From an uncultured Nevskia sp. (GTDB lineage: Bacteria > Pseudomonadota > Gammaproteobacteria > Nevskiales > Nevskiaceae), in contig CAYVKA010000019.1 in assembly GCA_964451925.1 (NCBI GenBank), forward strand, positions 2,136 to 66,135: 64,000 bases of DNA, read 5' to 3'. Shown piece after piece: positions 1 through 64,000 of this stretch. A program made the position numbers and the translations under genes. Positions within the stretch are counted from its first letter, which is position 1. Each line of letters opens with the position of its first letter. The notes under the pieces are model-generated. The model saw only the letters and a list, made by a program, of their open reading frames with translations. It made no database searches and was not told the DNA's origin.

Positions 1-408
1 ATCTGCGACGGTGCCAAGCTGTGGGCCTTCGATCCCGATCTCAACCAAGTGACGGTCCGCGAAGCCAAGGCGGCACTGGCCGGTACCCCGGCCGAGCTGC
101 TGTCGCAGAAGGCCGCGCTCAACACCGCCTTCACTGTGAAGGATGCCGGCAACGAGGGCGACACGCGCCTGGTGACGCTGGTGCCCAAGTCGAAGGACAG
201 CGATTTCAAGACCATCGAACTGGCCCTGGACAAGGACGGCGCGCCGCTGCGCATGCGCTTCGCCGACCAGATCGGCGGCCACTCCGAAGTCAGCTTCACC
301 GAGGTGCACACCAACGCCCGGATCGACCCGGCGCAGTTCCAGTTCACCCCGCCCAAGGGCGCGGAGATCGTCAACGACGGCGGCATCACCACCAAGTCGC
401 TGGACTGA
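1..408 (+). CDS. lolA: Outer-membrane lipoprotein chaperone LolA (5' truncated by window)
   Basis: Frame 1 is open from base 1 (ICDGAKLWAFDPDLNQVTVR...) to the stop at 408. It shows the LolA-type W-x-Y/F-D-P-D-L-x-Q-V-T motif and a C-terminal F-x-F-x-P-P-x-G-A-E/D motif, and lies upstream of rarA as in the conserved ftsK-lolA-rarA-serS order. Confidence 0.9.
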   Translation: MCDGAKLWAFDPDLNQVTVREAKAALAGTPAELLSQKAALNTAFTVKDAGNEGDTRLVTLVPKSKDSDFKTIELALDKDGAPLRMRFADQIGGHSEVSFTEVHTNARIDPAQFQFTPPKGAEIVNDGGITTKSLD

Positions 409-450
409 TCCCGGTCCGGAAGGTCCGCCGCCATTCCTGGCCAGACTTCA

Positions 451-1815
451 ATGCAGGATGAACCCGCCGCCCGGCCATCCCCGGCCGGGGATTCGCCGCA
501 GCCGATGTCGGCCGGACACCGGCCTGACCCGGCCCAGCCGCTGGCCGAGCGCATGCGTCCGCGCACGCTGGACGAGGTGGTCGGCCAGCAGCACCTGCTC
601 GCCCCCGGCGCGCCGCTGCGGGTGGCGCTGGAAGCCGGCCGCATCCCCTCGATGGTGTTCTGGGGTCCGCCCGGCGTCGGCAAGACCACGCTGGCCCGCC
701 TCATCGCGGGCTATTCCGCGGCGCAGTTCCTGACCCTGTCGGCGGTGATGGCCGGAGTCAAGGACATCCGCGAGGCCACCGCCGAGGCGCGCGCCGCGCT
801 GCAGGCGCAGCCGCCGCGGCGCACGGTGCTGTTCGTCGACGAAATCCATCGCTTCAACAAGAGCCAGCAGGATGCGCTGCTGCCCTATGTCGAGGACGGC
901 ACCATCATCCTGGTCGGCGCCACCACCGAAAACCCCAGCTTCGAGCTCAACGGCGCCTTGCTGTCGCGGCTGCGCGTGTTCGTGCTGCGCTCGCTGGACG
1001 AGGCGGTGATCCGCGAGCTGCTGCTGCGCGCCCTGGTCGATCCACAGCGCGGCCTGGGCGAGAGCGCCGACGCCGTCCCGCCGCGCTGGATCGAGCGCAT
1101 CGCCGAAAGCGCCGACGGCGACGCCCGCCGTTCGCTGATCCTGCTGGAGACCGCCGTCGAGCTGTCCCGCGCCGCCGGTGAAAAGAACGACGAGCTGCTG
1201 GAGAAGCTGATCGGCCGCGGCCTGCGCCGCTTCGACAAGCAGGGCGAGAACTTCTACGACCAGATCTCCGCCCTGCACAAATCGGTGCGCGGCAGCGACC
1301 CGGACGGCGCGCTGTACTGGTTCGCGCGCATGCTCGACGGCGGCGTCGACCCGGTCTACATCGCGCGCCGCGTGCTGCGCATGAGCATCGAGGACATCGG
1401 CCTGGCCGACCCGCGCGCCCAGCGCATCTGCCTGGATGCCTGGGACAGCTGGGAACGCCTCGGCAGCCCTGAAGGCGAGCTGGCCCTGGCCGTCGCCGTC
1501 ACCTACCTCGCCGTGGCGGCGAAAAGCAACGCCGTCTACAAGGCCTACGGCGAGGTGCGCGCGGTGGTCGAGCGGCAGGGCACCCTGGAAGTGCCGATGC
1601 ACCTGCGCAACGCCCCCACAAAGCTGATGAAGGGCCTCGGCTACGGCCAGGGCTACCGCTACGACCACGAGGAAGCGGACGCCCATGCCGCGGGCCAGCA
1701 GTACCTGCCCGACGCCCTGGTCGGCAGCGAGTTCTATACCCCCAGCGGACGCGGCCTGGAAGGCAAGATCGCCGAGAAACTGGCGCAGTTGCGGGCCGCC
1801 AACAAGCGCGGCTAG
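451..1815 (+). CDS. rarA: Replication-associated recombination protein A (MgsA/RarA AAA+ ATPase)
   Basis: PLAERMRPRTLDEVVGQ, Walker A GPPGVGKTT, Walker B VDEIHRFNKSQQD, ATTENPSFE, ISALHKSVRGSD. Confidence 0.97.
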   Translation: MQDEPAARPSPAGDSPQPMSAGHRPDPAQPLAERMRPRTLDEVVGQQHLLAPGAPLRVALEAGRIPSMVFWGPPGVGKTTLARLIAGYSAAQFLTLSAVMAGVKDIREATAEARAALQAQPPRRTVLFVDEIHRFNKSQQDALLPYVEDGTIILVGATTENPSFELNGALLSRLRVFVLRSLDEAVIRELLLRALVDPQRGLGESADAVPPRWIERIAESADGDARRSLILLETAVELSRAAGEKNDELLEKLIGRGLRRFDKQGENFYDQISALHKSVRGSDPDGALYWFARMLDGGVDPVYIARRVLRMSIEDIGLADPRAQRICLDAWDSWERLGSPEGELALAVAVTYLAVAAKSNAVYKAYGEVRAVVERQGTLEVPMHLRNAPTKLMKGLGYGQGYRYDHEEADAHAAGQQYLPDALVGSEFYTPSGRGLEGKIAEKLAQLRAANKRG

Positions 1816-1896
1816 GTAGACGGCTCACCTTCGCCGGCGCCCGCTTGCCGGCGGTGTGGAGGGGGCTCCGCCGGTCGCCGCCGCGGCCGCAAGCCA

Positions 1897-1910
1897 TTGA
1901 TATGGATCAA
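1897..1910. promoter_or_regulatory. FNR/Anr-family binding site (TTGAT-N4-ATCAA)
   Basis: TTGATATGGATCAA is a perfect match to the FNR consensus, extending to CATTGAT-ATGG-ATCAATG. It is intergenic, about 90 bp upstream of the diguanylate cyclase ATG. Confidence 0.75.
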
Positions 1911-1997
1911 TGCGTGGGGGCCCCGCTGGTGTGATAAATGCCGCAGTCATACTGGTATTCACCTGCCCTCTGCCCCGGACGGACGGCGAGAATTCAC

Positions 1998-3233
1998 ATG
2001 AGCACGGTTCCCCCCATCAAGCAGAACGCTTCGGGCGCCCAGCGGGTGCCGAGGCCGTTCGCGCCGGCGGGGGATGCCGGTTCGCTGGAGGGGCGCCGCT
2101 GGCTGCTGCGTTTCGAGCCGGAGCTCGAGGCGCAGTTCCTGCTCGACCGCGCCGCCCACCATCTGCTGCTGTCGCGGGTGAACCTGTGGCTGGCCTGCGT
2201 TCTTTACGCCTCCTTCATCTTCTTCGACACCCTGGTGCTGCGGCATCTCGACTCCTGGCTGCACCAGGTGGTCTATTTCGTGCTCCTGCCACCGTGCGTC
2301 CTCGGTGCCATGGCGACCCATGTTCCGCGCCTGCAGCGGTATACCCTCACCATCAATGCCTGGGTGGCGCTGCTCACCGGTCCGACCCTGGCGATGCTGG
2401 TTGCCGAAGGCTCGTCACCCGGTGCCGAGGTGGGATATCAGGCGCTGATCCTGCACTACATCTACCTGTTCGCCCTGTTCGGCCTGCCGTATTGGCAGGC
2501 GGCCGGAATCGCCGGCCTGAGCTACCTGATCTGCGTGGTGGGTGAGGGCCTGGCGGGAGCCGATCCGACGTTGCGCTTCTACCATGCCTTCTTCCTCGGC
2601 AGCATCGTGGCGGTTTGCGTCATCGTCGCGTATCTGCAGGAGACGACGCAGCGCTGTTCCTGGCTGCAGACGCGCAAGCTCAAGTACCTGTCTTCGCACG
2701 ATCCGCTGACCGGCCTGCTCAATCACCGCGCGTTCTTCGAGCGCAGCGAGCTGTTGTTGCGGCAGGCGCAGCGCCAGGGGGATTCCATCGCGTTCCTGTT
2801 CGTCGACGTCGACAACTTCAAGGCGTTCAACGACCAGCATGGCCATGCGGTCGGCGACGAACTGCTGCGGCGCTGCGGCGCGGCGATCTCGGCGCTGGTC
2901 GGCCGGCCGTTCGACATGGCCGCGCGCCTGGGCGGCGACGAATTCATCCTGGTGCTGTACGGCACCTCGCAAGACGGCGCGCGGGGGCTTGCCGATCAGT
3001 TGCGCCGCAGTGTTTCGGCGATGCACTTCGGAGCGGCCGGTGTCCCCCAGTCGCAGGCCACGGTGAGCATCGGCATTCAGGTCGCGCCTCCCGGCGCCTC
3101 GACCACCCTGCACGAGCTGATCGGCAAGGCCGATGCCGAGATGTACCGGGTCAAGGCGGGCGGCCGAAGCGGTTGGCAGCTGATTGCCGGAAACCGCAAG
3201 GCGGCGGCCTGGGACGGGGACAGACCCGGTTAG
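1998..3233 (+). CDS. Membrane-anchored diguanylate cyclase (about 6 TM helices + GGDEF)
   Basis: Hydrophobic N-terminal half, then HDPLTGLLN, DVDNFKAFNDQHGHAVGDELL, an intact RLGGDEF, and an RxxD I-site (RPFD) five residues upstream. Start chosen at ATG 1998; ORF track starts at 1938. Confidence 0.92.
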   Translation: MSTVPPIKQNASGAQRVPRPFAPAGDAGSLEGRRWLLRFEPELEAQFLLDRAAHHLLLSRVNLWLACVLYASFIFFDTLVLRHLDSWLHQVVYFVLLPPCVLGAMATHVPRLQRYTLTINAWVALLTGPTLAMLVAEGSSPGAEVGYQALILHYIYLFALFGLPYWQAAGIAGLSYLICVVGEGLAGADPTLRFYHAFFLGSIVAVCVIVAYLQETTQRCSWLQTRKLKYLSSHDPLTGLLNHRAFFERSELLLRQAQRQGDSIAFLFVDVDNFKAFNDQHGHAVGDELLRRCGAAISALVGRPFDMAARLGGDEFILVLYGTSQDGARGLADQLRRSVSAMHFGAAGVPQSQATVSIGIQVAPPGASTTLHELIGKADAEMYRVKAGGRSGWQLIAGNRKAAAWDGDRPG

Positions 3234-3267
3234 ACCCGTCGCCCGATCCCGGATGGCGTGATCGGCC

Positions 3268-4167
3268 TCAGGAAGCGGCCTTGGCCGCCACCGCCACCGT
3301 GCCCGGGTGCGGCCGGTTCTCCAGCTGCCCGAGGTGTTCGCGCACGCGCCTGGCATCGGCGAAGCGGGTCAGCGTGCCGAAGGAATTCAGGAACACCAGC
3401 GACAGGTTGCGGTGCAGCGTGCTCGCCCGCATCACCAGGCAGCGCCCGGCTTCGTTGGTGAAGCCGGTTTTCTGCAGTTCGATATCCCAGTCGCTGCTGT
3501 TGCGCACCATGCGATTGGTACTGACGAACTTCATCGGATGGCCGTGCACCAGCACGGTCTCCTCCGCCCGGGTCGAATCGCGGCGGATCAGCGGCTGCGC
3601 GTCGGCGGCGTTCACCAGGCGCAGCAGGTCGTGGGCGGTGGAGGTGGTGTCGCTGGAAAGGCCCGCCGGATCGGCGAAGTGGCTCGACGTCATGCCCAGC
3701 GCGCGCGCCTTGGCGTTCATCGCGGCGACGAAGGCCGGGCGTCCGCCGGGATAGCCCTCGCTCAGCGCCATCGCCGCCCGGTTTTCGGAAGCCATCAGCG
3801 CCAGCAGCAGCATGTTGGCCCGGCTCAGGCGAGTGCCCACCCTGAGCCGCGAACGGGTGTGCTTCTCCCGGTCGACATCGTCATCGCTGATCTCGAGTAC
3901 CTGGTCCATCGGCTGGTGCGCATCGAGCACCACCAGCGCCGTCATCAGCTTGGTCAGCGATGCGATCGGCATCACCACGTCGGCGTTCTTCGAAATCAGG
4001 GCCTCGCCGGTATCCCGGTCCACCACCAGTACCGCGCGGGACCTCAGCGACGGATCGCCGGAAGCCAGCGCCGGGGCCGGGCCGAACGCCAGCAGGATGG
4101 CCAGGGCTCCGATGAGACCATACAGGCCCCGCAGGGCTGCTTGAAGCGGACGCGATGAGGAGCGCAC
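3268..4167 (-). CDS. pbpG: D-alanyl-D-alanine endopeptidase (PBP7, peptidase S11)
   Basis: SxxK (ASLTKLM), SxN (SEN) and KTG (KTGFTNEAGRCL) motifs with an N-terminal signal/anchor. GTG start at 4167 inferred. Confidence 0.88.
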   Translation of the reverse strand: MRSSSRPLQAALRGLYGLIGALAILLAFGPAPALASGDPSLRSRAVLVVDRDTGEALISKNADVVMPIASLTKLMTALVVLDAHQPMDQVLEISDDDVDREKHTRSRLRVGTRLSRANMLLLALMASENRAAMALSEGYPGGRPAFVAAMNAKARALGMTSSHFADPAGLSSDTTSTAHDLLRLVNAADAQPLIRRDSTRAEETVLVHGHPMKFVSTNRMVRNSSDWDIELQKTGFTNEAGRCLVMRASTLHRNLSLVFLNSFGTLTRFADARRVREHLGQLENRPHPGTVAVAAKAAS

Positions 4168-4255
4168 GTGTTGATTACGGCTCTGGTGGCGGATTAAAGG
4201 CAAAACTCTAACATCCCGACTGGCGTTTGTCCCGGTGCCGCGCCCCGCCTTGCGG

Positions 4256-4723
4256 CTACTGCGGCGCGGAGTCCACCTTCCAGCCGCCGGCATCGAGCTT
4301 GAAGGTGGCCTGGCCCGGCCGTTCGACCCGGTCGACGCCGCCGCTCTCCGCCCTCCACTTGTCCAGGTGCGTCTTCAAGGCCTTGAACAGCGGGGTGATG
4401 GGTTCGTGCGCCTCCATCTTGGCGTAGTCCTTGAGCCAGGCCACCGACATGTCGTTGTCGAAATGGCGATCGTGGTTGTAGTCCACGGTCGCGCTGTTGC
4501 TGCCCATCACGATGCGCGTGACCCTGGGCTTGTAGATGCACATCGACTTGCCGTCGATATCGGCAAAGTCAGGCTCGCCCTGCTCGGTGTAGTAGGTTCC
4601 GCAGTCGTCCTTCATGAACGGCTGCAGCAACTCCTCGGCCTTGGCCGCGGTGAGATCGTCCGCCATGCAATGCGCGCTCATGACCATGGCCACCAGCGCC
4701 CCTGCCGCATAAATAGTTTTCAC
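4256..4723 (-). CDS. Hypothetical secreted protein (155 aa)
   Basis: GTG start gives MKTIYAAGALVAMVMSAHCMA-DD, a Sec-type signal peptide. Codon usage is host-like. No family recognised. Confidence 0.65.
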   Translation of the reverse strand: MKTIYAAGALVAMVMSAHCMADDLTAAKAEELLQPFMKDDCGTYYTEQGEPDFADIDGKSMCIYKPRVTRIVMGSNSATVDYNHDRHFDNDMSVAWLKDYAKMEAHEPITPLFKALKTHLDKWRAESGGVDRVERPGQATFKLDAGGWKVDSAPQ

Positions 4724-4876
4724 GAAAAGCCTCGTTTTTGCCCCAGCCGATGCGGCGGGCTCTGTGACCCGCTCAGCCAGAAAGTAGCAAATACCACGCC
4801 AGTTATCGGGCAAGGGGTCTGGAACCGCGCCGCCGCAACTTGCCGCGGAAGCTGCGCCCCCGCTAAGCTGCCGGGC

Positions 4877-4929
4877 AGGAGATGGCATACCTCCTCGAAC
4901 CGCCGGCTGCGCCGGCTGATGATGCCTAC
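4877..4929 (+). ncRNA. Fluoride riboswitch (crcB RNA motif)
   Basis: AGGAG-ATGGCATAC-CTCCT stem, AACCGCC, GCCGGC hairpin and CTGATGATGCCTAC 3' end. GGCAT (4884-4888) can pair with ATGCC (4922-4926) as the pseudoknot. Directly upstream of crcB. Confidence 0.93.
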
Positions 4930-5026
4930 AGACCGCGCACCAGCGCGGCGGCATCGTCGCGTCGATCCACGCATGAGCCGCCCCGCCTGTGCACGCCGCA
5001 GAAGGATCGGCAGGAAGGATCGACAG

Positions 5027-5428
5027 ATGAATGTTTCCGCACTGTTCGCCGTGGGTACCGGTTCCGTACTGGGCGCCTGGCTGCGCTGGTGGCTGGGCCT
5101 GCGCCTCAACGCCCTGTTTCCGACCCTGCCGCTGGGCACCCTGGCCGCCAACCTGATCGGCGGCTATGTCATCGGCGTCGCCCTGGGCACGCTGACGCAC
5201 AACCTGGGCCTGTCGCCGCAGGCGCGCCTGTTCGTCATGACCGGCTTCTGCGGCGGTCTCACCACCTTTTCCACCTTTTCCGCGGAAACCTATACCTTGC
5301 TGGCGCGCGGCCAGCTGGCCTGGGGCCTGGGCGAAATCGCCATCCACGTCATTGGCTCGCTGGTGGCGACGGCCCTGGGTGTACTCTCCGTGCAGCTGCT
5401 CCGTTTGTCCGCGGGAGGTGCCTCATGA
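5027..5428 (+). CDS. crcB: Fluoride efflux channel CrcB/FluC
   Basis: GAWLRW, GTLAANLIG, TGFCGGLTTFSTFSAE signature, 4 TM helices, riboswitch upstream. Confidence 0.96.
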   Translation: MNVSALFAVGTGSVLGAWLRWWLGLRLNALFPTLPLGTLAANLIGGYVIGVALGTLTHNLGLSPQARLFVMTGFCGGLTTFSTFSAETYTLLARGQLAWGLGEIAIHVIGSLVATALGVLSVQLLRLSAGGAS

Positions 5429-5832
5429 GCCCCAGCAATGGCCGGCCGGCAGTACGCGACTGGAAGGCGCACAGCGTGGAAGGCGTGTTCCTGCGCTTCG
5501 TGGTCCACGAAAACCGCTTGTTCCGGGGCAAGCCGGTCTATGAGTGGCTGCTGCTCGAAGCGCGCAAGCTGGGCATTCCGGGCGGCTGCGCCTTTCGCGG
5601 CATCTGCGGCTACGGCCGGCATGGTGTGCTGCACGAAGAGCATTTCTTCGAGCTGGCCGCGGCGCTGCCGGTGGAAGTGCGCTTCGTCTGCAGCGAGGAA
5701 CAGGCAGGCGGCCTGCTCGACGCGGTGGAGGAGGCCGAGCTGTCGCTGTTCTATGCCCTGTCGCCGACCCGCTACGGCGTGGCCGGCGTCGAAAAGGACG
5801 AGTGGTCCACGGTGATGCCGCCGATGTTCTAG
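5425..5832 (+). CDS. DUF190 / PII-like protein (COG1993)
   Basis: ATGA overlap with the crcB stop. Contains LRFVVHE...YEWLLLEARKLGIPGGCAFRGICGYG...LAAALPVEV, typical of DUF190 partners of crcB. Confidence 0.85.
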   Translation: MSPSNGRPAVRDWKAHSVEGVFLRFVVHENRLFRGKPVYEWLLLEARKLGIPGGCAFRGICGYGRHGVLHEEHFFELAAALPVEVRFVCSEEQAGGLLDAVEEAELSLFYALSPTRYGVAGVEKDEWSTVMPPMF

Positions 5833-6074
5833 CGAGCAATCCAGCGCCCGGCGCTCCGGCGCCCGGCAAGCCGGCCGGAGGGTTCTTCTTCGCCACCAGA
5901 CCCGTGCGGCGGTCTGCCACTCACACGGCGCCATCGATCAGGCGCAATATTCGGATCGGGTGGTGCCGGCACTGGCTGCCAGCGCCTCGTCCTGCGCCGG
6001 TACGCGCTGACGCAGGACGAGGCAGTCGCCGAGGCCGCCGCGCCGCCGCTGCCTGACCGGTCAGGAGGTACGCC

Positions 6075-7888
<1,814 letters not shown>

Positions 7889-7994
7889 ACGCCGCTTCCC
7901 GGTGATTTGGCGCCGGAACAGGTAAAATGCCGGCGCAATCTCGTCGCCGCGGTTCGTTGGCGCTCAGAGCCACCCGTTCCCTGCAGAGATCACG

Positions 7995-9836
7995 ATGTCC
8001 ACCGACGTAGCCGATGATGTTGCCGTTGCCGGCCCCCTGTTTTCCGATCTGGCCCTGAGCCAGGAGGTGCTGAGGGCGCTCGCCGATGTCGGCTACGAAT
8101 CGCCTTCGCCGATCCAGGCGGCGACCATTCCGCACCTGCTCCAAGGCAGCGACGTGCTGGGCCAGGCCCAGACCGGCACCGGCAAGACCGCCGCCTTCGC
8201 CCTGCCGATCCTGTCGAAGATCGACCTCAGCCGCAGGAGCACGCAGCCGCAGGCGCTGGTGCTGGCGCCGACGCGCGAACTGGCGATCCAGGTGGCGGAG
8301 GCCTTCCAGCGCTACGCCAAGCACCTGCCGGGCTTCCACGTGCTGCCGATCTACGGCGGCCAGGCCTACGGCCCGCAGCTGTCGGCGCTCAAGCGCGGCG
8401 TGCACGTGGTGGTCGGCACTCCGGGCCGCGTCATCGACCACATGCAGCGCGGCACCCTCAAGCTCGACCAGATCAGCTGCCTGGTACTGGACGAGGCCGA
8501 CGAGATGCTGCGCATGGGCTTCATCGACGACGTCGAAAGCATCCTGCAGAAAACCCCGCCGCAGCGCCAGGTGGCGCTGTTCTCGGCCACCATGCCCTCG
8601 GCCATCCGGCGCATCGCGCAGACCTATCTGCGGTCGCCGGCCGAAGTCACCATCAAGAGCAAGACCAGCACCGCGACCAACATCCGCCAGCGCTACTGGC
8701 TGGTCAGCGGCACCAACAAGCTCGACGCCCTGACCCGCATCCTCGAAGCCGAGCCGTTCGACGGCATGCTGATCTTCGCCCGCACCAAGGCCGGCACGGT
8801 GGAACTGGCGGAGCGCCTGGAAGCGCGCGGCTACAACGTGGCGGCGCTCAACGGCGACATGGAGCAGAAGCAGCGCGAACGCACCGTGGCGCGGCTCAAG
8901 GACGGCCAGATCGACATCGTCGTCGCCACCGACATCGCCGCGCGCGGCCTCGACGTCGAGCGCATCAGCCACGTCTTCAACTACGACGTCCCCACCGACA
9001 CCGAGTCCTACGTCCACCGCATCGGCCGCACCGGCCGCGCCGGGCGCAGCGGCGAGGCGATCCTGTTCATCTCGCCGCGCGAGCGGCACCTGTTGCGCGC
9101 CATCGAGCGCGCCACGCGCCAGCCGATCACGCCGATGGAGCTGCCCAGCGCGGACGCCGTCAACGACCAGCGCGTGGTCCGCTTCAAGCAGAAGATCACC
9201 GCCGCGCTGGAAGCCACCGACATCGGTCCGTTCCGCGAACTGGTCGAGCAATACGAGCAGGAGCACAACGTCCCGGCGATCGAGATCGCCGCCGCGCTGG
9301 CGCGCCTGGTGCAGGGCGACCGCCCGCTGCTGCTCAAGCCCAACGCCGGCGGTGGCGTGCCGGTGGCCGCGCCGTCGCGACTGGTGCACACCGTGCTGGC
9401 GGGCCCCGATCATGCCGCGCCGCGCCGCGAGGAATCGTCCCGCCCGGCCGCCGGGCACCCGCCGCGCCCGCGCGACGAAGGGGTGCGGCCGCAGGAAAGG
9501 CCCGCCCGCGAGCGGCGCCGCGAGGCCGACGAGCAGGTGGAGAAGGAGACCTTCCGCATCGAGGTCGGCAGCGTGCACGGCGTCAAGCCGGGCAATATCG
9601 TCGGCGCCATCGCCAACGAGGCCGGCATCGACAGCGAGTACATCGGCCGCATCGAGATTCTCGAGGAACACAGCTTCATCGACCTGCCCACCGGCATGCC
9701 GAAGAAGATCTTCAAGGATCTGCAGAAGGTCTGGGTCAGCGGCCGCCAGCTGCGTATCAGCCGCAAGGACGTCGCCGGCAACCCGTATGGCGATGTGCCG
9801 CCGAAGCACGGCAAGCCGAAGCACAAGCCGCGATAG
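7995..9836 (+). CDS. deaD: ATP-dependent DEAD-box RNA helicase DeaD/CsdA
   Basis: AQTGTGKT, PTRELA, DEAD, SAT, HRIGRTGRAG motifs and a C-terminal DbpA RNA-binding domain (GNIVGAIANE). Confidence 0.95.
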   Translation: MSTDVADDVAVAGPLFSDLALSQEVLRALADVGYESPSPIQAATIPHLLQGSDVLGQAQTGTGKTAAFALPILSKIDLSRRSTQPQALVLAPTRELAIQVAEAFQRYAKHLPGFHVLPIYGGQAYGPQLSALKRGVHVVVGTPGRVIDHMQRGTLKLDQISCLVLDEADEMLRMGFIDDVESILQKTPPQRQVALFSATMPSAIRRIAQTYLRSPAEVTIKSKTSTATNIRQRYWLVSGTNKLDALTRILEAEPFDGMLIFARTKAGTVELAERLEARGYNVAALNGDMEQKQRERTVARLKDGQIDIVVATDIAARGLDVERISHVFNYDVPTDTESYVHRIGRTGRAGRSGEAILFISPRERHLLRAIERATRQPITPMELPSADAVNDQRVVRFKQKITAALEATDIGPFRELVEQYEQEHNVPAIEIAAALARLVQGDRPLLLKPNAGGGVPVAAPSRLVHTVLAGPDHAAPRREESSRPAAGHPPRPRDEGVRPQERPARERRREADEQVEKETFRIEVGSVHGVKPGNIVGAIANEAGIDSEYIGRIEILEEHSFIDLPTGMPKKIFKDLQKVWVSGRQLRISRKDVAGNPYGDVPPKHGKPKHKPR

Positions 9837-9914
9837 CCCGCGGCGTCGCGTCGCGCCCGACTGCCGGAACCGTTCCCGCCGCAACGGTCCTGGCCGGCAC
9901 GGCCGGCTGCAAGC

Positions 9915-10346
9915 TCAGCGCCCGCGCTGGAAATCCGATTTGCCGCCGGTCTTCTTCAACAGCAGCACCTCGCGGATCACCAGATCGGTGCCGGCGTGCG
10001 GCTTGAGCATGTCGTACAGGGTCAGGGCGCAGATGCTGGCGGCGGTCAGCGCCTCCATTTCCACGCCGGTGCGCGCGTGGGTCGCCACTTCCACGGTGAC
10101 CTTGACGCTGTCCTCGCCGAACTCGTAGCTCAGGTCGTGCCGTTCGATCGGCAGCGGATGGCATAGCGGCAGCAGTTCCCAGGTGCGCTTGGCGCCGAGG
10201 ATGGCGGCGGCGCGGGCGATCTCCAGCGCATCGCCCTTGTCCAGCGTGCGGGCCCGCAGGCGCTGCAGAACCGCCGCGGGCATCTCGACGATGGCCTGGG
10301 CCACGGCCACACGCAGGGTCACGGCTTTTTCGCTGACGTCTCTCAT
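9915..10346 (-). CDS. moaC: Cyclic pyranopterin monophosphate synthase MoaC
   Basis: MRDVSEK, LLPLCHP, TGVEMEALTA, LYDMLK, KTGGKS. Confidence 0.95.
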   Translation of the reverse strand: MRDVSEKAVTLRVAVAQAIVEMPAAVLQRLRARTLDKGDALEIARAAAILGAKRTWELLPLCHPLPIERHDLSYEFGEDSVKVTVEVATHARTGVEMEALTAASICALTLYDMLKPHAGTDLVIREVLLLKKTGGKSDFQRGR

Positions 10347-10783
10347 GATTCCTTCACGTTCTTGATCGGGGTGCCTTCCAGGAAGCGCGCCGCGCCGTCG
10401 GTGTAACGCTCCTCCTTCCAGATCGGCACGCTCTGCTTCAGCGTGTCGATGGCCCAGCGGCAGGCGGCGAAGGCTTCGGCACGGTGGCCGGCGCGGACCA
10501 CGATGATGACGCTGGCCTCGCCCACCCTCAACTCGCCCACGGCGTGCGCCACGCTGACCTCGGCGCCGAAACGCTGCGCCGCCTCGGCCTCGATCTCGGC
10601 CAGGCGGCGCTCGGCCAGCGCGGTGTGCGCATGGTAGTGGATGCCGCTGACGCTGCGGCCTTCGTGCATGTCGCGCACGGTGCCGGCGAACACCGCCAGT
10701 CCGCCGCAGTGCGGGGGCATGGGCTGCGCCAGCCACTCGGCGAGGTTGAGGGCGCCCCGGCGCAGACGGGAAGTTTCGCTCAT
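10343..10783 (-). CDS. moaE: Molybdopterin synthase catalytic subunit MoaE
   Basis: VFAGTVRD, HAVGELRVGEAS, HRAEAF, DTLKQSVPIWKEE; overlaps the moaC start by 4 bp. Confidence 0.93.
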   Translation of the reverse strand: MSETSRLRRGALNLAEWLAQPMPPHCGGLAVFAGTVRDMHEGRSVSGIHYHAHTALAERRLAEIEAEAAQRFGAEVSVAHAVGELRVGEASVIIVVRAGHRAEAFAACRWAIDTLKQSVPIWKEERYTDGAARFLEGTPIKNVKES

Positions 10784-10791
10784 GGCCTCGC

Positions 10792-11037
10792 TCACCCCCC
10801 GCTGACCGGCGGAATCAGCGCCAGGCGCTCGCCTTCGGACAGCGCGTGGCCGCTGTCCACGATGTCGTCGCCGACGGCCACCGCCACGGTATCGCGGCGC
10901 GCCGCCAGTTCCGGGTAGCGCTCCGCCAGCCGGCGCATGGCATCGGCCACCGTGGCGCTTTCGGCCAGATCCAGGCTGAGCAGTTCGGCCCCGCACCAGC
11001 GCTGCGAAGCGCCGTAGCATTCAACGGTGATTCTCAT
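10792..11037 (-). CDS. moaD: Molybdopterin synthase sulfur carrier MoaD
   Basis: 81-aa ubiquitin-like protein ending ALIPPVSGG (di-glycine). Confidence 0.93.
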   Translation of the reverse strand: MRITVECYGASQRWCGAELLSLDLAESATVADAMRRLAERYPELAARRDTVAVAVGDDIVDSGHALSEGERLALIPPVSGG

Positions 11038-11166
11038 GGTTCCTATCCAGGGTGTTTGCGCCATTCCGGCCTGACCGTGTCCAGTTTGATCAGCCGCCCG
11101 CCATCCCCCGCGGGGCGTTCGAGCTGGCCGGCGGCGGCCGGGAGTCGTCGCCAGGAGTGCGACCTC

Positions 11167-12243
11167 TCACCCGCCGAGCGAATTCATGGCGATGGGCCGC
11201 TCGGCATAGCCCGGATGCGCGACATAGCCCGCGTCCTTGTGCCACACCGTGTCGCGGATCAGCTGGCCCAGTTCGCCGTCGCGGGCGCCCGCGCGCAGCG
11301 GCTCGCGCAGCGAGGTGCCCTTGGGCGAGAACAGGCAGGGGTAGAGTTTGCCGTCCGAGGTCAGGCGCAAGCGGTCGCAGCTGGCGCAGAACGGATTGGA
11401 GACGGTGGCGATGACGCCGATCTCCGGCGAGCCGGCGCCGCCGGCGGCGCCGTGCAGCGAGTAGTAGGCGGCGGGATCATGACCGCGCGGCAGCGGCGCC
11501 ACCTCGAACTCGCCGCGCAGGCGCTGCAGGATCTCGGCCTCGCTGACCACGCGCTGGCGCGACCACTCGCCGCGGCCGTCCAGCGGCATGAACTCGATGA
11601 AGCGCAGCGGCAGTTGCTGCTGTACCGCCCAGCGCGCCAGCGGCAGGATTTCGTCTTCGTTGATGCCGCGCACGATCACCGCGTTGAGTTTCAACGGCAG
11701 CCCGGCGTCGCGCGCCGCGGCGATGCCGTCGAGCACCGGCCGTACATCGCGATTGCCGGACAGCCGGGCGAAGATCTCGGGGGTCAGCGCGTCGAGGCTG
11801 ATGTTGAGGTCGTCCAGGCCGGCGGCCTTGAGTCCAGCGGCGCGCCGCGCCAGCAGGGCGGCGTTGGTGGTCAGCGAGATGCGCTCCAGGCCCAGCGCGC
11901 GCAGTTCCCCGCATTCGGCGATCACCGCTTCGAGATCGCGGCGCAGCAGCGGCTCGCCGCCGGTCAGGCGCAGGCTGGTGATGCCGAGCTCGCTGACGAA
12001 CAGGCGCAGCAGGCGGCGCAGCTCGGCGCGGCTCAGGCGCTCGGCGCGGTCGAGGAATTCGGGGCTGTCCGGCATGCAGTACGGGCAGCGGAAATTGCAG
12101 CGGTCGGTGAGCGACACCCGCAGCTTGCGCTTGACCCGCCGGAAACGATCGCGCAGCGGGCCCGAGAACAGCTCGGCGAGCGGGATCGCCGCGGTGCTGG
12201 GGCGGGTCAGCAGGGTCATGGGGAGGTCGTCCATCGACCCCAT
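11167..12243 (-). CDS. moaA: GTP 3',8-cyclase MoaA (radical SAM)
   Basis: SLTDRCNFRCPYC, LTGGEPLLR, FIEFMP, FCASCDRLRLT...C and C-terminal GG. Exact start uncertain (12243/12234/12220). Confidence 0.95.
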   Translation of the reverse strand: MGSMDDLPMTLLTRPSTAAIPLAELFSGPLRDRFRRVKRKLRVSLTDRCNFRCPYCMPDSPEFLDRAERLSRAELRRLLRLFVSELGITSLRLTGGEPLLRRDLEAVIAECGELRALGLERISLTTNAALLARRAAGLKAAGLDDLNISLDALTPEIFARLSGNRDVRPVLDGIAAARDAGLPLKLNAVIVRGINEDEILPLARWAVQQQLPLRFIEFMPLDGRGEWSRQRVVSEAEILQRLRGEFEVAPLPRGHDPAAYYSLHGAAGGAGSPEIGVIATVSNPFCASCDRLRLTSDGKLYPCLFSPKGTSLREPLRAGARDGELGQLIRDTVWHKDAGYVAHPGYAERPIAMNSLGG

Positions 12244-12283
12244 TGTACGGCCATTGCAGACAGCGGGGCCGGCCTGGCTATTT

Positions 12284-12345
12284 CGGGAATCGGGAAGCGG
12301 GAATCGCCCGTTCTACGACTCCCTATTCCCGATTCTCCATTCCCG
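12284..12345. repeat. Inverted heptamer array (CGGGAAT)n...(ATTCCCG)n forming an imperfect hairpin
   Basis: cgggaat-cgggaag-cgggaat-cg, spacer, then cgactcc-ctattcc-cgattct-ccattcc-cg. Resembles the GGGAATC heptamer repeats described in Xanthomonas. Overlaps the DUF934 stop. Confidence 0.7.
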
Positions 12346-12853
12346 CCAGCGCGCGGCGCTTCTGCCAGACCGCTTCCATGCCGTCGGCGGCGCGCTGGTA
12401 GGCCAGGTCGTAGTCGCCGAAGGCGCGCAGGCAGTCCTGCGGGTCCTGGTCGGCGCGCAACTCGAAGGCGTTGATGCCACAGCGTGACATGTGGAACAGC
12501 TGGTCGTGCAGCACGTCGCCCTGGGCGCGGATTTCGCCCCGGTAGCCGTGGCGCTCGCGCAGCAGGCGCGCCTGCGAATAGGCGCGGCCGTCGCCGAATT
12601 TGGGGATTTCCACCGCGATCAGAGGCTGCCCGGCCAGTTCCGGCGCCAGCGCGGCCACATCCTCGGTGTTGGCGATGCGCACGCCGACCGCCAGGCCGGA
12701 GGCGTCCAGCGCGGCGCGCTCGGCGCGGAAGCGCTGGAGGCTGACGATGGCCTTGCCGGCCGCCGGCAGCGGCGCGTCATCCGGCAGGCTGAGCCATTCG
12801 TTGGCGGTGATGCGGCCGTCGACAATCACCTGCTGCGGGCTGGGCGCGCTCAT
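12323..12853 (-). CDS. DUF934 family protein (sulfite reductase-associated)
   Basis: LIAVEIPKFGDGRAYSQARLLRERHGYRGEIRAQGDVLHDQL...RCGINAF; overlaps the cysI stop by 4 bp. Confidence 0.9.
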   Translation of the reverse strand: MSAPSPQQVIVDGRITANEWLSLPDDAPLPAAGKAIVSLQRFRAERAALDASGLAVGVRIANTEDVAALAPELAGQPLIAVEIPKFGDGRAYSQARLLRERHGYRGEIRAQGDVLHDQLFHMSRCGINAFELRADQDPQDCLRAFGDYDLAYQRAADGMEAVWQKRRALAGMENRE

Positions 12854-14544
12854 GCCGTGGCCTCCTCGTCCTCGGCCACCGCCTCGGCACCGCCATAGAG
12901 TCTTTGCTTGAACGGCGCCATGCCAATGCGGCGATAGGCGGCGAGGAAGCTTTCCTCGGCGTCCTCGCGCTGCTCGAGATACACCTGGATCAGCTTTTCC
13001 ACCGCGCCGGCGATGTCGGCGCGCGAGATCGCCGGGCCGGTGCGGTCGCCCAGGGCGGCGTCGTTCTCGGAGGAGCCGCCGAGGGTCACCTGGTACCACT
13101 CCTCGCCGTGCTTGTCGACGCCGAGGATGCCGATGTGGCCGACGCTGTGGTGGCCGCAGCCGTTCATGCAGCCGGACATCTTGATCTTCAGCTCGCCGAT
13201 GTCGTGCTGGTAGTCGAGGCTCTCGAAGCGGTCGAAGATGTCCTGCGCCACGCCGATCGAACCGGCATTGGCCAGCGAGCAGAAGTCCAGGCCCGGGCAG
13301 CAGATCAGGTCGGTGAGCAGGCCGATGTTGGGCGTGGCCAGGCCCAACTCGGACAGGCGCTGCCACACTGCGTGGAGATCCTTCTTCGCCACCTCTGCCA
13401 GCACCATGTTCTGGTCGTGGGTGTTGCGCACCTCGCCGAAGCTGTAGCGGTCGGCCAGGTCGGCGAGGGCGTCGAACTGCTGGTCGGTGACATCGCCCGG
13501 GGCGAAGCCGGAAGCCTTCAGCGAGACGAAGGCGGCGACATAGCCGGGCTGGCGATGGGCGCGCGTGTTGCGCTTGACCCAGGCGGCGAAGCGGCTGTCG
13601 GCGGCCAGGCAGGCGTCGTAGCTGCCGTCATCGGCGGCGGCGGGCGTCAGGTAGTCGTGCCGGTCGAAGCGCGAGCGGATGTGCTCGATATCCTGCGGCT
13701 GCAGCCTGAGGTAGGAATCCTTCAGCAGCGCCCATTCCGCTTCCACCTGCTCGGTGAAGCGGGCCGGACCCAGCGACTTCACCAGCACCTTGATGCGGGC
13801 GCGGTGGATGTTGTCGCGGCGGCCGTGGCGGTTGTAGACGCGCAGGATCGCTTCCAGGTAGGAGAACAGGTCCAGCTCGGGCAGGAACTCGCGGATCTTG
13901 TGCGCGATCATCGGCATGCGGCCGAGGCCGCCGCCGACGTAAACGGTGTAACCCAGCTCACCGGCCGCATTGCGCACGATGTGCACGCCGATGTCATGCG
14001 TCCGGGTGGCGGCGCGGTCCAGCGTCGACGAGGAAAAGGCGATCTTGAACTTGCGCGGCAGCCAGTTGAATTCCGGGTGGAAGGTGGCCCACTGGCGGGT
14101 GATCTCGCAGTACGGGCGGGGGTCGATCAGCTCGTCCGCCGCCACGCCGGCCAGGTGATCGGCGGTGACGTTGCGGATGCAGTTGCCGCTGGTCTGGATG
14201 GCGTGCATCTGCACCGTCGCCAGCTCGGCCAGGATGTCCGGCACCTGCTCCAGCTTGGGCCAGTTGAACTGGATGTTCTGCCGCGTGCTGACGTGGCCGT
14301 AACCCTTGTCGTAAGTGCGGGCGATGTGCCCGAGCTTGCGCAGCTGCGCGGAGGACAGCAGGCCGTAAGGCACCGAAATGCGCAGCATCGGCGCGAAGCG
14401 CTGGAGATACAGGCCGTTGCGCAGCCGCAGGCCGCGGAATTCCTCCTCCGACAGCTTGCCGGCAAGGAAGCGTTGCGTCTGGTCGCGGAACTGCGCCACA
14501 CGCTCGTCCACCAGGCGTTGATCCAGCTCGTCGTAACGGTACAC
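12850..14544 (-). CDS. cysI: Sulfite reductase hemoprotein (Pseudomonas-type CysI, nitrite/sulfite reductase family)
   Basis: MYRYDELD...RLRNGLY, STRQNIQ, SGNCIRN, LPRKFK, CPGLDFCSLA...KMSGCMNGCGHH siroheme/4Fe-4S cysteines. Confidence 0.93.
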   Translation of the reverse strand: MYRYDELDQRLVDERVAQFRDQTQRFLAGKLSEEEFRGLRLRNGLYLQRFAPMLRISVPYGLLSSAQLRKLGHIARTYDKGYGHVSTRQNIQFNWPKLEQVPDILAELATVQMHAIQTSGNCIRNVTADHLAGVAADELIDPRPYCEITRQWATFHPEFNWLPRKFKIAFSSSTLDRAATRTHDIGVHIVRNAAGELGYTVYVGGGLGRMPMIAHKIREFLPELDLFSYLEAILRVYNRHGRRDNIHRARIKVLVKSLGPARFTEQVEAEWALLKDSYLRLQPQDIEHIRSRFDRHDYLTPAAADDGSYDACLAADSRFAAWVKRNTRAHRQPGYVAAFVSLKASGFAPGDVTDQQFDALADLADRYSFGEVRNTHDQNMVLAEVAKKDLHAVWQRLSELGLATPNIGLLTDLICCPGLDFCSLANAGSIGVAQDIFDRFESLDYQHDIGELKIKMSGCMNGCGHHSVGHIGILGVDKHGEEWYQVTLGGSSENDAALGDRTGPAISRADIAGAVEKLIQVYLEQREDAEESFLAAYRRIGMAPFKQRLYGGAEAVAEDEEATA

Positions 14545-14754
14545 AGTCGGTTCCTGGGTGATTCCGGGGGTGGGTTCCTGCGCTCAGGCCGCCGCGCGGG
14601 GAGGGCGCAAGCCTGAATCTAGGCCGCGCACTTTACTCCCATAAACAGGCATAAGGTAATAACTAATCGATACAAGGATCGCGCCTGTTTTTGACAGACA
14701 ATCCAGTTTCCATAGGAGTTTTGGATATAAGACCCCCGCGGCCAGCCCCCGGGC

Positions 14755-15747
14755 TCAGATCATATGCAGCTTGGCGATCAGATCATGCACCCTCTGGCTG
14801 CGCGCCGCCGGGTCCTGGATTTCGGCGACCTCGTCGATCAGCTCGCGTGTCAGGTGCGGCGCGAACTGGCCGATGAAGTCGTACATATAGGTGCGCAGGA
14901 ACATGCCCTGGCGGAAGCCGATATGGGTGGTGCTGGGTTCGAACAGGTGGTCGGCCGGCAGCCGCACCAGGTCGGCGTCCAGCTTGGCGTCGTAGGACAT
15001 GCTGGCGACGATGCCCACACCCAGGCCCAGGCGCACATAGGTCTTGATCACGTCGGCGTCCACCGCGGTCAGCACCACGTCGGGCTTGAGGCCGTGGGCG
15101 TGGAACGCCTGGTCGAGCTTGGAGCGGCCGGTGAAGCCGAAGGTATAGGTGATGATCGGGTATTCGGCGATATCGGCCAGGCTCAGCTTGGCCTTGCCCT
15201 GCATCTTCACCGCCAGCGGGTGCTTGGGCGGCACCAGCACGCTGCGGTTCCAGTGATAGCAGGGCAGCATCACCAGCTGCTCGAAATGCTCCATGGCCTC
15301 GGTGGCGATGGCGAAATCGACGGTGCCTTCAGCGGCCTGCTTGGCGATCTGCGGCGGCGAGCCCTGGTGCAGGTGCATGCGCACCAGCGGGTAGCTGTGG
15401 CGGAACTTCTGGATCACCGGCGGCAGGGCGTAGCGCGCCTGGGTGTGGGTGGTGGCCAGGCTGAGGTCGCCCTTGTTGGTGTCGCGGAATTCCTCGGCGA
15501 CATTGCGGATGTTCTCCGATTCGCGCAGCAGGCGCCGGGTGTAGTCGAGGATGCGCAGCCCGGCGGGGGTGACTTCCGACAGCTGCTTGCCGTTGCGCAG
15601 GAAGATGTCGACCCCCAGCTCCTCCTCGAGCAGCCGGATCTGCTTGCTGACGCCGGGCTGCGAGGTATAGAGGGCCTCCGCCGCGGCGGTGACGTTGAGG
15701 CCGCGGTTGGCCACCTCGTGGATGTAGTGAAGCTGACGCAACTTCAT
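14755..15747 (-). CDS. cysB: LysR-family regulator CysB
   Basis: MKLRQLHYI, LYTSQPGVSKQIRLLEEELG, ATTHTQARYALP, DADVIKTYVRLGLGVG. Confidence 0.95.
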   Translation of the reverse strand: MKLRQLHYIHEVANRGLNVTAAAEALYTSQPGVSKQIRLLEEELGVDIFLRNGKQLSEVTPAGLRILDYTRRLLRESENIRNVAEEFRDTNKGDLSLATTHTQARYALPPVIQKFRHSYPLVRMHLHQGSPPQIAKQAAEGTVDFAIATEAMEHFEQLVMLPCYHWNRSVLVPPKHPLAVKMQGKAKLSLADIAEYPIITYTFGFTGRSKLDQAFHAHGLKPDVVLTAVDADVIKTYVRLGLGVGIVASMSYDAKLDADLVRLPADHLFEPSTTHIGFRQGMFLRTYMYDFIGQFAPHLTRELIDEVAEIQDPAARSQRVHDLIAKLHMI

Positions 15748-15853
15748 GGTGACGGTCCATGTTATTCGATCTGATGCTGGAAAGAATAGCGGATTATTCC
15801 TTTTTTATCACATAAATGACTTAAACAAGTCTTTTATTAGTTCAGAGAGTTAT

Positions 15854-16726
15854 ATGGACCCTGCGGCGGGATTCAACGGCGGCATCGGTTATTCACTGGC
15901 GGGCCTGCTGGTGGGGGCGGCGGTGGGTGCCACCGGCGTCGGCGGCGGTTCGCTGATGACGCCGGTGCTGATCCTGTTCTACGGCATCTCGCCGACGCTG
16001 GCGGTCGGCACCGACCTGCTCTATGCCTCGTTGAGCAAGTCCTTCGGCGTGATGCTGTACCGCAATCACGGCTCGGTGGACTGGCGCATCGTCGGCTGGC
16101 AGGCGCTGGGCAGCGTGCCGGCCGCGCTGCTGACGCTGCTGTGGCTGCAGCATCAGGCCGATGTCGCGGCGCTGGACCGGCTGATCAAGCTGACGCTGTC
16201 CATCGCCATCATCGTCACCGCCACCTTCACGCTGTTCCAGGGCGCCATTGCGGCGCGCCTGCGCCCGGCTTCGCGCCTGGCGCAGAGCGGCGAGCACCCG
16301 GATATCGACGCCGGCCTGCAGCGCCTGCTGACGGTGGCCGCCGGCGCCCTGATCGGCAGCGTGGTGACCATTTCCTCGGTCGGCGCCGGCGTCATCGGCA
16401 TGATGCTGCTGCTGCTGCTCTATCCCAAGCATCCACCGGTGAAGATCGTCGGCAGCGACCTGGCGCACGCGGTGCTGATCACCGCCATCGCCGGACTGGG
16501 CCATGCGCGCCTCGGCTCGGTCAACTACGCCCTGCTCGGCTGGCTGCTGCTCGGCGCGCTGCCGGGCATCTGGCTCGGCAGCCGCGTCGGCTTCCGCCTT
16601 GACGGCGCCGCGCTGAAGCGTGCCGTGGCCTGCCTGCTGCTGGTGGTCGGCAGCATGACCCTGTACAAGGCGGTGCAGTCCCCGCTGCCGCAGCGCGCCG
16701 CCAGCGTAGCGGTGGAAACGCGCTAG
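15854..16726 (+). CDS. Sulfite exporter TauE/SafE family membrane protein
   Basis: [37 protein letters not shown]; multi-TM; divergent from cysB. Confidence 0.9.
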
Positions 16727-16776
16727 GCCGGCTTGGCGTTTTTGCCTGTGCCGCCAGCCGGTCTCACAATGCGCCG

Positions 16777-18189
16777 ATGAGCGCTGCCGCCGATTCCGCA
16801 CTGAACTACTTCCCGATCTTCCTGCGCCTGCGCGGCTGCCGCGTGCTGGTGGTCGGGGGCGGCGAAGTGGCTGCGCGCAAGGTGCGCCTGCTGCTGCGCG
16901 CGTCGCCGCGCATCGAAGTGGTGGCGCAGGCGCTCAACCCGGAGCTGGAGGCGCTGGTCCAGGCGCAGCGCATCCGGCACCTGGCGCGGGAGTTCGAGCC
17001 GCAGCAGGTGGCCGGCTGCCGCCTGGTCATCGCCGCCACCGACAACCACCTGCTCAACAACGCCGTCGCCGCCGCGGCGGACGCGGCGCAGGTGCCGGTC
17101 AACGCCGTCGACGACGGCGAGCGGTCCTCTTTCATCACCCCGTCGATCGTCGAGCGCGCGCCGCTGCAGGTCGCGATCTCCACCGGCGGCGCCGCACCGG
17201 TGCTGGCGCGGCGCCTGCGCGAGCGGCTGGAAGCCTGGCTGCCGGCGGGCTACGGCAGCCTCGCCGGCTTCCTGCACCGGCAGCGTCCGCGCGTGGCGCG
17301 GCTCGGTGACCTGCTGCAGCGCCGCGCGCTGTGGGAGCGCTTCCTCGATGGCCCGGGCGCCGAAGCCGCGCTGCGCGGCGACGAGGCCGCGGCCGAGGCC
17401 GAGCTGCAGCGCCTGCTCTCCGGCGAGCCGGCGCGCGGCGAGGTCTATCTGGTCGGCGCCGGTCCGGGCGACCCCGACCTGCTGACTTTCCGCGCGCTGC
17501 GCTTGATGCAGCAGGCCGACGTGGTGCTGTACGACCGCCTGCTGCCTCAGGCGATCCTCGATCTGGTGCGGCGCGACGCCGAGCGCATTTTCGTCGGCAA
17601 GCGCCGCAACCTGCACACGGTGCCGCAGGACGAGATCAACGCCGAGCTGGTACGCCTGGCGCTCCAGGGCAAGCGCGTGCTGCGGCTCAAGGGCGGCGAT
17701 CCCTTCGTCTTTGGCCGTGGCGGCGAAGAGATCGAAACCCTGGCCGCCGCCGGCATCCCGTTCCAGGTGGTGCCGGGCATCACCGCTGCAAGCGGCTGCG
17801 CCGCCTACGCCGGCATTCCGTTGACCCACCGCGACTACGCCCAGTCCTGTGTCTTCGTCACCGGCCACGCCCGGCAGGACGGCGAGCTGCGGCTCAACTG
17901 GCAGCAGCTGGCGCAGCGCGGGCAGACAGTGGTGATCTACATGGGCCTGCACACCCTGCCGCAGCTGTGCGCGCAGTTCATCGCCCACGGCCTGCCGGCG
18001 GACTGGCCGGCCGCGCTGGTGGAGTCCGGTACCTCGCCTGAGCAACGCGTCATCGGCGGCACGCTGGGCGACCTGCCGCGGCGGGTGGCGGAGGCCGGCG
18101 TGCAGGGCGCCAGCCTGGTGATCGTCGGCGAGGTGGTGCGCTTGCGCGAAAAGCTGGCGTGGTATGGAGGCGGCGCGGCCGAAGCGTAG
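16777..18189 (+). CDS. cysG: Siroheme synthase CysG
   Basis: N-terminal dehydrogenase/ferrochelatase ([24 protein letters not shown]) and C-terminal methyltransferase ([28 protein letters not shown]). Confidence 0.96.
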
Positions 18190-18253
18190 GCGCGCTTCAC
18201 GGGCGTGCATCCGGCCCGCAGCCGGTCTGTTCCGGGAAATGCGGCGCTGCCGG

Positions 18254-20116
18254 CTAAGAACCCTGGCGCTGCTGCGCCCGCTCCTCACTGTCCTTTGCTC
18301 GCAGCCGCTTGTGGATCGCCCGCAGGATGCCGGCGCTGTCCAGTCCGCATTCGGCCAGCTGCTCGCCGCGGCTGGCGTGTTCGATGTAGTGGTCGGGCAG
18401 TCCCAGGTTGAGCAGCGCCGCGGGCTGCTGCCGCGCCGCCAGAAGCTCGTTGACGCCGCTGCCGGCACCACCGGCGAGGGCATTGTCTTCGACCGTCACC
18501 AGCAGTTCGTGGCCGGCGGCAAGCCGCAGGACCAGGTCCTCGTCCAGCGGCTTGACGAAGCGCATGTCGGCGACGCTGGCGTCGAGGATTTCCGCCGCCT
18601 GCAATGCCGCCTGCAGCACCGCGCCGAACGCCAGGATGGCGACGCGCGGCTGGCGCTTGCCGTGGCTCTCGCGCAGCAGCCGGCCCTTGCCGAGCGGCAG
18701 CGGCAGTGCCTGCTGTTCGACGGCGGCGCCGGGGCCGCTGCCGCGCGGGTAGCGCACCGCGCTGGGGCCGTCATGCGCAAGGCCGGTGGCAAGCAGGCGC
18801 CGGCATTCGTTCTCGTCGCTCGGCGCCATCACCACCAGGCCCGGCACGCAGCGCAAGTAGCTGAGGTCGTAAGCGCCCTGGTGGGTGGCGCCGTCGGCGC
18901 CGACCAGGCCGGCGCGGTCGATGGCGAACAGCACCGGCAGCTTCTGCATCGCCACGTCGTGGATCAGCTGGTCATAGCCGCGCTGCAGGAAGGTCGAATA
19001 GATCGCCACCACCGGTCGCAGGCCCTCGCAGGCCAGGCCCGCGGCCAGGGTCACGGCGTGCTGCTCGGCGATGGCCACGTCGTAGTAGCGTTGCGGGAAG
19101 CGTCGCGCGAACTCCACCAGGCCGGAGCCTTCGCGCATGGCCGGGGTGATGGCGACGACGCGCGGGTCCTGCCCGGCCGCCTGGCACAGCCAGTCGCCGA
19201 AGATGCGGCTGTAGCTGGGGGCCGTCGCGGTGGCGGCAAAGGTGCCGGTGACCGGGTCGAAGCGGGTCACGCCGTGGTACCTGATCGGGTCGGCCTCGGC
19301 CGGCTCGAAGCCTTTGCCCTTGACGGTGACGACGTGCAGAAACTGCGGGCCGGCAGCGTCCTTGAGCTGATCCAGCGCGCGGCCCAGGGCGTCGAGATCG
19401 TGGCCATCGACCGGGCCGTGATAGCGGAAGCCCAGGGTCTCGAACAGCGCGCCGGCGGGGGCGTGCGGTCCCTGGCCGGCGGGGCGGCGGGCATGCGGCG
19501 CGTCGATCCCGCTGGCGGCGAGCAGCCGCGCGGCGTGGTCGCGCAGCGCGCCGACGTTCTCGGAGATCGACATGTCGTTGTCGTTCAGCACCACCAGCAA
19601 GTCCAGGCCGAGCGCGCCGGCATGGTTCAGCGCCTCGTAGGCCATGCCGGCGGTGATGCCGCCATCGCCGATGACCGCGACCACGCGGCGCCGCTCGCCC
19701 TTGAGCCGCGCCGCGGCGGCCATGCCGGCGGCGGCCGAGATGGCGGTGCCGGCGTGGCCGTTGCCGAAGGCGTCGTAGGCGCTTTCGGCGCGGCTGTTGA
19801 ACGGCGCCAGGCCGCCCTGCTGGCGGATCGTCTCCAGGCCGGCGCGGCGCCCGGTGAGCATCTTGTGCGGATAGGCCTGGTGGCCCACGTCCCATACCAG
19901 GCGGTCGTGCGGCGTGTCGAAGCAGCGGTGCAGCGCCAGGGTCAGCTCCACCACGCCAAGGTTGGCGGCGAAGTGGCCGCCGGCGCGACCCAGCGTTTCG
20001 ATCAGGCAGCGGCGCATCTCCGCCGCCAGCTGCGGCAGCTCGGCTCGCGACAGCGCACGCAACTCGGCCGGCGTATTGACGCGGCCCAGCAAGGCATAGC
20101 CGGAGGTATCGCTCAT
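18254..20116 (-). CDS. dxs: 1-deoxy-D-xylulose-5-phosphate synthase
   Basis: [17 protein letters not shown]...NDN TPP motif, [32 protein letters not shown]. Confidence 0.96.
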
Positions 20117-20166
20117 TTGAACATTATGAAATCGTGCGTATTTTCCTGCCTCATTGCTGGATGGGG

Positions 20167-20194
20167 ATTAATGTAGTAATGTTCCTACATTAAT
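20167..20194. promoter_or_regulatory. Palindromic operator of the toxin-antitoxin operon
   Basis: Perfect 10-bp inverted repeat ATTAATGTAG-taatgttc-CTACATTAAT, about 20 bp upstream of the antitoxin ATG. Confidence 0.75.
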
Positions 20195-20213
20195 TTGTAA
20201 GTTGGGAGCTGCC

Positions 20214-20468
20214 ATGACGGTTACCACCATCTCCAGCCGAGAATTCAATCAGGATACCGGTAAAGCCAAGAATGCGGCCGAACAAGGGCCGGTCTTCATT
20301 ACCGACCGAGGCCGGTATTCCCATGTGCTGTTGACCTTTGCGGAGTTCCAACGCATTAACGGGCGGCAACAGTCCATCGCCGAACTTCTTGCCATGCCGG
20401 GGACGGAAGACATTGATTTCGATCCACCGCGGATGAGTGAGTCTCCCAAGCCTGCCAATCTCTCGTGA
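20214..20468 (+). CDS. Phd/YefM-family antitoxin
   Basis: TISSREFNQDTGKAKNAAEQGPVFITDRGRYSHVLL is Phd/YefM-like. Acidic tail; 4-bp overlap with the PIN toxin. Confidence 0.9.
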   Translation: MTVTTISSREFNQDTGKAKNAAEQGPVFITDRGRYSHVLLTFAEFQRINGRQQSIAELLAMPGTEDIDFDPPRMSESPKPANLS

Positions 20469-20899
20469 TCTACCTGTTAGACACAAACGTCGTATCGGAA
20501 TTGCGGAAAATTCGGGCAGGAAAAGCGGACGCGAATGTCGCGGCGTGGGCGGAACGGCAACAACCCTATAGTCAATTCATTTCGGTCGTTACTTTGCTCG
20601 AGTTGGAGCTTGGAATCCTGCTGATCGAGCGGCGTGATGCGTCGCAGGGCAAACTACTGCGCGCGTGGATGATGGACAGAGTGATACCGGCCTTCGAAGG
20701 ACGCATCCTCCCGATCGATATGGAAGTCGCGCAACGAAGCGCAGCACTGCATGTTCCGGATCCGCGACCCGAACGTGATGCATTCATCGCCGCGACTGCA
20801 CTGGTACGAGGAATGGCCATCGTTACACGAAATGTGTCGGATTTCGCTCAGATGGGCGTCAGGCTCGTAGATCCGTGGCAGGTTTCCAAAATCCCTTGA
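20465..20899 (+). CDS. vapC: VapC-family PIN-domain toxin
   Basis: YLLDTNVVSELRK, ELELG, ERDAFIAATALV, VTRNVSDF acidic PIN tetrad; lower GC than flanks. Confidence 0.92.
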   Translation: MIYLLDTNVVSELRKIRAGKADANVAAWAERQQPYSQFISVVTLLELELGILLIERRDASQGKLLRAWMMDRVIPAFEGRILPIDMEVAQRSAALHVPDPRPERDAFIAATALVRGMAIVTRNVSDFAQMGVRLVDPWQVSKIP

Positions 20900-20930
20900 C
20901 AGAATCGGTGGCCCATCGGGTCGGGCAGGC

Positions 20931-21824
20931 TCAGTGGGCGCGGCCCTGGATGAAGTCCGCCAGCCAGCACAGTGGTGCCGCCCCGCCGGGCAGCGTGCCC
21001 ACCACGGCACGGGCTTCCTCGAACAGGCTGGTGGCGCGCTGGCGGGCGCCATCCAGGCCGAGCAGGGAGGGGTAGGTGGACTTGTGCTGCGCCAGATCCT
21101 TGCCGGCGGTCTTGCCCAGCGTCTCGGTGCTGGCGGTTTCGTCCAGCACGTCGTCCTGGATCTGGAAGGCCAGGCCGATGTGGCGGCCGTAGGTTTCCAG
21201 CGCCTGCAACGCAGCCGGCGCGGCGTCCGCCGCGGCGGCGGCCATCTGCAGCGAGGCCAGGATCAGCGCGCCGGTCTTTCGCGCGTGCAGCGACTGCAGC
21301 TCGGCGAGGGGGATTTTCCGCCCTTCGGAGGCGATGTCCACCGCCTGTCCGCCGACCATGCCCAGCGAGCCGGAAGCGCGGGCCAGGATCGACACCATGC
21401 GCAGGCGCTGTTCGCTGCCCAGGCTGGGCTCGTCGGCCAGCACGGTGAAGGCCAGGGTTTGCACGCCGTCGCCGACCAGGATGCCGATGGCCTCGTCGTA
21501 GGCCTTGTGCACGGTGGGGCGGCCGCGGCGCAGGTCGTCGTCATCCATCGCCGGCAGGTCGTCATGCACCAGCGAATAGGCGTGGATCAGCTCCACCGCG
21601 CAGGCCGGCGCGTCGAGCTTCGCCACCGGCACGCCCAGTGCTTCGCCGGCGGCATAGACCAGCAGGGCGCGCAGGCGCTTGCCGCCGTCGCAGGCGTAGC
21701 GCATCGCCTGGTGCAGGCGCTCGGGGTCTTCGCTGGCGGCCGGCAGGCGGCGGTCCAGGGCTTGCGCCAGGCGTTCCAGGTAAGCCGGGACGCGGCTGCC
21801 GAAATCGGTGCTTTGCGGGTTCAT
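20931..21824 (-). CDS. ispA: Farnesyl diphosphate synthase
   Basis: GGKRLR, SLVHDDLPAMDDDDLRRGRPT (FARM), FQIQDDVLD (SARM), GKTAGKD. Confidence 0.96.
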   Translation of the reverse strand: MNPQSTDFGSRVPAYLERLAQALDRRLPAASEDPERLHQAMRYACDGGKRLRALLVYAAGEALGVPVAKLDAPACAVELIHAYSLVHDDLPAMDDDDLRRGRPTVHKAYDEAIGILVGDGVQTLAFTVLADEPSLGSEQRLRMVSILARASGSLGMVGGQAVDIASEGRKIPLAELQSLHARKTGALILASLQMAAAAADAAPAALQALETYGRHIGLAFQIQDDVLDETASTETLGKTAGKDLAQHKSTYPSLLGLDGARQRATSLFEEARAVVGTLPGGAAPLCWLADFIQGRAH

Positions 21825-21868
21825 CGTGGGACGGGCTGAAGGCTTGAAAGGGGGATCAAAAGGGGCGA

Positions 21869-22135
21869 TCAGATGTCGCTTTCGTTGGCGTCGAAGGACA
21901 CCGGCGCGTCCGGCTGCAGCAGGTTGCGCACGCGCAGTTCGGCGCTTTCCAGGGAGTTGCGGCATTCGCGGGTCAGGGTCACGCCGCGCTCGAACAGCTT
22001 GAGCGATTCCTCCAGCGGCAGGTCGCCACGTTCCATGCGCGCCACGATGTCTTCCAGCTCCTTCAGCGAGGCTTCGAAGCGGGAAACGGGGTCTGCACCC
22101 TCGTCGGTCGGGCTGGCGGCGGCTTTCTTGCTCAC
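21869..22135 (-). CDS. xseB: Exodeoxyribonuclease VII small subunit
   Basis: FEASLKELEDIVARMERGDLPLEESLKLFERGV...L..AE.RV; upstream of ispA. GTG start inferred. Confidence 0.93.
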   Translation of the reverse strand: MSKKAAASPTDEGADPVSRFEASLKELEDIVARMERGDLPLEESLKLFERGVTLTRECRNSLESAELRVRNLLQPDAPVSFDANESDI

Positions 22136-22299
22136 TGGAGGCGGTTGCTCGGAATGGCGTAGTTTACCAATTCGGGGCGGCCGGCTGGCGCCGGGGGCGC
22201 CGCCGGGACAAATCCAAAACCGGGTGCGGGCGCATCCAAGGCTGTGCAAGCCTTCCGCGAGCTGTGGTTGGCAGCGGAATTCACGAAGGAGCCGTAGCA

Positions 22300-22743
22300 A
22301 TGTTGCCGATTCTCGATGTCGATTCAGCCGTGGACGGACTGGACAAGCTGGGGCAAGCGTCGCACGGCATGTCGGGCGAGGCCTTCATGGGGCTGCTGAT
22401 CGGCCTGGTCGCCGTCGTCCTGGCTCTCGGCATGCCGGTGTTCATCGTGGTGGCGGTGCTGCGCCATCGCCTCGACAAGCAGCGCCTGGTCAACGAGCTG
22501 GCGCTGCGCCTGGCCGACAAGGGCCAGGCCATCCCGCCGGAGCTGTTTCTCGGCGCGGTCAAGCAGAAGTCCGACCTGCGGCGCGGCATCGTCTGGGCCA
22601 CGGTGGGGCTGGGTGTGTTGATGTACGGCGTGTTCGACGGCGACCACGACATCATGGGCATCGGCTTCATCCCGATGATGATCGGCATCGGCTTCGTCGC
22701 CGCCGCGCTGCTGGAGAACAAGCAGAAACAGCGCGAACTCTAG
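22300..22743 (+). CDS. Small membrane protein, DUF6249-like
   Basis: N-terminal TM helix, basic linker, DKGQAIPPEL, SDLRRGIVW...GLG, GIGFIPMMIGIG hairpin; first gene before the ECF sigma. Family name recalled, not searched. Confidence 0.7.
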   Translation: MLPILDVDSAVDGLDKLGQASHGMSGEAFMGLLIGLVAVVLALGMPVFIVVAVLRHRLDKQRLVNELALRLADKGQAIPPELFLGAVKQKSDLRRGIVWATVGLGVLMYGVFDGDHDIMGIGFIPMMIGIGFVAAALLENKQKQREL

Positions 22744-22771
22744 AGGCGGACGGAAAGGGATTCCGACGACG

Positions 22772-23359
22772 ATGTCCACTGCCGTCCCGCCGGACGCAGC
22801 GCTGGTAGCGCGCGTCCTCGCCGGCCAGGACCGTCATGCCTTCGGTGAACTGGTGCGCAGGCACCAGGGGCCGACGCGCGCCTTGCTGCGCCGGCTGTGC
22901 AAGGAAGACCATGCGCTGGCCGACGACCTGGCGCAGGAGGCCTTCCTGCAGGCATTCCGCAAGCTGGCGCAGTTCCGTGCCGACGCGGCCTTCGGCACCT
23001 GGCTGTACCGCATCGCCTACAACGTGTTCCTGATGCACGTGAGGGCGCGCAAGGAGGAGGTGTCGCTGGATGAGGCGGTGCCGCCCGAAGACGAGGAGGC
23101 CAGCGCCAAGGCTGCGCCGGAGCAGGGGCGCGGCGTGGAAGCGGACAGCGTGCGGGAACTCGATGTGCGGCGGGCGCTGTCCAAGTTGTCGGATGAGGAA
23201 CGTGCCGCCATTGTGCAGTGCTACTATCTGGATCGCAGCCATGAAGAGGCTGCCTACGTGCTGGGTTGCCCGGTGGGCACGGTAAAGTCGTACATTTTCC
23301 GGGCGAAGAAGAAGCTGCAGGTTTTATTGCCGGCCTGGGAGCCGAGGAGCGCCTCATGA
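22772..23359 (+). CDS. ECF (sigma-70 group 4) RNA polymerase sigma factor
   Basis: Region 2 ADDLAQEAFLQAF...FGTWLYRIAYN and region 4 HTH SHEEAA..LGCPVGTVKSYIFRAKKKL. Confidence 0.93.
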   Translation: MSTAVPPDAALVARVLAGQDRHAFGELVRRHQGPTRALLRRLCKEDHALADDLAQEAFLQAFRKLAQFRADAAFGTWLYRIAYNVFLMHVRARKEEVSLDEAVPPEDEEASAKAAPEQGRGVEADSVRELDVRRALSKLSDEERAAIVQCYYLDRSHEEAAYVLGCPVGTVKSYIFRAKKKLQVLLPAWEPRSAS

Positions 23360-23733
23360 ATACCGAAGCCCGCCCAGGAATGCCCTATACCGGTCTGGAC
23401 GACGCCGGTCTGGACGACGCACGCCTGGAGCGGTTGCTGCGCCAGGATGCCGCTCGCGATCCCTACATCGAGGACGGCGGCTTTACCGCGCGGGTCATGG
23501 CCGGCCTGCCGGCGCCGCGGCGGCAGCGCAGCTACAGCTGGCTGGGCCCGACCCTGGGGGGGCTGGCGGTGGTGGTGCTGGCCGGGTTCTCGCCGGTGAC
23601 GGCCGAGCTGCTGGCGCCGTTCAAGGCCGTGCTGCACGGCCAGCTGATGCCACTGCAGAGCCTGCTGGTGTTCGTGCCCCTGATCGCGCTGACCTACGGC
23701 GCCGCCTGGTTCGCCACCACCGATCCGGATTGA
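23356..23733 (+). CDS. Putative anti-sigma membrane protein (DUF5056-like)
   Basis: ATGA-coupled to the sigma stop. Short cytoplasmic N-terminus (IEDGGFTARVMAGLP) followed by two hydrophobic segments. Confidence 0.65.
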   Translation: MNTEARPGMPYTGLDDAGLDDARLERLLRQDAARDPYIEDGGFTARVMAGLPAPRRQRSYSWLGPTLGGLAVVVLAGFSPVTAELLAPFKAVLHGQLMPLQSLLVFVPLIALTYGAAWFATTDPD

Positions 23734-23766
23734 GGCGCGCGGCCGCCGCGGCTGCGCCCGGGCAGA

Positions 23767-23795
23767 TTGTTAACTGCACATACGTACAGTAAACT
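23767..23795 (+). promoter_or_regulatory. Distal sigma70 promoter of parE with LexA (SOS) box in the spacer
   Basis: TTGTTA (23767-72), 17 bp, TAAACT (23790-95). The spacer holds CTG-CACATACGTA-CAG (23774-89), a CTG-N10-CAG box flanked AA...TA. Confidence 0.65.
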
Positions 23796-23912
23796 GCGGC
23801 GGGAGTGCGCGCCGCTGCGATCGCTTGCCCGCGCCAACCGCGGCATTTTCCACCCGGGCCGCGCGATTCCCGGGCCGCCCGGCGCACGGCACCCAGGCAT
23901 GGCGCGGTTCGC

Positions 23913-23941
23913 TTGCACCCCTCGGGCGCATTCGCTAAGTT
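23913..23941 (+). promoter_or_regulatory. Proximal sigma70 promoter of parE
   Basis: TTGCAC, 17 bp, TAAGTT, ending about 42 bp upstream of the parE ATG. Confidence 0.55.
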
Positions 23942-23983
23942 CGCGCGTCTTTTGCAACAGACCGAGCGGGAAACACCAGGCCG

Positions 23984-25870
23984 ATGGCAGCCAGCAATTA
24001 CTCAGCGGAACAGATCGAGGTCCTCAGCGGGCTGGACCCGGTGCGCAAGCGCCCGGGCATGTATACCGACACCACCCGCCCCAATCATCTGGCCCAGGAA
24101 GTCATCGACAACAGCGTTGACGAGGCCCAGAACGGCCACGCCACGCGCATCGACGTGACGCTGTTCGCCGACGGCTCCTGCCAGGTGGCCGATGACGGGC
24201 GCGGCATGCCGGTGGACATCCACCCCGAGCACAAGGTGTCGGGTGTGGAACTGATCCTGACCAAGCTGCACTCCGGCGCCAAGTTTTCCAACAAGGCCTA
24301 CGGTTTCTCCGGCGGTCTGCACGGCGTCGGCGTTTCGGTGGTCAATGCACTGTCGAAGAAACTGGACGTGCATGTGTTCCGCGGCGGCGCCGAATACGCC
24401 ATGGAGTTCGCCGGCGGCGAGAAGGTTTCCAAGCTGAAGGAGATCGGCAGCGCCGCGAAGTCCCGCAGCGGCACCACGGTGCGCTTCTGGCCGGATGACA
24501 AGTATTTCGACTCGCCCAGGATTTCCGTCCCCAGGCTCAAGCAGGTGCTGCGCGCCAAGGCGGTGCTGTGTCCGAACCTGCGCGTCAGCCTGGATGACCA
24601 GGTCAACGGCGAGCAGGTGGTGTGGCAATACGAGAACGGGCTGGTCGATTACCTCAAGGACGCGCTCAATGGCGCCGAGACGGTGCCGGCCGAGCCCTTC
24701 GTCGGCAAGCTGAAAGGCCAGCGCGAGGAAGCCGAGTGGGCGCTGCTGTGGCTGGCCGAGGGCAGCGAGGGGGTTGCCGAGTCCTACGTCAACCTGATCC
24801 CCACCATCCAGGGCGGCACCCACGTCAACGGCCTGCGCACCGGCCTGACCGAGGCGATCCGCGAGTTCTGCGAGTTCCGCAACCTGTTGCCGCGCGGTCT
24901 CAAGCTCACCCCGGAGGATGTGTGGCTGGGCTGCTGCTATGTGCTGTCGGTGAAGATGCACGACCCGCAGTTCGCCGGCCAGACCAAGGAGCGGCTGTCC
25001 TCGCGCGAGACTGCCACGTTCGTGCAGGGCGTGGTGCATGACAGTTTCGGGCTGTGGCTGAACCAGCATCCGGAGACGGGTGAGCAGATTGCCGCCCTGG
25101 TGATTTCCAACGCCAATGCGCGCCTGAAGCAGGCCAAGCAGGTGGTGCGCAAGAAGATCACCAGCGGCCCGGCGCTGCCCGGCAAGCTGGCCGACTGCGT
25201 TTCCAGCGATCCGGCCCTGACCGAGATCTTTTTGGTGGAAGGCGACTCCGCCGGCGGCTCGGCCAAGCAGGCGCGCGACCGCGATACCCAGGCGGTGATG
25301 CCGCTGCGCGGCAAGATCCTGAATACCTGGGAGGCCGAATCCGGCGAGGCGCTGCGCTCCGACGAAATCCACAACATTTCCGTGGCCATCGGTGTCGACC
25401 TGGGCAGCAGCGACCTGTCGGGCCTGCGCTACGGCAAGATCTGCATGCTGGCCGACGCCGACTCCGACGGCCTGCACATCGCCACCCTGTTCTGCGCCCT
25501 GTTCCTCAAGCATTTCCGGCCGCTGATCGAGGCGGGGCACGTGTATATCGCCATGCCGCCGCTGTTCCGCGTCGACGCCGGCAAGCAGGTGTTCTATGCC
25601 CTGGACCAGGCGGAACTCGACGGCATCAAGGATCGCCTCAGCGCCGAGGGCAGCCGCGCCAAGATCAGCGTGACCCGCTTCAAGGGCCTGGGCGAGATGA
25701 ACCCGATGCAGTTGCGCGAAACCACCATGGCGCGCGACACGCGCAAGCTGGTGCAGCTGACGCTGGACGGTGATCCGGCCGATGTGATCATGGACATGAT
25801 GCTGGCGAAGAAGCGCGCCGGCGACCGCAAGGCCTGGTTGGAAGAAAACGGCGACAAAGCCGAGGTTTGA
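23984..25870 (+). CDS. parE: DNA topoisomerase IV subunit B
   Basis: EVIDNSVDE, DDGRGMP, GLHGVGVSVVNALS, VEGDSAGG, PLRGKILN, ADADSDG, RFKGLGEM. Confidence 0.97.
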   Translation: MAASNYSAEQIEVLSGLDPVRKRPGMYTDTTRPNHLAQEVIDNSVDEAQNGHATRIDVTLFADGSCQVADDGRGMPVDIHPEHKVSGVELILTKLHSGAKFSNKAYGFSGGLHGVGVSVVNALSKKLDVHVFRGGAEYAMEFAGGEKVSKLKEIGSAAKSRSGTTVRFWPDDKYFDSPRISVPRLKQVLRAKAVLCPNLRVSLDDQVNGEQVVWQYENGLVDYLKDALNGAETVPAEPFVGKLKGQREEAEWALLWLAEGSEGVAESYVNLIPTIQGGTHVNGLRTGLTEAIREFCEFRNLLPRGLKLTPEDVWLGCCYVLSVKMHDPQFAGQTKERLSSRETATFVQGVVHDSFGLWLNQHPETGEQIAALVISNANARLKQAKQVVRKKITSGPALPGKLADCVSSDPALTEIFLVEGDSAGGSAKQARDRDTQAVMPLRGKILNTWEAESGEALRSDEIHNISVAIGVDLGSSDLSGLRYGKICMLADADSDGLHIATLFCALFLKHFRPLIEAGHVYIAMPPLFRVDAGKQVFYALDQAELDGIKDRLSAEGSRAKISVTRFKGLGEMNPMQLRETTMARDTRKLVQLTLDGDPADVIMDMMLAKKRAGDRKAWLEENGDKAEV

Positions 25871-25903
25871 TCGAGCCTGCCTGGCCCGCCCCGAGATTCC
25901 CGA

Positions 25904-28159
25904 ATGAGCAACGAAATTACCGAAACCGAACGCCTGCCGCTGCGCGTCTTCGCCGAAAAGGCCTACCTCGACTACTCGATGTACGTGGTGCTGGATCGCG
26001 CCCTGCCGCACGTCGGCGACGGTCTCAAGCCGGTGCAGCGCCGCATCGTTTACGCCATGTCCGAACTGGGCATCCTGGCCACCGCCAAGCACCGCAAGTC
26101 GGCCCTGACCGTCGGCGATGTGATCGGTAAGTTCCATCCGCACGGCGATACCGCCTGTTACGAGGCGATGGTGACGATGGCGCAGCCGTTCGCCTATCGC
26201 TACCCGCTGGTGGACGGGCAGGGCAACTGGGGCTCTCCCGACGATCCCAAGTCGTTCGCCGCCTACCGCTACACCGAATCGCGGCTGACCCCTTACGCGC
26301 AGGCCCTGCTGTCGGAAATCGGCCAGGGAACGGTGGACTGGGTGCCGACTTTCGACGGCAGCCGCGAGGAGCCGCGGCTGCTGCCGGCGCGCACGCCCAA
26401 TGTGCTGGTCAACGGCACCACCGGCATCGCCGTGGGCATGGCCACCGACATTCCGCCGCACAACCTGCGCGAACTGGCGTCGGCCTGCCTGCACCTGCTG
26501 AAGCACCCCAAGGCCACGGTCGAAGAGCTGATGGAGCAGGTGCCGGGACCGGACTATCCCACCGGCAGCGAGATCGTCAGCGACCCCGCCGAGCTGCGCA
26601 AGATCTACGAAACCGGTTACGGCCAGGTACGCGCCCGCGCGCGCTGGGAGCGTGACGAGGACGGCAACATCGTCGTCACCCACGTGCCGCATCAGGTGTC
26701 GCCGACCGACCTGCAGAAGGCCATCGCCGAGCAGATCACGTCGAAGAAGCTGCCGCTGCTGACCGACATCCGCGACGAGTCCGATCACGAGAACCCGACG
26801 CGCATCGTGCTGATCGTGCGCTCCAACCGCGTCGACGCCGACGCGCTGATGGCGCACCTGTTCGCCACCACCGACCTGGAAAAGAGCCACCGCGTCAATC
26901 TCAACATGATCGGCCTGGACGGCCGGCCGCGGGTCAAGAACCTGCGCGAGATCCTGAGCGAGTGGCTGACCTTCCGCACCGCCACCGTGCGCCGCCGCGT
27001 CGAGCACCGGCTGGCCAAGGTCAACGAGCGGCTGCACATCCTCGACGCCCTGCTGGTCGCCTTCCTCAATATCGACGAGGTGATCCGCATCATCCGCTTC
27101 GAGGAAGACCCGAAAGCCGAGCTGATGCGGCGCTTCGGGCTGACCGAGATCCAGGCCGACGCGATTCTCGACCTGCGTCTGCGCCATCTGCAGAAGCTGG
27201 AGGAAATGAAGATCCGCGGCGAGCAGGCCGAACTGGCCGCGGAGCGCAAGGCGCTGGAGGAGTTGCTCGCCTCCGAGCCCAAGCTGAAGAAGCTGGTGGG
27301 ACAGGAACTGGCCGAGGACGCCAAGAAATACGGCGACGCGCGGCGCTGCCCGATCGTGGCGCGGCCGGTGGCGCAGGCCCTGGTGGCTTCCGAGATCCTG
27401 CCGTCGGAGCCGATCACGGTGGTGCTGTCCAAGGCTGGCTGGATCCGTTCGGCCAAGGGCCACGGCATCGACGCCGCCGGTCTCAGCTACAAGGCCGGCG
27501 ACGAGTTCCTGTGCGCGGCGGAGGGGCGCAGCAGCCAGCTGCTGATCCTGCTCGACAGCCGTGGCCGCGCCTATTCACTGAATCCGCGCGAACTGCCTTC
27601 GGCCCGCTCGCAGGGCGAGCCGGTGACCACCAAGCTGGACCTGCAGGACGGCGGTACGGTGATCGGCATGATGCTGGGCGAGGCCGGCGACAGGTACGTG
27701 CTGGGCGGCGGCGACGGTTACGGCTTTATCGCCAAGCTGGACGACCTGCAGGCGCGCAACCGCGCCGGCAAGGCGGCGATCAATCTGGAATTGCCGCCGT
27801 TCCCGCCGCTGCCGATGCGCGACGCGGCCGGCGACCGCCTGGCGCTGGCGACCGCCGAAGGGCGCCTGCTGGTGTTCGCGGTGAGCGAGCTGCCGGAGAT
27901 GGCCAAGGGCAAGGGCAACAAGCTGATCGCGCTGAAGGGCGAGGACCGCATCGTCGCCGCGACGGTGCTGCCGGCTGGCGCGCCGCTGGAGGTGCTGAGC
28001 GGCAAGCGCAGCCTGACGCTGAAGCGCGGCGATCTCGAGCACTACGTCGGCAGCCGCGCCAGCCGCGGCAACCACCTGCCGCGTGGCTTCACCCGGGTCG
28101 ACGGGCTGCAGCCGCTGCGCGATAAGGCGGCCGACTCCAAGCCGGAAGGCGGGGCTTGA
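25904..28159 (+). CDS. parC: DNA topoisomerase IV subunit A
   Basis: [22 protein letters not shown], catalytic [16 protein letters not shown], short C-terminal domain; follows parE. Confidence 0.97.
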
Positions 28160-28183
28160 GTCCGGCGTTGTCCCCCCTACAAT
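28156..28183 (+). promoter_or_regulatory. Putative htpX promoter (sigma70-like, with sigma32-like features)
   Basis: TTGAGT, 16 bp, TACAAT. The overlapping CTTGAG...CCCC resembles RpoH promoters, though the spacing is slightly short. Confidence 0.4.
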
Positions 28184-28220
28184 GGAATAGACCCAATCCG
28201 TTTTCGGCCGAATCCCGTTT

Positions 28221-29096
28221 ATGAAACGCATCTTGTTGTTCCTGCTGACGAATATTGCTGTGATGCTGGTGCTCGGCGTGGTCTGCAGCGTGCTCGGCGT
28301 GGACCGCTTCCTGACTCGCCAGGGCCTCAATCTGCCGATGCTGCTGGCGTTCTCCGCGGTGCTGGGCATGGGCGGTTCGTTCATCTCCCTGCTGATGTCG
28401 AAGTGGATGGCCAAGATGAGCACCGGTGCGCAGGTGCTGACCGAGCCGCGCAGCGCCCAGGAGGCCTGGCTGCTGGCCACGGTGGAGCGCGAAGCGCGCG
28501 CCGCCGGCATCGGCACGCCGGAAGTTGCGGTGTACGAGGCGCCGGAGCCGAACGCCTTCGCCACCGGTGCCAGCAAGAACAGCGCGCTGGTGGCGGTCAG
28601 CACCGGCCTGCTGCAGTCGATGACGCAGGAGGAGATCGAGGCGGTGCTGGGGCACGAGATCAGCCACGTCGCCAATGGCGACATGGTCACGCTGACGCTG
28701 ATCCAGGGCGTGGTCAACACCTTCGTCATCTTCCTGTCGCGCGTGATCGGTTATTTCGTCGACAGCGCGCTGCGCCGTGACGACGACCGCGGCGGGGTGG
28801 GTATCGGCTACTTCGTCACTTCGATGGTGATGCAGGTGCTGCTCGGCTTCCTGGCGACGATGATCGTCTGCGCCTTCTCGCGCTGGCGCGAGTTTCATGC
28901 CGATGCCGGCGGCGCCCACCTGGCCGGCAAGCGCAAGATGATCGCCGCGCTGCAGCGGCTGAAATCGCTGCACGAGCCGTCGACGCTGCCGCAGAACATG
29001 GCGGCGTTCGGCATCGCTGGCGGCGTGCAGCAGTTGTTTGCGACGCATCCGCCGCTGGATGAACGCATCGCGCGCCTGCAGGCCGGCGGCAACTGA
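28221..29096 (+). CDS. htpX: Protease HtpX (M48 zinc metalloprotease)
   Basis: [24 protein letters not shown] (HExxH), [23 protein letters not shown]. Confidence 0.97.
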
Positions 29097-29111
29097 CGGT
29101 CCCCATCCATG

Positions 29112-29136
29112 AAAAAGGGCGGCTGCGGCCGCCCTT
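29112..29136. terminator. Intrinsic terminator between convergent htpX and the fimX-like gene
   Basis: AAAAAGGGCGGC-tgcg-GCCGCCCTT: 9-bp stem with a U-tract on the minus strand. Confidence 0.7.
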
Positions 29137-29213
29137 GTTGGTTTGATCGGAGTTCCCCGCCGTCCCCGACACCGGGTGGAATGCCGTTGAGGCATCCGCC
29201 AAAGCGTGATTCC

Positions 29214-31307
29214 TTACCCGCGCCCGCCTGCGATGTCGCTGGCCAGCAGCACCACCTCGGGTTCCTGCACATGGTAACCCTGGATGAAGTTCACCCCCAT
29301 CTGCCACAGGCGTGCCATGACATGGGCGTCCTCGACGTGGGAGACGATGGTCTTCAGGTTGTGCTGCTTGGCCGCTTCGACCAGGTCGGCGAGACGCTTC
29401 TGCGTATCCTTCTCGGTGAATTTCTGGGTGAAGGACGGGTGGAATTTGATGAAGTTGGCCGGAATGTGGTCCATCAGCTGGGCCGAGTTGGCGCCGATGC
29501 CAAAGTGCTCGACCGCCAGGCCCGCGCCCATTTCACGCAGCGCCTGGGTCAGCGCCTTGGCTTTGCGCACGTGATTCTGGATCACCACTTCCTGGATCTC
29601 GAAGACGATCTCGTCGCTGCGCAGCGGTTGCTCCTGCACCTGGTTCTTGAGCCAGCTGATGAAGCCTTCGTTGTCCTTGAGGGTGTCCTCGGACAGTTTG
29701 ACGAACAGCACGGACGCTTCCTTGGAGGCGGCGCGCTTGGCGATGACGCCCAGGGCCCGCGTCACCACCCAGCGGTCGATGGTGCGCATCAGGTTGAATT
29801 TCTGGGCGGCCGGCAGGAACTCGGCCGCATGCAGCTCCTTGCCTGACTCGTCCAGCATGCGCACCAGCACGTCGAAGTGGCTGCGTGATTCGCCTTCCAG
29901 GCTGGCGATGGACTGGTAGGCCAGTTTCAGCCGGTTGTCCTCGATCGCCTTCTTCACCTGGGCTGCGCGGCGTGCTTCCTCGCGCTCGACCTGGTTGGCC
30001 TTGGCGGTGGCGCCCAGGGCCACGATCTGGTTGCCGCCACGGGCCGAGATCTTGCGGGCCTCGTCGGCGATCTGGCGCATGACCTGTTCCGGGGCCTCCT
30101 GGCCGCCGAGCGGGAACACGGTGATGGTCAGGCTGATGTGCGCCTCGTGGTGCTGCGCGGCGAAAATGTGGCCGGAAACCTCCTTGCGCAGGAATTCGGC
30201 GAACTGCTCGGCCTCGTTGTAATTGGGGCGCTGCACCAGCAGGGCCAGTTCGTCGGTGGAGAAGACGAAGGACTGGTCCTGCGGACCGAGGCGGTTGTGC
30301 ACCATTTCCGCCAGCAGCGCGGTGACTTCCTGGGCGTCGGCATGGCCGATGCGCTGTTCCAGCGTGTCGAAGGCGTCAATGCGCAACAGCATCACGGTGC
30401 GCACCGCCTTGTTGTCCGCTGGCGCCTCCGCAAGCGCCCGGCTCAGCACGCTGCGGCCGTGGAACACGGCATGGGCGGAAGCCGGGCGGCCCTTGCCGCC
30501 TTCTGCGCGGATCAGCAGCTCGATCACGCTTTCGCCGTCCTGGGTGCCGAGGATCAGCTGTGCCTTGACATGCACCTGGCCCTTGCGGCCGACCAGGACC
30601 AGCTCCAGCGGCTCGCCGTTGTGCTTGCCCTTCTGCACCGCGCGCAGGCGTTCCTTGATCTTGCTCTGCTGGTCCGGTGCCACCAGGTCGATCAGCGGCT
30701 GGCCGGCGAGCTCGGCCGGGTCGTCATAGCCCAGCAGATGGGTGAAGGCGAGGTTGGCGTTGGCCAGGATGCCTTCCTGCACGTGCGCCACGGCGTCGGC
30801 GGTGCCTTCGGTCAGCTGCTGGTGGCGCGATTCGAAATCGGCCAGCCGCTGCTGCGTCAGGCGCAGGTTGCGCAGGTGGTGATGCTTGACGAATTCGCGC
30901 ACCACCACCAGTTCCAGATGGCGCAGGTGGCGCAGGTCATCGTAGGAGACGAAATCCTGGGCGCCGGCGGCCAGCGCGGCGACGGCGTCCTCGACCGAGT
31001 GGTTGTTGCTGATCACCACCACCGGCAGGTCGGGGCGCAGCTGGTTGATCAGGTCGATGACTTTTGCCGGCGGGGCCTGGCGGGCGTTTTCGTCGCTCAG
31101 AACCAGATCCGGCGGGTTGCGTTGCAGCACGTCCTGCAGGTCTTCCAGGTCGGTGATCCAGGCCACCCGCAGCGGGTGGCCGGCGTTGCGCAGGTGGCTT
31201 TCGATGCGCTTGGCCACCTCTTCGGCCGCGGTTACGACCAGCAGCACTCCAGAGGCCTCACTCAGCAGGGCGGACGGCAATTGGGTCATCGGTTTGCTCG
31301 TTACCAT
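29214..31307 (-). CDS. FimX-like REC-PAS-GGDEF-EAL protein with degenerate catalytic motifs (probable c-di-GMP receptor)
   Basis: 697 aa. REC-like N-terminus, PAS (VAHVQEGILANAN), degenerate GGDEF (FSTDEL), EAL motif reads DVL, DDFG motif reads EHFG, intact QGY. Confidence 0.8.
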   Translation of the reverse strand: MVTSKPMTQLPSALLSEASGVLLVVTAAEEVAKRIESHLRNAGHPLRVAWITDLEDLQDVLQRNPPDLVLSDENARQAPPAKVIDLINQLRPDLPVVVISNNHSVEDAVAALAAGAQDFVSYDDLRHLRHLELVVVREFVKHHHLRNLRLTQQRLADFESRHQQLTEGTADAVAHVQEGILANANLAFTHLLGYDDPAELAGQPLIDLVAPDQQSKIKERLRAVQKGKHNGEPLELVLVGRKGQVHVKAQLILGTQDGESVIELLIRAEGGKGRPASAHAVFHGRSVLSRALAEAPADNKAVRTVMLLRIDAFDTLEQRIGHADAQEVTALLAEMVHNRLGPQDQSFVFSTDELALLVQRPNYNEAEQFAEFLRKEVSGHIFAAQHHEAHISLTITVFPLGGQEAPEQVMRQIADEARKISARGGNQIVALGATAKANQVEREEARRAAQVKKAIEDNRLKLAYQSIASLEGESRSHFDVLVRMLDESGKELHAAEFLPAAQKFNLMRTIDRWVVTRALGVIAKRAASKEASVLFVKLSEDTLKDNEGFISWLKNQVQEQPLRSDEIVFEIQEVVIQNHVRKAKALTQALREMGAGLAVEHFGIGANSAQLMDHIPANFIKFHPSFTQKFTEKDTQKRLADLVEAAKQHNLKTIVSHVEDAHVMARLWQMGVNFIQGYHVQEPEVVLLASDIAGGRG

Positions 31308-32296
31308 GACAACAGCGTCTTGGCCGGCGCTCCCGGCTGTTCGCGTGCCAGGCGCGGCACCAAATAGCCCGGCAGCCGCGCTGCCAGCTCCTCCATCAAT
31401 TTCACCGCTTCGGATTGGCTCACCTCGAAATGCCCCGCTCCCTGGACGCGATCGAGTAAGTGCAGATAGTAGGGCAAAACGCCGCAGGCAAACAGCCGCT
31501 CCGACAGAGTGGCCAGAGTTTCCGACGAATCGTTGATCCGGCGCAGCAGCACGGACTGGTTCAGCAGCGTGGCGCCGGCACTGCGCAGCCGGGCGATAGC
31601 GGCCTCCACGGACGCATCGATCTCGTTCGGGTGGTTGACGTGCAGTACCACCACCTTCTGCAGCCGGGTGCGGCCCAGCCAGGCAAGCAGGGCCTCGTCG
31701 ACCCGCTCCGGCAGCACCACCGCGGTGCGGGTGTGCAGCCGCAAGCGCCGCACGTGCGGAATCCGCTCCAGCCCCTCAACCAGGGTGGACAGCTTGTCGT
31801 CGCTCAACGACAGGGGGTCGCCGCCGGACAGGATCACTTCCTCGATACTGGCGTCGGCCGCGATCTGCGCCAGCGTTTCGCGCCAGTTGCCGCGCGAGGC
31901 CAGGCTGTCGCTGTAGGGAAAATGGCGGCGGAAGCAGTAGCGGCAATTGACGGCGCAGGCGCCGGTGGTGATGACCAGGGCGCGGCCGTGATATTTGTGG
32001 ATCAGGCCGCCGGACTTGAGGCTGGCCAGGTCTCCAACCGCATCAAGCGAAAAATCAATGGACTTGGCTCTTTCTTCAACGGCAGGCCAAACTTGCAGGA
32101 ACAACGGATCGGCGGGATCTCCACGACGCATGCGGCTTATAAAGCTGTAGGGTACGCGCAGCGGAAAGTGGCGCAGGCGCTCGTAATCCAGCGCTGGCAG
32201 CTCCGAGTCTAGCTGGAGAAAGTAAAGCAATTGGGGGGTGCGCGTAACGTGTTCCGCACGCTGCCATGGCGGCGCTGAAAGGGAATATCCGTCCAT
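31301..32296 (-). CDS. epmB: EF-P beta-lysylation protein EpmB (KamA-family radical SAM)
   Basis: FPLRVP, DPLFLQV, HKYHGRAL, CAVNCRYCFRRHFPY, SGGDPL, NQSVLL, PYYLH. Confidence 0.92.
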   Translation of the reverse strand: MDGYSLSAPPWQRAEHVTRTPQLLYFLQLDSELPALDYERLRHFPLRVPYSFISRMRRGDPADPLFLQVWPAVEERAKSIDFSLDAVGDLASLKSGGLIHKYHGRALVITTGACAVNCRYCFRRHFPYSDSLASRGNWRETLAQIAADASIEEVILSGGDPLSLSDDKLSTLVEGLERIPHVRRLRLHTRTAVVLPERVDEALLAWLGRTRLQKVVVLHVNHPNEIDASVEAAIARLRSAGATLLNQSVLLRRINDSSETLATLSERLFACGVLPYYLHLLDRVQGAGHFEVSQSEAVKLMEELAARLPGYLVPRLAREQPGAPAKTLLSW

Positions 32297-32493
32297 TATT
32301 TCTAAAGTTACTCTAAATACGGAATTGTAAGCTCAATGTAAACTTCTGCCGCGATCTATCTGCATAGGTATATTTTTGTTCGGAAATCCATCGGGTGCAT
32401 GCCTAAACTGTAAATTGTGCTGCTTGATAGCTGATTGCGGCCTAACGTGGCCAGAATTCCGATAGGCGGACAATTTTCAAAGGCAGGGGAATT

Positions 32494-33468
32494 ATGCGTG
32501 TTCTTGTTATAGGCGGCGGTGGTTACATCGGCGCCCATATGTCACGGTTGTTGGCCCAAACAGGACATGAAGTAGTCGTTTTGGACAATCTTTCCACCGG
32601 ACACCGGGCGGCGGTGAAATGGGGGATACTAGAACACGCTTCAATGTCGGACGCTGACCGCTTGCGGACATTGTTAGACACCTGCCGCTTTGATGCAGTG
32701 ATGCATTTTGCCGCTGCGTCACTAGTCGGTGAATCAGTTGCCGATCCCCTGAAGTACTATCGGAATAACGTGGCCGATGTCGTCACCTTGCTGGAAACGA
32801 TGCGGTGGGCGGGAGTATTCCGGTTGATTTTTTCCTCCACGGCTGCCGTGTTTGGCGTACCACAACAAGATCTGATCGACGAGCACCATCCGCTGCGGCC
32901 GATCAATCCTTACGGAGTCAGCAAACTGGCGGTGGAGCGTATGCTGGCGGATTGTAGTGCAGCCTATGGTATGCGCGCGGCTGCGCTTCGTTACTTCAAC
33001 GCTGCTGGCGCCGAGGCTGAATTTGGAATCGGTGAGTCCCATAGTCCGGAGACTCACCTCATTCCACGTCTACTCCGCAAGGCCGCCGGGGAGGATATCG
33101 ACGTCCAAATTTTCGGTAACGACTACCCCACCGCGGATGGAACCTGCGTTCGAGACTATATTCACGTGTCTGACCTTTGCCAGGCTCATTTGCTGGCTCT
33201 GGAGTTTCTTGGCTCAAATGAGGGCTTCCATGCATTCAATCTCGGCAATGGCAAAGGCTACTCTGTGAAACAGGTCGTTTCAGCCGCCGAATCGGTGATT
33301 GGACGCTCTCTGGGAATCAAGGCGACAACCCGCCGTCCTGGAGATCCCGCCAGGCTGGTTGCCAGTTCAGATAAAGCTTGCTCTCAACTGGGCTGGCGGC
33401 CGCAGCAAGCCAGCTTGGAGCAGATTGTGGAAAGCGCTTGGCGTTGGCATCAAAGACCTGCGTACTGA
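32494..33468 (+). CDS. galE: UDP-glucose 4-epimerase
   Basis: GGGGYIGAH, HFAA...VGESV, FSSTAAVFG, PYGVSK, LRYFNAAGA, GTCVRDYIHV; lower GC than the backbone. Confidence 0.93.
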   Translation: MRVLVIGGGGYIGAHMSRLLAQTGHEVVVLDNLSTGHRAAVKWGILEHASMSDADRLRTLLDTCRFDAVMHFAAASLVGESVADPLKYYRNNVADVVTLLETMRWAGVFRLIFSSTAAVFGVPQQDLIDEHHPLRPINPYGVSKLAVERMLADCSAAYGMRAAALRYFNAAGAEAEFGIGESHSPETHLIPRLLRKAAGEDIDVQIFGNDYPTADGTCVRDYIHVSDLCQAHLLALEFLGSNEGFHAFNLGNGKGYSVKQVVSAAESVIGRSLGIKATTRRPGDPARLVASSDKACSQLGWRPQQASLEQIVESAWRWHQRPAY

Positions 33469-33528
33469 AACGCTGCGACAGCGGCTATTGGCCCGGCGTG
33501 CTTGATTGAGAAAGCTGCTTCTCCCGCG

Positions 33529-34221
33529 TTATTGTGCTTTCGATTTGCGGACGCCGCGTTTAGCGTTGGCCTTTCCCTCGGATCGACAATCAGCAGTTTT
33601 CTGTTTATAGCGGCACAGATCGGCGATGACGCATCGCGAGCATTCCGGTTGCCGCGCCTTGCAAACGTAGCGGCCGTGCAGGATCAGCCAGTGGTGGGCG
33701 TGCAGCCGGTAGGGTTCGGGCGTGAGCTTTTCCAGCTTTTCCGAGATGCGGTTCGGGCTGGTGCCGGGAGCCAGGCCGGTGCGGTTGGCGATGCGGAAAA
33801 TGTGGGTATCGACGGCGATGGTGGGCTCGCCGAAAGCTACGTTCAGCACCACGTTGGCGGTCTTGCGGCCCACGCCGGGCAGGGCTTCCAGCGCGGCGCG
33901 GTCATGCGGCACCTGGCCGCCGTGGCGTTCCAGCAGCTGCTGGCACAGGGCAATGACGTTCTTCGCCTTGGTCTGGTACAGGCCGATGGTCTTGATATAG
34001 CCGCGCAGCTTTTCCTCGCCCAGGGCGAGCAGTTGCTGCGGGGTGTTCGCCACCGGGTAGAGCAGCGCCGTGGCCTTGTTGACGCTGACGTCGGTGGCCT
34101 GGGCGGACAGCACCACCGCCACCAGAAGCTCGAAGGGACTGCTGTATTTCAGTTCGCTGCGTGGCTCCGGATTGCCGGCCGCCAGGCGACGATACAACTC
34201 GGCGATATCCGCAGCTTTCAT
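33529..34221 (-). CDS. nth: Endonuclease III
   Basis: [28 protein letters not shown] (HhH), [25 protein letters not shown] 4Fe-4S motif. Confidence 0.96.
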
Positions 34222-34844
34222 GTCCGATCCGGATTCTGCCGCCGTGCGCGCGAGCGGGCAATGGCGGCGGCAATGTCGATGGCGCCGGCCTTGTCGCGCA
34301 GGCTGGGCGCCGCGCGGCGGCGTGCGGCGGCGCGGGCCTGCTGCTCCTGCTCCAGGCGCGTCCTGCGCGCGTGGTGACGCTGCCGCCAGGCGGGCGCCAT
34401 GGCCTTGGCGGATGGCAGAGCCGGCGGACGCGGTTGCATCTCGATGCAGTCGACCGGGCAGGGCGCAATGCACAACTCGCAGCCACTGCATTGGGTGGGG
34501 ATCACGGTGTGCATCTGCTTCGCCGCGCCGACGATGGCATCCACCGGGCAGGCCAGCACGCATTTGAAACAGCCGATGCAGAGCGTCTCGTCGATCACCG
34601 CGACGGTGGCGAACGCCGCCTCGCTGCCGTATGCCGGGTTCAGGGGTTTGGGCGCAACATCCAGCAGCTGCGCCAACGCGGCGATGGTCGCGGCGCCGCC
34701 CGGAGGGCACTGATTGAGGTCCGCCGCGCCCGCAGCCAGCGCCTCGGCGTAGGGCTTGCAGCCGTCGTAACCGCAGCGGGTGCACTGGGTTTGCGGCAGC
34801 AGGGCGTCGATGCGGTCGGCGATGGCGTTTGCGGGTGCGCTCAC
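34218..34844 (-). CDS. rnfB: RnfB/RsxB-type iron-sulfur protein (stand-alone)
   Basis: [27 protein letters not shown], and two ferredoxin motifs ([24 protein letters not shown]). Confidence 0.88.
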
Positions 34845-35203
34845 GACCGGTATTCGCCGATCACTTCAATCAGGCCGACGATATTGTCGTTGAGGGCGTT
34901 GAGTTCTTCCGCCGGTATCCACCATTCCGTGTGTTCCCAGCTTCCCACCTGTTGCAGCGGGAATCGATCCATAAAGCTTTTGCGCACCCGGAAGCGGGTG
35001 ACATAACCGACGCCGCTGTCCTTGATGTTCCAGCGCCGGGCGATCTGGATCGCGTACTCTTCATTGGTGACGGGATAGAAAATCGGCTGCTCCGGCAAAC
35101 GTGGCGGCCAACGCTTGAAGCCGCTGGCGCGCAGCAGAGCCAGTTCCTGCGGGCCTGTCGGTCGGAACAGAACCACGCTTTGTGCATCGCCGGCGGATTC
35201 CAC
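34841..35203 (-). CDS. Conserved small protein, possible ADP-ribosyltransferase-like fold
   Basis: GTG start with AGGAA SD; [39 protein letters not shown]. Its stop overlaps the rnfB GTG (GTGA). The coding call is firm; the fold is inferred. Confidence 0.75.
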
Positions 35204-35213
35204 GCGGATGTTC

Positions 35214-37286
35214 CTATTTCACCTTCATCCCCGGCTCGGCGCCGGTGTCCGGCGACAGCAGGAAGGGTTTGCCATCGCCGTGGCTGGCCGCCAGCACCAT
35301 GCCTTCGGACAGGCCGAAGCGCATCTTGCGCGGCGCCAGGTTGGCGACGACGACGGTCAGGCGGCCGACCAAGGCCTCCGGCGTGTACTGTGACTTGATG
35401 CCGGCGAATACCTGGCGCTTGCCCAGTTCGCCCAGGTCCAGCGTCAGGCGCAGCAATTTGTCCGCGCCTTCGACCGGCTCGGCCTGTTCAATGCGCGCGA
35501 TGCGTAATTCGACCTTGCTGAAATCGTCGATGGAAACAGTGGCGCTGGCGTCGGCCGCCGGAGGCGCGGCTGCGGTGGCGGCTTTGGCGGCCTTGGCTTT
35601 GGCGGGCGGTTCCGCCGCCACGGTCGGGGCGAGGTCTTCCTTGGACGCTTCAACCATGGCTTTGATCTGCGCCGGGTCGATCCGGGTAATCAGCGGCTGG
35701 TAGGGTTTGATGCGGTGGCCGAGCAGGGGCTGGGCGGCATCCGCCCAGGTCAGGGGGGGCACGTCGAGGAATGCTTCGGCCTGCGCCGCCAGCGCCGGCA
35801 GCAAGGGTTTCAGATACAGCGTCAGCAGGCGGAACGCATTGAGGTAGGTGGTGCATACCCGGTGAAGCTGTTCACGGGCACTTTCATCCTTGGCCATCAG
35901 CCAGGGGGCGGCACGCTGGATCGCTTCGTTGGCCTCATCGGCCAGGGCCATGATAGTGCGTACCGCTTCGGCGAAGTCGCGCTTGTCGTAGCTTTCGGCA
36001 ATGCGCGGCGCCGCGTCGGCGATGCGGCCGTAGCCGGCAGTGTCATGCAACTGCGCGGCGAGCCTGCCGCCGAACAGCTTGTCGATGAAGCCGGCGCAGC
36101 GGCTGGCGATATTGACGTACTTGCCCACCAGGTCGCTGTTGACGCGCGCGACGAAGTCCTCCAGGTTGAGGTCGATGTCGACCACGCCGGGACCGAGCTT
36201 GGCGGCGAAGTAGTAGCGCAGGTATTCCGGATTGAGGCCGACGTCGAGATAGGTGCGCGCCTTGATGAAGGTGCCGCGCGACTTGCTCATCTTGGCGCCG
36301 TCGACGGTGAGGTACCCGTTGACCGACAGCCCGTTGGGCTGGCGCATATCGGCGCCACGCAGCATCGCCGGCCAGAACAGCCCGTGGAAGTTGACGATGT
36401 CCTTGCCGATGAAATGCCACATCTCGACGCTGGAACTGCGGCCGATGACTTCCTCCAGCCGGGACTGATCGCCGCCGAGGTAGGCCAGCAGGCTGGCGAA
36501 GTAGCCGATCGGCGCATCCAGCCACACATAGAAGAACTTGCCGGGATTGCCGGGGATGCCGAAGCCGAAATAAGGGGCATCGCGCGAGATGTCCCAGTCC
36601 TTCAGTTCGTGGTCCAGCCACTCGCGCAGCTTGGCCTTGACGCTGTCGTGCACCTGCGCGCCGTCCAGCCACTGGCTGATTTCGGCCTGCATCTTCGACA
36701 GGGTGAAAAAGAAGTGTTCGGACGGCCGCCATTCCGGCGCGGCGCCGGAAAGCACCGAGTAGGGGTTCTTCAGTTCGCGCGCGGAGTAGGTGGCGCTGCA
36801 GTTCTCGCAGTTGTCGCCATACTGGTCCGGGGTGCCGCAGTTGGGGCAAACGCCCTTGATGTAGCGGTCCGGCAGGAACATGCCTTTGACCGGGTCGTAG
36901 GCCTGCTCGATCTCGCGGGCGGCGATGTAGCCGGCGCGTTCCAACGCGGCATAGATGCGCTCGGACAGCACCCGGTTCTCTTCCGAATGGGTCGAGTGGT
37001 AGTGGTCGAAGGCGACGTGGAAGGCGGCGAAGTCCCGCTCGTGGCCGGTCTTGATCTCGGCAATGAACGCTTCCGGCGAGACGCCGGCCTTTTCGGCGGC
37101 CAGCATGATGGGGGTGCCGTGCGCATCGTCGGCGCAGACGTAGGTGACGGCATGGCCCTGCATGCGCTGGTGGCGTACCCACACGTCGGCCTGGATGTAA
37201 CCCACCAGATGGCCCAGGTGCAGCGGGCCGTTGGCATAGGGCAAGGCGTTGGTGACAAACAGCTTTCTGAGGGCCGGCTGGGTCAT
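35214..37286 (-). CDS. metG: Methionine--tRNA ligase
   Basis: [13 protein letters not shown] (HIGH), CPNC/CENC knuckle, WDISRD, KMSKS, C-terminal OB-fold tRNA-binding domain. Confidence 0.98.
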
Positions 37287-37398
37287 GGGGAGCGCCGCGT
37301 GAATGGTCGGCGGATTATCGCACAGCCTCGACAGGCCCCTTCCCGCTGGCGCAGAGCGCAGCAGGTCGGGGTGTTAGACTGCGCCCTGAAAATCTCCT

Positions 37399-38502
37399 TT
37401 GTCCGACCATCCCCCGATGTCCGAACTTGCCATGCTCGAAGCCGCGCTCGGCGGCTATGTCGACCCCTTGCTGGGCCGTGATCTGCACACTGCCGGCGTC
37501 TCCCGCAGCGCCCGGATCGAGAGTTCGCGCGCGCGCGTGAGGCTGGAGCTGGGCTTTCCGGCGGCGGGTTACGTGCAGGCCCTCACGGCGCAGCTGAAGC
37601 GCCATCTGGCGGCGGGGCTTCCGGCCTTGGCGGTGGACGTCGACATCGGCTGGAAGATCGCGCCGCACGCGGTACAGAAAGGCCTGCAGCCGCTGGCGGG
37701 GGTGAAGAACATTGTCGCCGTGGCTTCCGGCAAGGGCGGCGTGGGCAAGTCCACGGTGGCGGTGAATACCGCGCTGGCGCTGCAGGCGGAGGGCGCGCGC
37801 GTTGGCATTCTCGATGCCGATCTGTACGGCCCCAGCCAGCCGCTGATGCTGGGTAGCCGCGAGCGCCCCAGCTCGCCGGACGGCCGTCGCATGCATCCGA
37901 TCCGCGCGCACGGCCTGCAAGCCATGTCGATCGGCTTCCTGCTCGACTCGGACGCGCAGCCGACCATCTGGCGTGGTCCGATGGCGACGCAGGCCTTGTG
38001 GCAGCTGCTGACCGAAACGGTATGGGACGATCTGGACTACCTGGTGGTGGACATGCCGCCGGGCACCGGCGACATCCAGCTGTCGCTGTCGCAGAAAGTG
38101 CCCGTGGCGGGCAGCCTGGTGGTGACCACGCCGCAGGATGTGGCGCTGCTCGACGCGCGCAAGGGCTTGGAGATGTTCCGCAAGGTCGGCATTCCGGTGC
38201 TGGGCATCGTCGAGAACATGAGCACCCACGTGTGCAGCCATTGCGGCCACGAGGAGGCGATCTTCGGTGCCGGTGGCGGCGAGCGCCTGGCGCGCGAAGC
38301 GGGCTCGGAACTGCTCGGCAAGTTGCCGCTGGATATCCGCATCCGCCAGCAGGCGGACAGCGGCAATCCGACCGTGGCGGCGGATCCCGATGGCGCGCTG
38401 GCGCAGCGATACCGCGACATCGCGCGGCTGGCAGCTGCGCGCTTGGCTTATGGCGAAGCGGCCGATGCCGGATTTCCCAGCATCGGCGTGGCTGAGGATT
38501 GA
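37399..38502 (+). CDS. apbC: Iron-sulfur cluster carrier ApbC/Mrp
   Basis: VASGKGGVGKST, DADLYGPS, DMPPGTGD, VTTPQ, VENMS..CSHC; divergent from metG. Confidence 0.94.
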   Translation: MSDHPPMSELAMLEAALGGYVDPLLGRDLHTAGVSRSARIESSRARVRLELGFPAAGYVQALTAQLKRHLAAGLPALAVDVDIGWKIAPHAVQKGLQPLAGVKNIVAVASGKGGVGKSTVAVNTALALQAEGARVGILDADLYGPSQPLMLGSRERPSSPDGRRMHPIRAHGLQAMSIGFLLDSDAQPTIWRGPMATQALWQLLTETVWDDLDYLVVDMPPGTGDIQLSLSQKVPVAGSLVVTTPQDVALLDARKGLEMFRKVGIPVLGIVENMSTHVCSHCGHEEAIFGAGGGERLAREAGSELLGKLPLDIRIRQQADSGNPTVAADPDGALAQRYRDIARLAAARLAYGEAADAGFPSIGVAED

Positions 38503-38592
38503 GCGGCCCGATCCCGTCCGGTGACGGGGCATCGGTTGAGGACTTACTGCGAGAGAGACTATGGGGCGCTTGAACCCGGGGGGTCCGCGGCA

Positions 38593-39159
38593 ATGAGCAT
38601 CAAGTCAGACCGCTGGATCCGTCGCATGGCGGAGCAGGGCATGATCGAACCGTTCGAGCCGGGCCAGGCCCGCAACGATGCAAAGGGCGATCGCATCATC
38701 AGCCACGGTGTATCGAGCTACGGCTATGACGTGCGCTGCGCCGACGAGTTCAAGATCTTCACCAACATCAACTCCACCATCGTCGATCCCAAGGCCTTCG
38801 ACCCGAAAAGCTTCGTCGATTTCCGTGGTGACTGCTGCGTGATTCCGCCCAATTCATTCGCCCTGGCCCGTACCATCGAGTATTTCCGGATTCCGCGCAA
38901 CGTGCTGGTGATCTGCCTGGGCAAGAGCACCTATGCGCGTTGCGGCATCATCGTCAACGTCACGCCGCTGGAGCCGGAATGGGAGGGGCATGTGACGCTG
39001 GAGTTCTCCAACACGACGCCGCTGCCGGCGAAGATCTACGCCAACGAGGGTGTGGCGCAGATGTTGTTCCTGGAGTCGGACGAGGTGTGTGAGACCAGTT
39101 ACCGCGACCGCGGTGGCAAGTACCAGGGCCAGCGCGGCGTGACGCTGCCGAAGGCCTGA
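38593..39159 (+). CDS. dcd: dCTP deaminase
   Basis: [48 protein letters not shown]. Confidence 0.96.
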
Positions 39160-39200
39160 AGATTGCCGGCGGTTGCGGCATTGCCGGCCCGCTGCGATGG

Positions 39201-41429
39201 TCAGGCCTGGCGGCTTCGGATGGCCCAACAACGGTGGGGAGGCGGTGGCCGCTTGAAATCCTCGTCCAGGGTTTGCGCGGTGATGTCCGTGATATCCAGG
39301 TCAGTGAGCGCTTCCATGTCGAGCTTGAAGCGCTTGCGGTTGGTGGAAAAATAAAGCACGCCCTGTGGTGTCAGCAGGCGCGCTGCGTTGCGGATCATTT
39401 CCACGTGGTCGCGCTGGACATCCAGCGTGCCGTCCATGCGTTTGGAGTTGGAGAAGGTCGGTGGATCGCACAGGATCAGGTCGAAGCGTGGCCTGGACTG
39501 GCTCTCCGCCTGCTCCTTGAGCCAGGCCAGGCAGTCGGCCTGGATCAGCGTGTGCCTGGCTGCCGGTTCGTGCCGCGGGCGCCGCTGCTGCCAGACATCA
39601 TCGGGCTGGCGCCGTGTTTTCAGGGTGGCGTCGATGCCGTTGAGCGCCAGGTTGCGCTGGCCCCATTCGAGGTAGTTGGCCGACAGGTCCACCGAGACGG
39701 TGCCGCTGGCGCCGCCGCGTGCCGCGTGCGCCGTGGCGGTGGCGGTGTAGCAGAACAGGTTGAGGAAGCGCTTCCCGGCGGCTTCCGTCTGGATGCGGCG
39801 GCGCAAGGGGCGGTGATCAAGGAACAGGCCGGTGTCGAGGTAGTCGTCGAGGTTGATCCACAGGCGGCAGCCGTGCTCTTCCACCTGCTGGAAGTTCTGC
39901 TGCTCGCTTTGCCTGGCGTACTGGTCAGCACCTTTCTGCTGCTGGCGGATCTTGAAATGTATGGCCGATGTGGGGACGGCGAGTTCCTGCTGGATCACCG
40001 CCAGGGCTTCGCGCAGGCGCCGCTCGGCGCGCACCGGGTCGATGGTCTTGGGCGCGGCGTATTCCTGGGCGTGGATCTGCAGCGAGGCGGTGGGATAGAG
40101 GTCCACGGCCAGCGCGTAATCCGGCAGGTCGGCGTCATAGACGCGGTAGCAGGAAACGCCGCTGCGCTTGGCCCATTTGCCCAGGTGTTTGAGATTCTTG
40201 CGCAGGCGGTTGGCGAAGTCCTCGGCGCCGCCGCCCGCAGCGGGCGCGGCGGATTCGGCGGGTGCCGGAACCGCCACATCGAACAGTAGCAATTTGCACG
40301 GCAGATCGCCGTTGTAGAAGGAATACATTTTTTCCGCGCGCAGGCCCAGGCGCGGCCCGAGGTCGGGGCGGCCGGTGAAGATGGCGGCGCGCCAGCCGCC
40401 GAAGTGCTGCTTGAGGGTGACGCCGAGCAGGCTGTAGAGCTTGATCAACTCCGCCTCGCTGCCGAGACGTTCGCCGTAGGGTGGATTGGTCACGACCAAA
40501 CCTGAAACCTCACCCAAGGGCCGCGCGGTGGAGATGTCGGCCTGGACCCATTGGATCTGCTCCCCAAGCCCGGCTTGTTCGGCGTTGCGCCGTGCCGATC
40601 GTAGGGTGGCGCCGTCGATGTCCTGGCCAAGCAACGGCGGCAGGTGCGGCAGGCCGGCGGTTTTGCGTTCGCGTGCTTCCTCGATCAGGGCCTGCCAGCT
40701 TGGGGAGTCGAAATTTCTCAGCGCCTGAAAACCATAGCGCTCACGGGCCAGGCCTGGTGCGACATCCCCGGCGATATATGCGCCTTCAATGACCAGGGTT
40801 CCCGAGCCGCACAACGGATCCACCAAGGCGCCGCCTTTGGCGGCAATTTGCGGCCAATCCGATCGCAGCAGAATAGCTGCCGCCAGGGTTTCCTTAAGCG
40901 GTGCCGAGCCGCCGTGGGCCCGATATCCACGCCGGTGCAGGCTGCCGCCCGATAGATCCAGGCTTAGTGAGATATTTGCACCATTAAGGTGCAAATGCAC
41001 CGGAATGTCCGGATTGGACGCATCCACATCCGGCCGCCGGCCGTGATCGTCGCGAAATCGGTCAGCGATGGCGTCTTTGACCTTGAGCGCGGCGAAATGG
41101 GTATGGGTCAGGGTGGCAGAACGTCCGGCAACCTCGACAGCAAAACTGCGATTGGCGGAGAACCAGCCAGGCCAGTCGATCTGGCGCGCTGCGTTGTACA
41201 GCTGTTCCGCATCCACCGCTTCGAACTGGGTGAGGGGCAGCAGCACACGGCTGGCCAGGCGTGACCACAGGCAGATGCGATAGGCCACCGGCCAAGTGGC
41301 CGTGCAGGCCACCCCGCCATTCTGCTCACGGGCTTCGGTTGCACCCAGGGACGATGCTTCCTGGACTAGCAGGGGCTCAAGGCCGCGTGCACAACTCAGG
41401 AACAGGGGGATGAATTCGGTCGTTGCCAT
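39201..41429 (-). CDS. rlmKL: 23S rRNA G2445/G2069 bifunctional methyltransferase RlmKL
   Basis: THUMP domain, LHRRGYR...APLKETLAA, DPLCGSGT, NPPYGERL, YRVYDADLP, DTGLFLDHR, DPPTFSNSK. Confidence 0.96.
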   Translation of the reverse strand: MATTEFIPLFLSCARGLEPLLVQEASSLGATEAREQNGGVACTATWPVAYRICLWSRLASRVLLPLTQFEAVDAEQLYNAARQIDWPGWFSANRSFAVEVAGRSATLTHTHFAALKVKDAIADRFRDDHGRRPDVDASNPDIPVHLHLNGANISLSLDLSGGSLHRRGYRAHGGSAPLKETLAAAILLRSDWPQIAAKGGALVDPLCGSGTLVIEGAYIAGDVAPGLARERYGFQALRNFDSPSWQALIEEARERKTAGLPHLPPLLGQDIDGATLRSARRNAEQAGLGEQIQWVQADISTARPLGEVSGLVVTNPPYGERLGSEAELIKLYSLLGVTLKQHFGGWRAAIFTGRPDLGPRLGLRAEKMYSFYNGDLPCKLLLFDVAVPAPAESAAPAAGGGAEDFANRLRKNLKHLGKWAKRSGVSCYRVYDADLPDYALAVDLYPTASLQIHAQEYAAPKTIDPVRAERRLREALAVIQQELAVPTSAIHFKIRQQQKGADQYARQSEQQNFQQVEEHGCRLWINLDDYLDTGLFLDHRPLRRRIQTEAAGKRFLNLFCYTATATAHAARGGASGTVSVDLSANYLEWGQRNLALNGIDATLKTRRQPDDVWQQRRPRHEPAARHTLIQADCLAWLKEQAESQSRPRFDLILCDPPTFSNSKRMDGTLDVQRDHVEMIRNAARLLTPQGVLYFSTNRKRFKLDMEALTDLDITDITAQTLDEDFKRPPPPHRCWAIRSRQA

Positions 41430-41648
41430 GGGAAATCGTCAGAGTGCCTGTCGGGAGCGGCAGCAGCTGCTGCGACTTCTTGTTGTCGAAGGCGAAGAAG
41501 GGCCCGATGCACTTTACAAGCTTCGGTCTCTTGCGAAAGACAAGCCGCCACCGGCCCGCCATTTTCGTGACATCATAAAGGTATGCAGGCGGATGCGCCC
41601 GTGGCTTGCGCCCTTCGGGGCATGGAATTGTCAGGAGATGGGGGTCAA

Positions 41649-42329
41649 ATGCTGAGTCGCAGGCAGGTATTGGGGGGCTTTCTGGCGTCTGGGGTTGCCG
41701 GATGCGCGTCGAATCCGAATTCGACCGTCAGTTTGTTTTCCAAGACCGTCACCAGCAAAGGGCATTTGCCAGATGAATATCCCCTGAGTGCCGCGCAGAT
41801 CCATGATATTCCCTATGCCACGATGGGCGTCCGTATCGCGAGCAACCCGCGGGCTGTGATCGTGCTGGCCACCGCGGAGGGGCATACCCTGCAGTGGGTC
41901 TCGGCTGATCACGTAATATTTGTGACACGTGATGGCTGGCTGCTGCGTACCCAGGGCATGCAGCGGGATTTGGCCGCCACGCGCTGGTTGCCGGACCCCG
42001 ACCAGAATCCTCTGCGCAGCTTTGTGCAAACCGGAGTGGTGCCTTCCCCCGGCGTGTTCCGGGAAATCGACCTGGGCCATGCCAATGAACAAGGCATTGC
42101 CATTGAGTCGCGCTTCGAGGCCGGCAATGACGAAACGATCGTCATCCAGGGACGAACCCGCCAGACCCGGCGGATCAACGAAATCGCCACCATGCACGCC
42201 TGGCGCTGGAAAACCCGCAACAGCTTCTGGCTTGATCCGCAGACCGGTCAGGTATGGCGCTCAGTGCAGCAATACTGCCCTGAAATCCCGCCGATCCAGT
42301 TCGAAGTGCTCAAGCCCGCGGCGATTTAG
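41649..42329 (+). CDS. YjbF/GfcB-family lipoprotein (group 4 capsule)
   Basis: MLSRRQVL...VAGC lipobox, IPYATMGV, W.SAD..FVTRDGWLLRTQG, NSFWLD..G.V..S.Q pattern of YjbF/GfcB; locus context. Confidence 0.8.
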   Translation: MLSRRQVLGGFLASGVAGCASNPNSTVSLFSKTVTSKGHLPDEYPLSAAQIHDIPYATMGVRIASNPRAVIVLATAEGHTLQWVSADHVIFVTRDGWLLRTQGMQRDLAATRWLPDPDQNPLRSFVQTGVVPSPGVFREIDLGHANEQGIAIESRFEAGNDETIVIQGRTRQTRRINEIATMHAWRWKTRNSFWLDPQTGQVWRSVQQYCPEIPPIQFEVLKPAAI

Positions 42330-42344
42330 ACCGCAAGACCCAAC

Positions 42345-42373
42345 AAAAAAGGCCGCCACTAGGCGGCCTTTTT
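42345..42373. terminator. Bidirectional intrinsic terminator
   Basis: AAAAAA-GGCCGCC-acta-GGCGGCC-TTTTT. Confidence 0.88.
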
Positions 42374-42433
42374 CGGACTGCTGACCCGTCCTGCCCTGGG
42401 TTGACACCTTTTCCACCGAGAAAAGGCGAGTCA

Positions 42434-42832
42434 ATGACGACGGGCATCAAGCGGACGCAACGGGACTACACGCTAGCTTTTAAGCTGGCGGTGATCGAGC
42501 AGGTCGAAAAAGGCCAGCTGAGCTACAAACAGGCGCAGGAGCGGTATGGCATTCAGGGGCGGTCGACCGTACTGGTGTGGCTGCGCAAGCACGGGCGCCA
42601 AAGCTGGGGGATTGGGGCAATATCTCGATCCATGCCCTCGACCAAACCCTCAAGTGACAGTGCGCTGACCCCAGAGCAGCAGATCAAAGCTCTGGAGGTC
42701 CAACTGCAGCAAGCCCGGGAGAAAGCCCAGCTGTTCGAGGCGATGCTGGATGTCCTGAAGAAGGACTATGGGGTGCGCGTGGTAAAAAAGCCTTTGGGCA
42801 AGTCCTCTCGCAAAAGCTCGTCGAAGGCTTGA
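42434..42832 (+). CDS. IS3 transposase OrfA (HTH)
   Basis: KRTQRDYTLAFKLAVIEQVEKG...YGIQGRSTVLVWLRKHG; A-AAA-AAG slippery site at 42784-42790 in frame. Confidence 0.9.
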   Translation: MTTGIKRTQRDYTLAFKLAVIEQVEKGQLSYKQAQERYGIQGRSTVLVWLRKHGRQSWGIGAISRSMPSTKPSSDSALTPEQQIKALEVQLQQAREKAQLFEAMLDVLKKDYGVRVVKKPLGKSSRKSSSKA

Positions 42833-43680
42833 GCGTGAGCAGGGCTTGCCGCTACATCGGCATCAGTCGCCAGGCGTACTACAAAGGCCAGCAAAGCCAG
42901 CAGGAGCGGACCGAACAGACCAGCCAGGTGCTGGATCTGGTGCGCGCCCGGCGGTTGCGCCAGCCGCGCCTGGGAACGCGCAAACTGCACCATCTGCTGA
43001 GCCCGGTTTTGCAAGCGGCTGGCATCAAACTGGGGCGGGATGCCCTGTTTGACCGGCTGCGTGAAGCCCAGCTGTTGGTGCCGCCGCGCCGGGCCTACCA
43101 CAAGACCACGAACAGCCATCACCACTTCCGCCGGCATTCCAACCTGCTCAAAGCCGGGGAAGGCCAAGTCACCGCCAAGGCCTGCGAGCAGGTCTGGGTG
43201 GCCGACATCACCTATCTGCCCACGGCAGGTGCCTGTGTCTATTTGAGCCTGGTCACCGACGCCTACTCGCGCAAGATCGTCGGCTGGCATGTCCACGACA
43301 GCCTGCACGCCGAATCGGTCAGCCAGGCGCTACGGATGGCCCTGAAGGGGCGCCAAACCTGCCAAGTCCTGGTCCATCACTCCGATCACGGGATTCAATA
43401 CTGCGCTGAGGATTACCAGAGCCTCCACCGTCGCCACGGCCTGACCTGCTCGATGACCGATGGCTACGACTGCTACCAGAATGCCCTGGCCGAGCGGGTC
43501 AACGGCATCCTGAAAACCGAGCTTTTGCTGCAACGCCCCGCCGATCTGGTCCAGGCCACCCGGATGGTGCGGGAATCCGTGGCCATCTACAACAGCGAGC
43601 GTCCTCATCTATCCTTGAATATGAAGACGCCCGATGCGGTGCATCGGGCGTCCTTGGTACAGCTTTCACCCACCCAATAG
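42829..43680 (+). CDS. IS3 transposase OrfB (DDE integrase core)
   Basis: WVADITY, LVTDAYSRKIVGW, HHSDHGIQY, NALAERVNGILKTE, YNSERPH; lies in the -1 frame of orfA, open from the slippery site. Confidence 0.92.
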   Translation: MSVSRACRYIGISRQAYYKGQQSQQERTEQTSQVLDLVRARRLRQPRLGTRKLHHLLSPVLQAAGIKLGRDALFDRLREAQLLVPPRRAYHKTTNSHHHFRRHSNLLKAGEGQVTAKACEQVWVADITYLPTAGACVYLSLVTDAYSRKIVGWHVHDSLHAESVSQALRMALKGRQTCQVLVHHSDHGIQYCAEDYQSLHRRHGLTCSMTDGYDCYQNALAERVNGILKTELLLQRPADLVQATRMVRESVAIYNSERPHLSLNMKTPDAVHRASLVQLSPTQ

Positions 43681-43715
43681 GTGTCAACCAGGGCTAGGAC
43701 GGGTCACACTCAAAG

Positions 43716-43958
43716 TTACTTGGTGGTGCTGGTCGAGGTGGAAGTCGCGGTGCTGGTGTTGCTGGCCGAACCGGCCACAACCGCGCCGAGGACCGCCGCG
43801 CCGCCCACGCCAACTGCGACAATGGTCGCAACGGACCCGCTGGCAATGCTGGAGCCGGCGGTGCTAGAGCCGGCTGCCACACCGGTGTCTTCGGCAAAAA
43901 TGGTCGGCGTGCTAAGAGCCAGGGTGGCCAGTGCGACTGCTTTAAGAACCGTATTCAT
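43716..43958 (-). CDS. Small Ser/Thr/Ala/Gly-rich exported protein, GfcA/YjbE-like
   Basis: 80 aa with a signal peptide (MNTVLKAVALATLALSTPTIFA), a hydrophobic [14 protein letters not shown] segment and a STATSTSTSTTK tail; GGAGAGG SD; next to gfcB/gfcD-like genes. Confidence 0.72.
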   Translation of the reverse strand: MNTVLKAVALATLALSTPTIFAEDTGVAAGSSTAGSSIASGSVATIVAVGVGGAAVLGAVVAGSASNTSTATSTSTSTTK

Positions 43959-44377
43959 AACGCCTCTCCATTATTCCTGAACGATAGCTAAGTCGTGAAG
44001 GGCTCCGCCCTTACCGATAGAGTATACCTGATGTGCAGTTCTGCCAACACCCGGTGGCCTTGTCGCCACATGGATTCGAGAGCAAATATCTGGCCAAGTT
44101 TGCCAACTGCATCACACTGGAAGGTGGCCTGGGGCCACGCGTTGGGCGGGCTGAAAAAAGTTCTGACAATTAAAGTCTTATGCCCAGGGCTGGGCTGAGG
44201 ATTTTTTCCGGCTGACATGACAGAATAGCCTTAGCTAGAACCGCACCACGCCTGTCGGCTGTCGCAGTCTGGGTAAGGCGTTCAGGTTTTTTTGCACGGA
44301 CCAATGCGGCAGGCCCAGGAACTCGACCGCTGCAAATCCAACCCCAACGGGGGCGGATTACTTGCCCGGCCAACAAC

Positions 44378-46711
44378 TTGATCGCAAGAGACCAGAAATT
44401 GCGGGGTTTACTTTTGAGTTTTCGTTCTGGATCGCCATTCGCTGCCCGCGGTCAGGTGCTGCTTGCTCTTGTGCTGTTTGCTGCAGCGGGTGAGGCTGGC
44501 GCTGCCAATTTCGATAACCTGTTTGCCGGCGCGAATGATTTCGGCAATGCGGGCCTTTTGCAGACGCCGACCGCCCGCATGCGTCCGGAAGGGGATTTCG
44601 GCCTCGGTGTTTCCACTGTCAGGCCCTATAACCAGCTTTACTTCTTCGTACAGCCATTGCCCTGGCTGGAAACAACCGTTCGCTATGTAGACGTCACCAA
44701 CCGCTTCTACAGCAGCGATCCAAGTTTCAGCGGAGGACAGCACTACAAGCACCGTGGTGTGGACGCCAAAATTCGCCTCCTCGACGAGGGAAGGCTTTGG
44801 CCCTCCATCGCATTGGGTGTGCAAGACGTGGGTGGCACGGGCTTGTTTTCGAGCGAATACCTGGTCAGCAGCTATCACTACTACGATTTCGACTTCTCAT
44901 TTGGCCTGGGTTGGGGGCGACTGGGCGCGCGCGGTGGAATCCGCAATCCGCTAGCCCTGATTTCCAGCCATTTCGATCAGGAGCGATTCACGGCGAATAC
45001 AGCGGGAGCGCTCAATAGCAGCCGCCTGTTCTCCGGTCACGATATCGGGCCGTTCGGTGGCGCGGAGTGGAACACGCCGGTCAGGGGGCTTGCGCTGCGG
45101 CTTGAGTACGATGGAAACGACTACCACCATGAGCCCCTAGATGACAACCAGAAGGTGAATTCGCCCCTCAACATCGGGTTGGCGTACAGGGGACTTTCCG
45201 GAGTGGATCTCGGTGTGGGCTATGAGCGCGGCAACGTTGTGATGGGGCGCATCGCAATCTACACCAACTTCCAAACTCTTCGTGGCGTGGCCAAGACTGC
45301 GGATCCTGCTCCGACTCCGGTTGCGCAGCCTGCGGCTTCAGCTGCGCTAGAAACAGATCGCACCTCCTCTACACCAGAAACTCTGGGCGTCAATGCGGTT
45401 GCCGCCCCTTCGCCCAATGCGCCTCTGCTATCCGATGCAGCGGCCTTGCATGCAGTTCAAGCTGGTGGGGCCAAGAGCGGGGAGGTATCCAGCGAGGAAC
45501 AACACGAATTTGTGCTCAAGCTCCGGGCGGCGCTCAAACAACAGGGCTTTGAACTGGTGGCGCTGGACTATGATGGCTTCGTGAAGGACGTGCGGGTGTG
45601 GCTTAGTCAAGACAGGTACAGGAATCCTGCAAAAGCAGTCGGTCGCACCGCGCGTGCGCTCGCGGATACGGCGCCAAGCGAGATTTCCAAGTTCACGCTC
45701 GTATTTGTCGATCAGGGGATGGAAAACTATCGGGCCGAGGTCTATCGCCAGGACTTCGAGAAGGCCGCGCACGACAATGATCCCGACGGTGCTTTGGCGT
45801 CGGTGGTTTTGAAAGGGCCGGGGGACGGCTTCGCCTCGGCCCAGTACTTTGACGGCACGAGATTCCCGAAGTTTTCCTGGGATACAGGGCCTGCGGTGCG
45901 CCAGAGCGTGGGCGGGCCCGATACCTTCTATGCGGGCCAGTTGTACTGGAAGCTGGGTGGAGCCGTCGCGGTTACCGACCATCTCAATTTCACCGGCGTG
46001 GCCGGGTTCAACATTATCAACAACTTCGATCAGATCAAGTTGCAGTCAAACAGCGTCTTGCCGCATGTGCGCAGCGATATCGTCAAGTATCTGCAGCAGG
46101 GCTCGGATGGGCTGATCAACCTGGAGTCGGACTACACCTGGTCTCCATTTCCGGATTGGTATCATAGGCTCTCACTGGGCATTTTCGAAGAAATGTATGG
46201 CGGCGTGGCGACTGAATTGCTCTATCGCCCGTACGGGCGCAGCTGGGCCATGGCCTTCGACATCAACCGCGTGAAGCAGCGCGGCTACGACGAGACATTC
46301 GATTTCCTACCCTATATTGTGACCACCGGGCACGTGGCGTTGTACTACAAGCCCGGCTATTACAATCTGCTATTCAAGCTTAGTGCAGGCCAGTATCTGG
46401 CTCGCGATCGCGGCGGTACGGTGGATATTTCGCGGGAATTCGACAGCGGCGTGCGCGTCGGAATTTTTGCCACCAAAACCAATGTTTCGTCGGCCCAGTT
46501 CGGCGAGGGTTCGTTCGACAAGGGCTTGTATATCTCGGTGCCCCTTGACCTGTTCTTTGCCCAATCCTCGCGGCGAGAGGCAGGCTTTACGTTCAGGCCG
46601 CTTACGCGCGACGGTGGGCAGATGGTTTACGATGGACCGGAGTTGTACTTCACGGTGAAGGACGGTCAGCCTGACGACTTCGCCCGAGGTGCTTCGGATT
46701 TGCTCAAATAG
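44378..46711 (+). CDS. YjbH/GfcD-family outer-membrane beta-barrel protein
   Basis: NDFGNAGLLQTPTARM, PWLETTVRY, QDVGGTGLFSSEY, DFSFGLGWG, SVLPHVRSD, EEMYGG, QYLARD, FGEGSFDKG, PLTRDGGQ. Exact start uncertain. Confidence 0.9.
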   Translation: MIARDQKLRGLLLSFRSGSPFAARGQVLLALVLFAAAGEAGAANFDNLFAGANDFGNAGLLQTPTARMRPEGDFGLGVSTVRPYNQLYFFVQPLPWLETTVRYVDVTNRFYSSDPSFSGGQHYKHRGVDAKIRLLDEGRLWPSIALGVQDVGGTGLFSSEYLVSSYHYYDFDFSFGLGWGRLGARGGIRNPLALISSHFDQERFTANTAGALNSSRLFSGHDIGPFGGAEWNTPVRGLALRLEYDGNDYHHEPLDDNQKVNSPLNIGLAYRGLSGVDLGVGYERGNVVMGRIAIYTNFQTLRGVAKTADPAPTPVAQPAASAALETDRTSSTPETLGVNAVAAPSPNAPLLSDAAALHAVQAGGAKSGEVSSEEQHEFVLKLRAALKQQGFELVALDYDGFVKDVRVWLSQDRYRNPAKAVGRTARALADTAPSEISKFTLVFVDQGMENYRAEVYRQDFEKAAHDNDPDGALASVVLKGPGDGFASAQYFDGTRFPKFSWDTGPAVRQSVGGPDTFYAGQLYWKLGGAVAVTDHLNFTGVAGFNIINNFDQIKLQSNSVLPHVRSDIVKYLQQGSDGLINLESDYTWSPFPDWYHRLSLGIFEEMYGGVATELLYRPYGRSWAMAFDINRVKQRGYDETFDFLPYIVTTGHVALYYKPGYYNLLFKLSAGQYLARDRGGTVDISREFDSGVRVGIFATKTNVSSAQFGEGSFDKGLYISVPLDLFFAQSSRREAGFTFRPLTRDGGQMVYDGPELYFTVKDGQPDDFARGASDLLK

Positions 46712-46751
46712 GAGTGCGGCAGCCAACGGGGGTGGAAGTAAGCCCCTAAAT

Positions 46752-47183
46752 TTAAATGCGCTTAATCCACTCCGCCGTACAGCGTTCAATGTCCTCGAAG
46801 GCCTGATCGAACGCAGGCTTGGGTAGTCGATAAGGGTCTGATATATCGATGTTTTGTAACCAACGGCCCAGTTTGTGCGTGCGCCCTTGGAGTTGCGGAT
46901 AGCGCAAGCGAATCCATTCACTATGAGTATGATCAAGGGTGAGAATCAGATCCGCTGCGCTCAGCAGAGATTGCGATGCTTGTTGCGCGCGATGGGTAAC
47001 AATGTCGAATCCATGCTCCCCCGCGACCAGTTGCGCTAAGGGATCGGCAGGGTGATTTACCAAGGCCGCGATGCCGGCGGAGCAGATCTCGACCCCGCTA
47101 TTGAGGCGGTGCCGCAGCAGCGCTTCTGCCATCGGGCTTCTGCAGATGTTGCCGGTACAGATGACCACTATTTTGTGAAACAT
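46752..47183 (-). CDS. wzb: Low-molecular-weight protein-tyrosine phosphatase Wzb
   Basis: CTGNICRS P-loop and ISDPY motif. Confidence 0.93.
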   Translation of the reverse strand: MFHKIVVICTGNICRSPMAEALLRHRLNSGVEICSAGIAALVNHPADPLAQLVAGEHGFDIVTHRAQQASQSLLSAADLILTLDHTHSEWIRLRYPQLQGRTHKLGRWLQNIDISDPYRLPKPAFDQAFEDIERCTAEWIKRI

Positions 47184-47343
47184 ATCACACTATTTTTAGC
47201 AGAATGGATTTGGTGCTTGAAATACAGGCATTATAGTTTAGTTTTTGTTGCAGACAGCTAGAAATTAATGTGCAGTCATGATATCGAAAGAGAACGTTCT
47301 GAAAGAATTTATAAGTGTCGAAATAGAATGGCGATCTATAGAT

Positions 47344-47424
47344 TTCACGGCTGTAATATTACTCAGATACAATAGTTGCCATTTTTGACGTTCAGGTTGG
47401 GCGATAGCTCGGGGGCGGTCGGCT
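47344..47424 (+). promoter_or_regulatory. Putative wza promoter followed by degenerate ops/JUMPstart-like repeats
   Basis: TTCACG, 18 bp, TACAAT; then GGGCGATAGC (47399-408) and GGGGCGGTCGGC (47412-423), each with mismatches to GGCGGTAG. Confidence 0.35.
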
Positions 47425-47477
47425 AATTGCGCCCGCTCCCTCAGGCGCAATTCCAATTCCAAATTTAATCATTTATC

Positions 47478-48653
47478 GTGCGACTACAAACTTTGATTTC
47501 GCGAGTGGCTGCCTTTGCTCTATTGGGGGGGCTTTGCGGCTGCACTGACCTGATTGCGGGCCTGAATATCCATGAGGGGAATGCAGGCACCCACGAGTTT
47601 CGTGTTGTTTCCGATGAGCGCGATAATAACTATAAAGTGATCAGAGCGGAGCCTACGCCGGCCTACGAAATTGTTCCGATCACAGCCGATGTGCTCCGCA
47701 GCTTGGCGCAGAATCAGGATGTGGACGAGTTCGAGAGGATGCCGTCGCTGCTGCCATCCAATGTGCCTCTGGAATACAAGGTTGGTCCAGGCGATATTTT
47801 CTTTGTGGTGGTCTGGGATCATCCCGAATTGACCGCGCCGTATACGGGGCTGACTAGCGATCTCAGTAGTCAAGGACGCTTGATCGCGGCAGATGGGACT
47901 GCGTTTTATCCTTACGTCGGCACTTTCAAAGCCGCGGGGCTAACGGCTGGTGAATTACGCAAATACATATCGGAACATCTAAAGTCAGTTATTCAAAACC
48001 CGCAGGTTGATGTGCGCGTTGTGGGCTATCGTGCCGGACGTATTGAGGTGACCGGAGAGGTTGCAAAGCCCGGGACGTTGAATTTTGACGACACACCCAA
48101 AGGGGTTCTTCAAGCAATCGATGCCGCGGGCGGATTGACCGCGGCCGCCAGTAGACGACGGGCAATTTTGGAGCGCGATGGGGTCATTCACGTAATTGAT
48201 CTGGCTGGGTTGCTGTCAGGCAATCGCTTGGTGTCCAACCCCGAATTGCACCCAGGTGACGTGCTGCATATACCCGACACCTCCAATGATCAAGTATTCA
48301 TTCTTGGGGAAGTAGGTAAACAGGCGCCGGTGGTAATCCAGCAGGATTCGCTGACCCTGATTCAGGCGGTAAGCCAGGCAGGGGGCATTGATGACGTAAA
48401 AGGCAAGGCTTCAGGACTACTTGTGTTCCGCCCGCAGCGGACGGCTGACTCCAGCGTTACCGCGCGAATTTTTACTCTCAACCTTTCCAAGCCGGAAGGT
48501 ATGCTGCTGGCCAGCCAATTCCAACTCCGGCCACGCGATGTGGTCTATATCAAGGCCACGGCTTTCGCGCAGTACAATTCGATCATTAACGAATTGTTGC
48601 CGACAGTCACAACAATTTACGAACTCAATTCGCTGCACCAATTCATAAAATGA
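47478..48653 (+). CDS. wza: Polysaccharide export lipoprotein Wza
   Basis: Lipobox LCGC, YKVGPGDIFFVVVWDHPEL, FYPYVG, NPQVDV, SLBB repeats, QLRPRDVVY. Confidence 0.93.
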   Translation: MRLQTLISRVAAFALLGGLCGCTDLIAGLNIHEGNAGTHEFRVVSDERDNNYKVIRAEPTPAYEIVPITADVLRSLAQNQDVDEFERMPSLLPSNVPLEYKVGPGDIFFVVVWDHPELTAPYTGLTSDLSSQGRLIAADGTAFYPYVGTFKAAGLTAGELRKYISEHLKSVIQNPQVDVRVVGYRAGRIEVTGEVAKPGTLNFDDTPKGVLQAIDAAGGLTAAASRRRAILERDGVIHVIDLAGLLSGNRLVSNPELHPGDVLHIPDTSNDQVFILGEVGKQAPVVIQQDSLTLIQAVSQAGGIDDVKGKASGLLVFRPQRTADSSVTARIFTLNLSKPEGMLLASQFQLRPRDVVYIKATAFAQYNSIINELLPTVTTIYELNSLHQFIK

Positions 48654-48777
48654 GGCCCTGAAAGGCGTTGATGCGGTTTCGACGCGTCGGACTCCTTCAG
48701 ATCTACGCCAGTACAGCTGGATAGCTTGGCATTGGCTCTTGCTCTGATTTTGAAAGCTTCCTCAAGGTTCACAAAGA

Positions 48778-51036
48778 ATGGCAAATGATTCGGAATCGAT
48801 CGTAAGAAGCGTAGGCGGAATGACGCCCGCCGGCGTCGCCGTGAGCGAGGGTGAGGTCGACCTGCGGCAACTACTGGATCTGTTTAGAGCTGGCCGCTGG
48901 ACAATTGCGATAGTTGTCGCCTTGACAGTTGGTCTGGTTGGCTTGTATTGCGTATGGGTTGCGCCAACCTATCAAGCGGATGGACTTGTTCAAATCGAGC
49001 AGAGCACCGGTAAGGGTGGAGGGGTTCCTCAGCAATTGAGCGAGATTTCTTCCCTTGTACTCGGCTCCTCGGTAGAAACCCAGGCCGAGATACAGGTTCT
49101 GCGCAGCCGGATGGTATTGAGTCAAATTATCGACAAGTTAAATCTTCAAATCTTGGCGCAACCGAAATATCTTCCTTTACTTGGAGCGGCAATCGTTCGG
49201 TCGAGCAAGGAAGCTACTGAGCCGGTTTCAGTGCCAGCTTGGCTGCGCAAATATGCGTGGGGAGGCGAGAGAGTTGCCGTTTCGACTTGGGAAATACCGG
49301 ATGAGTCTTTGAATAAGGCCTTCACCCTTGTCAAAACCGTAACCGGATTTGTAATTAATCGCCCCAATGGGAATAGATTGCTGGAAGGCAGCATCGGTGA
49401 AACTGTTACGACGAATGCCCCAGATGGCACTTTCACTGTTTTTGTGCGCGAACTCGGGGCGGAACCGGGCACGCAATTTAGGCTGATCCGCTATTCCCGT
49501 CAGGACGTCTTGGCTCAGCTGACGAAAAAGCTCCAGATTGCAGAGCAGGGCAAACAATCAGGCGTAATCACCGTCAGTTTTCAAGGCAAATCTCCAGACG
49601 AAGTAACTGACGTTATTAACACATTGGAGGAAGCCTATCTTAGACAGAATGTGGAAAGGCGCTCTGCCAATGCGCAGCAGTCTTTGGAATATCTTCAGAG
49701 GCAGCTTCCGCAACTAAAAGATCAGGTCGATCAGGCGCAGCTAAAGCTCAACTCATATCAGTCCACGCATGGCTCAGTAGATGTTACGCAGGAAACACAA
49801 TTGGTGCTCAAGCAAACTGTCGATCTTGAGTCTCAACGCCTGCAACTGGCACAGCAAAGAGATGAGTTGCTGCAGCGTTTTACCCCACAGCATCCTACAG
49901 TGAAGGCTCTGGACGAGCAGATACAGTCTCTGGATTCCGCCCAGGGAAAGGTCAAGCAACAAGTTGGGAAATTGCCCAACACGCAGCAGGAAATTTTCAG
50001 CCTCCTTCGCGACTTGGACGTCAGCAATGAGCTGTATGCGGAAATGCTGAATTCGATTCAGGAACTGCAGGTCGCTAAGGCTGGAACCGTTGGCAATGTA
50101 CGTATCGTAGACCGGGCTTTAAAGCCGTTTAAACCCATTTCGCCAAGAGTGCCAATGCTGTTGGCGGGTTCAGTCTTCGCTGGTTTGATCATTGGGATGG
50201 CTGTTGTGCTTGTCCAGAGGACCATGCTTCGGGGCGTGGATGATCCAGCTCAAGTGGAGTCTCAGTTGGGACTGGTTACTTATGCCATGGTGCCCTTCTC
50301 CATGCGACAGCGTCAGCTCAACCGAAGCATCGCTAGGAGAGAGCGTGGACAATTCATCCTTGCGGGACTGGACGCTCAGGATATCGCGATCGAATCCCTA
50401 AGAAGCCTACGCACGTCACTGCATTTCGCCATGCTGGAAGCACGCAATAACGTGCTGATGCTTACCGGACCAGCTCCCGAGCTGGGCAAATCCTTCGTCT
50501 CGGTTAACCTTGGGGCGGTGTTGGCGCTTTCTGGAAAGAAGGTCGTGACAGTGGATGCCGACCTTCGTAGAGGGCACTTGCATCTATACGTTGCTGCCTC
50601 AGCAACGCCGGGTATTTCGGAATTCGTGGCTGGTGAAGCTGACTCTAGATCCATCATTCATACTAGCCCGATTCAGGGACTTGATATTGTCTTTCGTGGA
50701 ACAAGCCCGCCAAATCCGTCTGAGTTGTTGCTACATGAGCGATTTGCGGCGCTGATCTCTGAACTTTCGGCTAGGTACGACTACGTGATTATCGATACCC
50801 CTCCAGTTCTAGCAGTGACTGATGCGGCGATTGTAGGCCAGTTGGCGGGCAGCACTCTGCTTGTCCTCAAATCCGCAGAACATTCCATTCGCGAGATTGA
50901 AGAGACCGTCAAACGGCTTTCAACTGCTGGAATCGTTTTGAAGGGCGTCATATTTAATCAAGTTGGCGCACGTGCGGGCAGTTATGGTTACGGGAACTAC
51001 GGATATACAAATTATCGGTATGATTCGACCGGTTAA
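48778..51036 (+). CDS. wzc: Polysaccharide co-polymerase / BY-kinase Wzc
   Basis: Two TM helices, GNVRIVD, ESLRSLRTSL, Walker A GPAPELGKS, DADLRRG, IIDTPPVL, C-terminal Tyr cluster YGYGNYGYTNYRY. Confidence 0.96.
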   Translation: MANDSESIVRSVGGMTPAGVAVSEGEVDLRQLLDLFRAGRWTIAIVVALTVGLVGLYCVWVAPTYQADGLVQIEQSTGKGGGVPQQLSEISSLVLGSSVETQAEIQVLRSRMVLSQIIDKLNLQILAQPKYLPLLGAAIVRSSKEATEPVSVPAWLRKYAWGGERVAVSTWEIPDESLNKAFTLVKTVTGFVINRPNGNRLLEGSIGETVTTNAPDGTFTVFVRELGAEPGTQFRLIRYSRQDVLAQLTKKLQIAEQGKQSGVITVSFQGKSPDEVTDVINTLEEAYLRQNVERRSANAQQSLEYLQRQLPQLKDQVDQAQLKLNSYQSTHGSVDVTQETQLVLKQTVDLESQRLQLAQQRDELLQRFTPQHPTVKALDEQIQSLDSAQGKVKQQVGKLPNTQQEIFSLLRDLDVSNELYAEMLNSIQELQVAKAGTVGNVRIVDRALKPFKPISPRVPMLLAGSVFAGLIIGMAVVLVQRTMLRGVDDPAQVESQLGLVTYAMVPFSMRQRQLNRSIARRERGQFILAGLDAQDIAIESLRSLRTSLHFAMLEARNNVLMLTGPAPELGKSFVSVNLGAVLALSGKKVVTVDADLRRGHLHLYVAASATPGISEFVAGEADSRSIIHTSPIQGLDIVFRGTSPPNPSELLLHERFAALISELSARYDYVIIDTPPVLAVTDAAIVGQLAGSTLLVLKSAEHSIREIEETVKRLSTAGIVLKGVIFNQVGARAGSYGYGNYGYTNYRYDSTG

Positions 51037-51268
51037 TTTTTCATCCTGCCGCTCATATTAGGCAATGACCAAGGCAGGGCTTCTATGAAAGCAGGTTTAA
51101 TCGTGGCTTTCTCAAATATTAGAAACAACTGGCGTACTTCTTGATCTAAAAATGTTGTTTTTAGAAATAAATCAGCAGATTTGGAACGCTGGCGTTCCTC
51201 GGGCCAACCGCTGGAATGAGTTTCGAAAGATTCTGGCCTTAGGCGTTGCCAAATATTATTTGTAAAGA

Positions 51269-52366
51269 TTGGAGATTTTGAGCTTGAAACGTGCACTTAT
51301 CACAGGAATCACCGGACAAGATGGCGCCTATCTTGCAGAATTTCTTTTGGAAAAGGGCTATGAAGTGCACGGCATAAAACGCCGCAGCTCTCTATTTAAT
51401 ACTGATCGAATTGACCACCTATATCATGACCCTCACGTTAAAGGGCGAAATCTAGTCCTTCATTACGGCGATCTTACTGATTCAACTAATCTTATCCGCA
51501 TTGTGCAATTGGTCAAACCGGATGAGATTTATAATCTTGGTGCGCAAAGTCATGTGCATGTCTCATTCGAAAGTCCCGAATATACTGCGAATTCAGATGC
51601 CATAGGCGCGCTGCGAATTCTAGAAGCAATACGAATTCTCGGGATGGAGAAATCGGCGCGCTTCTATCAGGCTTCGACGTCCGAGCTATATGGGTTGGTT
51701 CAAGAAATTCCGCAGAAGGAAACTACACCGTTTTACCCGCGGTCGCCTTATGCGGTAGCGAAACTCTACGCTTATTGGATCACGGTTAACTATCGTGAAG
51801 CTTATGGAATTTACGCTTGCAACGGTATTCTGTTTAACCATGAGTCTCCAATACGTGGAGAGACTTTTGTAACAAGGAAGATTACACGCGCTTTGGCTCG
51901 CATTAAGCTGGGATTACAAGATTGTTTATATCTCGGCAATCTCAATTCACTGCGAGATTGGGGCCACGCACGTGACTATGTGGAAATGCAATGGCTAATG
52001 CTTCAGCAGGAACAGGCCGAAGATTTCGTTATCGCAACCGGTGAGCAACATAGTGTTCGTGAGTTCGTCCAACTCGCAGCGGAAGAACTAGGCATTCAGG
52101 TCAAATGGGAGGGCGAGGGACTTGACTGCAAGGGATTCGATCAGCATGGCAAGTGCATAGTGGCTGTCGATCCGAGATATTTCCGCCCAACAGAAGTTGA
52201 GACTCTGTTGGGCGACGCTGGTAAAGCCAAGCGCAAGCTAGGATGGGTGCCGAAAATCAGTTTCCAACAGTTGGTTCGAGAAATGGCGCTTGAAGATCTA
52301 CGATCAGCTGAACGAGATGATCTGGTAAAAAGCCATGGATACAAAGTAATGGACTACAACGAGTGA
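51269..52366 (+). CDS. gmd: GDP-mannose 4,6-dehydratase
   Basis: [49 protein letters not shown]. The start may be a downstream TTG (51278/51284). Confidence 0.97.
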
Positions 52367-52436
52367 TTCGGTTTCGCACTAGTTAACGTCGCGCCACGAA
52401 GACGGCGCCGAGCGATGCTTTTGTGATGTTCTTTCT

Positions 52437-53831
52437 ATGATTGCGCAAATTTATCGGTCGGTCTCTACAATCCGGCCTTATTTGAGCCTACAGTCGTTCG
52501 ATGTCTCGACAGCTGAGGGACGCTCCCGCGAACGACAGCGGCGAGCCTTTTTGTCAACTATAGTTGCGTTGGTTGCAAAAGTTGTTTCCATAGGTACACA
52601 ACTGATCACTGTACCTGTGACGCTAAGCTATCTAGGAACAGAGAGGTTTGGTCTTTGGATGACCATGTCCTCTGTGATCGCGATGCTTGCCTTTGCCGAT
52701 CTTGGTATTGGCAATGGCCTTCTGAATGCTATAGCAAAGGCTAATGGCGAGGATGACACAGTTGCTATGCGCCGATACATCTCGAGCGCTGTTGTAATTC
52801 TTTGCTTGGTTTCACTAGTCGTACTTGTCACTTTCGAGTTTTCTTATCCTTATATTCCATGGGCTAATTTTTTTAATATTCATAGCTCATTAGCGATCGC
52901 CGAAGCAGGTCCCGCTGTTAAGTTATTTGTGTTTTGTTTCGCGCTCAATATTCCCGCCACAATTGTCCAGAGAGCGCAACTGGGCCTGCAGATGGGATTT
53001 GTAGCGAATCTGTGGCAAGCCCTGGGAAGTGTTTTCGCACTTGTCGCCGTTTTAGTCGCTGTATATATGCGCTGCGGTTTGCAGTGGCTGGTGTTGGCCT
53101 TTGCCGGTGCTCCAGTCATCGCGTCGGCGATGAATGGAATAGTTTTCTTCGGGAAAACGCGCCGGGATCTCAGTCCAAGCCTGTCTTTTGCAACTAGTGA
53201 CAGCGCTTTTAGGATTATCAAACTCGGATTGTTGTTCTTTGTGCTCCAAATCGTCGTGTCAGTGACGTACCTTTCTGACAACATCGTAATAGCTCGCGTG
53301 CTCGGAGCGAGTGTTGTCACGATTTACGCATTGCCGGACAAGATGTTTAGCGTAATACCTATGATCTTGACCATGATGCTGACCCCACTCTGGCCCGCGT
53401 ATGGAGAGGCAATTGCGCGCCGTGATGGAAAATGGGTTGGACGTATCCTAAAGAAGACGCTGCTGATTTCTCTGCTTACGTCGATGGTTTTATCAACAAC
53501 TTTCTTTTGTCTGGGTGACGAGCTTCTATCTCTCTGGGCGGGACACCATATAGCTACGCCGATAGCTCTCCTACTAGGAATGGCACTCTGGAAAATCATA
53601 GAGGCGGTAGGAAATACCGTTGCAGTATATTTGAATGGACATGGGTTAATCCGGGAACAAGTGCTGATGTCGGTGATGACAGGGTTTTCAGCTATTTGCG
53701 GGAAGTTTTATCTAGTTCAAAACTGGGGCGTAGCTGGTGCAATCTGGGCCACGATCATGGCTTATTTGGGGTTCAGCGCTGTTCCGTTGTATTACCTCGT
53801 TAAGAAGACGTTCAGAGTTCAATCAGCATAG
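52437..53831 (+). CDS. wzx: Polysaccharide flippase Wzx
   Basis: Multi-TM MOP-type protein; YLGTERFGLW, DLGIGNGL, LWPAYGEA. Confidence 0.85.
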   Translation: MIAQIYRSVSTIRPYLSLQSFDVSTAEGRSRERQRRAFLSTIVALVAKVVSIGTQLITVPVTLSYLGTERFGLWMTMSSVIAMLAFADLGIGNGLLNAIAKANGEDDTVAMRRYISSAVVILCLVSLVVLVTFEFSYPYIPWANFFNIHSSLAIAEAGPAVKLFVFCFALNIPATIVQRAQLGLQMGFVANLWQALGSVFALVAVLVAVYMRCGLQWLVLAFAGAPVIASAMNGIVFFGKTRRDLSPSLSFATSDSAFRIIKLGLLFFVLQIVVSVTYLSDNIVIARVLGASVVTIYALPDKMFSVIPMILTMMLTPLWPAYGEAIARRDGKWVGRILKKTLLISLLTSMVLSTTFFCLGDELLSLWAGHHIATPIALLLGMALWKIIEAVGNTVAVYLNGHGLIREQVLMSVMTGFSAICGKFYLVQNWGVAGAIWATIMAYLGFSAVPLYYLVKKTFRVQSA

Positions 53832-53836
53832 GGATA

Positions 53837-54415
53837 ATGGCAGTGCGATCGATGCTTCGATGGGCTTTGAACCAACTTGCAAAGCAGAGAATATTGCGTA
53901 TGAACGGGGTCTCAATCTCACCCAAAACAAAGATCAATTACCGGGGCATTGTAGGGAAGACTTTTTCTTCGTTGAAAGTGGAGGAAGGCACTATCATCGA
54001 AGGTAACATTGTGATTGACAAAGAAGGGGCCTCTGTTGCCATCGGCCGCAATAGTTTTATCGGTGCTTCAGATATTGTTTGTGCCGAACGTATCGAGATT
54101 GGGGATGATGTTTTGATTTCCTGGGGCTGTCACATCGTGGATCATAATTCTCATCCAATTTCCTGGAATGAACGACGGGATGATGTCAGGAATTGGTTCG
54201 TTGGAACAAAGGTTTGGGACAAAGTGGTGACAAAAAAAGTGATAATTGGAAGCCGATCTTGGATTGGATTCAATGCAATTATTCTAAAAGGCGTGACCAT
54301 TGGGGAAGGGGCAATTGTTGGCGCTGGAAGCGTTGTGACGAAAGATGTCCCGCCGAACGCAATCGTTGCTGGAAATCCAGCGAGACTAATTCGAGCAGTG
54401 TTAGCTAATGACTAA
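53837..54415 (+). CDS. Left-handed beta-helix (hexapeptide) acyltransferase
   Basis: IGRNSFIG, IGDDVLIS, IVDHNSH, IGSRSWIG..ILKGVTIGEGAIVGAGSVVTKDVP..GNPAR. Confidence 0.92.
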   Translation: MAVRSMLRWALNQLAKQRILRMNGVSISPKTKINYRGIVGKTFSSLKVEEGTIIEGNIVIDKEGASVAIGRNSFIGASDIVCAERIEIGDDVLISWGCHIVDHNSHPISWNERRDDVRNWFVGTKVWDKVVTKKVIIGSRSWIGFNAIILKGVTIGEGAIVGAGSVVTKDVPPNAIVAGNPARLIRAVLAND

Positions 54416-55226
54416 TTCAAGTGTGATGTCCTGGGAAGAGGCTGTTCATTGGCTTAGAAACCAATCCGGGCAAGAAGAGCTGGTGCGCTGTTGCTATTAC
54501 GACGATCCTGTATCTGCGGCGGCAGACAGATTTCAAAAGAGCAAAGAGTGGCAAGCTGTCCGTGAATATATTCCACGACAAGCCGGGACAGCGCTCGATA
54601 TTGGAGCTGGTCGAGGGATTTCATCTTTTGCCTTGGCAAAGGATGGATGGAAAGTAACTGCTCTAGAGCCTGATCCAAGTGACCTGGTTGGTAGCGGAGC
54701 TATTCGCAATCTCGTAAAAGAATCGCATACAGACATCGAAATTGTAAATGAGTGGGGAGAATCTCTTCCCTTTTCCGAGAATAAGTTCGATCTAGTTTAT
54801 TGCCGAGCGGTATTACATCATGCTCGTGAATTGAAAAAGCTCAGCTCAGAAATTGAGCGGGTATTGAAACCAGGAGGTTGCCTAGTAGCAACCCGCGAAC
54901 ACGTGATTTCAAGAAAAAGTGATTTGGCCGCATTCTTTGATAGCCATCCTCTGCACCGCTTGTACGGCGGTGAAAACGCCTATTTGCTATCTGAATATAA
55001 ATCCTCCATCGAAGGTTCTGGGCTTCAGTTAAGCAAAGTCATCGGGCCGTTTGAGAGTGACATTAATCTGTTCCCAGAAACCAAAGACTCTGTAAAGGCA
55101 CAGTTAAGCGCCAAGTTGAAGGTCGTGCCCAAATCCCTGGTATCTGATCTCATGTTGTATCTATATGGTCTGTACAACAAAACCCCAGGACGATTGTATT
55201 CGTTTGTGGCATTTAAGAAATCGTGA
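54408..55226 (+). CDS. Class I SAM-dependent methyltransferase
   Basis: ALDIGAGRG motif I, ESLPF..FDLVY, VLHH, RVLKPGG. Confidence 0.88.
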   Translation: MTNSSVMSWEEAVHWLRNQSGQEELVRCCYYDDPVSAAADRFQKSKEWQAVREYIPRQAGTALDIGAGRGISSFALAKDGWKVTALEPDPSDLVGSGAIRNLVKESHTDIEIVNEWGESLPFSENKFDLVYCRAVLHHARELKKLSSEIERVLKPGGCLVATREHVISRKSDLAAFFDSHPLHRLYGGENAYLLSEYKSSIEGSGLQLSKVIGPFESDINLFPETKDSVKAQLSAKLKVVPKSLVSDLMLYLYGLYNKTPGRLYSFVAFKKS

Positions 55227-56134
55227 AGGCTCTAGTCACAGGGGCCCATGGATTTCTTGGGCGCTATGTTGCTCACCGTTTGCACGAATGCGGGTATTCA
55301 GTTGTGGGCATAGGGCATGGTGTCTGGACTCATGATGAGCAACTGCAATACGGCGTAACGGAATGGCATTCTGTGGATATCACGATGGATGCACTCGTGA
55401 AGTTCGCTGAAAGGCCCGACATGGTTGTCCACTGCGCTGGGAGTGGTTCCGTCGCGTTTTCGATGTCTGAGCCCTATCAGGATTTTGAGCGGACAGTGGG
55501 CAATACCGCCATTATTCTTGAATACATCAGATTGCACTCCCCTCGGTCAGTGCTTATCTATCCTTCCAGTGCGGCCGTGTACGGTCTGGCAGATTGCCTG
55601 CCCATTAAAGAGTCACACCAATCCAATCCGGTCTCCCAGTACGGCCTGCACAAACTTATGGCCGAGCAAATGTGTCGCTCGTATTCGATGCATTTCGGCG
55701 TAGCCGCTGCAATAGTCCGTTTCTTTTCCATTTACGGAGAGGGTCTAAGAAAGCAGCTTCTTTGGGACACCTGTACAAAAATCACGCAAGGTCAAGGCAA
55801 TTTCTTTGGTACAGGTAATGAGATACGAGACTGGATTCATGTAGAAGACGCTGCGGCCTTAGTGGAAATCGCCGGGCAGCACGCTTCTCCTCAATGTCCT
55901 GTCGTGAACGGCGGGAGTGGTGATGGAGTATCTGTAAGTGAAATAGTATTCGAACTATTTCGCTTATTTAATGTGCAACAAATTCCAAAGTTTAGTGGTC
56001 AATCCCGACTTGGAGATCCGCCAGGGTATCAAGCCGAGATTTCATCGGCCCGTGCATTGGGGTGGCGGCCAAAGATTCGTTGGCAAGATGGAATGCACCG
56101 ATATGCACGTTGGTTCAAGGAGCAGAAACAGTGA
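55223..56134 (+). CDS. NAD-dependent epimerase/dehydratase/reductase (extended SDR)
   Basis: VTGAHGFLG, SSAAVYG, YGLHK (YxxxK), RFFSIYG, RDWIHV. Confidence 0.9.
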   Translation: MKALVTGAHGFLGRYVAHRLHECGYSVVGIGHGVWTHDEQLQYGVTEWHSVDITMDALVKFAERPDMVVHCAGSGSVAFSMSEPYQDFERTVGNTAIILEYIRLHSPRSVLIYPSSAAVYGLADCLPIKESHQSNPVSQYGLHKLMAEQMCRSYSMHFGVAAAIVRFFSIYGEGLRKQLLWDTCTKITQGQGNFFGTGNEIRDWIHVEDAAALVEIAGQHASPQCPVVNGGSGDGVSVSEIVFELFRLFNVQQIPKFSGQSRLGDPPGYQAEISSARALGWRPKIRWQDGMHRYARWFKEQKQ

Positions 56135-57312
56135 TTCGGGTGGCGTTTGTTCTTAACGATATCGGCGATCGCTGGTTAGGCGGGGTTAATTACTATAGAA
56201 ATCTCTTTTCGGCATTGGAGTTGATTGAAAATCGAAAGATAGCGCCTGTGGTATTTTTGGGGGCACAGGCATCCGATAGTTTTGCGCGTAATTTCAAATC
56301 CGCAGAAATCGTACGAAGCACGATTCTTGATCGCAAAACGCCAGGATGGATTGTACGCAAAGTCGCGTCCAGATTCATGCCAGAGAGGCGTGACCCCCTT
56401 TTGTACGCACTGTTGAGGCAATACAAAATCGATGTAGTGTCACACTATCACTATGGATCAGTTTGGTGGGGGAAGAAAATCAAAATGATTGGCTGGATTC
56501 CCGACTTCCAGCACCTTTACTATCCTAATTTCTTTTTGCCCAGCGAAAGCAGTACGCGAGACGTGCAATACGAGCGGGTATGCCGCCTTTGTGACAGGGT
56601 GATTTTGAGTAGCAATGCGGTGCGTGACGATTTGAAGGTTTTTGCACCCGGTGCACTTCCCAAATCGCGGGTGCTTAGATTTGTACCGGATGTAAGCTTT
56701 GCGTCGCCTATCGTTAGCCTGGAAGACCTAAAAAGAAAATATGGCTTCAAGGCTCCATTTTTCTTTCTACCCAATCAATTTCACATTCATAAAAATCACC
56801 GCGTCGTAGTTGAAGCGTTAGCCGAATTAAAGAAAAAAGGGGCTGCAGCCACCGTGGTGGCTACCGGTAACACCGCCGATTATCGGAGGCCAGACTATTT
56901 CCCGGCTCTACTTGATCAGGTGACATCTCTCGATGTAAAGAATTTTTTTAAAATTATCGGCATGGTGCCGTATGAGGACTTGGTGTCTTTGATGTGCCAC
57001 TCCATTGCCGTTATCAATCCGTCACTGTTTGAGGGATGGAGCACAACGGTTGAAGAGGCAAAGGCTCTCAACAAGGTTACGCTGTTATCAGATATTGCGG
57101 TGCATCGTGAGCAGAATCCAAATGGTAGCTTCTTTTTTAATCCAAATGATTGCTCTGATCTAGCTGAGAAAATGTTCGCTGTGTTGAATAGTTCCACAGA
57201 TTTAACTTCGGCATATGCTGTTCCAGATGAAGGTTATCAGGCGCGTCGAGCCAATTTCGCATGCGAATATCAAAAAGTCGTTATCGAAACTGTAGCGCAG
57301 GAAAATCCTTAG
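56131..57312 (+). CDS. Glycosyltransferase family 4 (GT-B)
   Basis: WIPDFQH, PNQFHIHKNH, PSLFEGWSTTVEEAKA, SDIAVHREQ; GTG start overlaps the upstream stop. Confidence 0.9.
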   Translation: MIRVAFVLNDIGDRWLGGVNYYRNLFSALELIENRKIAPVVFLGAQASDSFARNFKSAEIVRSTILDRKTPGWIVRKVASRFMPERRDPLLYALLRQYKIDVVSHYHYGSVWWGKKIKMIGWIPDFQHLYYPNFFLPSESSTRDVQYERVCRLCDRVILSSNAVRDDLKVFAPGALPKSRVLRFVPDVSFASPIVSLEDLKRKYGFKAPFFFLPNQFHIHKNHRVVVEALAELKKKGAAATVVATGNTADYRRPDYFPALLDQVTSLDVKNFFKIIGMVPYEDLVSLMCHSIAVINPSLFEGWSTTVEEAKALNKVTLLSDIAVHREQNPNGSFFFNPNDCSDLAEKMFAVLNSSTDLTSAYAVPDEGYQARRANFACEYQKVVIETVAQENP

Positions 57313-57433
57313 CAAAGTATGTATCCCAATCAGCCAATCGGGACGTTACGAATCTCGACACTGAATTTAGGCGATTTGACGTCTAGTCGTATTGCAGTCG
57401 AGCTGATTGGGGATTTTTTCCAAGGCGCCGAAG

Positions 57434-58624
57434 ATGATTGATGATCTAATTGTCAGTCCTCAGTACTGGGCAGTGTTCGCTGTTGCAATGGCGGCCTTCT
57501 TTTGGGGCTTGCGATATACGCTGCTGGATTTCAAGTTTTTCATTGCCCTCTTTATTTCGCAGTATATTGCTCATCTATATGTTCTGATCGATCAATATTC
57601 CTCATTATTTTTATTTGCCTTGTTGAGTGGGTTAATGATTATTTTGGGGAGGTCGACCGTACCAAAAATATTGCGTACCCAAACCAAGCAACTGACGTTT
57701 ATTGATTACGAAGCCCGGAATTACCTTGTCCTTTGCAAGTTGTTTATTGTCACGTACTTCCTACTTCGCTTTGCACTGTACCCCCAGTTTTTTTCCGAGT
57801 TCGATATTTCCGCACGACTGGAGGCTCAGTATGACAACCGCGTGATCTATATTTTTTCACTTGTGATCGGCGTTCCAGTGGCCGCCGTACTTTGTGATTG
57901 GATTGATCGTCGCGAATTAGGGCGTTTCGATAAATTCTTGGCGGTCCTTATATTCCTCGGATATCTACAATCTGGATCTAAGGGGACTGTAATCTTTCTG
58001 GCTTTGGCGTTCATAGGCCTGACTTCATATATGCAGCGGCGAGTTAGTCCGGTCTATGTTGCGGGAGGGTTACTCTCAGTTTTTGCCATTGCATGGACTG
58101 CACTAAAGATTTTTTTTCCGCAATTGAACTCTCAGGAAATCGGCCAATTAATTTTGCACCGTATCGTCAGTAATACGGACAACATTGAGTTTCTTTATGT
58201 ATTGGGGGCCCAACCAGGCGATTATCCGTATGCCGGAATCGGTGAGTTATTTGCACCAATAGCCAAGCGGTTCGGGGAACAAATCGACTATCCCATAGGG
58301 GTATGGCTGTTTGGTTCGCGCTTCGGTGACTGGAGTGGTTTTGGTCCAAACTCGGGATTCATAATCGAATTTTTTGGAAGTTTGGGGTATGGCGGACTGT
58401 TGGTGGCGTTTTTCGTGGGTGTAGCCATAGGCTACTGCGAACAGCGAAGAACCCTATATCGAGCAGTGCTTCTTTCAATGCTCCATTTAATTTTGATAGA
58501 AAATCAGATTTTCACGACTTCTCTACTTGCTCATTCATTTTTCATTTTATTAGCTAGAGCTGCGTCATTTCTGCCAAAAAGGCCAAAATCAAACAATACT
58601 CGAAAAATACTTGTTTGGAGGTGA
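57434..58624 (+). CDS. Putative polysaccharide polymerase Wzy
   Basis: About 10 hydrophobic segments, low GC, SGSKG and RIVS loop motifs; sits within a wzx/wza/wzc locus with no other wzy candidate. Confidence 0.7.
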   Translation: MIDDLIVSPQYWAVFAVAMAAFFWGLRYTLLDFKFFIALFISQYIAHLYVLIDQYSSLFLFALLSGLMIILGRSTVPKILRTQTKQLTFIDYEARNYLVLCKLFIVTYFLLRFALYPQFFSEFDISARLEAQYDNRVIYIFSLVIGVPVAAVLCDWIDRRELGRFDKFLAVLIFLGYLQSGSKGTVIFLALAFIGLTSYMQRRVSPVYVAGGLLSVFAIAWTALKIFFPQLNSQEIGQLILHRIVSNTDNIEFLYVLGAQPGDYPYAGIGELFAPIAKRFGEQIDYPIGVWLFGSRFGDWSGFGPNSGFIIEFFGSLGYGGLLVAFFVGVAIGYCEQRRTLYRAVLLSMLHLILIENQIFTTSLLAHSFFILLARAASFLPKRPKSNNTRKILVWR

Positions 58625-58797
58625 GCTTTTTTTTTTGACAAGAGTCTGGCTAGATATATGGGAGACCGGCAGGCCAACCCGAAATTGAAATCTACTCAGC
58701 ATCACGCAAACTAGAGCAATCATCCGCTGATGAATTGCAATAAAGCTAGATTGCATCAATAAGACTGCTGTAAGCCGTGGTATTGAGGTTTTTGAAT

Positions 58798-59763
58798 ATG
58801 AATGTCGCGATTATTGGTTGTGGTGCTGTATTTGAAGTATTTTATATGGAAGCACTGAGTCGTATGCATCGCGCTGGCGTCATTAAGGTCATGGTGCTTG
58901 TTGATAGCATCCAACAAAATGTGGAGCGCGCCGCAAGTCGCTTTGCTAATGCCAGGCTTGCTTCCGATTTGAGTCAAGCGGATCTGGATGGAATTGATCG
59001 CGCACTGGTTCTCACCCCTCCGGCCAGTCACTTTGGAATCTGCATGCTCCTGGCCAAAGCCGGTGTTCATGTTTATTGCGAGAAGCCTCTAACTACCTCG
59101 CCTCAAGAAGCCAGAGATATTGCTGCTGCGTTCATGGATAAGAACTTGATCTGCAAGGTCGGTTATGTCCGCCGCTTATTCCCGAATGTTCGCGCCGTGC
59201 GTTCTCTCTATGGACGCATTGCAGGAGGTAGGCATATTGCAGTTTCAGACGGGGAAGTATTCCGCTGGCCGATCAAGACCGCATCAGTATTTTCCCCTGG
59301 CGATTCCGGCGCAGGGGTTGTTTGGGACAAGCTCAGTCATAATCTGGATATGGTGCAGTGGGTGGCTGGACTCCGAGAAATTACTTCGGTTCAATCAAGC
59401 TGCAAATCGGGAATGGTCCCGTCTGACGTTCTTGTAGAAGGTAGTACTGGCGAAGGAACCTTCAAGTTAGCTGTCTCTTGGACTGCGGCTTTCGCAAATG
59501 TAATTTCGATTGAAGGTGCGAACACCACGATTCGCACAAAGAATGGCCTTGGTTGGCAATTGAATGTGTCTGAACCTGTGGCACTTCCTCACGATGTCGG
59601 CAGTGTGTCGTCGTACGGCGAGGCGGTGGAGTCGGCGCTTGGAGAGTTCTTTCGCCTGCGAGACCGAGAAGAAAATTCCATACTTGCAACCTCGGAGGAA
59701 AGTGTCCTCCTCACCGAACTTTTGTCAAAAATCAATATTCTTGCAAAAAAGAGTTTAGTATGA
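58798..59763 (+). CDS. Gfo/Idh/MocA-family oxidoreductase
   Basis: VAIIGCG Rossmann start, TPPASH, HVYCEKP, GYVRR, DKLSHNLD. Confidence 0.88.
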   Translation: MNVAIIGCGAVFEVFYMEALSRMHRAGVIKVMVLVDSIQQNVERAASRFANARLASDLSQADLDGIDRALVLTPPASHFGICMLLAKAGVHVYCEKPLTTSPQEARDIAAAFMDKNLICKVGYVRRLFPNVRAVRSLYGRIAGGRHIAVSDGEVFRWPIKTASVFSPGDSGAGVVWDKLSHNLDMVQWVAGLREITSVQSSCKSGMVPSDVLVEGSTGEGTFKLAVSWTAAFANVISIEGANTTIRTKNGLGWQLNVSEPVALPHDVGSVSSYGEAVESALGEFFRLRDREENSILATSEESVLLTELLSKINILAKKSLV

Positions 59764-60821
59764 AAGTCGCGCTGATTGGTGCGGGATCGTCGGTCGGAAG
59801 ACATCTGCTACTTCGTAACGACCCAAGGTTTATCGGGATTTATCGGAGCGCCAAAGCCCTGTCGCAATTGTGCGATTTGGATTTGGGTGATCGCTTGATT
59901 AGGGCATCCAATCCCGCCGCCTTGTCAGCGGCCATCAAAGGCTGCGATACGGTAGTCACGCTGATCAATGATGAGAACCCAAGATCAGCCCTGCTAAGCT
60001 TGCGTCAAACGATGGATGCATGTGTGGCGGCTGGAGTAAGGCAACTGATCCACATCAGTTCGGCGGCCATTTACGGGCGTAATGCGCATCAGGTGAGGAG
60101 TGTCGACGCAGCCGGGCCCTCGCTGACGTGGAGTTCCTATGCTGCGGGCAAGCAATGGCAAGAGAATTTCCTTAAGCAGAGCGCTGCCCGTTTACACTCG
60201 GTTGTTGTGCTTAGACCTGGATTGATCTGGGGGCCAGGTATGGCTTGGCTACATGTTCCCGCTGGGGACGTACTACGCGGTGAAGCTTGGATCGCGGAGG
60301 GGGATGCGCCATGCAATCTTGTGCACATTGATTTGTTAACGCATGCAATCGTCAGCTATGCCGAATCGTGTCCGTCGGGGCTATCGTTCTGCAATCTATT
60401 CGACCGTAAGCGAATGACCTGGAGCGAATATTACAGGCGTATTGCTCAGAGTCTCAAAGTTGAACATCTTGATATTCATGTGATTCCACGTAAAGCGTCA
60501 CCACCCTGGCTACGTAACGCTAATGCCCCGAGATTTATGTTTCCGCTAGGATTGGGTTGGAGCGTATCGCCAAGGCCGCTCAAGGATTTTGTGAAGACTT
60601 TGGTACGGAGCATTCCGAAAAAAAAACGGCCGAACGGCGTGCAAATTTGCGGTATGGGTACACAACATCTGTCAATCAATCGCGAAATGTGGGAGTTGAA
60701 GACCGTGCAGGGATTGCCGCCACACAACCAGGCACTCGAGCAGTTACACGATAGTTTGCCTCGTAGCGAATCTGAGCAGTGGGCTGAAATCGGCAAATTG
60801 GACCGATGGCTGTGGATTTGA
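59760..60821 (+). CDS. NAD-dependent epimerase/dehydratase-like protein (atypical SDR)
   Basis: ALIGAGSSVG (degenerate glycine motif), HISSAAIYG, YAAGK, LRPGLIWGPG. Confidence 0.8.
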   Translation: MKVALIGAGSSVGRHLLLRNDPRFIGIYRSAKALSQLCDLDLGDRLIRASNPAALSAAIKGCDTVVTLINDENPRSALLSLRQTMDACVAAGVRQLIHISSAAIYGRNAHQVRSVDAAGPSLTWSSYAAGKQWQENFLKQSAARLHSVVVLRPGLIWGPGMAWLHVPAGDVLRGEAWIAEGDAPCNLVHIDLLTHAIVSYAESCPSGLSFCNLFDRKRMTWSEYYRRIAQSLKVEHLDIHVIPRKASPPWLRNANAPRFMFPLGLGWSVSPRPLKDFVKTLVRSIPKKKRPNGVQICGMGTQHLSINREMWELKTVQGLPPHNQALEQLHDSLPRSESEQWAEIGKLDRWLWI

Positions 60822-62071
60822 ATGCAGGTATGAGAGTCCTTTACCTGAGTCCTCTTGTACCGGCCATCTCTGGTAGTGGAGGCAAGAGAGCCGTTTATAA
60901 CCACCTCAACGCGCTTAGCAATAACTCTGCACTAGATGTGGATGTGGTGGCAATTGATGAGGAAGCCAAAGGAGAGCGGTGGCCGGTCGAGCTTGTTTTG
61001 TTTTCTGCGCGAGTCTTTCCTCGGGGGCTTCCGCGGGTTGGGACAGGTGTGGTCGGTGTTGCTGGCGCGCTGCGACAAATATTATTGGATCCCGCTCCGC
61101 GTGCTGCTGCTGTACTCAAGTCGCAGCCTGCAATCGAGTGCATCAAAGAAATGCTCGGTAGAGTAGCCTACGATCTTGTGATTGTTGACTTACTCAAGGC
61201 CTATGCCTTGATCGACAAACTGCAAATTAATGCACCGATCGTCTATCTCGCTCACAACGTTGAGGCGGAAATTTACCGCGATCGGTGGCGCCATACTCCA
61301 TTGCTGTCGCTTGGAAAATGGTTCTCTGGTCTGGAGTATTTCAAGACTCTGCGTTATGAGCGACGGCTTTTAAACAGAGCTGTAAGCGTCATCGCTATCT
61401 CCTCCGGTGATATAGGAGTGGGTTCATTCAAAGAGATTGTTAAAAAGCTTAGCTGCTGGCCCGAGTTGCCGACCCCTCAGTTACGACAGTGGTCCCTTCC
61501 TGCAAGGAAAACACTATTATTCGTCGGATCGGCTCAATACTTCCCCAATCGCGACGCCATCGAATGGCTTGCGAATGAATTGATGCCGCGTATAGCCGAG
61601 ATTGACTCTGAAATCCGCCTTAAGGTCGTGGGTACTCGTAAAGACGAGGTGGCATTGGCGGTCGGTGGCAGCAATGTAGAGTTTCTAGGCTTTGTTTCCC
61701 ATGAAGAGTTGGTATCACTGCACTACGATGCTGATTTGTTCATTAGCCCGGTAGTGTTGGGTAGCGGGATCAAAATCAAAGTGCTGGAAGCGTCGGCATT
61801 TGGTATGCCCATCGCTGCAACAATCGAATCATTGCGTGGTGTCGACTATCTCGATGGCGCAGCCCATGTGATTGACCGTCAGGCGGCGGATGGGACGGCC
61901 ACATCTATAGTTAATCTTGTCAACGCGCAACAGTCCCTGAACGATATGCATCATGCGACAGTTGAAGGTCTAAAGCGGGCGATTGAGAGGCGTGACAGCC
62001 TTGCGAGTTTGCTGTTGAAGGCAATTCCGGCGACTTCTACTCATAAAATCAAACTCGCCGTAGATAGATGA
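60806..62071 (+). CDS. Glycosyltransferase family 4
   Basis: SGGKRAVYN, AHNVE, FVGSAQYFPNRDAIEW, GSGIKIKVLEA..G.P. The start may be ATG 60830. Confidence 0.88.
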   Translation: MAVDLNAGMRVLYLSPLVPAISGSGGKRAVYNHLNALSNNSALDVDVVAIDEEAKGERWPVELVLFSARVFPRGLPRVGTGVVGVAGALRQILLDPAPRAAAVLKSQPAIECIKEMLGRVAYDLVIVDLLKAYALIDKLQINAPIVYLAHNVEAEIYRDRWRHTPLLSLGKWFSGLEYFKTLRYERRLLNRAVSVIAISSGDIGVGSFKEIVKKLSCWPELPTPQLRQWSLPARKTLLFVGSAQYFPNRDAIEWLANELMPRIAEIDSEIRLKVVGTRKDEVALAVGGSNVEFLGFVSHEELVSLHYDADLFISPVVLGSGIKIKVLEASAFGMPIAATIESLRGVDYLDGAAHVIDRQAADGTATSIVNLVNAQQSLNDMHHATVEGLKRAIERRDSLASLLLKAIPATSTHKIKLAVDR

Positions 62072-62078
62072 GACGCGA

Positions 62079-62819
62079 ATGATCTCAGTATGCATGGCAG
62101 TCTTCAATGGTGAGCACTATCTTGAGGAGCAGCTCCACTCGATTCTTTCGCAGCTATCTGCCGACGATGAAATTATCATAGTTAATGATTGCTCTCAGGA
62201 TGGCTCGACAGCGCTAGTTCGAGCCATTGCGGATCCACGGATTCTGTTACTTGAAAACTCTAAAAATTGCGGCCCTGTAGCTTCTTTCGAGCGCGCTATA
62301 TCTGCTGCTACTGGACAGTATATTTTTTTGTCGGACCAAGATGACATTTGGATGCCTGGTAAGGTGGAATTGGTTTGTCGCAATTTAGCTCGCGAAGGTG
62401 TTTTGGTCGTAGTTTCGGACGCCCGTGTCATCAATGACGAAAAAAGGATTTTGCTTGACTCCTTTTTTCAGTTGCGCAATAGCGGCCCAGGGTTCTGGAA
62501 AAATCTGTTTAAGAACGGATTTATAGGATGTTGTATGGCATTCCGTTCGGAGGCCAAGACATTCATATTGCCGTTCCCGGCTAGGATCGCTATGCACGAT
62601 CAATGGGTTGGACTCTGCTGCTGTGTTGCCGGTACTTCCAGTTTCATCGGCGAAAAGTTGATCGATTACCGCAGGCATGAGAGGACGGTCACCCAACTTA
62701 AGCGCGGTTCGTTTCTTTCTGCCGCCGGAAAGCGTGTGCGCTTCGTGTTTTCGATATGTGTCCGTCTCCCGCGCATTTGGTATTGGCGTTTGCATCAAGG
62801 AGTCAACACTGCAAGGTAG
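62079..62819 (+). CDS. Glycosyltransferase family 2 (GT-A)
   Basis: ISVCMAVFNGEHYL, NDCSQD, FLSDQDDIW, GCCMAF, MHDQW, YRRH. Confidence 0.93.
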   Translation: MISVCMAVFNGEHYLEEQLHSILSQLSADDEIIIVNDCSQDGSTALVRAIADPRILLLENSKNCGPVASFERAISAATGQYIFLSDQDDIWMPGKVELVCRNLAREGVLVVVSDARVINDEKRILLDSFFQLRNSGPGFWKNLFKNGFIGCCMAFRSEAKTFILPFPARIAMHDQWVGLCCCVAGTSSFIGEKLIDYRRHERTVTQLKRGSFLSAAGKRVRFVFSICVRLPRIWYWRLHQGVNTAR

Positions 62820-62872
62820 TCAGTAGTGGAATAGGCAGGCACAGCTCGTAGTGTGGTTTGAGTACTGACATC

Positions 62873-64000
62873 ATGACTTCACGGCGCGACTTTTTCTCTC
62901 GTTTTTGCCGGACTGCTAGTGCTGGCGTGGGCGGCGCTTGGCTAGGTTTAAGTCGCCCCGCGTTTAGCGTATCCAATCAGCGTCCAACTCATATCGATGC
63001 CAATCCGACGATTGATTCTCAAAGGTTGGCTGGTGTGGAGGAGCTTAGGGGGCTGGGCACCGCCACTAGAACTGGAAGTGTTTGGCTGGAGTACTACACC
63101 GCCCCAGGAGATGGCGGTGGCGGGTTGTTACTCCTGGATGCGAATGATACTACTTCGATTGACAATCACGGTACGATTTTCCGCTCCAAAGCTGGAGATG
63201 CTTGGAAACGTCCTAACCAATTGGACGTAACTGTTGCTCAGTTCGGTGCGCAGGGGCTGATGACATCTAATGACGCAATAGCTATACAGCGCGCTTGTGA
63301 TGCTGTTTGCCCGGTCGTTGGTGTGGATGAATTTCCTGCCGGCCGCGTTTGGTTGGACGTTCCTCGTCGTGGCTATCTTCTAAATTCGACGTTGAATCTA
63401 ACCAATACTAGGGCTTTAGGCTCCAGACAACGAGATGGATTAACCCTTGAGGGGCCTGGGCATTTCTCTGCGCGGCTAATTGGTGCTGCAGGGGAGGGAC
63501 GGGCCGTAATCGAGACGACGGGCTCGCAATGGCTCACATTGCGAAATCTGCGCATCGAGGCTCATGAGCACAACGGTTCCACTATCGGTATTTATCAAGG
63601 TATCGGACAAGTACTTCCCGAGACCCAAAATCAGAAATTTGAGCGGATATACATCGATCTGCCGGACAATGCAGCCGCCAACAACGGTATTGGTTCTATT
63701 GGAATTCTAAATTTTGGTGCCGAGGAAAACACCTATGAATGCTGTTACGTAACCGCAAACGCGCCAGCAATCTTCACCGCCGAAGATTTTGGTTATAAAC
63801 ATAGCTACGTGTCACAGTTGAGCGCTCATTCGCTCGGCATGACAACTTTTATCGGTGAAAATTTTCTCGTCTCTAAGAATGCACGTTCGCCATCGCTCGC
63901 TACCCAAGATGTTGATACCTTTTATGCACCTTCGCTGTTTCTCGCCAACATTGGCGCTGGTGGCGACAATCGGCATGCTTGGCAGATACGTGGCGGATTT
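62873..64000 (+). CDS. Tat-signal, tailspike-like / pectate-lyase-like beta-helix protein (3' truncated; absent from the ORF track)
   Basis: Hand translation gives 376 codons with no stop: MTSRRDFF Tat motif, YYTAPGDGGGG..D..D.TS.DN.GTI..W.R segment, VTVAQFGAQG..NDAIAIQRA, then Asn/Gly/Ile-rich strand-like sequence. Confidence 0.8.
   Translation, partial: MTSRRDFFSRFCRTASAGVGGAWLGLSRPAFSVSNQRPTHIDANPTIDSQRLAGVEELRGLGTATRTGSVWLEYYTAPGDGGGGLLLLDANDTTSIDNHGTIFRSKAGDAWKRPNQLDVTVAQFGAQGLMTSNDAIAIQRACDAVCPVVGVDEFPAGRVWLDVPRRGYLLNSTLNLTNTRALGSRQRDGLTLEGPGHFSARLIGAAGEGRAVIETTGSQWLTLRNLRIEAHEHNGSTIGIYQGIGQVLPETQNQKFERIYIDLPDNAAANNGIGSIGILNFGAEENTYECCYVTANAPAIFTAEDFGYKHSYVSQLSAHSLGMTTFIGENFLVSKNARSPSLATQDVDTFYAPSLFLANIGAGGDNRHAWQIRGGF

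Follow-up and report, generated by a model that had tools for sequence, protein, structure and literature searches.

A predicted Tat-signal, tailspike-fold protein encoded within a Wzx/Wzy-type polysaccharide gene cluster

Results

An open reading frame lies among glycosyltransferase genes

The window that we analyzed is a stretch of DNA of 64,000 nucleotides, toward the end of which group-4-capsule-like accessory genes are followed by a long run of co-directional polysaccharide genes (Table 1). Within a high-GC host backbone, the cluster forms a low-GC island of the variable, serotype-like type, and its sugar genes (Gmd, ManC/ManB and reductases) suggest 6-deoxyhexose/mannose chemistry rather than uronic acids. 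IS elements were observed within and close to the cluster. In a plasmid collection, the best DNA match was at 80% to a helicase gene of Xanthomonas sacchari, too weak to assign the DNA to a host. An earlier note on this DNA had pointed to an open reading frame (ORF) missed at the window edge, and translation confirmed that this ORF is stop-free across 376 codons and contains every peptide quoted from it, i.e., MTSRRDFFSRFCRTASAGVGGAWLGLSRPAFS, WLEYYTAPGDGGGGLLLLDANDTTSIDNHGTIFRSKAGDAWKR and VTVAQFGAQG...NDAIAIQRACDA. Its start is the ATG at 62873, which is the first start codon past an in-frame stop 8 codons upstream and lies 53 nt beyond the stop of the preceding GT2 gene. No promoter-like site was found in the 53-nt gap, and the end of the GT2 gene contains one terminator-like hairpin, of a kind no commoner here than in shuffled sequence.

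Extending the window, as had been proposed, yielded a complete ORF. The remainder was taken from L001:10001-11965, which is the same as the window over 62873-64000, and the full-length product, P0001, comprises 654 aa, occurs on 21 contigs and is 100% identical across the part within the window. Because these identical public contigs carry the ORF on to 654 aa, there is no stop or frameshift just past the window. Downstream, on the opposite strand, are genes for a GT2, two Bac_transf initiating transferases, two epimerases, manC and manB. The proposed host setting is borne out, with the ORF inside a Wza/Wzc/Wzx polysaccharide cluster, but the ORF is not at the cluster end or after the last glycosyltransferase, as had been stated; glycosyltransferase genes lie on both sides of it, and no phage genes adjoin it. 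One contig of the metatranscriptome run X28 covers 62077-63000, which spans the GT2 gene, the gap and the start of the ORF, although the RNA evidence for the ORF consists of assembled contigs, for which DNA carry-over is possible. Contigs of the runs labeled 'RNA?' (X17 and X20) were flat and genome-like and thus uninformative on expression.

Table 1. Features of the polysaccharide cluster and of the window part of the ORF
Feature	Position	Strand	Basis
Group-4-capsule-like accessory genes, opening of the low-GC island	41583..47183		
YjbF/GfcB	41583-42329	+	
IS3-type element	42401-43680	+	
YjbH/GfcD	44378-46711	+	
Wzb phosphatase	46752-47183	-	
Co-directional polysaccharide genes upstream of the ORF	47478..62819	+	
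Wza	47478-48653	+	
Wzc	48778-51036	+	
Gmd	51269-52366	+	
Wzx-like	52437-53831	+	
Hexapeptide acyltransferase, methyltransferase, epimerase/reductase, GT4	after Wzx-like	+	
Wzy-like membrane protein, at least 8 TM segments	57407-58624	+	
GFO oxidoreductase, epimerase, GT4, GT2	after Wzy-like (GT2: 62079-62819)	+	
Gap between GT2 gene and ORF, 53 nt	62820..62872	+	
N-terminal part of ORF, 376 codons of 654-aa P0001	62873..64000	+	translation, identical contig
Predicted Tat signal peptide, residues 1-32	62873..62968	+	rule-based scan
Low-complexity linker, residues 33-50	62969..63022	+	alignment, AF2 model
Neck domain, residues ~51-118, YYxPGDGGGG...DTTSxDNxGT...WKR	63023..63226	+	phmmer, PHROGs, profile A2, PF27114
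Beta-helix N-terminal cap, residues 119-150, VTVAQFGAQG..NDAIAIQRACDAV, PF12708-type motif	63227..63322	+	profile A1, AF2
Right-handed beta-helix rungs, residues 151-376 inside the window	63323..64000	+	AF2, fold matches

P0001 begins with a predicted Tat signal and a tailspike neck domain

P0001 has no at-threshold match in the Pfam, NCBIfam or PADLOC libraries, and it matched nothing in Pfam-A even at E<=1 and no family among the PADLOC anti-phage defence models at E<=0.1. A rule-based scan divides the putative signal peptide into an n-region (MTSRRDFFSR), a weakly hydrophobic h-region (TASAGVGGAWLGL) and a c-region (SRPAFS) with one basic residue and small residues at -3/-1. The SRRDFF motif and the uncharged 14-residue h-region satisfy the Tat rules of the scan, although R10 and R13, two additional arginines located after the RR motif and before the h-region, count against the assignment. 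The Tat signals of Escherichia coli CueO and WcaM (listed in PMC7549933) resemble that of P0001. No tat genes lie in the window. In P0165, an ortholog with 59% identity, the SRRDFFSR core is unchanged while other signal residues and the linker have diverged, which upholds the Tat-type signal originally proposed. However, the explanation offered for it, that a trimer folding in the cytoplasm calls for Tat, is weakened, since relatives carry Sec signals and a tailspike-like fold thus does not require Tat. The linker shows 17% identity to the ortholog and low confidence in the AF2 model.

The block given in the earlier note as YY.PGDGGGG..DNGGT..WKR proved to be real tailspike homology. Residues 55-144 match the tailspikes 5w5p (1e-5), 5w6p and 6w4q in phmmer searches of the PDB, as well as PHROG tail-fiber/EPS-depolymerase families. 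The neck profile A2 matches 5w5p (5e-17), 5w6p/6w4q (~1e-10) and K2 TSPs in the PDB, and also residues 171-263 of 6tgf_F (E=0.0027), which is the structure of Pantoea WceF. Judged from these matches, the neck domain is common to phage tailspikes (AM24, CBA120 TSP2, K2-2) and to WceF, and it probably corresponds to the PF27114 Phage_tail_beta region, which is precomputed for P0001, P0165 and P0173, the last of which has only the neck region in common. Between P0001 and its ortholog, dN/dS is ~0.11 for the neck; across the whole gene, dS is saturated. A tblastn search of GenBank phages returned nothing beyond weak neck or cap matches, and a homologous-protein search with the N-terminal 150 residues of P0001 gave no match.

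The body of P0001 is modeled as a tailspike-like beta-helix

Profile A1 matches GH55 glucanases, AlgE epimerases and the Sf6 tailspike solely across the cap motif, within which the AF2 model places a helix at residues 135-144. P0001 scores below the Pfam threshold for PF12708 (Pect-lyase_RHGA_epim / pectate_lyase_3), whereas its homologs P0002, P0005, P0011 and P0012 score above it, which makes P0001 a divergent relative. In the AF2 monomer model (pLDDT 82.5, pTM 0.80, with helix rungs mostly >90), the helix continues to approximately residue 485 and is followed past the window by a C-terminal beta domain (residues 486-654). The best 34 fold matches in the PDB are all phage tailspikes or capsule depolymerases, which agrees with the tailspike-like fold that had been predicted. 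These 34 include AM24, CBA120 TSP2/4, K2-2, APK09, Fri1 and Depo32, and the matches in BFVD are phage pectate-lyase-like tail proteins. Family-conserved candidates for catalytic residues are D188, E284, E285 and E329, which lie within the window, and E386, which lies outside it. Conservation of E284, E285, E386, D188 and H319 is at least 90% among phage and cellular family members, and the helix is the best-conserved part between orthologs (75%), which fits with a maintained active site.

Relatives occur in phage tail modules and in polysaccharide clusters

The ortholog P0165 is intact and syntenic on L018, where the order GT4-GT2-X-<GT2-<Bac_transf-<epimerases is identical. Identity is 59% for the gene itself (X) and 57-58% for adjacent glycosyltransferases, so the gene has diverged from its ortholog to the same degree as the flanking serotype-specific glycosyltransferase genes. 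The closest sequence relatives lie in phage tail modules, and relatives at 39-52% identity occur on phage contigs. P0006, P0011, P0018 and P0020 are in phage contexts, and hallmarks near relatives comprise P22-type portal and coat, holin and endolysin/GH108, SU10 adaptor, and phage lysozyme genes, which bears out the kinship with phages that had been suspected. The contigs of P0008 and P0030 are phage-like in gene layout alone and contain no hallmark gene. Alignments of P0020 and P0030, two phage relatives from metagenomes, cover residues ~40-653 of P0001. More distant relatives (P0017, P0162, P0171, L015), most with Sec signals, are found in polysaccharide clusters of other lineages, and phage and cluster members are interleaved in a rough NJ tree. 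Scanning genome contigs with P0001 revealed no relative, and scanning them with alignment A1 revealed only seven MAG loci, so the gene is missing from the species-representative genomes. When metagenomes were searched with P0071, a Tat-like relative, only neck-domain fragments without genomic context were recovered.

Discussion

P0001 as a putative depolymerase of its own cluster's polymer

Based on its fold, kinship and genomic setting, we propose that P0001 is probably a host-encoded, tailspike-fold polysaccharide depolymerase that acts on the polymer of its own cluster and is a functional analogue of WceF. P0001 would be made alongside the biosynthetic enzymes of the cluster and would fold in the cytoplasm, probably as a trimer held by neck, beta-helix and C-terminal domain, a compartment that would contain only single lipid-linked repeat units. 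The Tat translocase would then recognize SRRDFF and export the protein, with the signal cleaved near residue 32. The helix groove would bind polymer in the periplasm, or once the protein has been released further, and conserved carboxylates (candidates E284/E285, E329, E386 and D188) would cleave it, as hydrolase or lyase. Such cleavage would result in chain-length trimming, polymer clearance or release, and matrix remodeling; both the activity and the physiological role are what we infer.

WceF of Pantoea stewartii (PDB 6TGF) is a Tat-signal, tailspike-fold hydrolase encoded in an EPS cluster (PMC7949094), which means that the novelty claimed for the present gene was overstated: P0001 is a new example of the WceF-type principle, not a new principle. 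WceF hydrolyses stewartan, and wceF knockouts form longer chains; the enzyme also shows auto-agglutination with stewartan, and its cleavage of this polymer is much slower than that by a phage enzyme (PMC7949094). By analogy with this slow, lectin-like behavior, the role of P0001 may not be purely degradative. AmsF is the Erwinia homolog of WceF, and the two, like P0001, have phage tailspike and EPS-depolymerase relatives (PMC7949094; PMC10194208). Like WceF, P0001 is a product of an EPS cluster of the wza-wzc, Wzx/Wzy type (Wza, Wzc, Wzb, Wzx-like, Wzy-like, glycosyltransferases, Bac_transf, ManC/ManB), has a predicted N-terminal Tat signal, and presents a CBA120-type neck, as matched by profile A2, ahead of a right-handed beta-helix. 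However, P0001 lacks the P22-tailspike-like head domain of WceF (residues 34-146), with just the 18-residue linker after the signal, and is 654 aa long compared with 736 aa for WceF. PF09008 had no match on P0001; the relative P0010 has it. Furthermore, the helix body of P0001 has no detectable sequence similarity to WceF: 6tgf is absent from the A1 profile matches in the PDB at E<=10, and it is likewise absent among the best 50 fold matches listed for P0001. The host of P0001, with its high-GC backbone, also differs from the hosts of WceF and AmsF in not belonging to the Erwiniaceae.

Phage tailspikes such as AM24 (5W5P, Acinetobacter phage), CBA120 TSP2 (5W6P/6W4Q) and the Klebsiella K2-2 TSP (8IQ5) rank highest among the fold matches of P0001 (E 1e-17 to 1e-11) and among its neck-profile matches, and they have the same order of neck, cap, beta-helix and C-terminal beta domain. 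In contrast to these proteins, P0001 carries a Tat signal in place of the N-terminal virion-anchoring domain, and its gene lies between glycosyltransferase genes and not in a tail module. WcaM, a beta-helix protein of unknown role from the colanic acid cluster of E. coli, likewise has a Tat signal, and its gene stands last in a wza-wzc EPS operon. Homology between WcaM and P0001 was rejected, as hhalign of A1 gave a probability of 0.25 and there was no NCBIfam match; at 464 aa and without a neck domain, WcaM is at most an analogue of P0001. For AlgL, PslG, BcsZ, PelA and Vibrio cholerae RbmB, the enzyme is encoded in a biosynthetic locus and cleaves what that locus makes, the same logic as we propose for P0001. 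The folds of these enzymes are unrelated to that of P0001, with the exception of RbmB, a beta-helix lyase that is among the P0001 fold matches (9OZL). Export in this group is mostly by Sec, the pathways are synthase-dependent or of other types, and there is no kinship with phage tailspikes.

Alternative functions

A beta-helix protein exported from a polysaccharide locus could instead modify its polymer, as AlgG does, which is a periplasmic beta-helix protein from a polysaccharide operon. P0001 would then be an AlgG/AlgE-type C5-epimerase, or an epimerase/lyase, that alters sugar configuration in the nascent polymer. The N-cap motif does match the mannuronan C5-epimerases 2pyg, 5lw3 and 8ja4 in profile searches, and the alginate epimerase/lyase 8jaz appears among the fold matches (E ~2e-5). 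However, the epimerase matches are confined to the generic cap motif, the best whole-protein fold matches are all depolymerizing tailspikes, and the nearest homologs are proteins of phage tails, which serve to cleave. The sugar genes of the cluster also speak against uronic acid substrates, although a GFO-type oxidoreductase is present, and we regard modification in place of cleavage as unlikely.

Tailspike helices are high-affinity glycan binders, and it is similarly improbable, though conceivable, that P0001 has little or no catalytic activity and serves mainly in the matrix, where it would bind and cross-link exported polysaccharide in the manner of a lectin. The agglutination and slow cleavage observed for WceF (PMC7949094) favor this role. 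Conservation across both phage and cellular members of the acidic residues and H319 named above, and of the helix above all other regions between orthologs, fits instead with a maintained active site.

We give somewhat less credence to a function in phage defence or competition, in which capsule would be shed or thinned, decoy polymer released, or the capsules of competitors attacked. Consistent with such a function, the family is held in common with phage receptor-binding proteins, and phage pressure is expected on a low-GC, variable, serotype-like island. Yet P0001 had no PADLOC match and no adjacent defence genes, and a Tat signal alone would deliver the protein no further than the periplasm. 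In addition, the location of the gene among biosynthetic glycosyltransferase genes, together with a divergence equal to theirs, favors a biosynthetic or processing role. Finally, that the gene is a stranded prophage remnant without current function is very improbable, and we reject it: its nearest relatives are phage genes and IS elements lie in and near the cluster, but the ORF is intact at 654 aa with no flanking phage genes, the conserved Tat motif stands in place of a phage anchor domain, the syntenic ortholog is intact at 59% identity with a conserved helix, and the gene is present in a metatranscriptome contig.

Implications for Wzx/Wzy clusters

As a likely depolymerase of its own cluster's polymer, P0001 extends the WceF principle, in which a tailspike-fold enzyme is kept in the cluster that builds its target polymer, to a second sequence family, with a helix body unrelated to that of WceF and hosts outside the Erwiniaceae. 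Since relatives occur in the polysaccharide clusters of several lineages, enzymes of this kind may commonly control chain length or remodel the matrix in Wzx/Wzy systems. The pairing of gene and cluster provides a built-in match of enzyme and substrate, which would help in studying how specific depolymerases are and in obtaining polymer-specific glycanases. That phage and cellular members are interleaved is relevant to gene exchange between phage receptor-binding modules and host polysaccharide loci. We tentatively suggest, as a possibility that we hold to be less likely than its opposite, that there is repeated traffic of this beta-helix family between phage tail modules and Wzx/Wzy clusters across distant lineages, with the N-terminus swapped each time among virion anchor, Sec signal and Tat signal. 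If so, cluster-encoded self-depolymerases would be a general, under-recognized module of Wzx/Wzy clusters, these enzymes would constitute a lasting store of polymer-specific cleavage domains that phages share, and transfer might proceed in both directions, host cluster to phage and phage to host.

A complete gene in a low-GC polysaccharide cluster

Translation of the window showed that the reading frame at its 3' edge runs for 376 codons without a stop and contains all the peptides quoted in the earlier note. Its ATG is the first start codon past an in-frame stop located 8 codons upstream, and 53 nt separate it from the stop of a GT2 gene. A homology search yielded the full-length product, P0001, of 654 aa, which shows 100% identity across the portion inside the window and is encoded on 21 public contigs. 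Contig L001, which matches the window at every base of the ORF, continues the reading frame, which indicates that the gene is complete, with neither frameshift nor stop past the window edge. The extending contigs also carry, immediately downstream, a convergent GT2 gene, two Bac_transf initiating transferases, two epimerases, manC and manB. The gene thus sits mid-cluster, with glycosyltransferase genes on either side, and not at the end of the operon, the one detail in which the earlier observation was not confirmed.

In X28, a declared metatranscriptome run, a 924-nt contig over 62077-63000 takes in the entire GT2 gene and the gap and reaches 128 nt into the P0001 ORF, and the gap holds no promoter-like site, which suggests that the two genes are co-transcribed, although these are assembled contigs in which DNA carry-over is possible. 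One more X28 contig falls within the ORF, and depth across the cluster is very uneven.

The polysaccharide cluster (window about 42000-64000) is compositionally foreign to its own genome, with GC of 63-73% in the backbone up to ~42 kb and 46-52% over the polysaccharide genes. Among its products is a membrane protein that we infer to be the Wzy polymerase. A search of the species-representative genome collection with P0001 found no copy of the gene.

Features of the cluster, of related loci and of P0001 (window positions unless a contig or residues are named)
Feature	Position	Strand	Remarks
YjbF/GfcB	41583-42329	+	start of low-GC island
IS3-type element	42401-43680	+	orfA-like 42401-42832; orfB with rve integrase core 42829-43680
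Small Ser/Thr/Gly-rich secreted ORF	43716-43958	-	
YjbH/GfcD	44378-46711	+	
Wzb-type low-molecular-weight phosphotyrosine phosphatase	46752-47183	-	
Wza, Wzc, Gmd, Wzx-like flippase	within low-GC island		
Acyltransferase, methyltransferase, epimerases/reductases, two GT4s, one GT2	within low-GC island		
Membrane protein	within low-GC island		405 aa; at least eight TM-like segments
Epimerase	55223-56134		303 aa
GT2 upstream of P0001	62079-62819		
P0001 ORF	62873-64000	+	portion inside the window
Bac_transf genes	L001:13157-14401; L001:16400-17239	-; -	414 aa; 279 aa
DDE transposase (DDE_Tnp_1)	L001:17570-18643; L004:7685-8758		
P0162	L020:9776-11824		
P0171 tandem pair	L021:10001-13668		555 and 662 aa
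P0001 Tat-type signal (predicted)	residues 1-32		rule-based check
P0001 linker	residues 33-50		poorly conserved
P0001 neck domain	residues about 51-118		
P0001 beta-helix cap	residues 119-150		
P0001 right-handed beta-helix	residues about 151-485		
P0001 C-terminal beta domain	residues 486-654		

Several features of the surrounding sequence were also observed. The IS3-type element occupies the slot between yjbF and yjbH expected for yjbG/gfcC, and the small secreted ORF has a YjbE-like look in reversed orientation; the accessory operon for a group-4 capsule is possibly interrupted or rearranged. The Wzb-type phosphatase gene lies on the strand opposite wza and wzc, which is unusual relative to the E. 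coli wza-wzb-wzc order. The DDE transposase, located between the second Bac_transf gene and manC, is present in L001 and L004 and not in L002, and the L001 counterpart of the tabulated epimerase gene is called at 249 aa; both are strain-level variation in the cluster. With its two Bac_transf-type initiating phosphoglycosyl transferase genes, the cluster might serve two polymers or be a hybrid that uses manC/manB in common. Within the 0.63-0.73 GC backbone, GC dips to 0.56 at window 32001-34000. A survey of sequencing runs recovered the identical sequence of window 60000-64000 (99-100% of sampled words) from runs labelled as at least 6 different organisms, and also from metagenomes of soil, groundwater, seawater and plankton. 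Either the source strain is very widespread, or it often contaminates laboratories or reagents.

Tailspike-type architecture and phage kinship

P0001 begins with a predicted Tat signal, in which an S-R-R-D-F-F motif is followed by an uncharged, weakly hydrophobic stretch (TASAGVGGAWLGLS). The c-region of the signal, SRPAFS, includes one basic residue and is small at -3/-1; no lipobox was found. Agreement with h-region and c-region rules and retention of the SRRDFFSR core in the ortholog P0165 support the Tat motif proposed earlier, and the predicted signal is similar to those of E. coli CueO and WcaM (table in PMC7549933). The tailspike kinship read from the YYxPGDGGGG block also holds, in that the neck domain by itself matches tailspikes 5W5P, 5W6P and 6W4Q as well as PHROG tail-fiber/EPS-depolymerase families. 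A 30-sequence neck profile (A2) matched 5W5P (5e-17), CBA120 TSP2 (~1e-10), Klebsiella K2 tailspikes and, at residues 171-263 (E=0.0027), the structure 6TGF of WceF, a Tat-signal tailspike-fold EPS hydrolase of Pantoea stewartii. The precomputed Pfam label of P0001, PF27114 (Phage_tail_beta), probably marks this domain, because the relative P0173 bears the same label and has only the neck region in common with P0001. The cap carries the FGAxG...D..AIQ.A motif, and profile matches to GH55 glucanases, AlgE epimerases and the Sf6 tailspike are restricted to it.

A second AlphaFold model, based on a 30-sequence alignment, had a mean pLDDT of 82.5 and a pTM of 0.80, with pLDDT mostly >90 in the helix and moderate (52-76) in the neck. 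A fold search of the PDB placed only phage tailspikes and capsule depolymerases at ranks 1-34, among them AM24, CBA120 TSP2 and TSP4, K2-2, APK09, Fri1, P1, Depo32 and Kp7, and a viral library returned phage pectate-lyase-like tail proteins; the monomer model thus argues for the beta-helix/tailspike fold that the earlier note had predicted.

Relatives numbered 1396 at E<=1e-3 and 39 at E<=1e-30 in an exhaustive HMMER search. Consistent with kinship to phage proteins, several lie in phage gene contexts: P0006 adjoins a holin and a GH108 endolysin, P0011 is flanked by P22-type portal and coat, P0018 adjoins SU10 adaptor proteins, and the P0020 contig carries a phage lysozyme. A P22 head-binding domain is present in P0010 and P0170. 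P0020 and P0030 are alignable across P0001 residues about 40-653, which indicates that they have the neck, helix and C-terminal domain in common with P0001, and both have some 80-115 residues of N-terminal anchor. The P0030 contig is phage-like in layout only, because it holds nothing but small ORFs and DUFs.

A probably long-resident gene

P0165, which starts with MASRRDFFSR, is 59% identical to P0001 over its full length, and its gene has the same place in the gene order (GT4-GT2-X-<GT2-<Bac_transf-<epimerases). The adjacent glycosyltransferases are 57% and 58% identical between the two loci, which matches the value for P0001/P0165, and the genes downstream are 70-92% identical. Identity is 75% in the helix, 66% in the neck, 66% in the cap, 35% in the C-terminal domain, 17% in the linker and 47% in the signal, within which the SRRDFFSR core is the same. 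Synonymous sites are saturated, and the neck, the sole region giving an estimate, has a dN/dS of ~0.11. This divergence fits a long-resident, selected gene; a recent insertion does not fit the pattern of divergence and synteny.

Comparison with WceF and proposed function

The Tat signal of WceF is 28 residues long, and the protein has a CBA120-like neck and a trimeric tailspike-like beta-helix; its gene lies inside the stewartan wza-wzc cluster, and it hydrolyses stewartan, chains of which are longer in knockouts (PMC7949094). P0001 is like WceF in its predicted Tat signal, cluster context and neck domain, and unlike it in having no P22-like head domain. Neither a profile search of the PDB nor the fold ranking detected similarity between the helix body and 6TGF. 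P0001 would resemble WceF in how it works, yet it is not a demonstrable member of the WceF family. WcaM of E. coli, whose gene closes the colanic acid operon, also has a Tat signal, but it is unrelated to P0001 by sequence (hhalign probability 0.25). The earlier suggestion that folding as a cytoplasmic trimer explains Tat export is plausible and shared by the WceF authors (PMC7949094), and is weakened by the many relatives with Sec signals.

With a complete gene, a tailspike-type fold, phage kin, a conserved Tat motif and residency in the cluster established, the earlier interpretation is supported as far as sequence, fold and context reach, and by analogy with WceF we consider it fairly probable that P0001 is an exported depolymerase that cleaves the polymer of its own cluster. 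P0001 would be produced alongside the biosynthetic enzymes and would fold, and probably trimerise, in the cytoplasm, a compartment in which lipid-linked repeat units occur only singly. After export via the Tat pathway and removal of the signal, it would bind polymer along the helix and cleave it with conserved carboxylates, which could result in chain-length trimming, polymer clearance or release, or matrix remodelling. The candidates for catalysis are E284 and E386 (the same in all of 39 diverse family members), E285, D188 and H319 (at least 90% conserved in the same sequences) and E329 (invariant in the 16 closest members). It is unlikely that P0001 is instead an epimerase or other modifying enzyme, and equally so that it is a lectin-like cross-linker; a role in phage defence or competition is very unlikely. 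An inert prophage remnant is barely credible, as the P0001/P0165 divergence does not fit one.

Recurrence of the family in polysaccharide clusters

Distant relatives also occur in other polysaccharide clusters. P0017, with a Sec signal, neighbours Wzx, glycosyltransferases and Bac_transf, and a copy in a deltaproteobacterial MAG has a Sec signal with ManB, Bac_transf, Gmd and GT2 genes alongside. P0162, inside a cluster of Wzz, GT2s, Wzx and a sulfotransferase, keeps a phage-tail-fiber-like N-terminus and has no recognisable signal peptide. P0171 is one of two tandem beta-helix paralogs on a 694-kb metagenomic contig (40% GC, Bacteroidota-like), in a cluster with Wzi, Bac_transf, several GT2s and Wzx, and the pair adjoins a protein with a weak Por_Secre_tail match. 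Tat-like signals are found in a few other relatives (P0071, P0074 and P0146). P0001 and P0165, both with predicted Tat signals, pair up in a rough neighbour-joining tree, in which phage and cluster members are interleaved; exchange between phages and clusters has thus happened more than once.

The relatedness of AmsF/WceF to phage EPS depolymerases is already in the literature (PMC10194208). Because WceF and AmsF established the principle, P0001 is a further case of it, and what is new here is the different beta-helix family and the different, high-GC host. Most worth following up is that members of the P0001 family, whose N-termini are interchangeable, recur inside polysaccharide clusters in several lineages.
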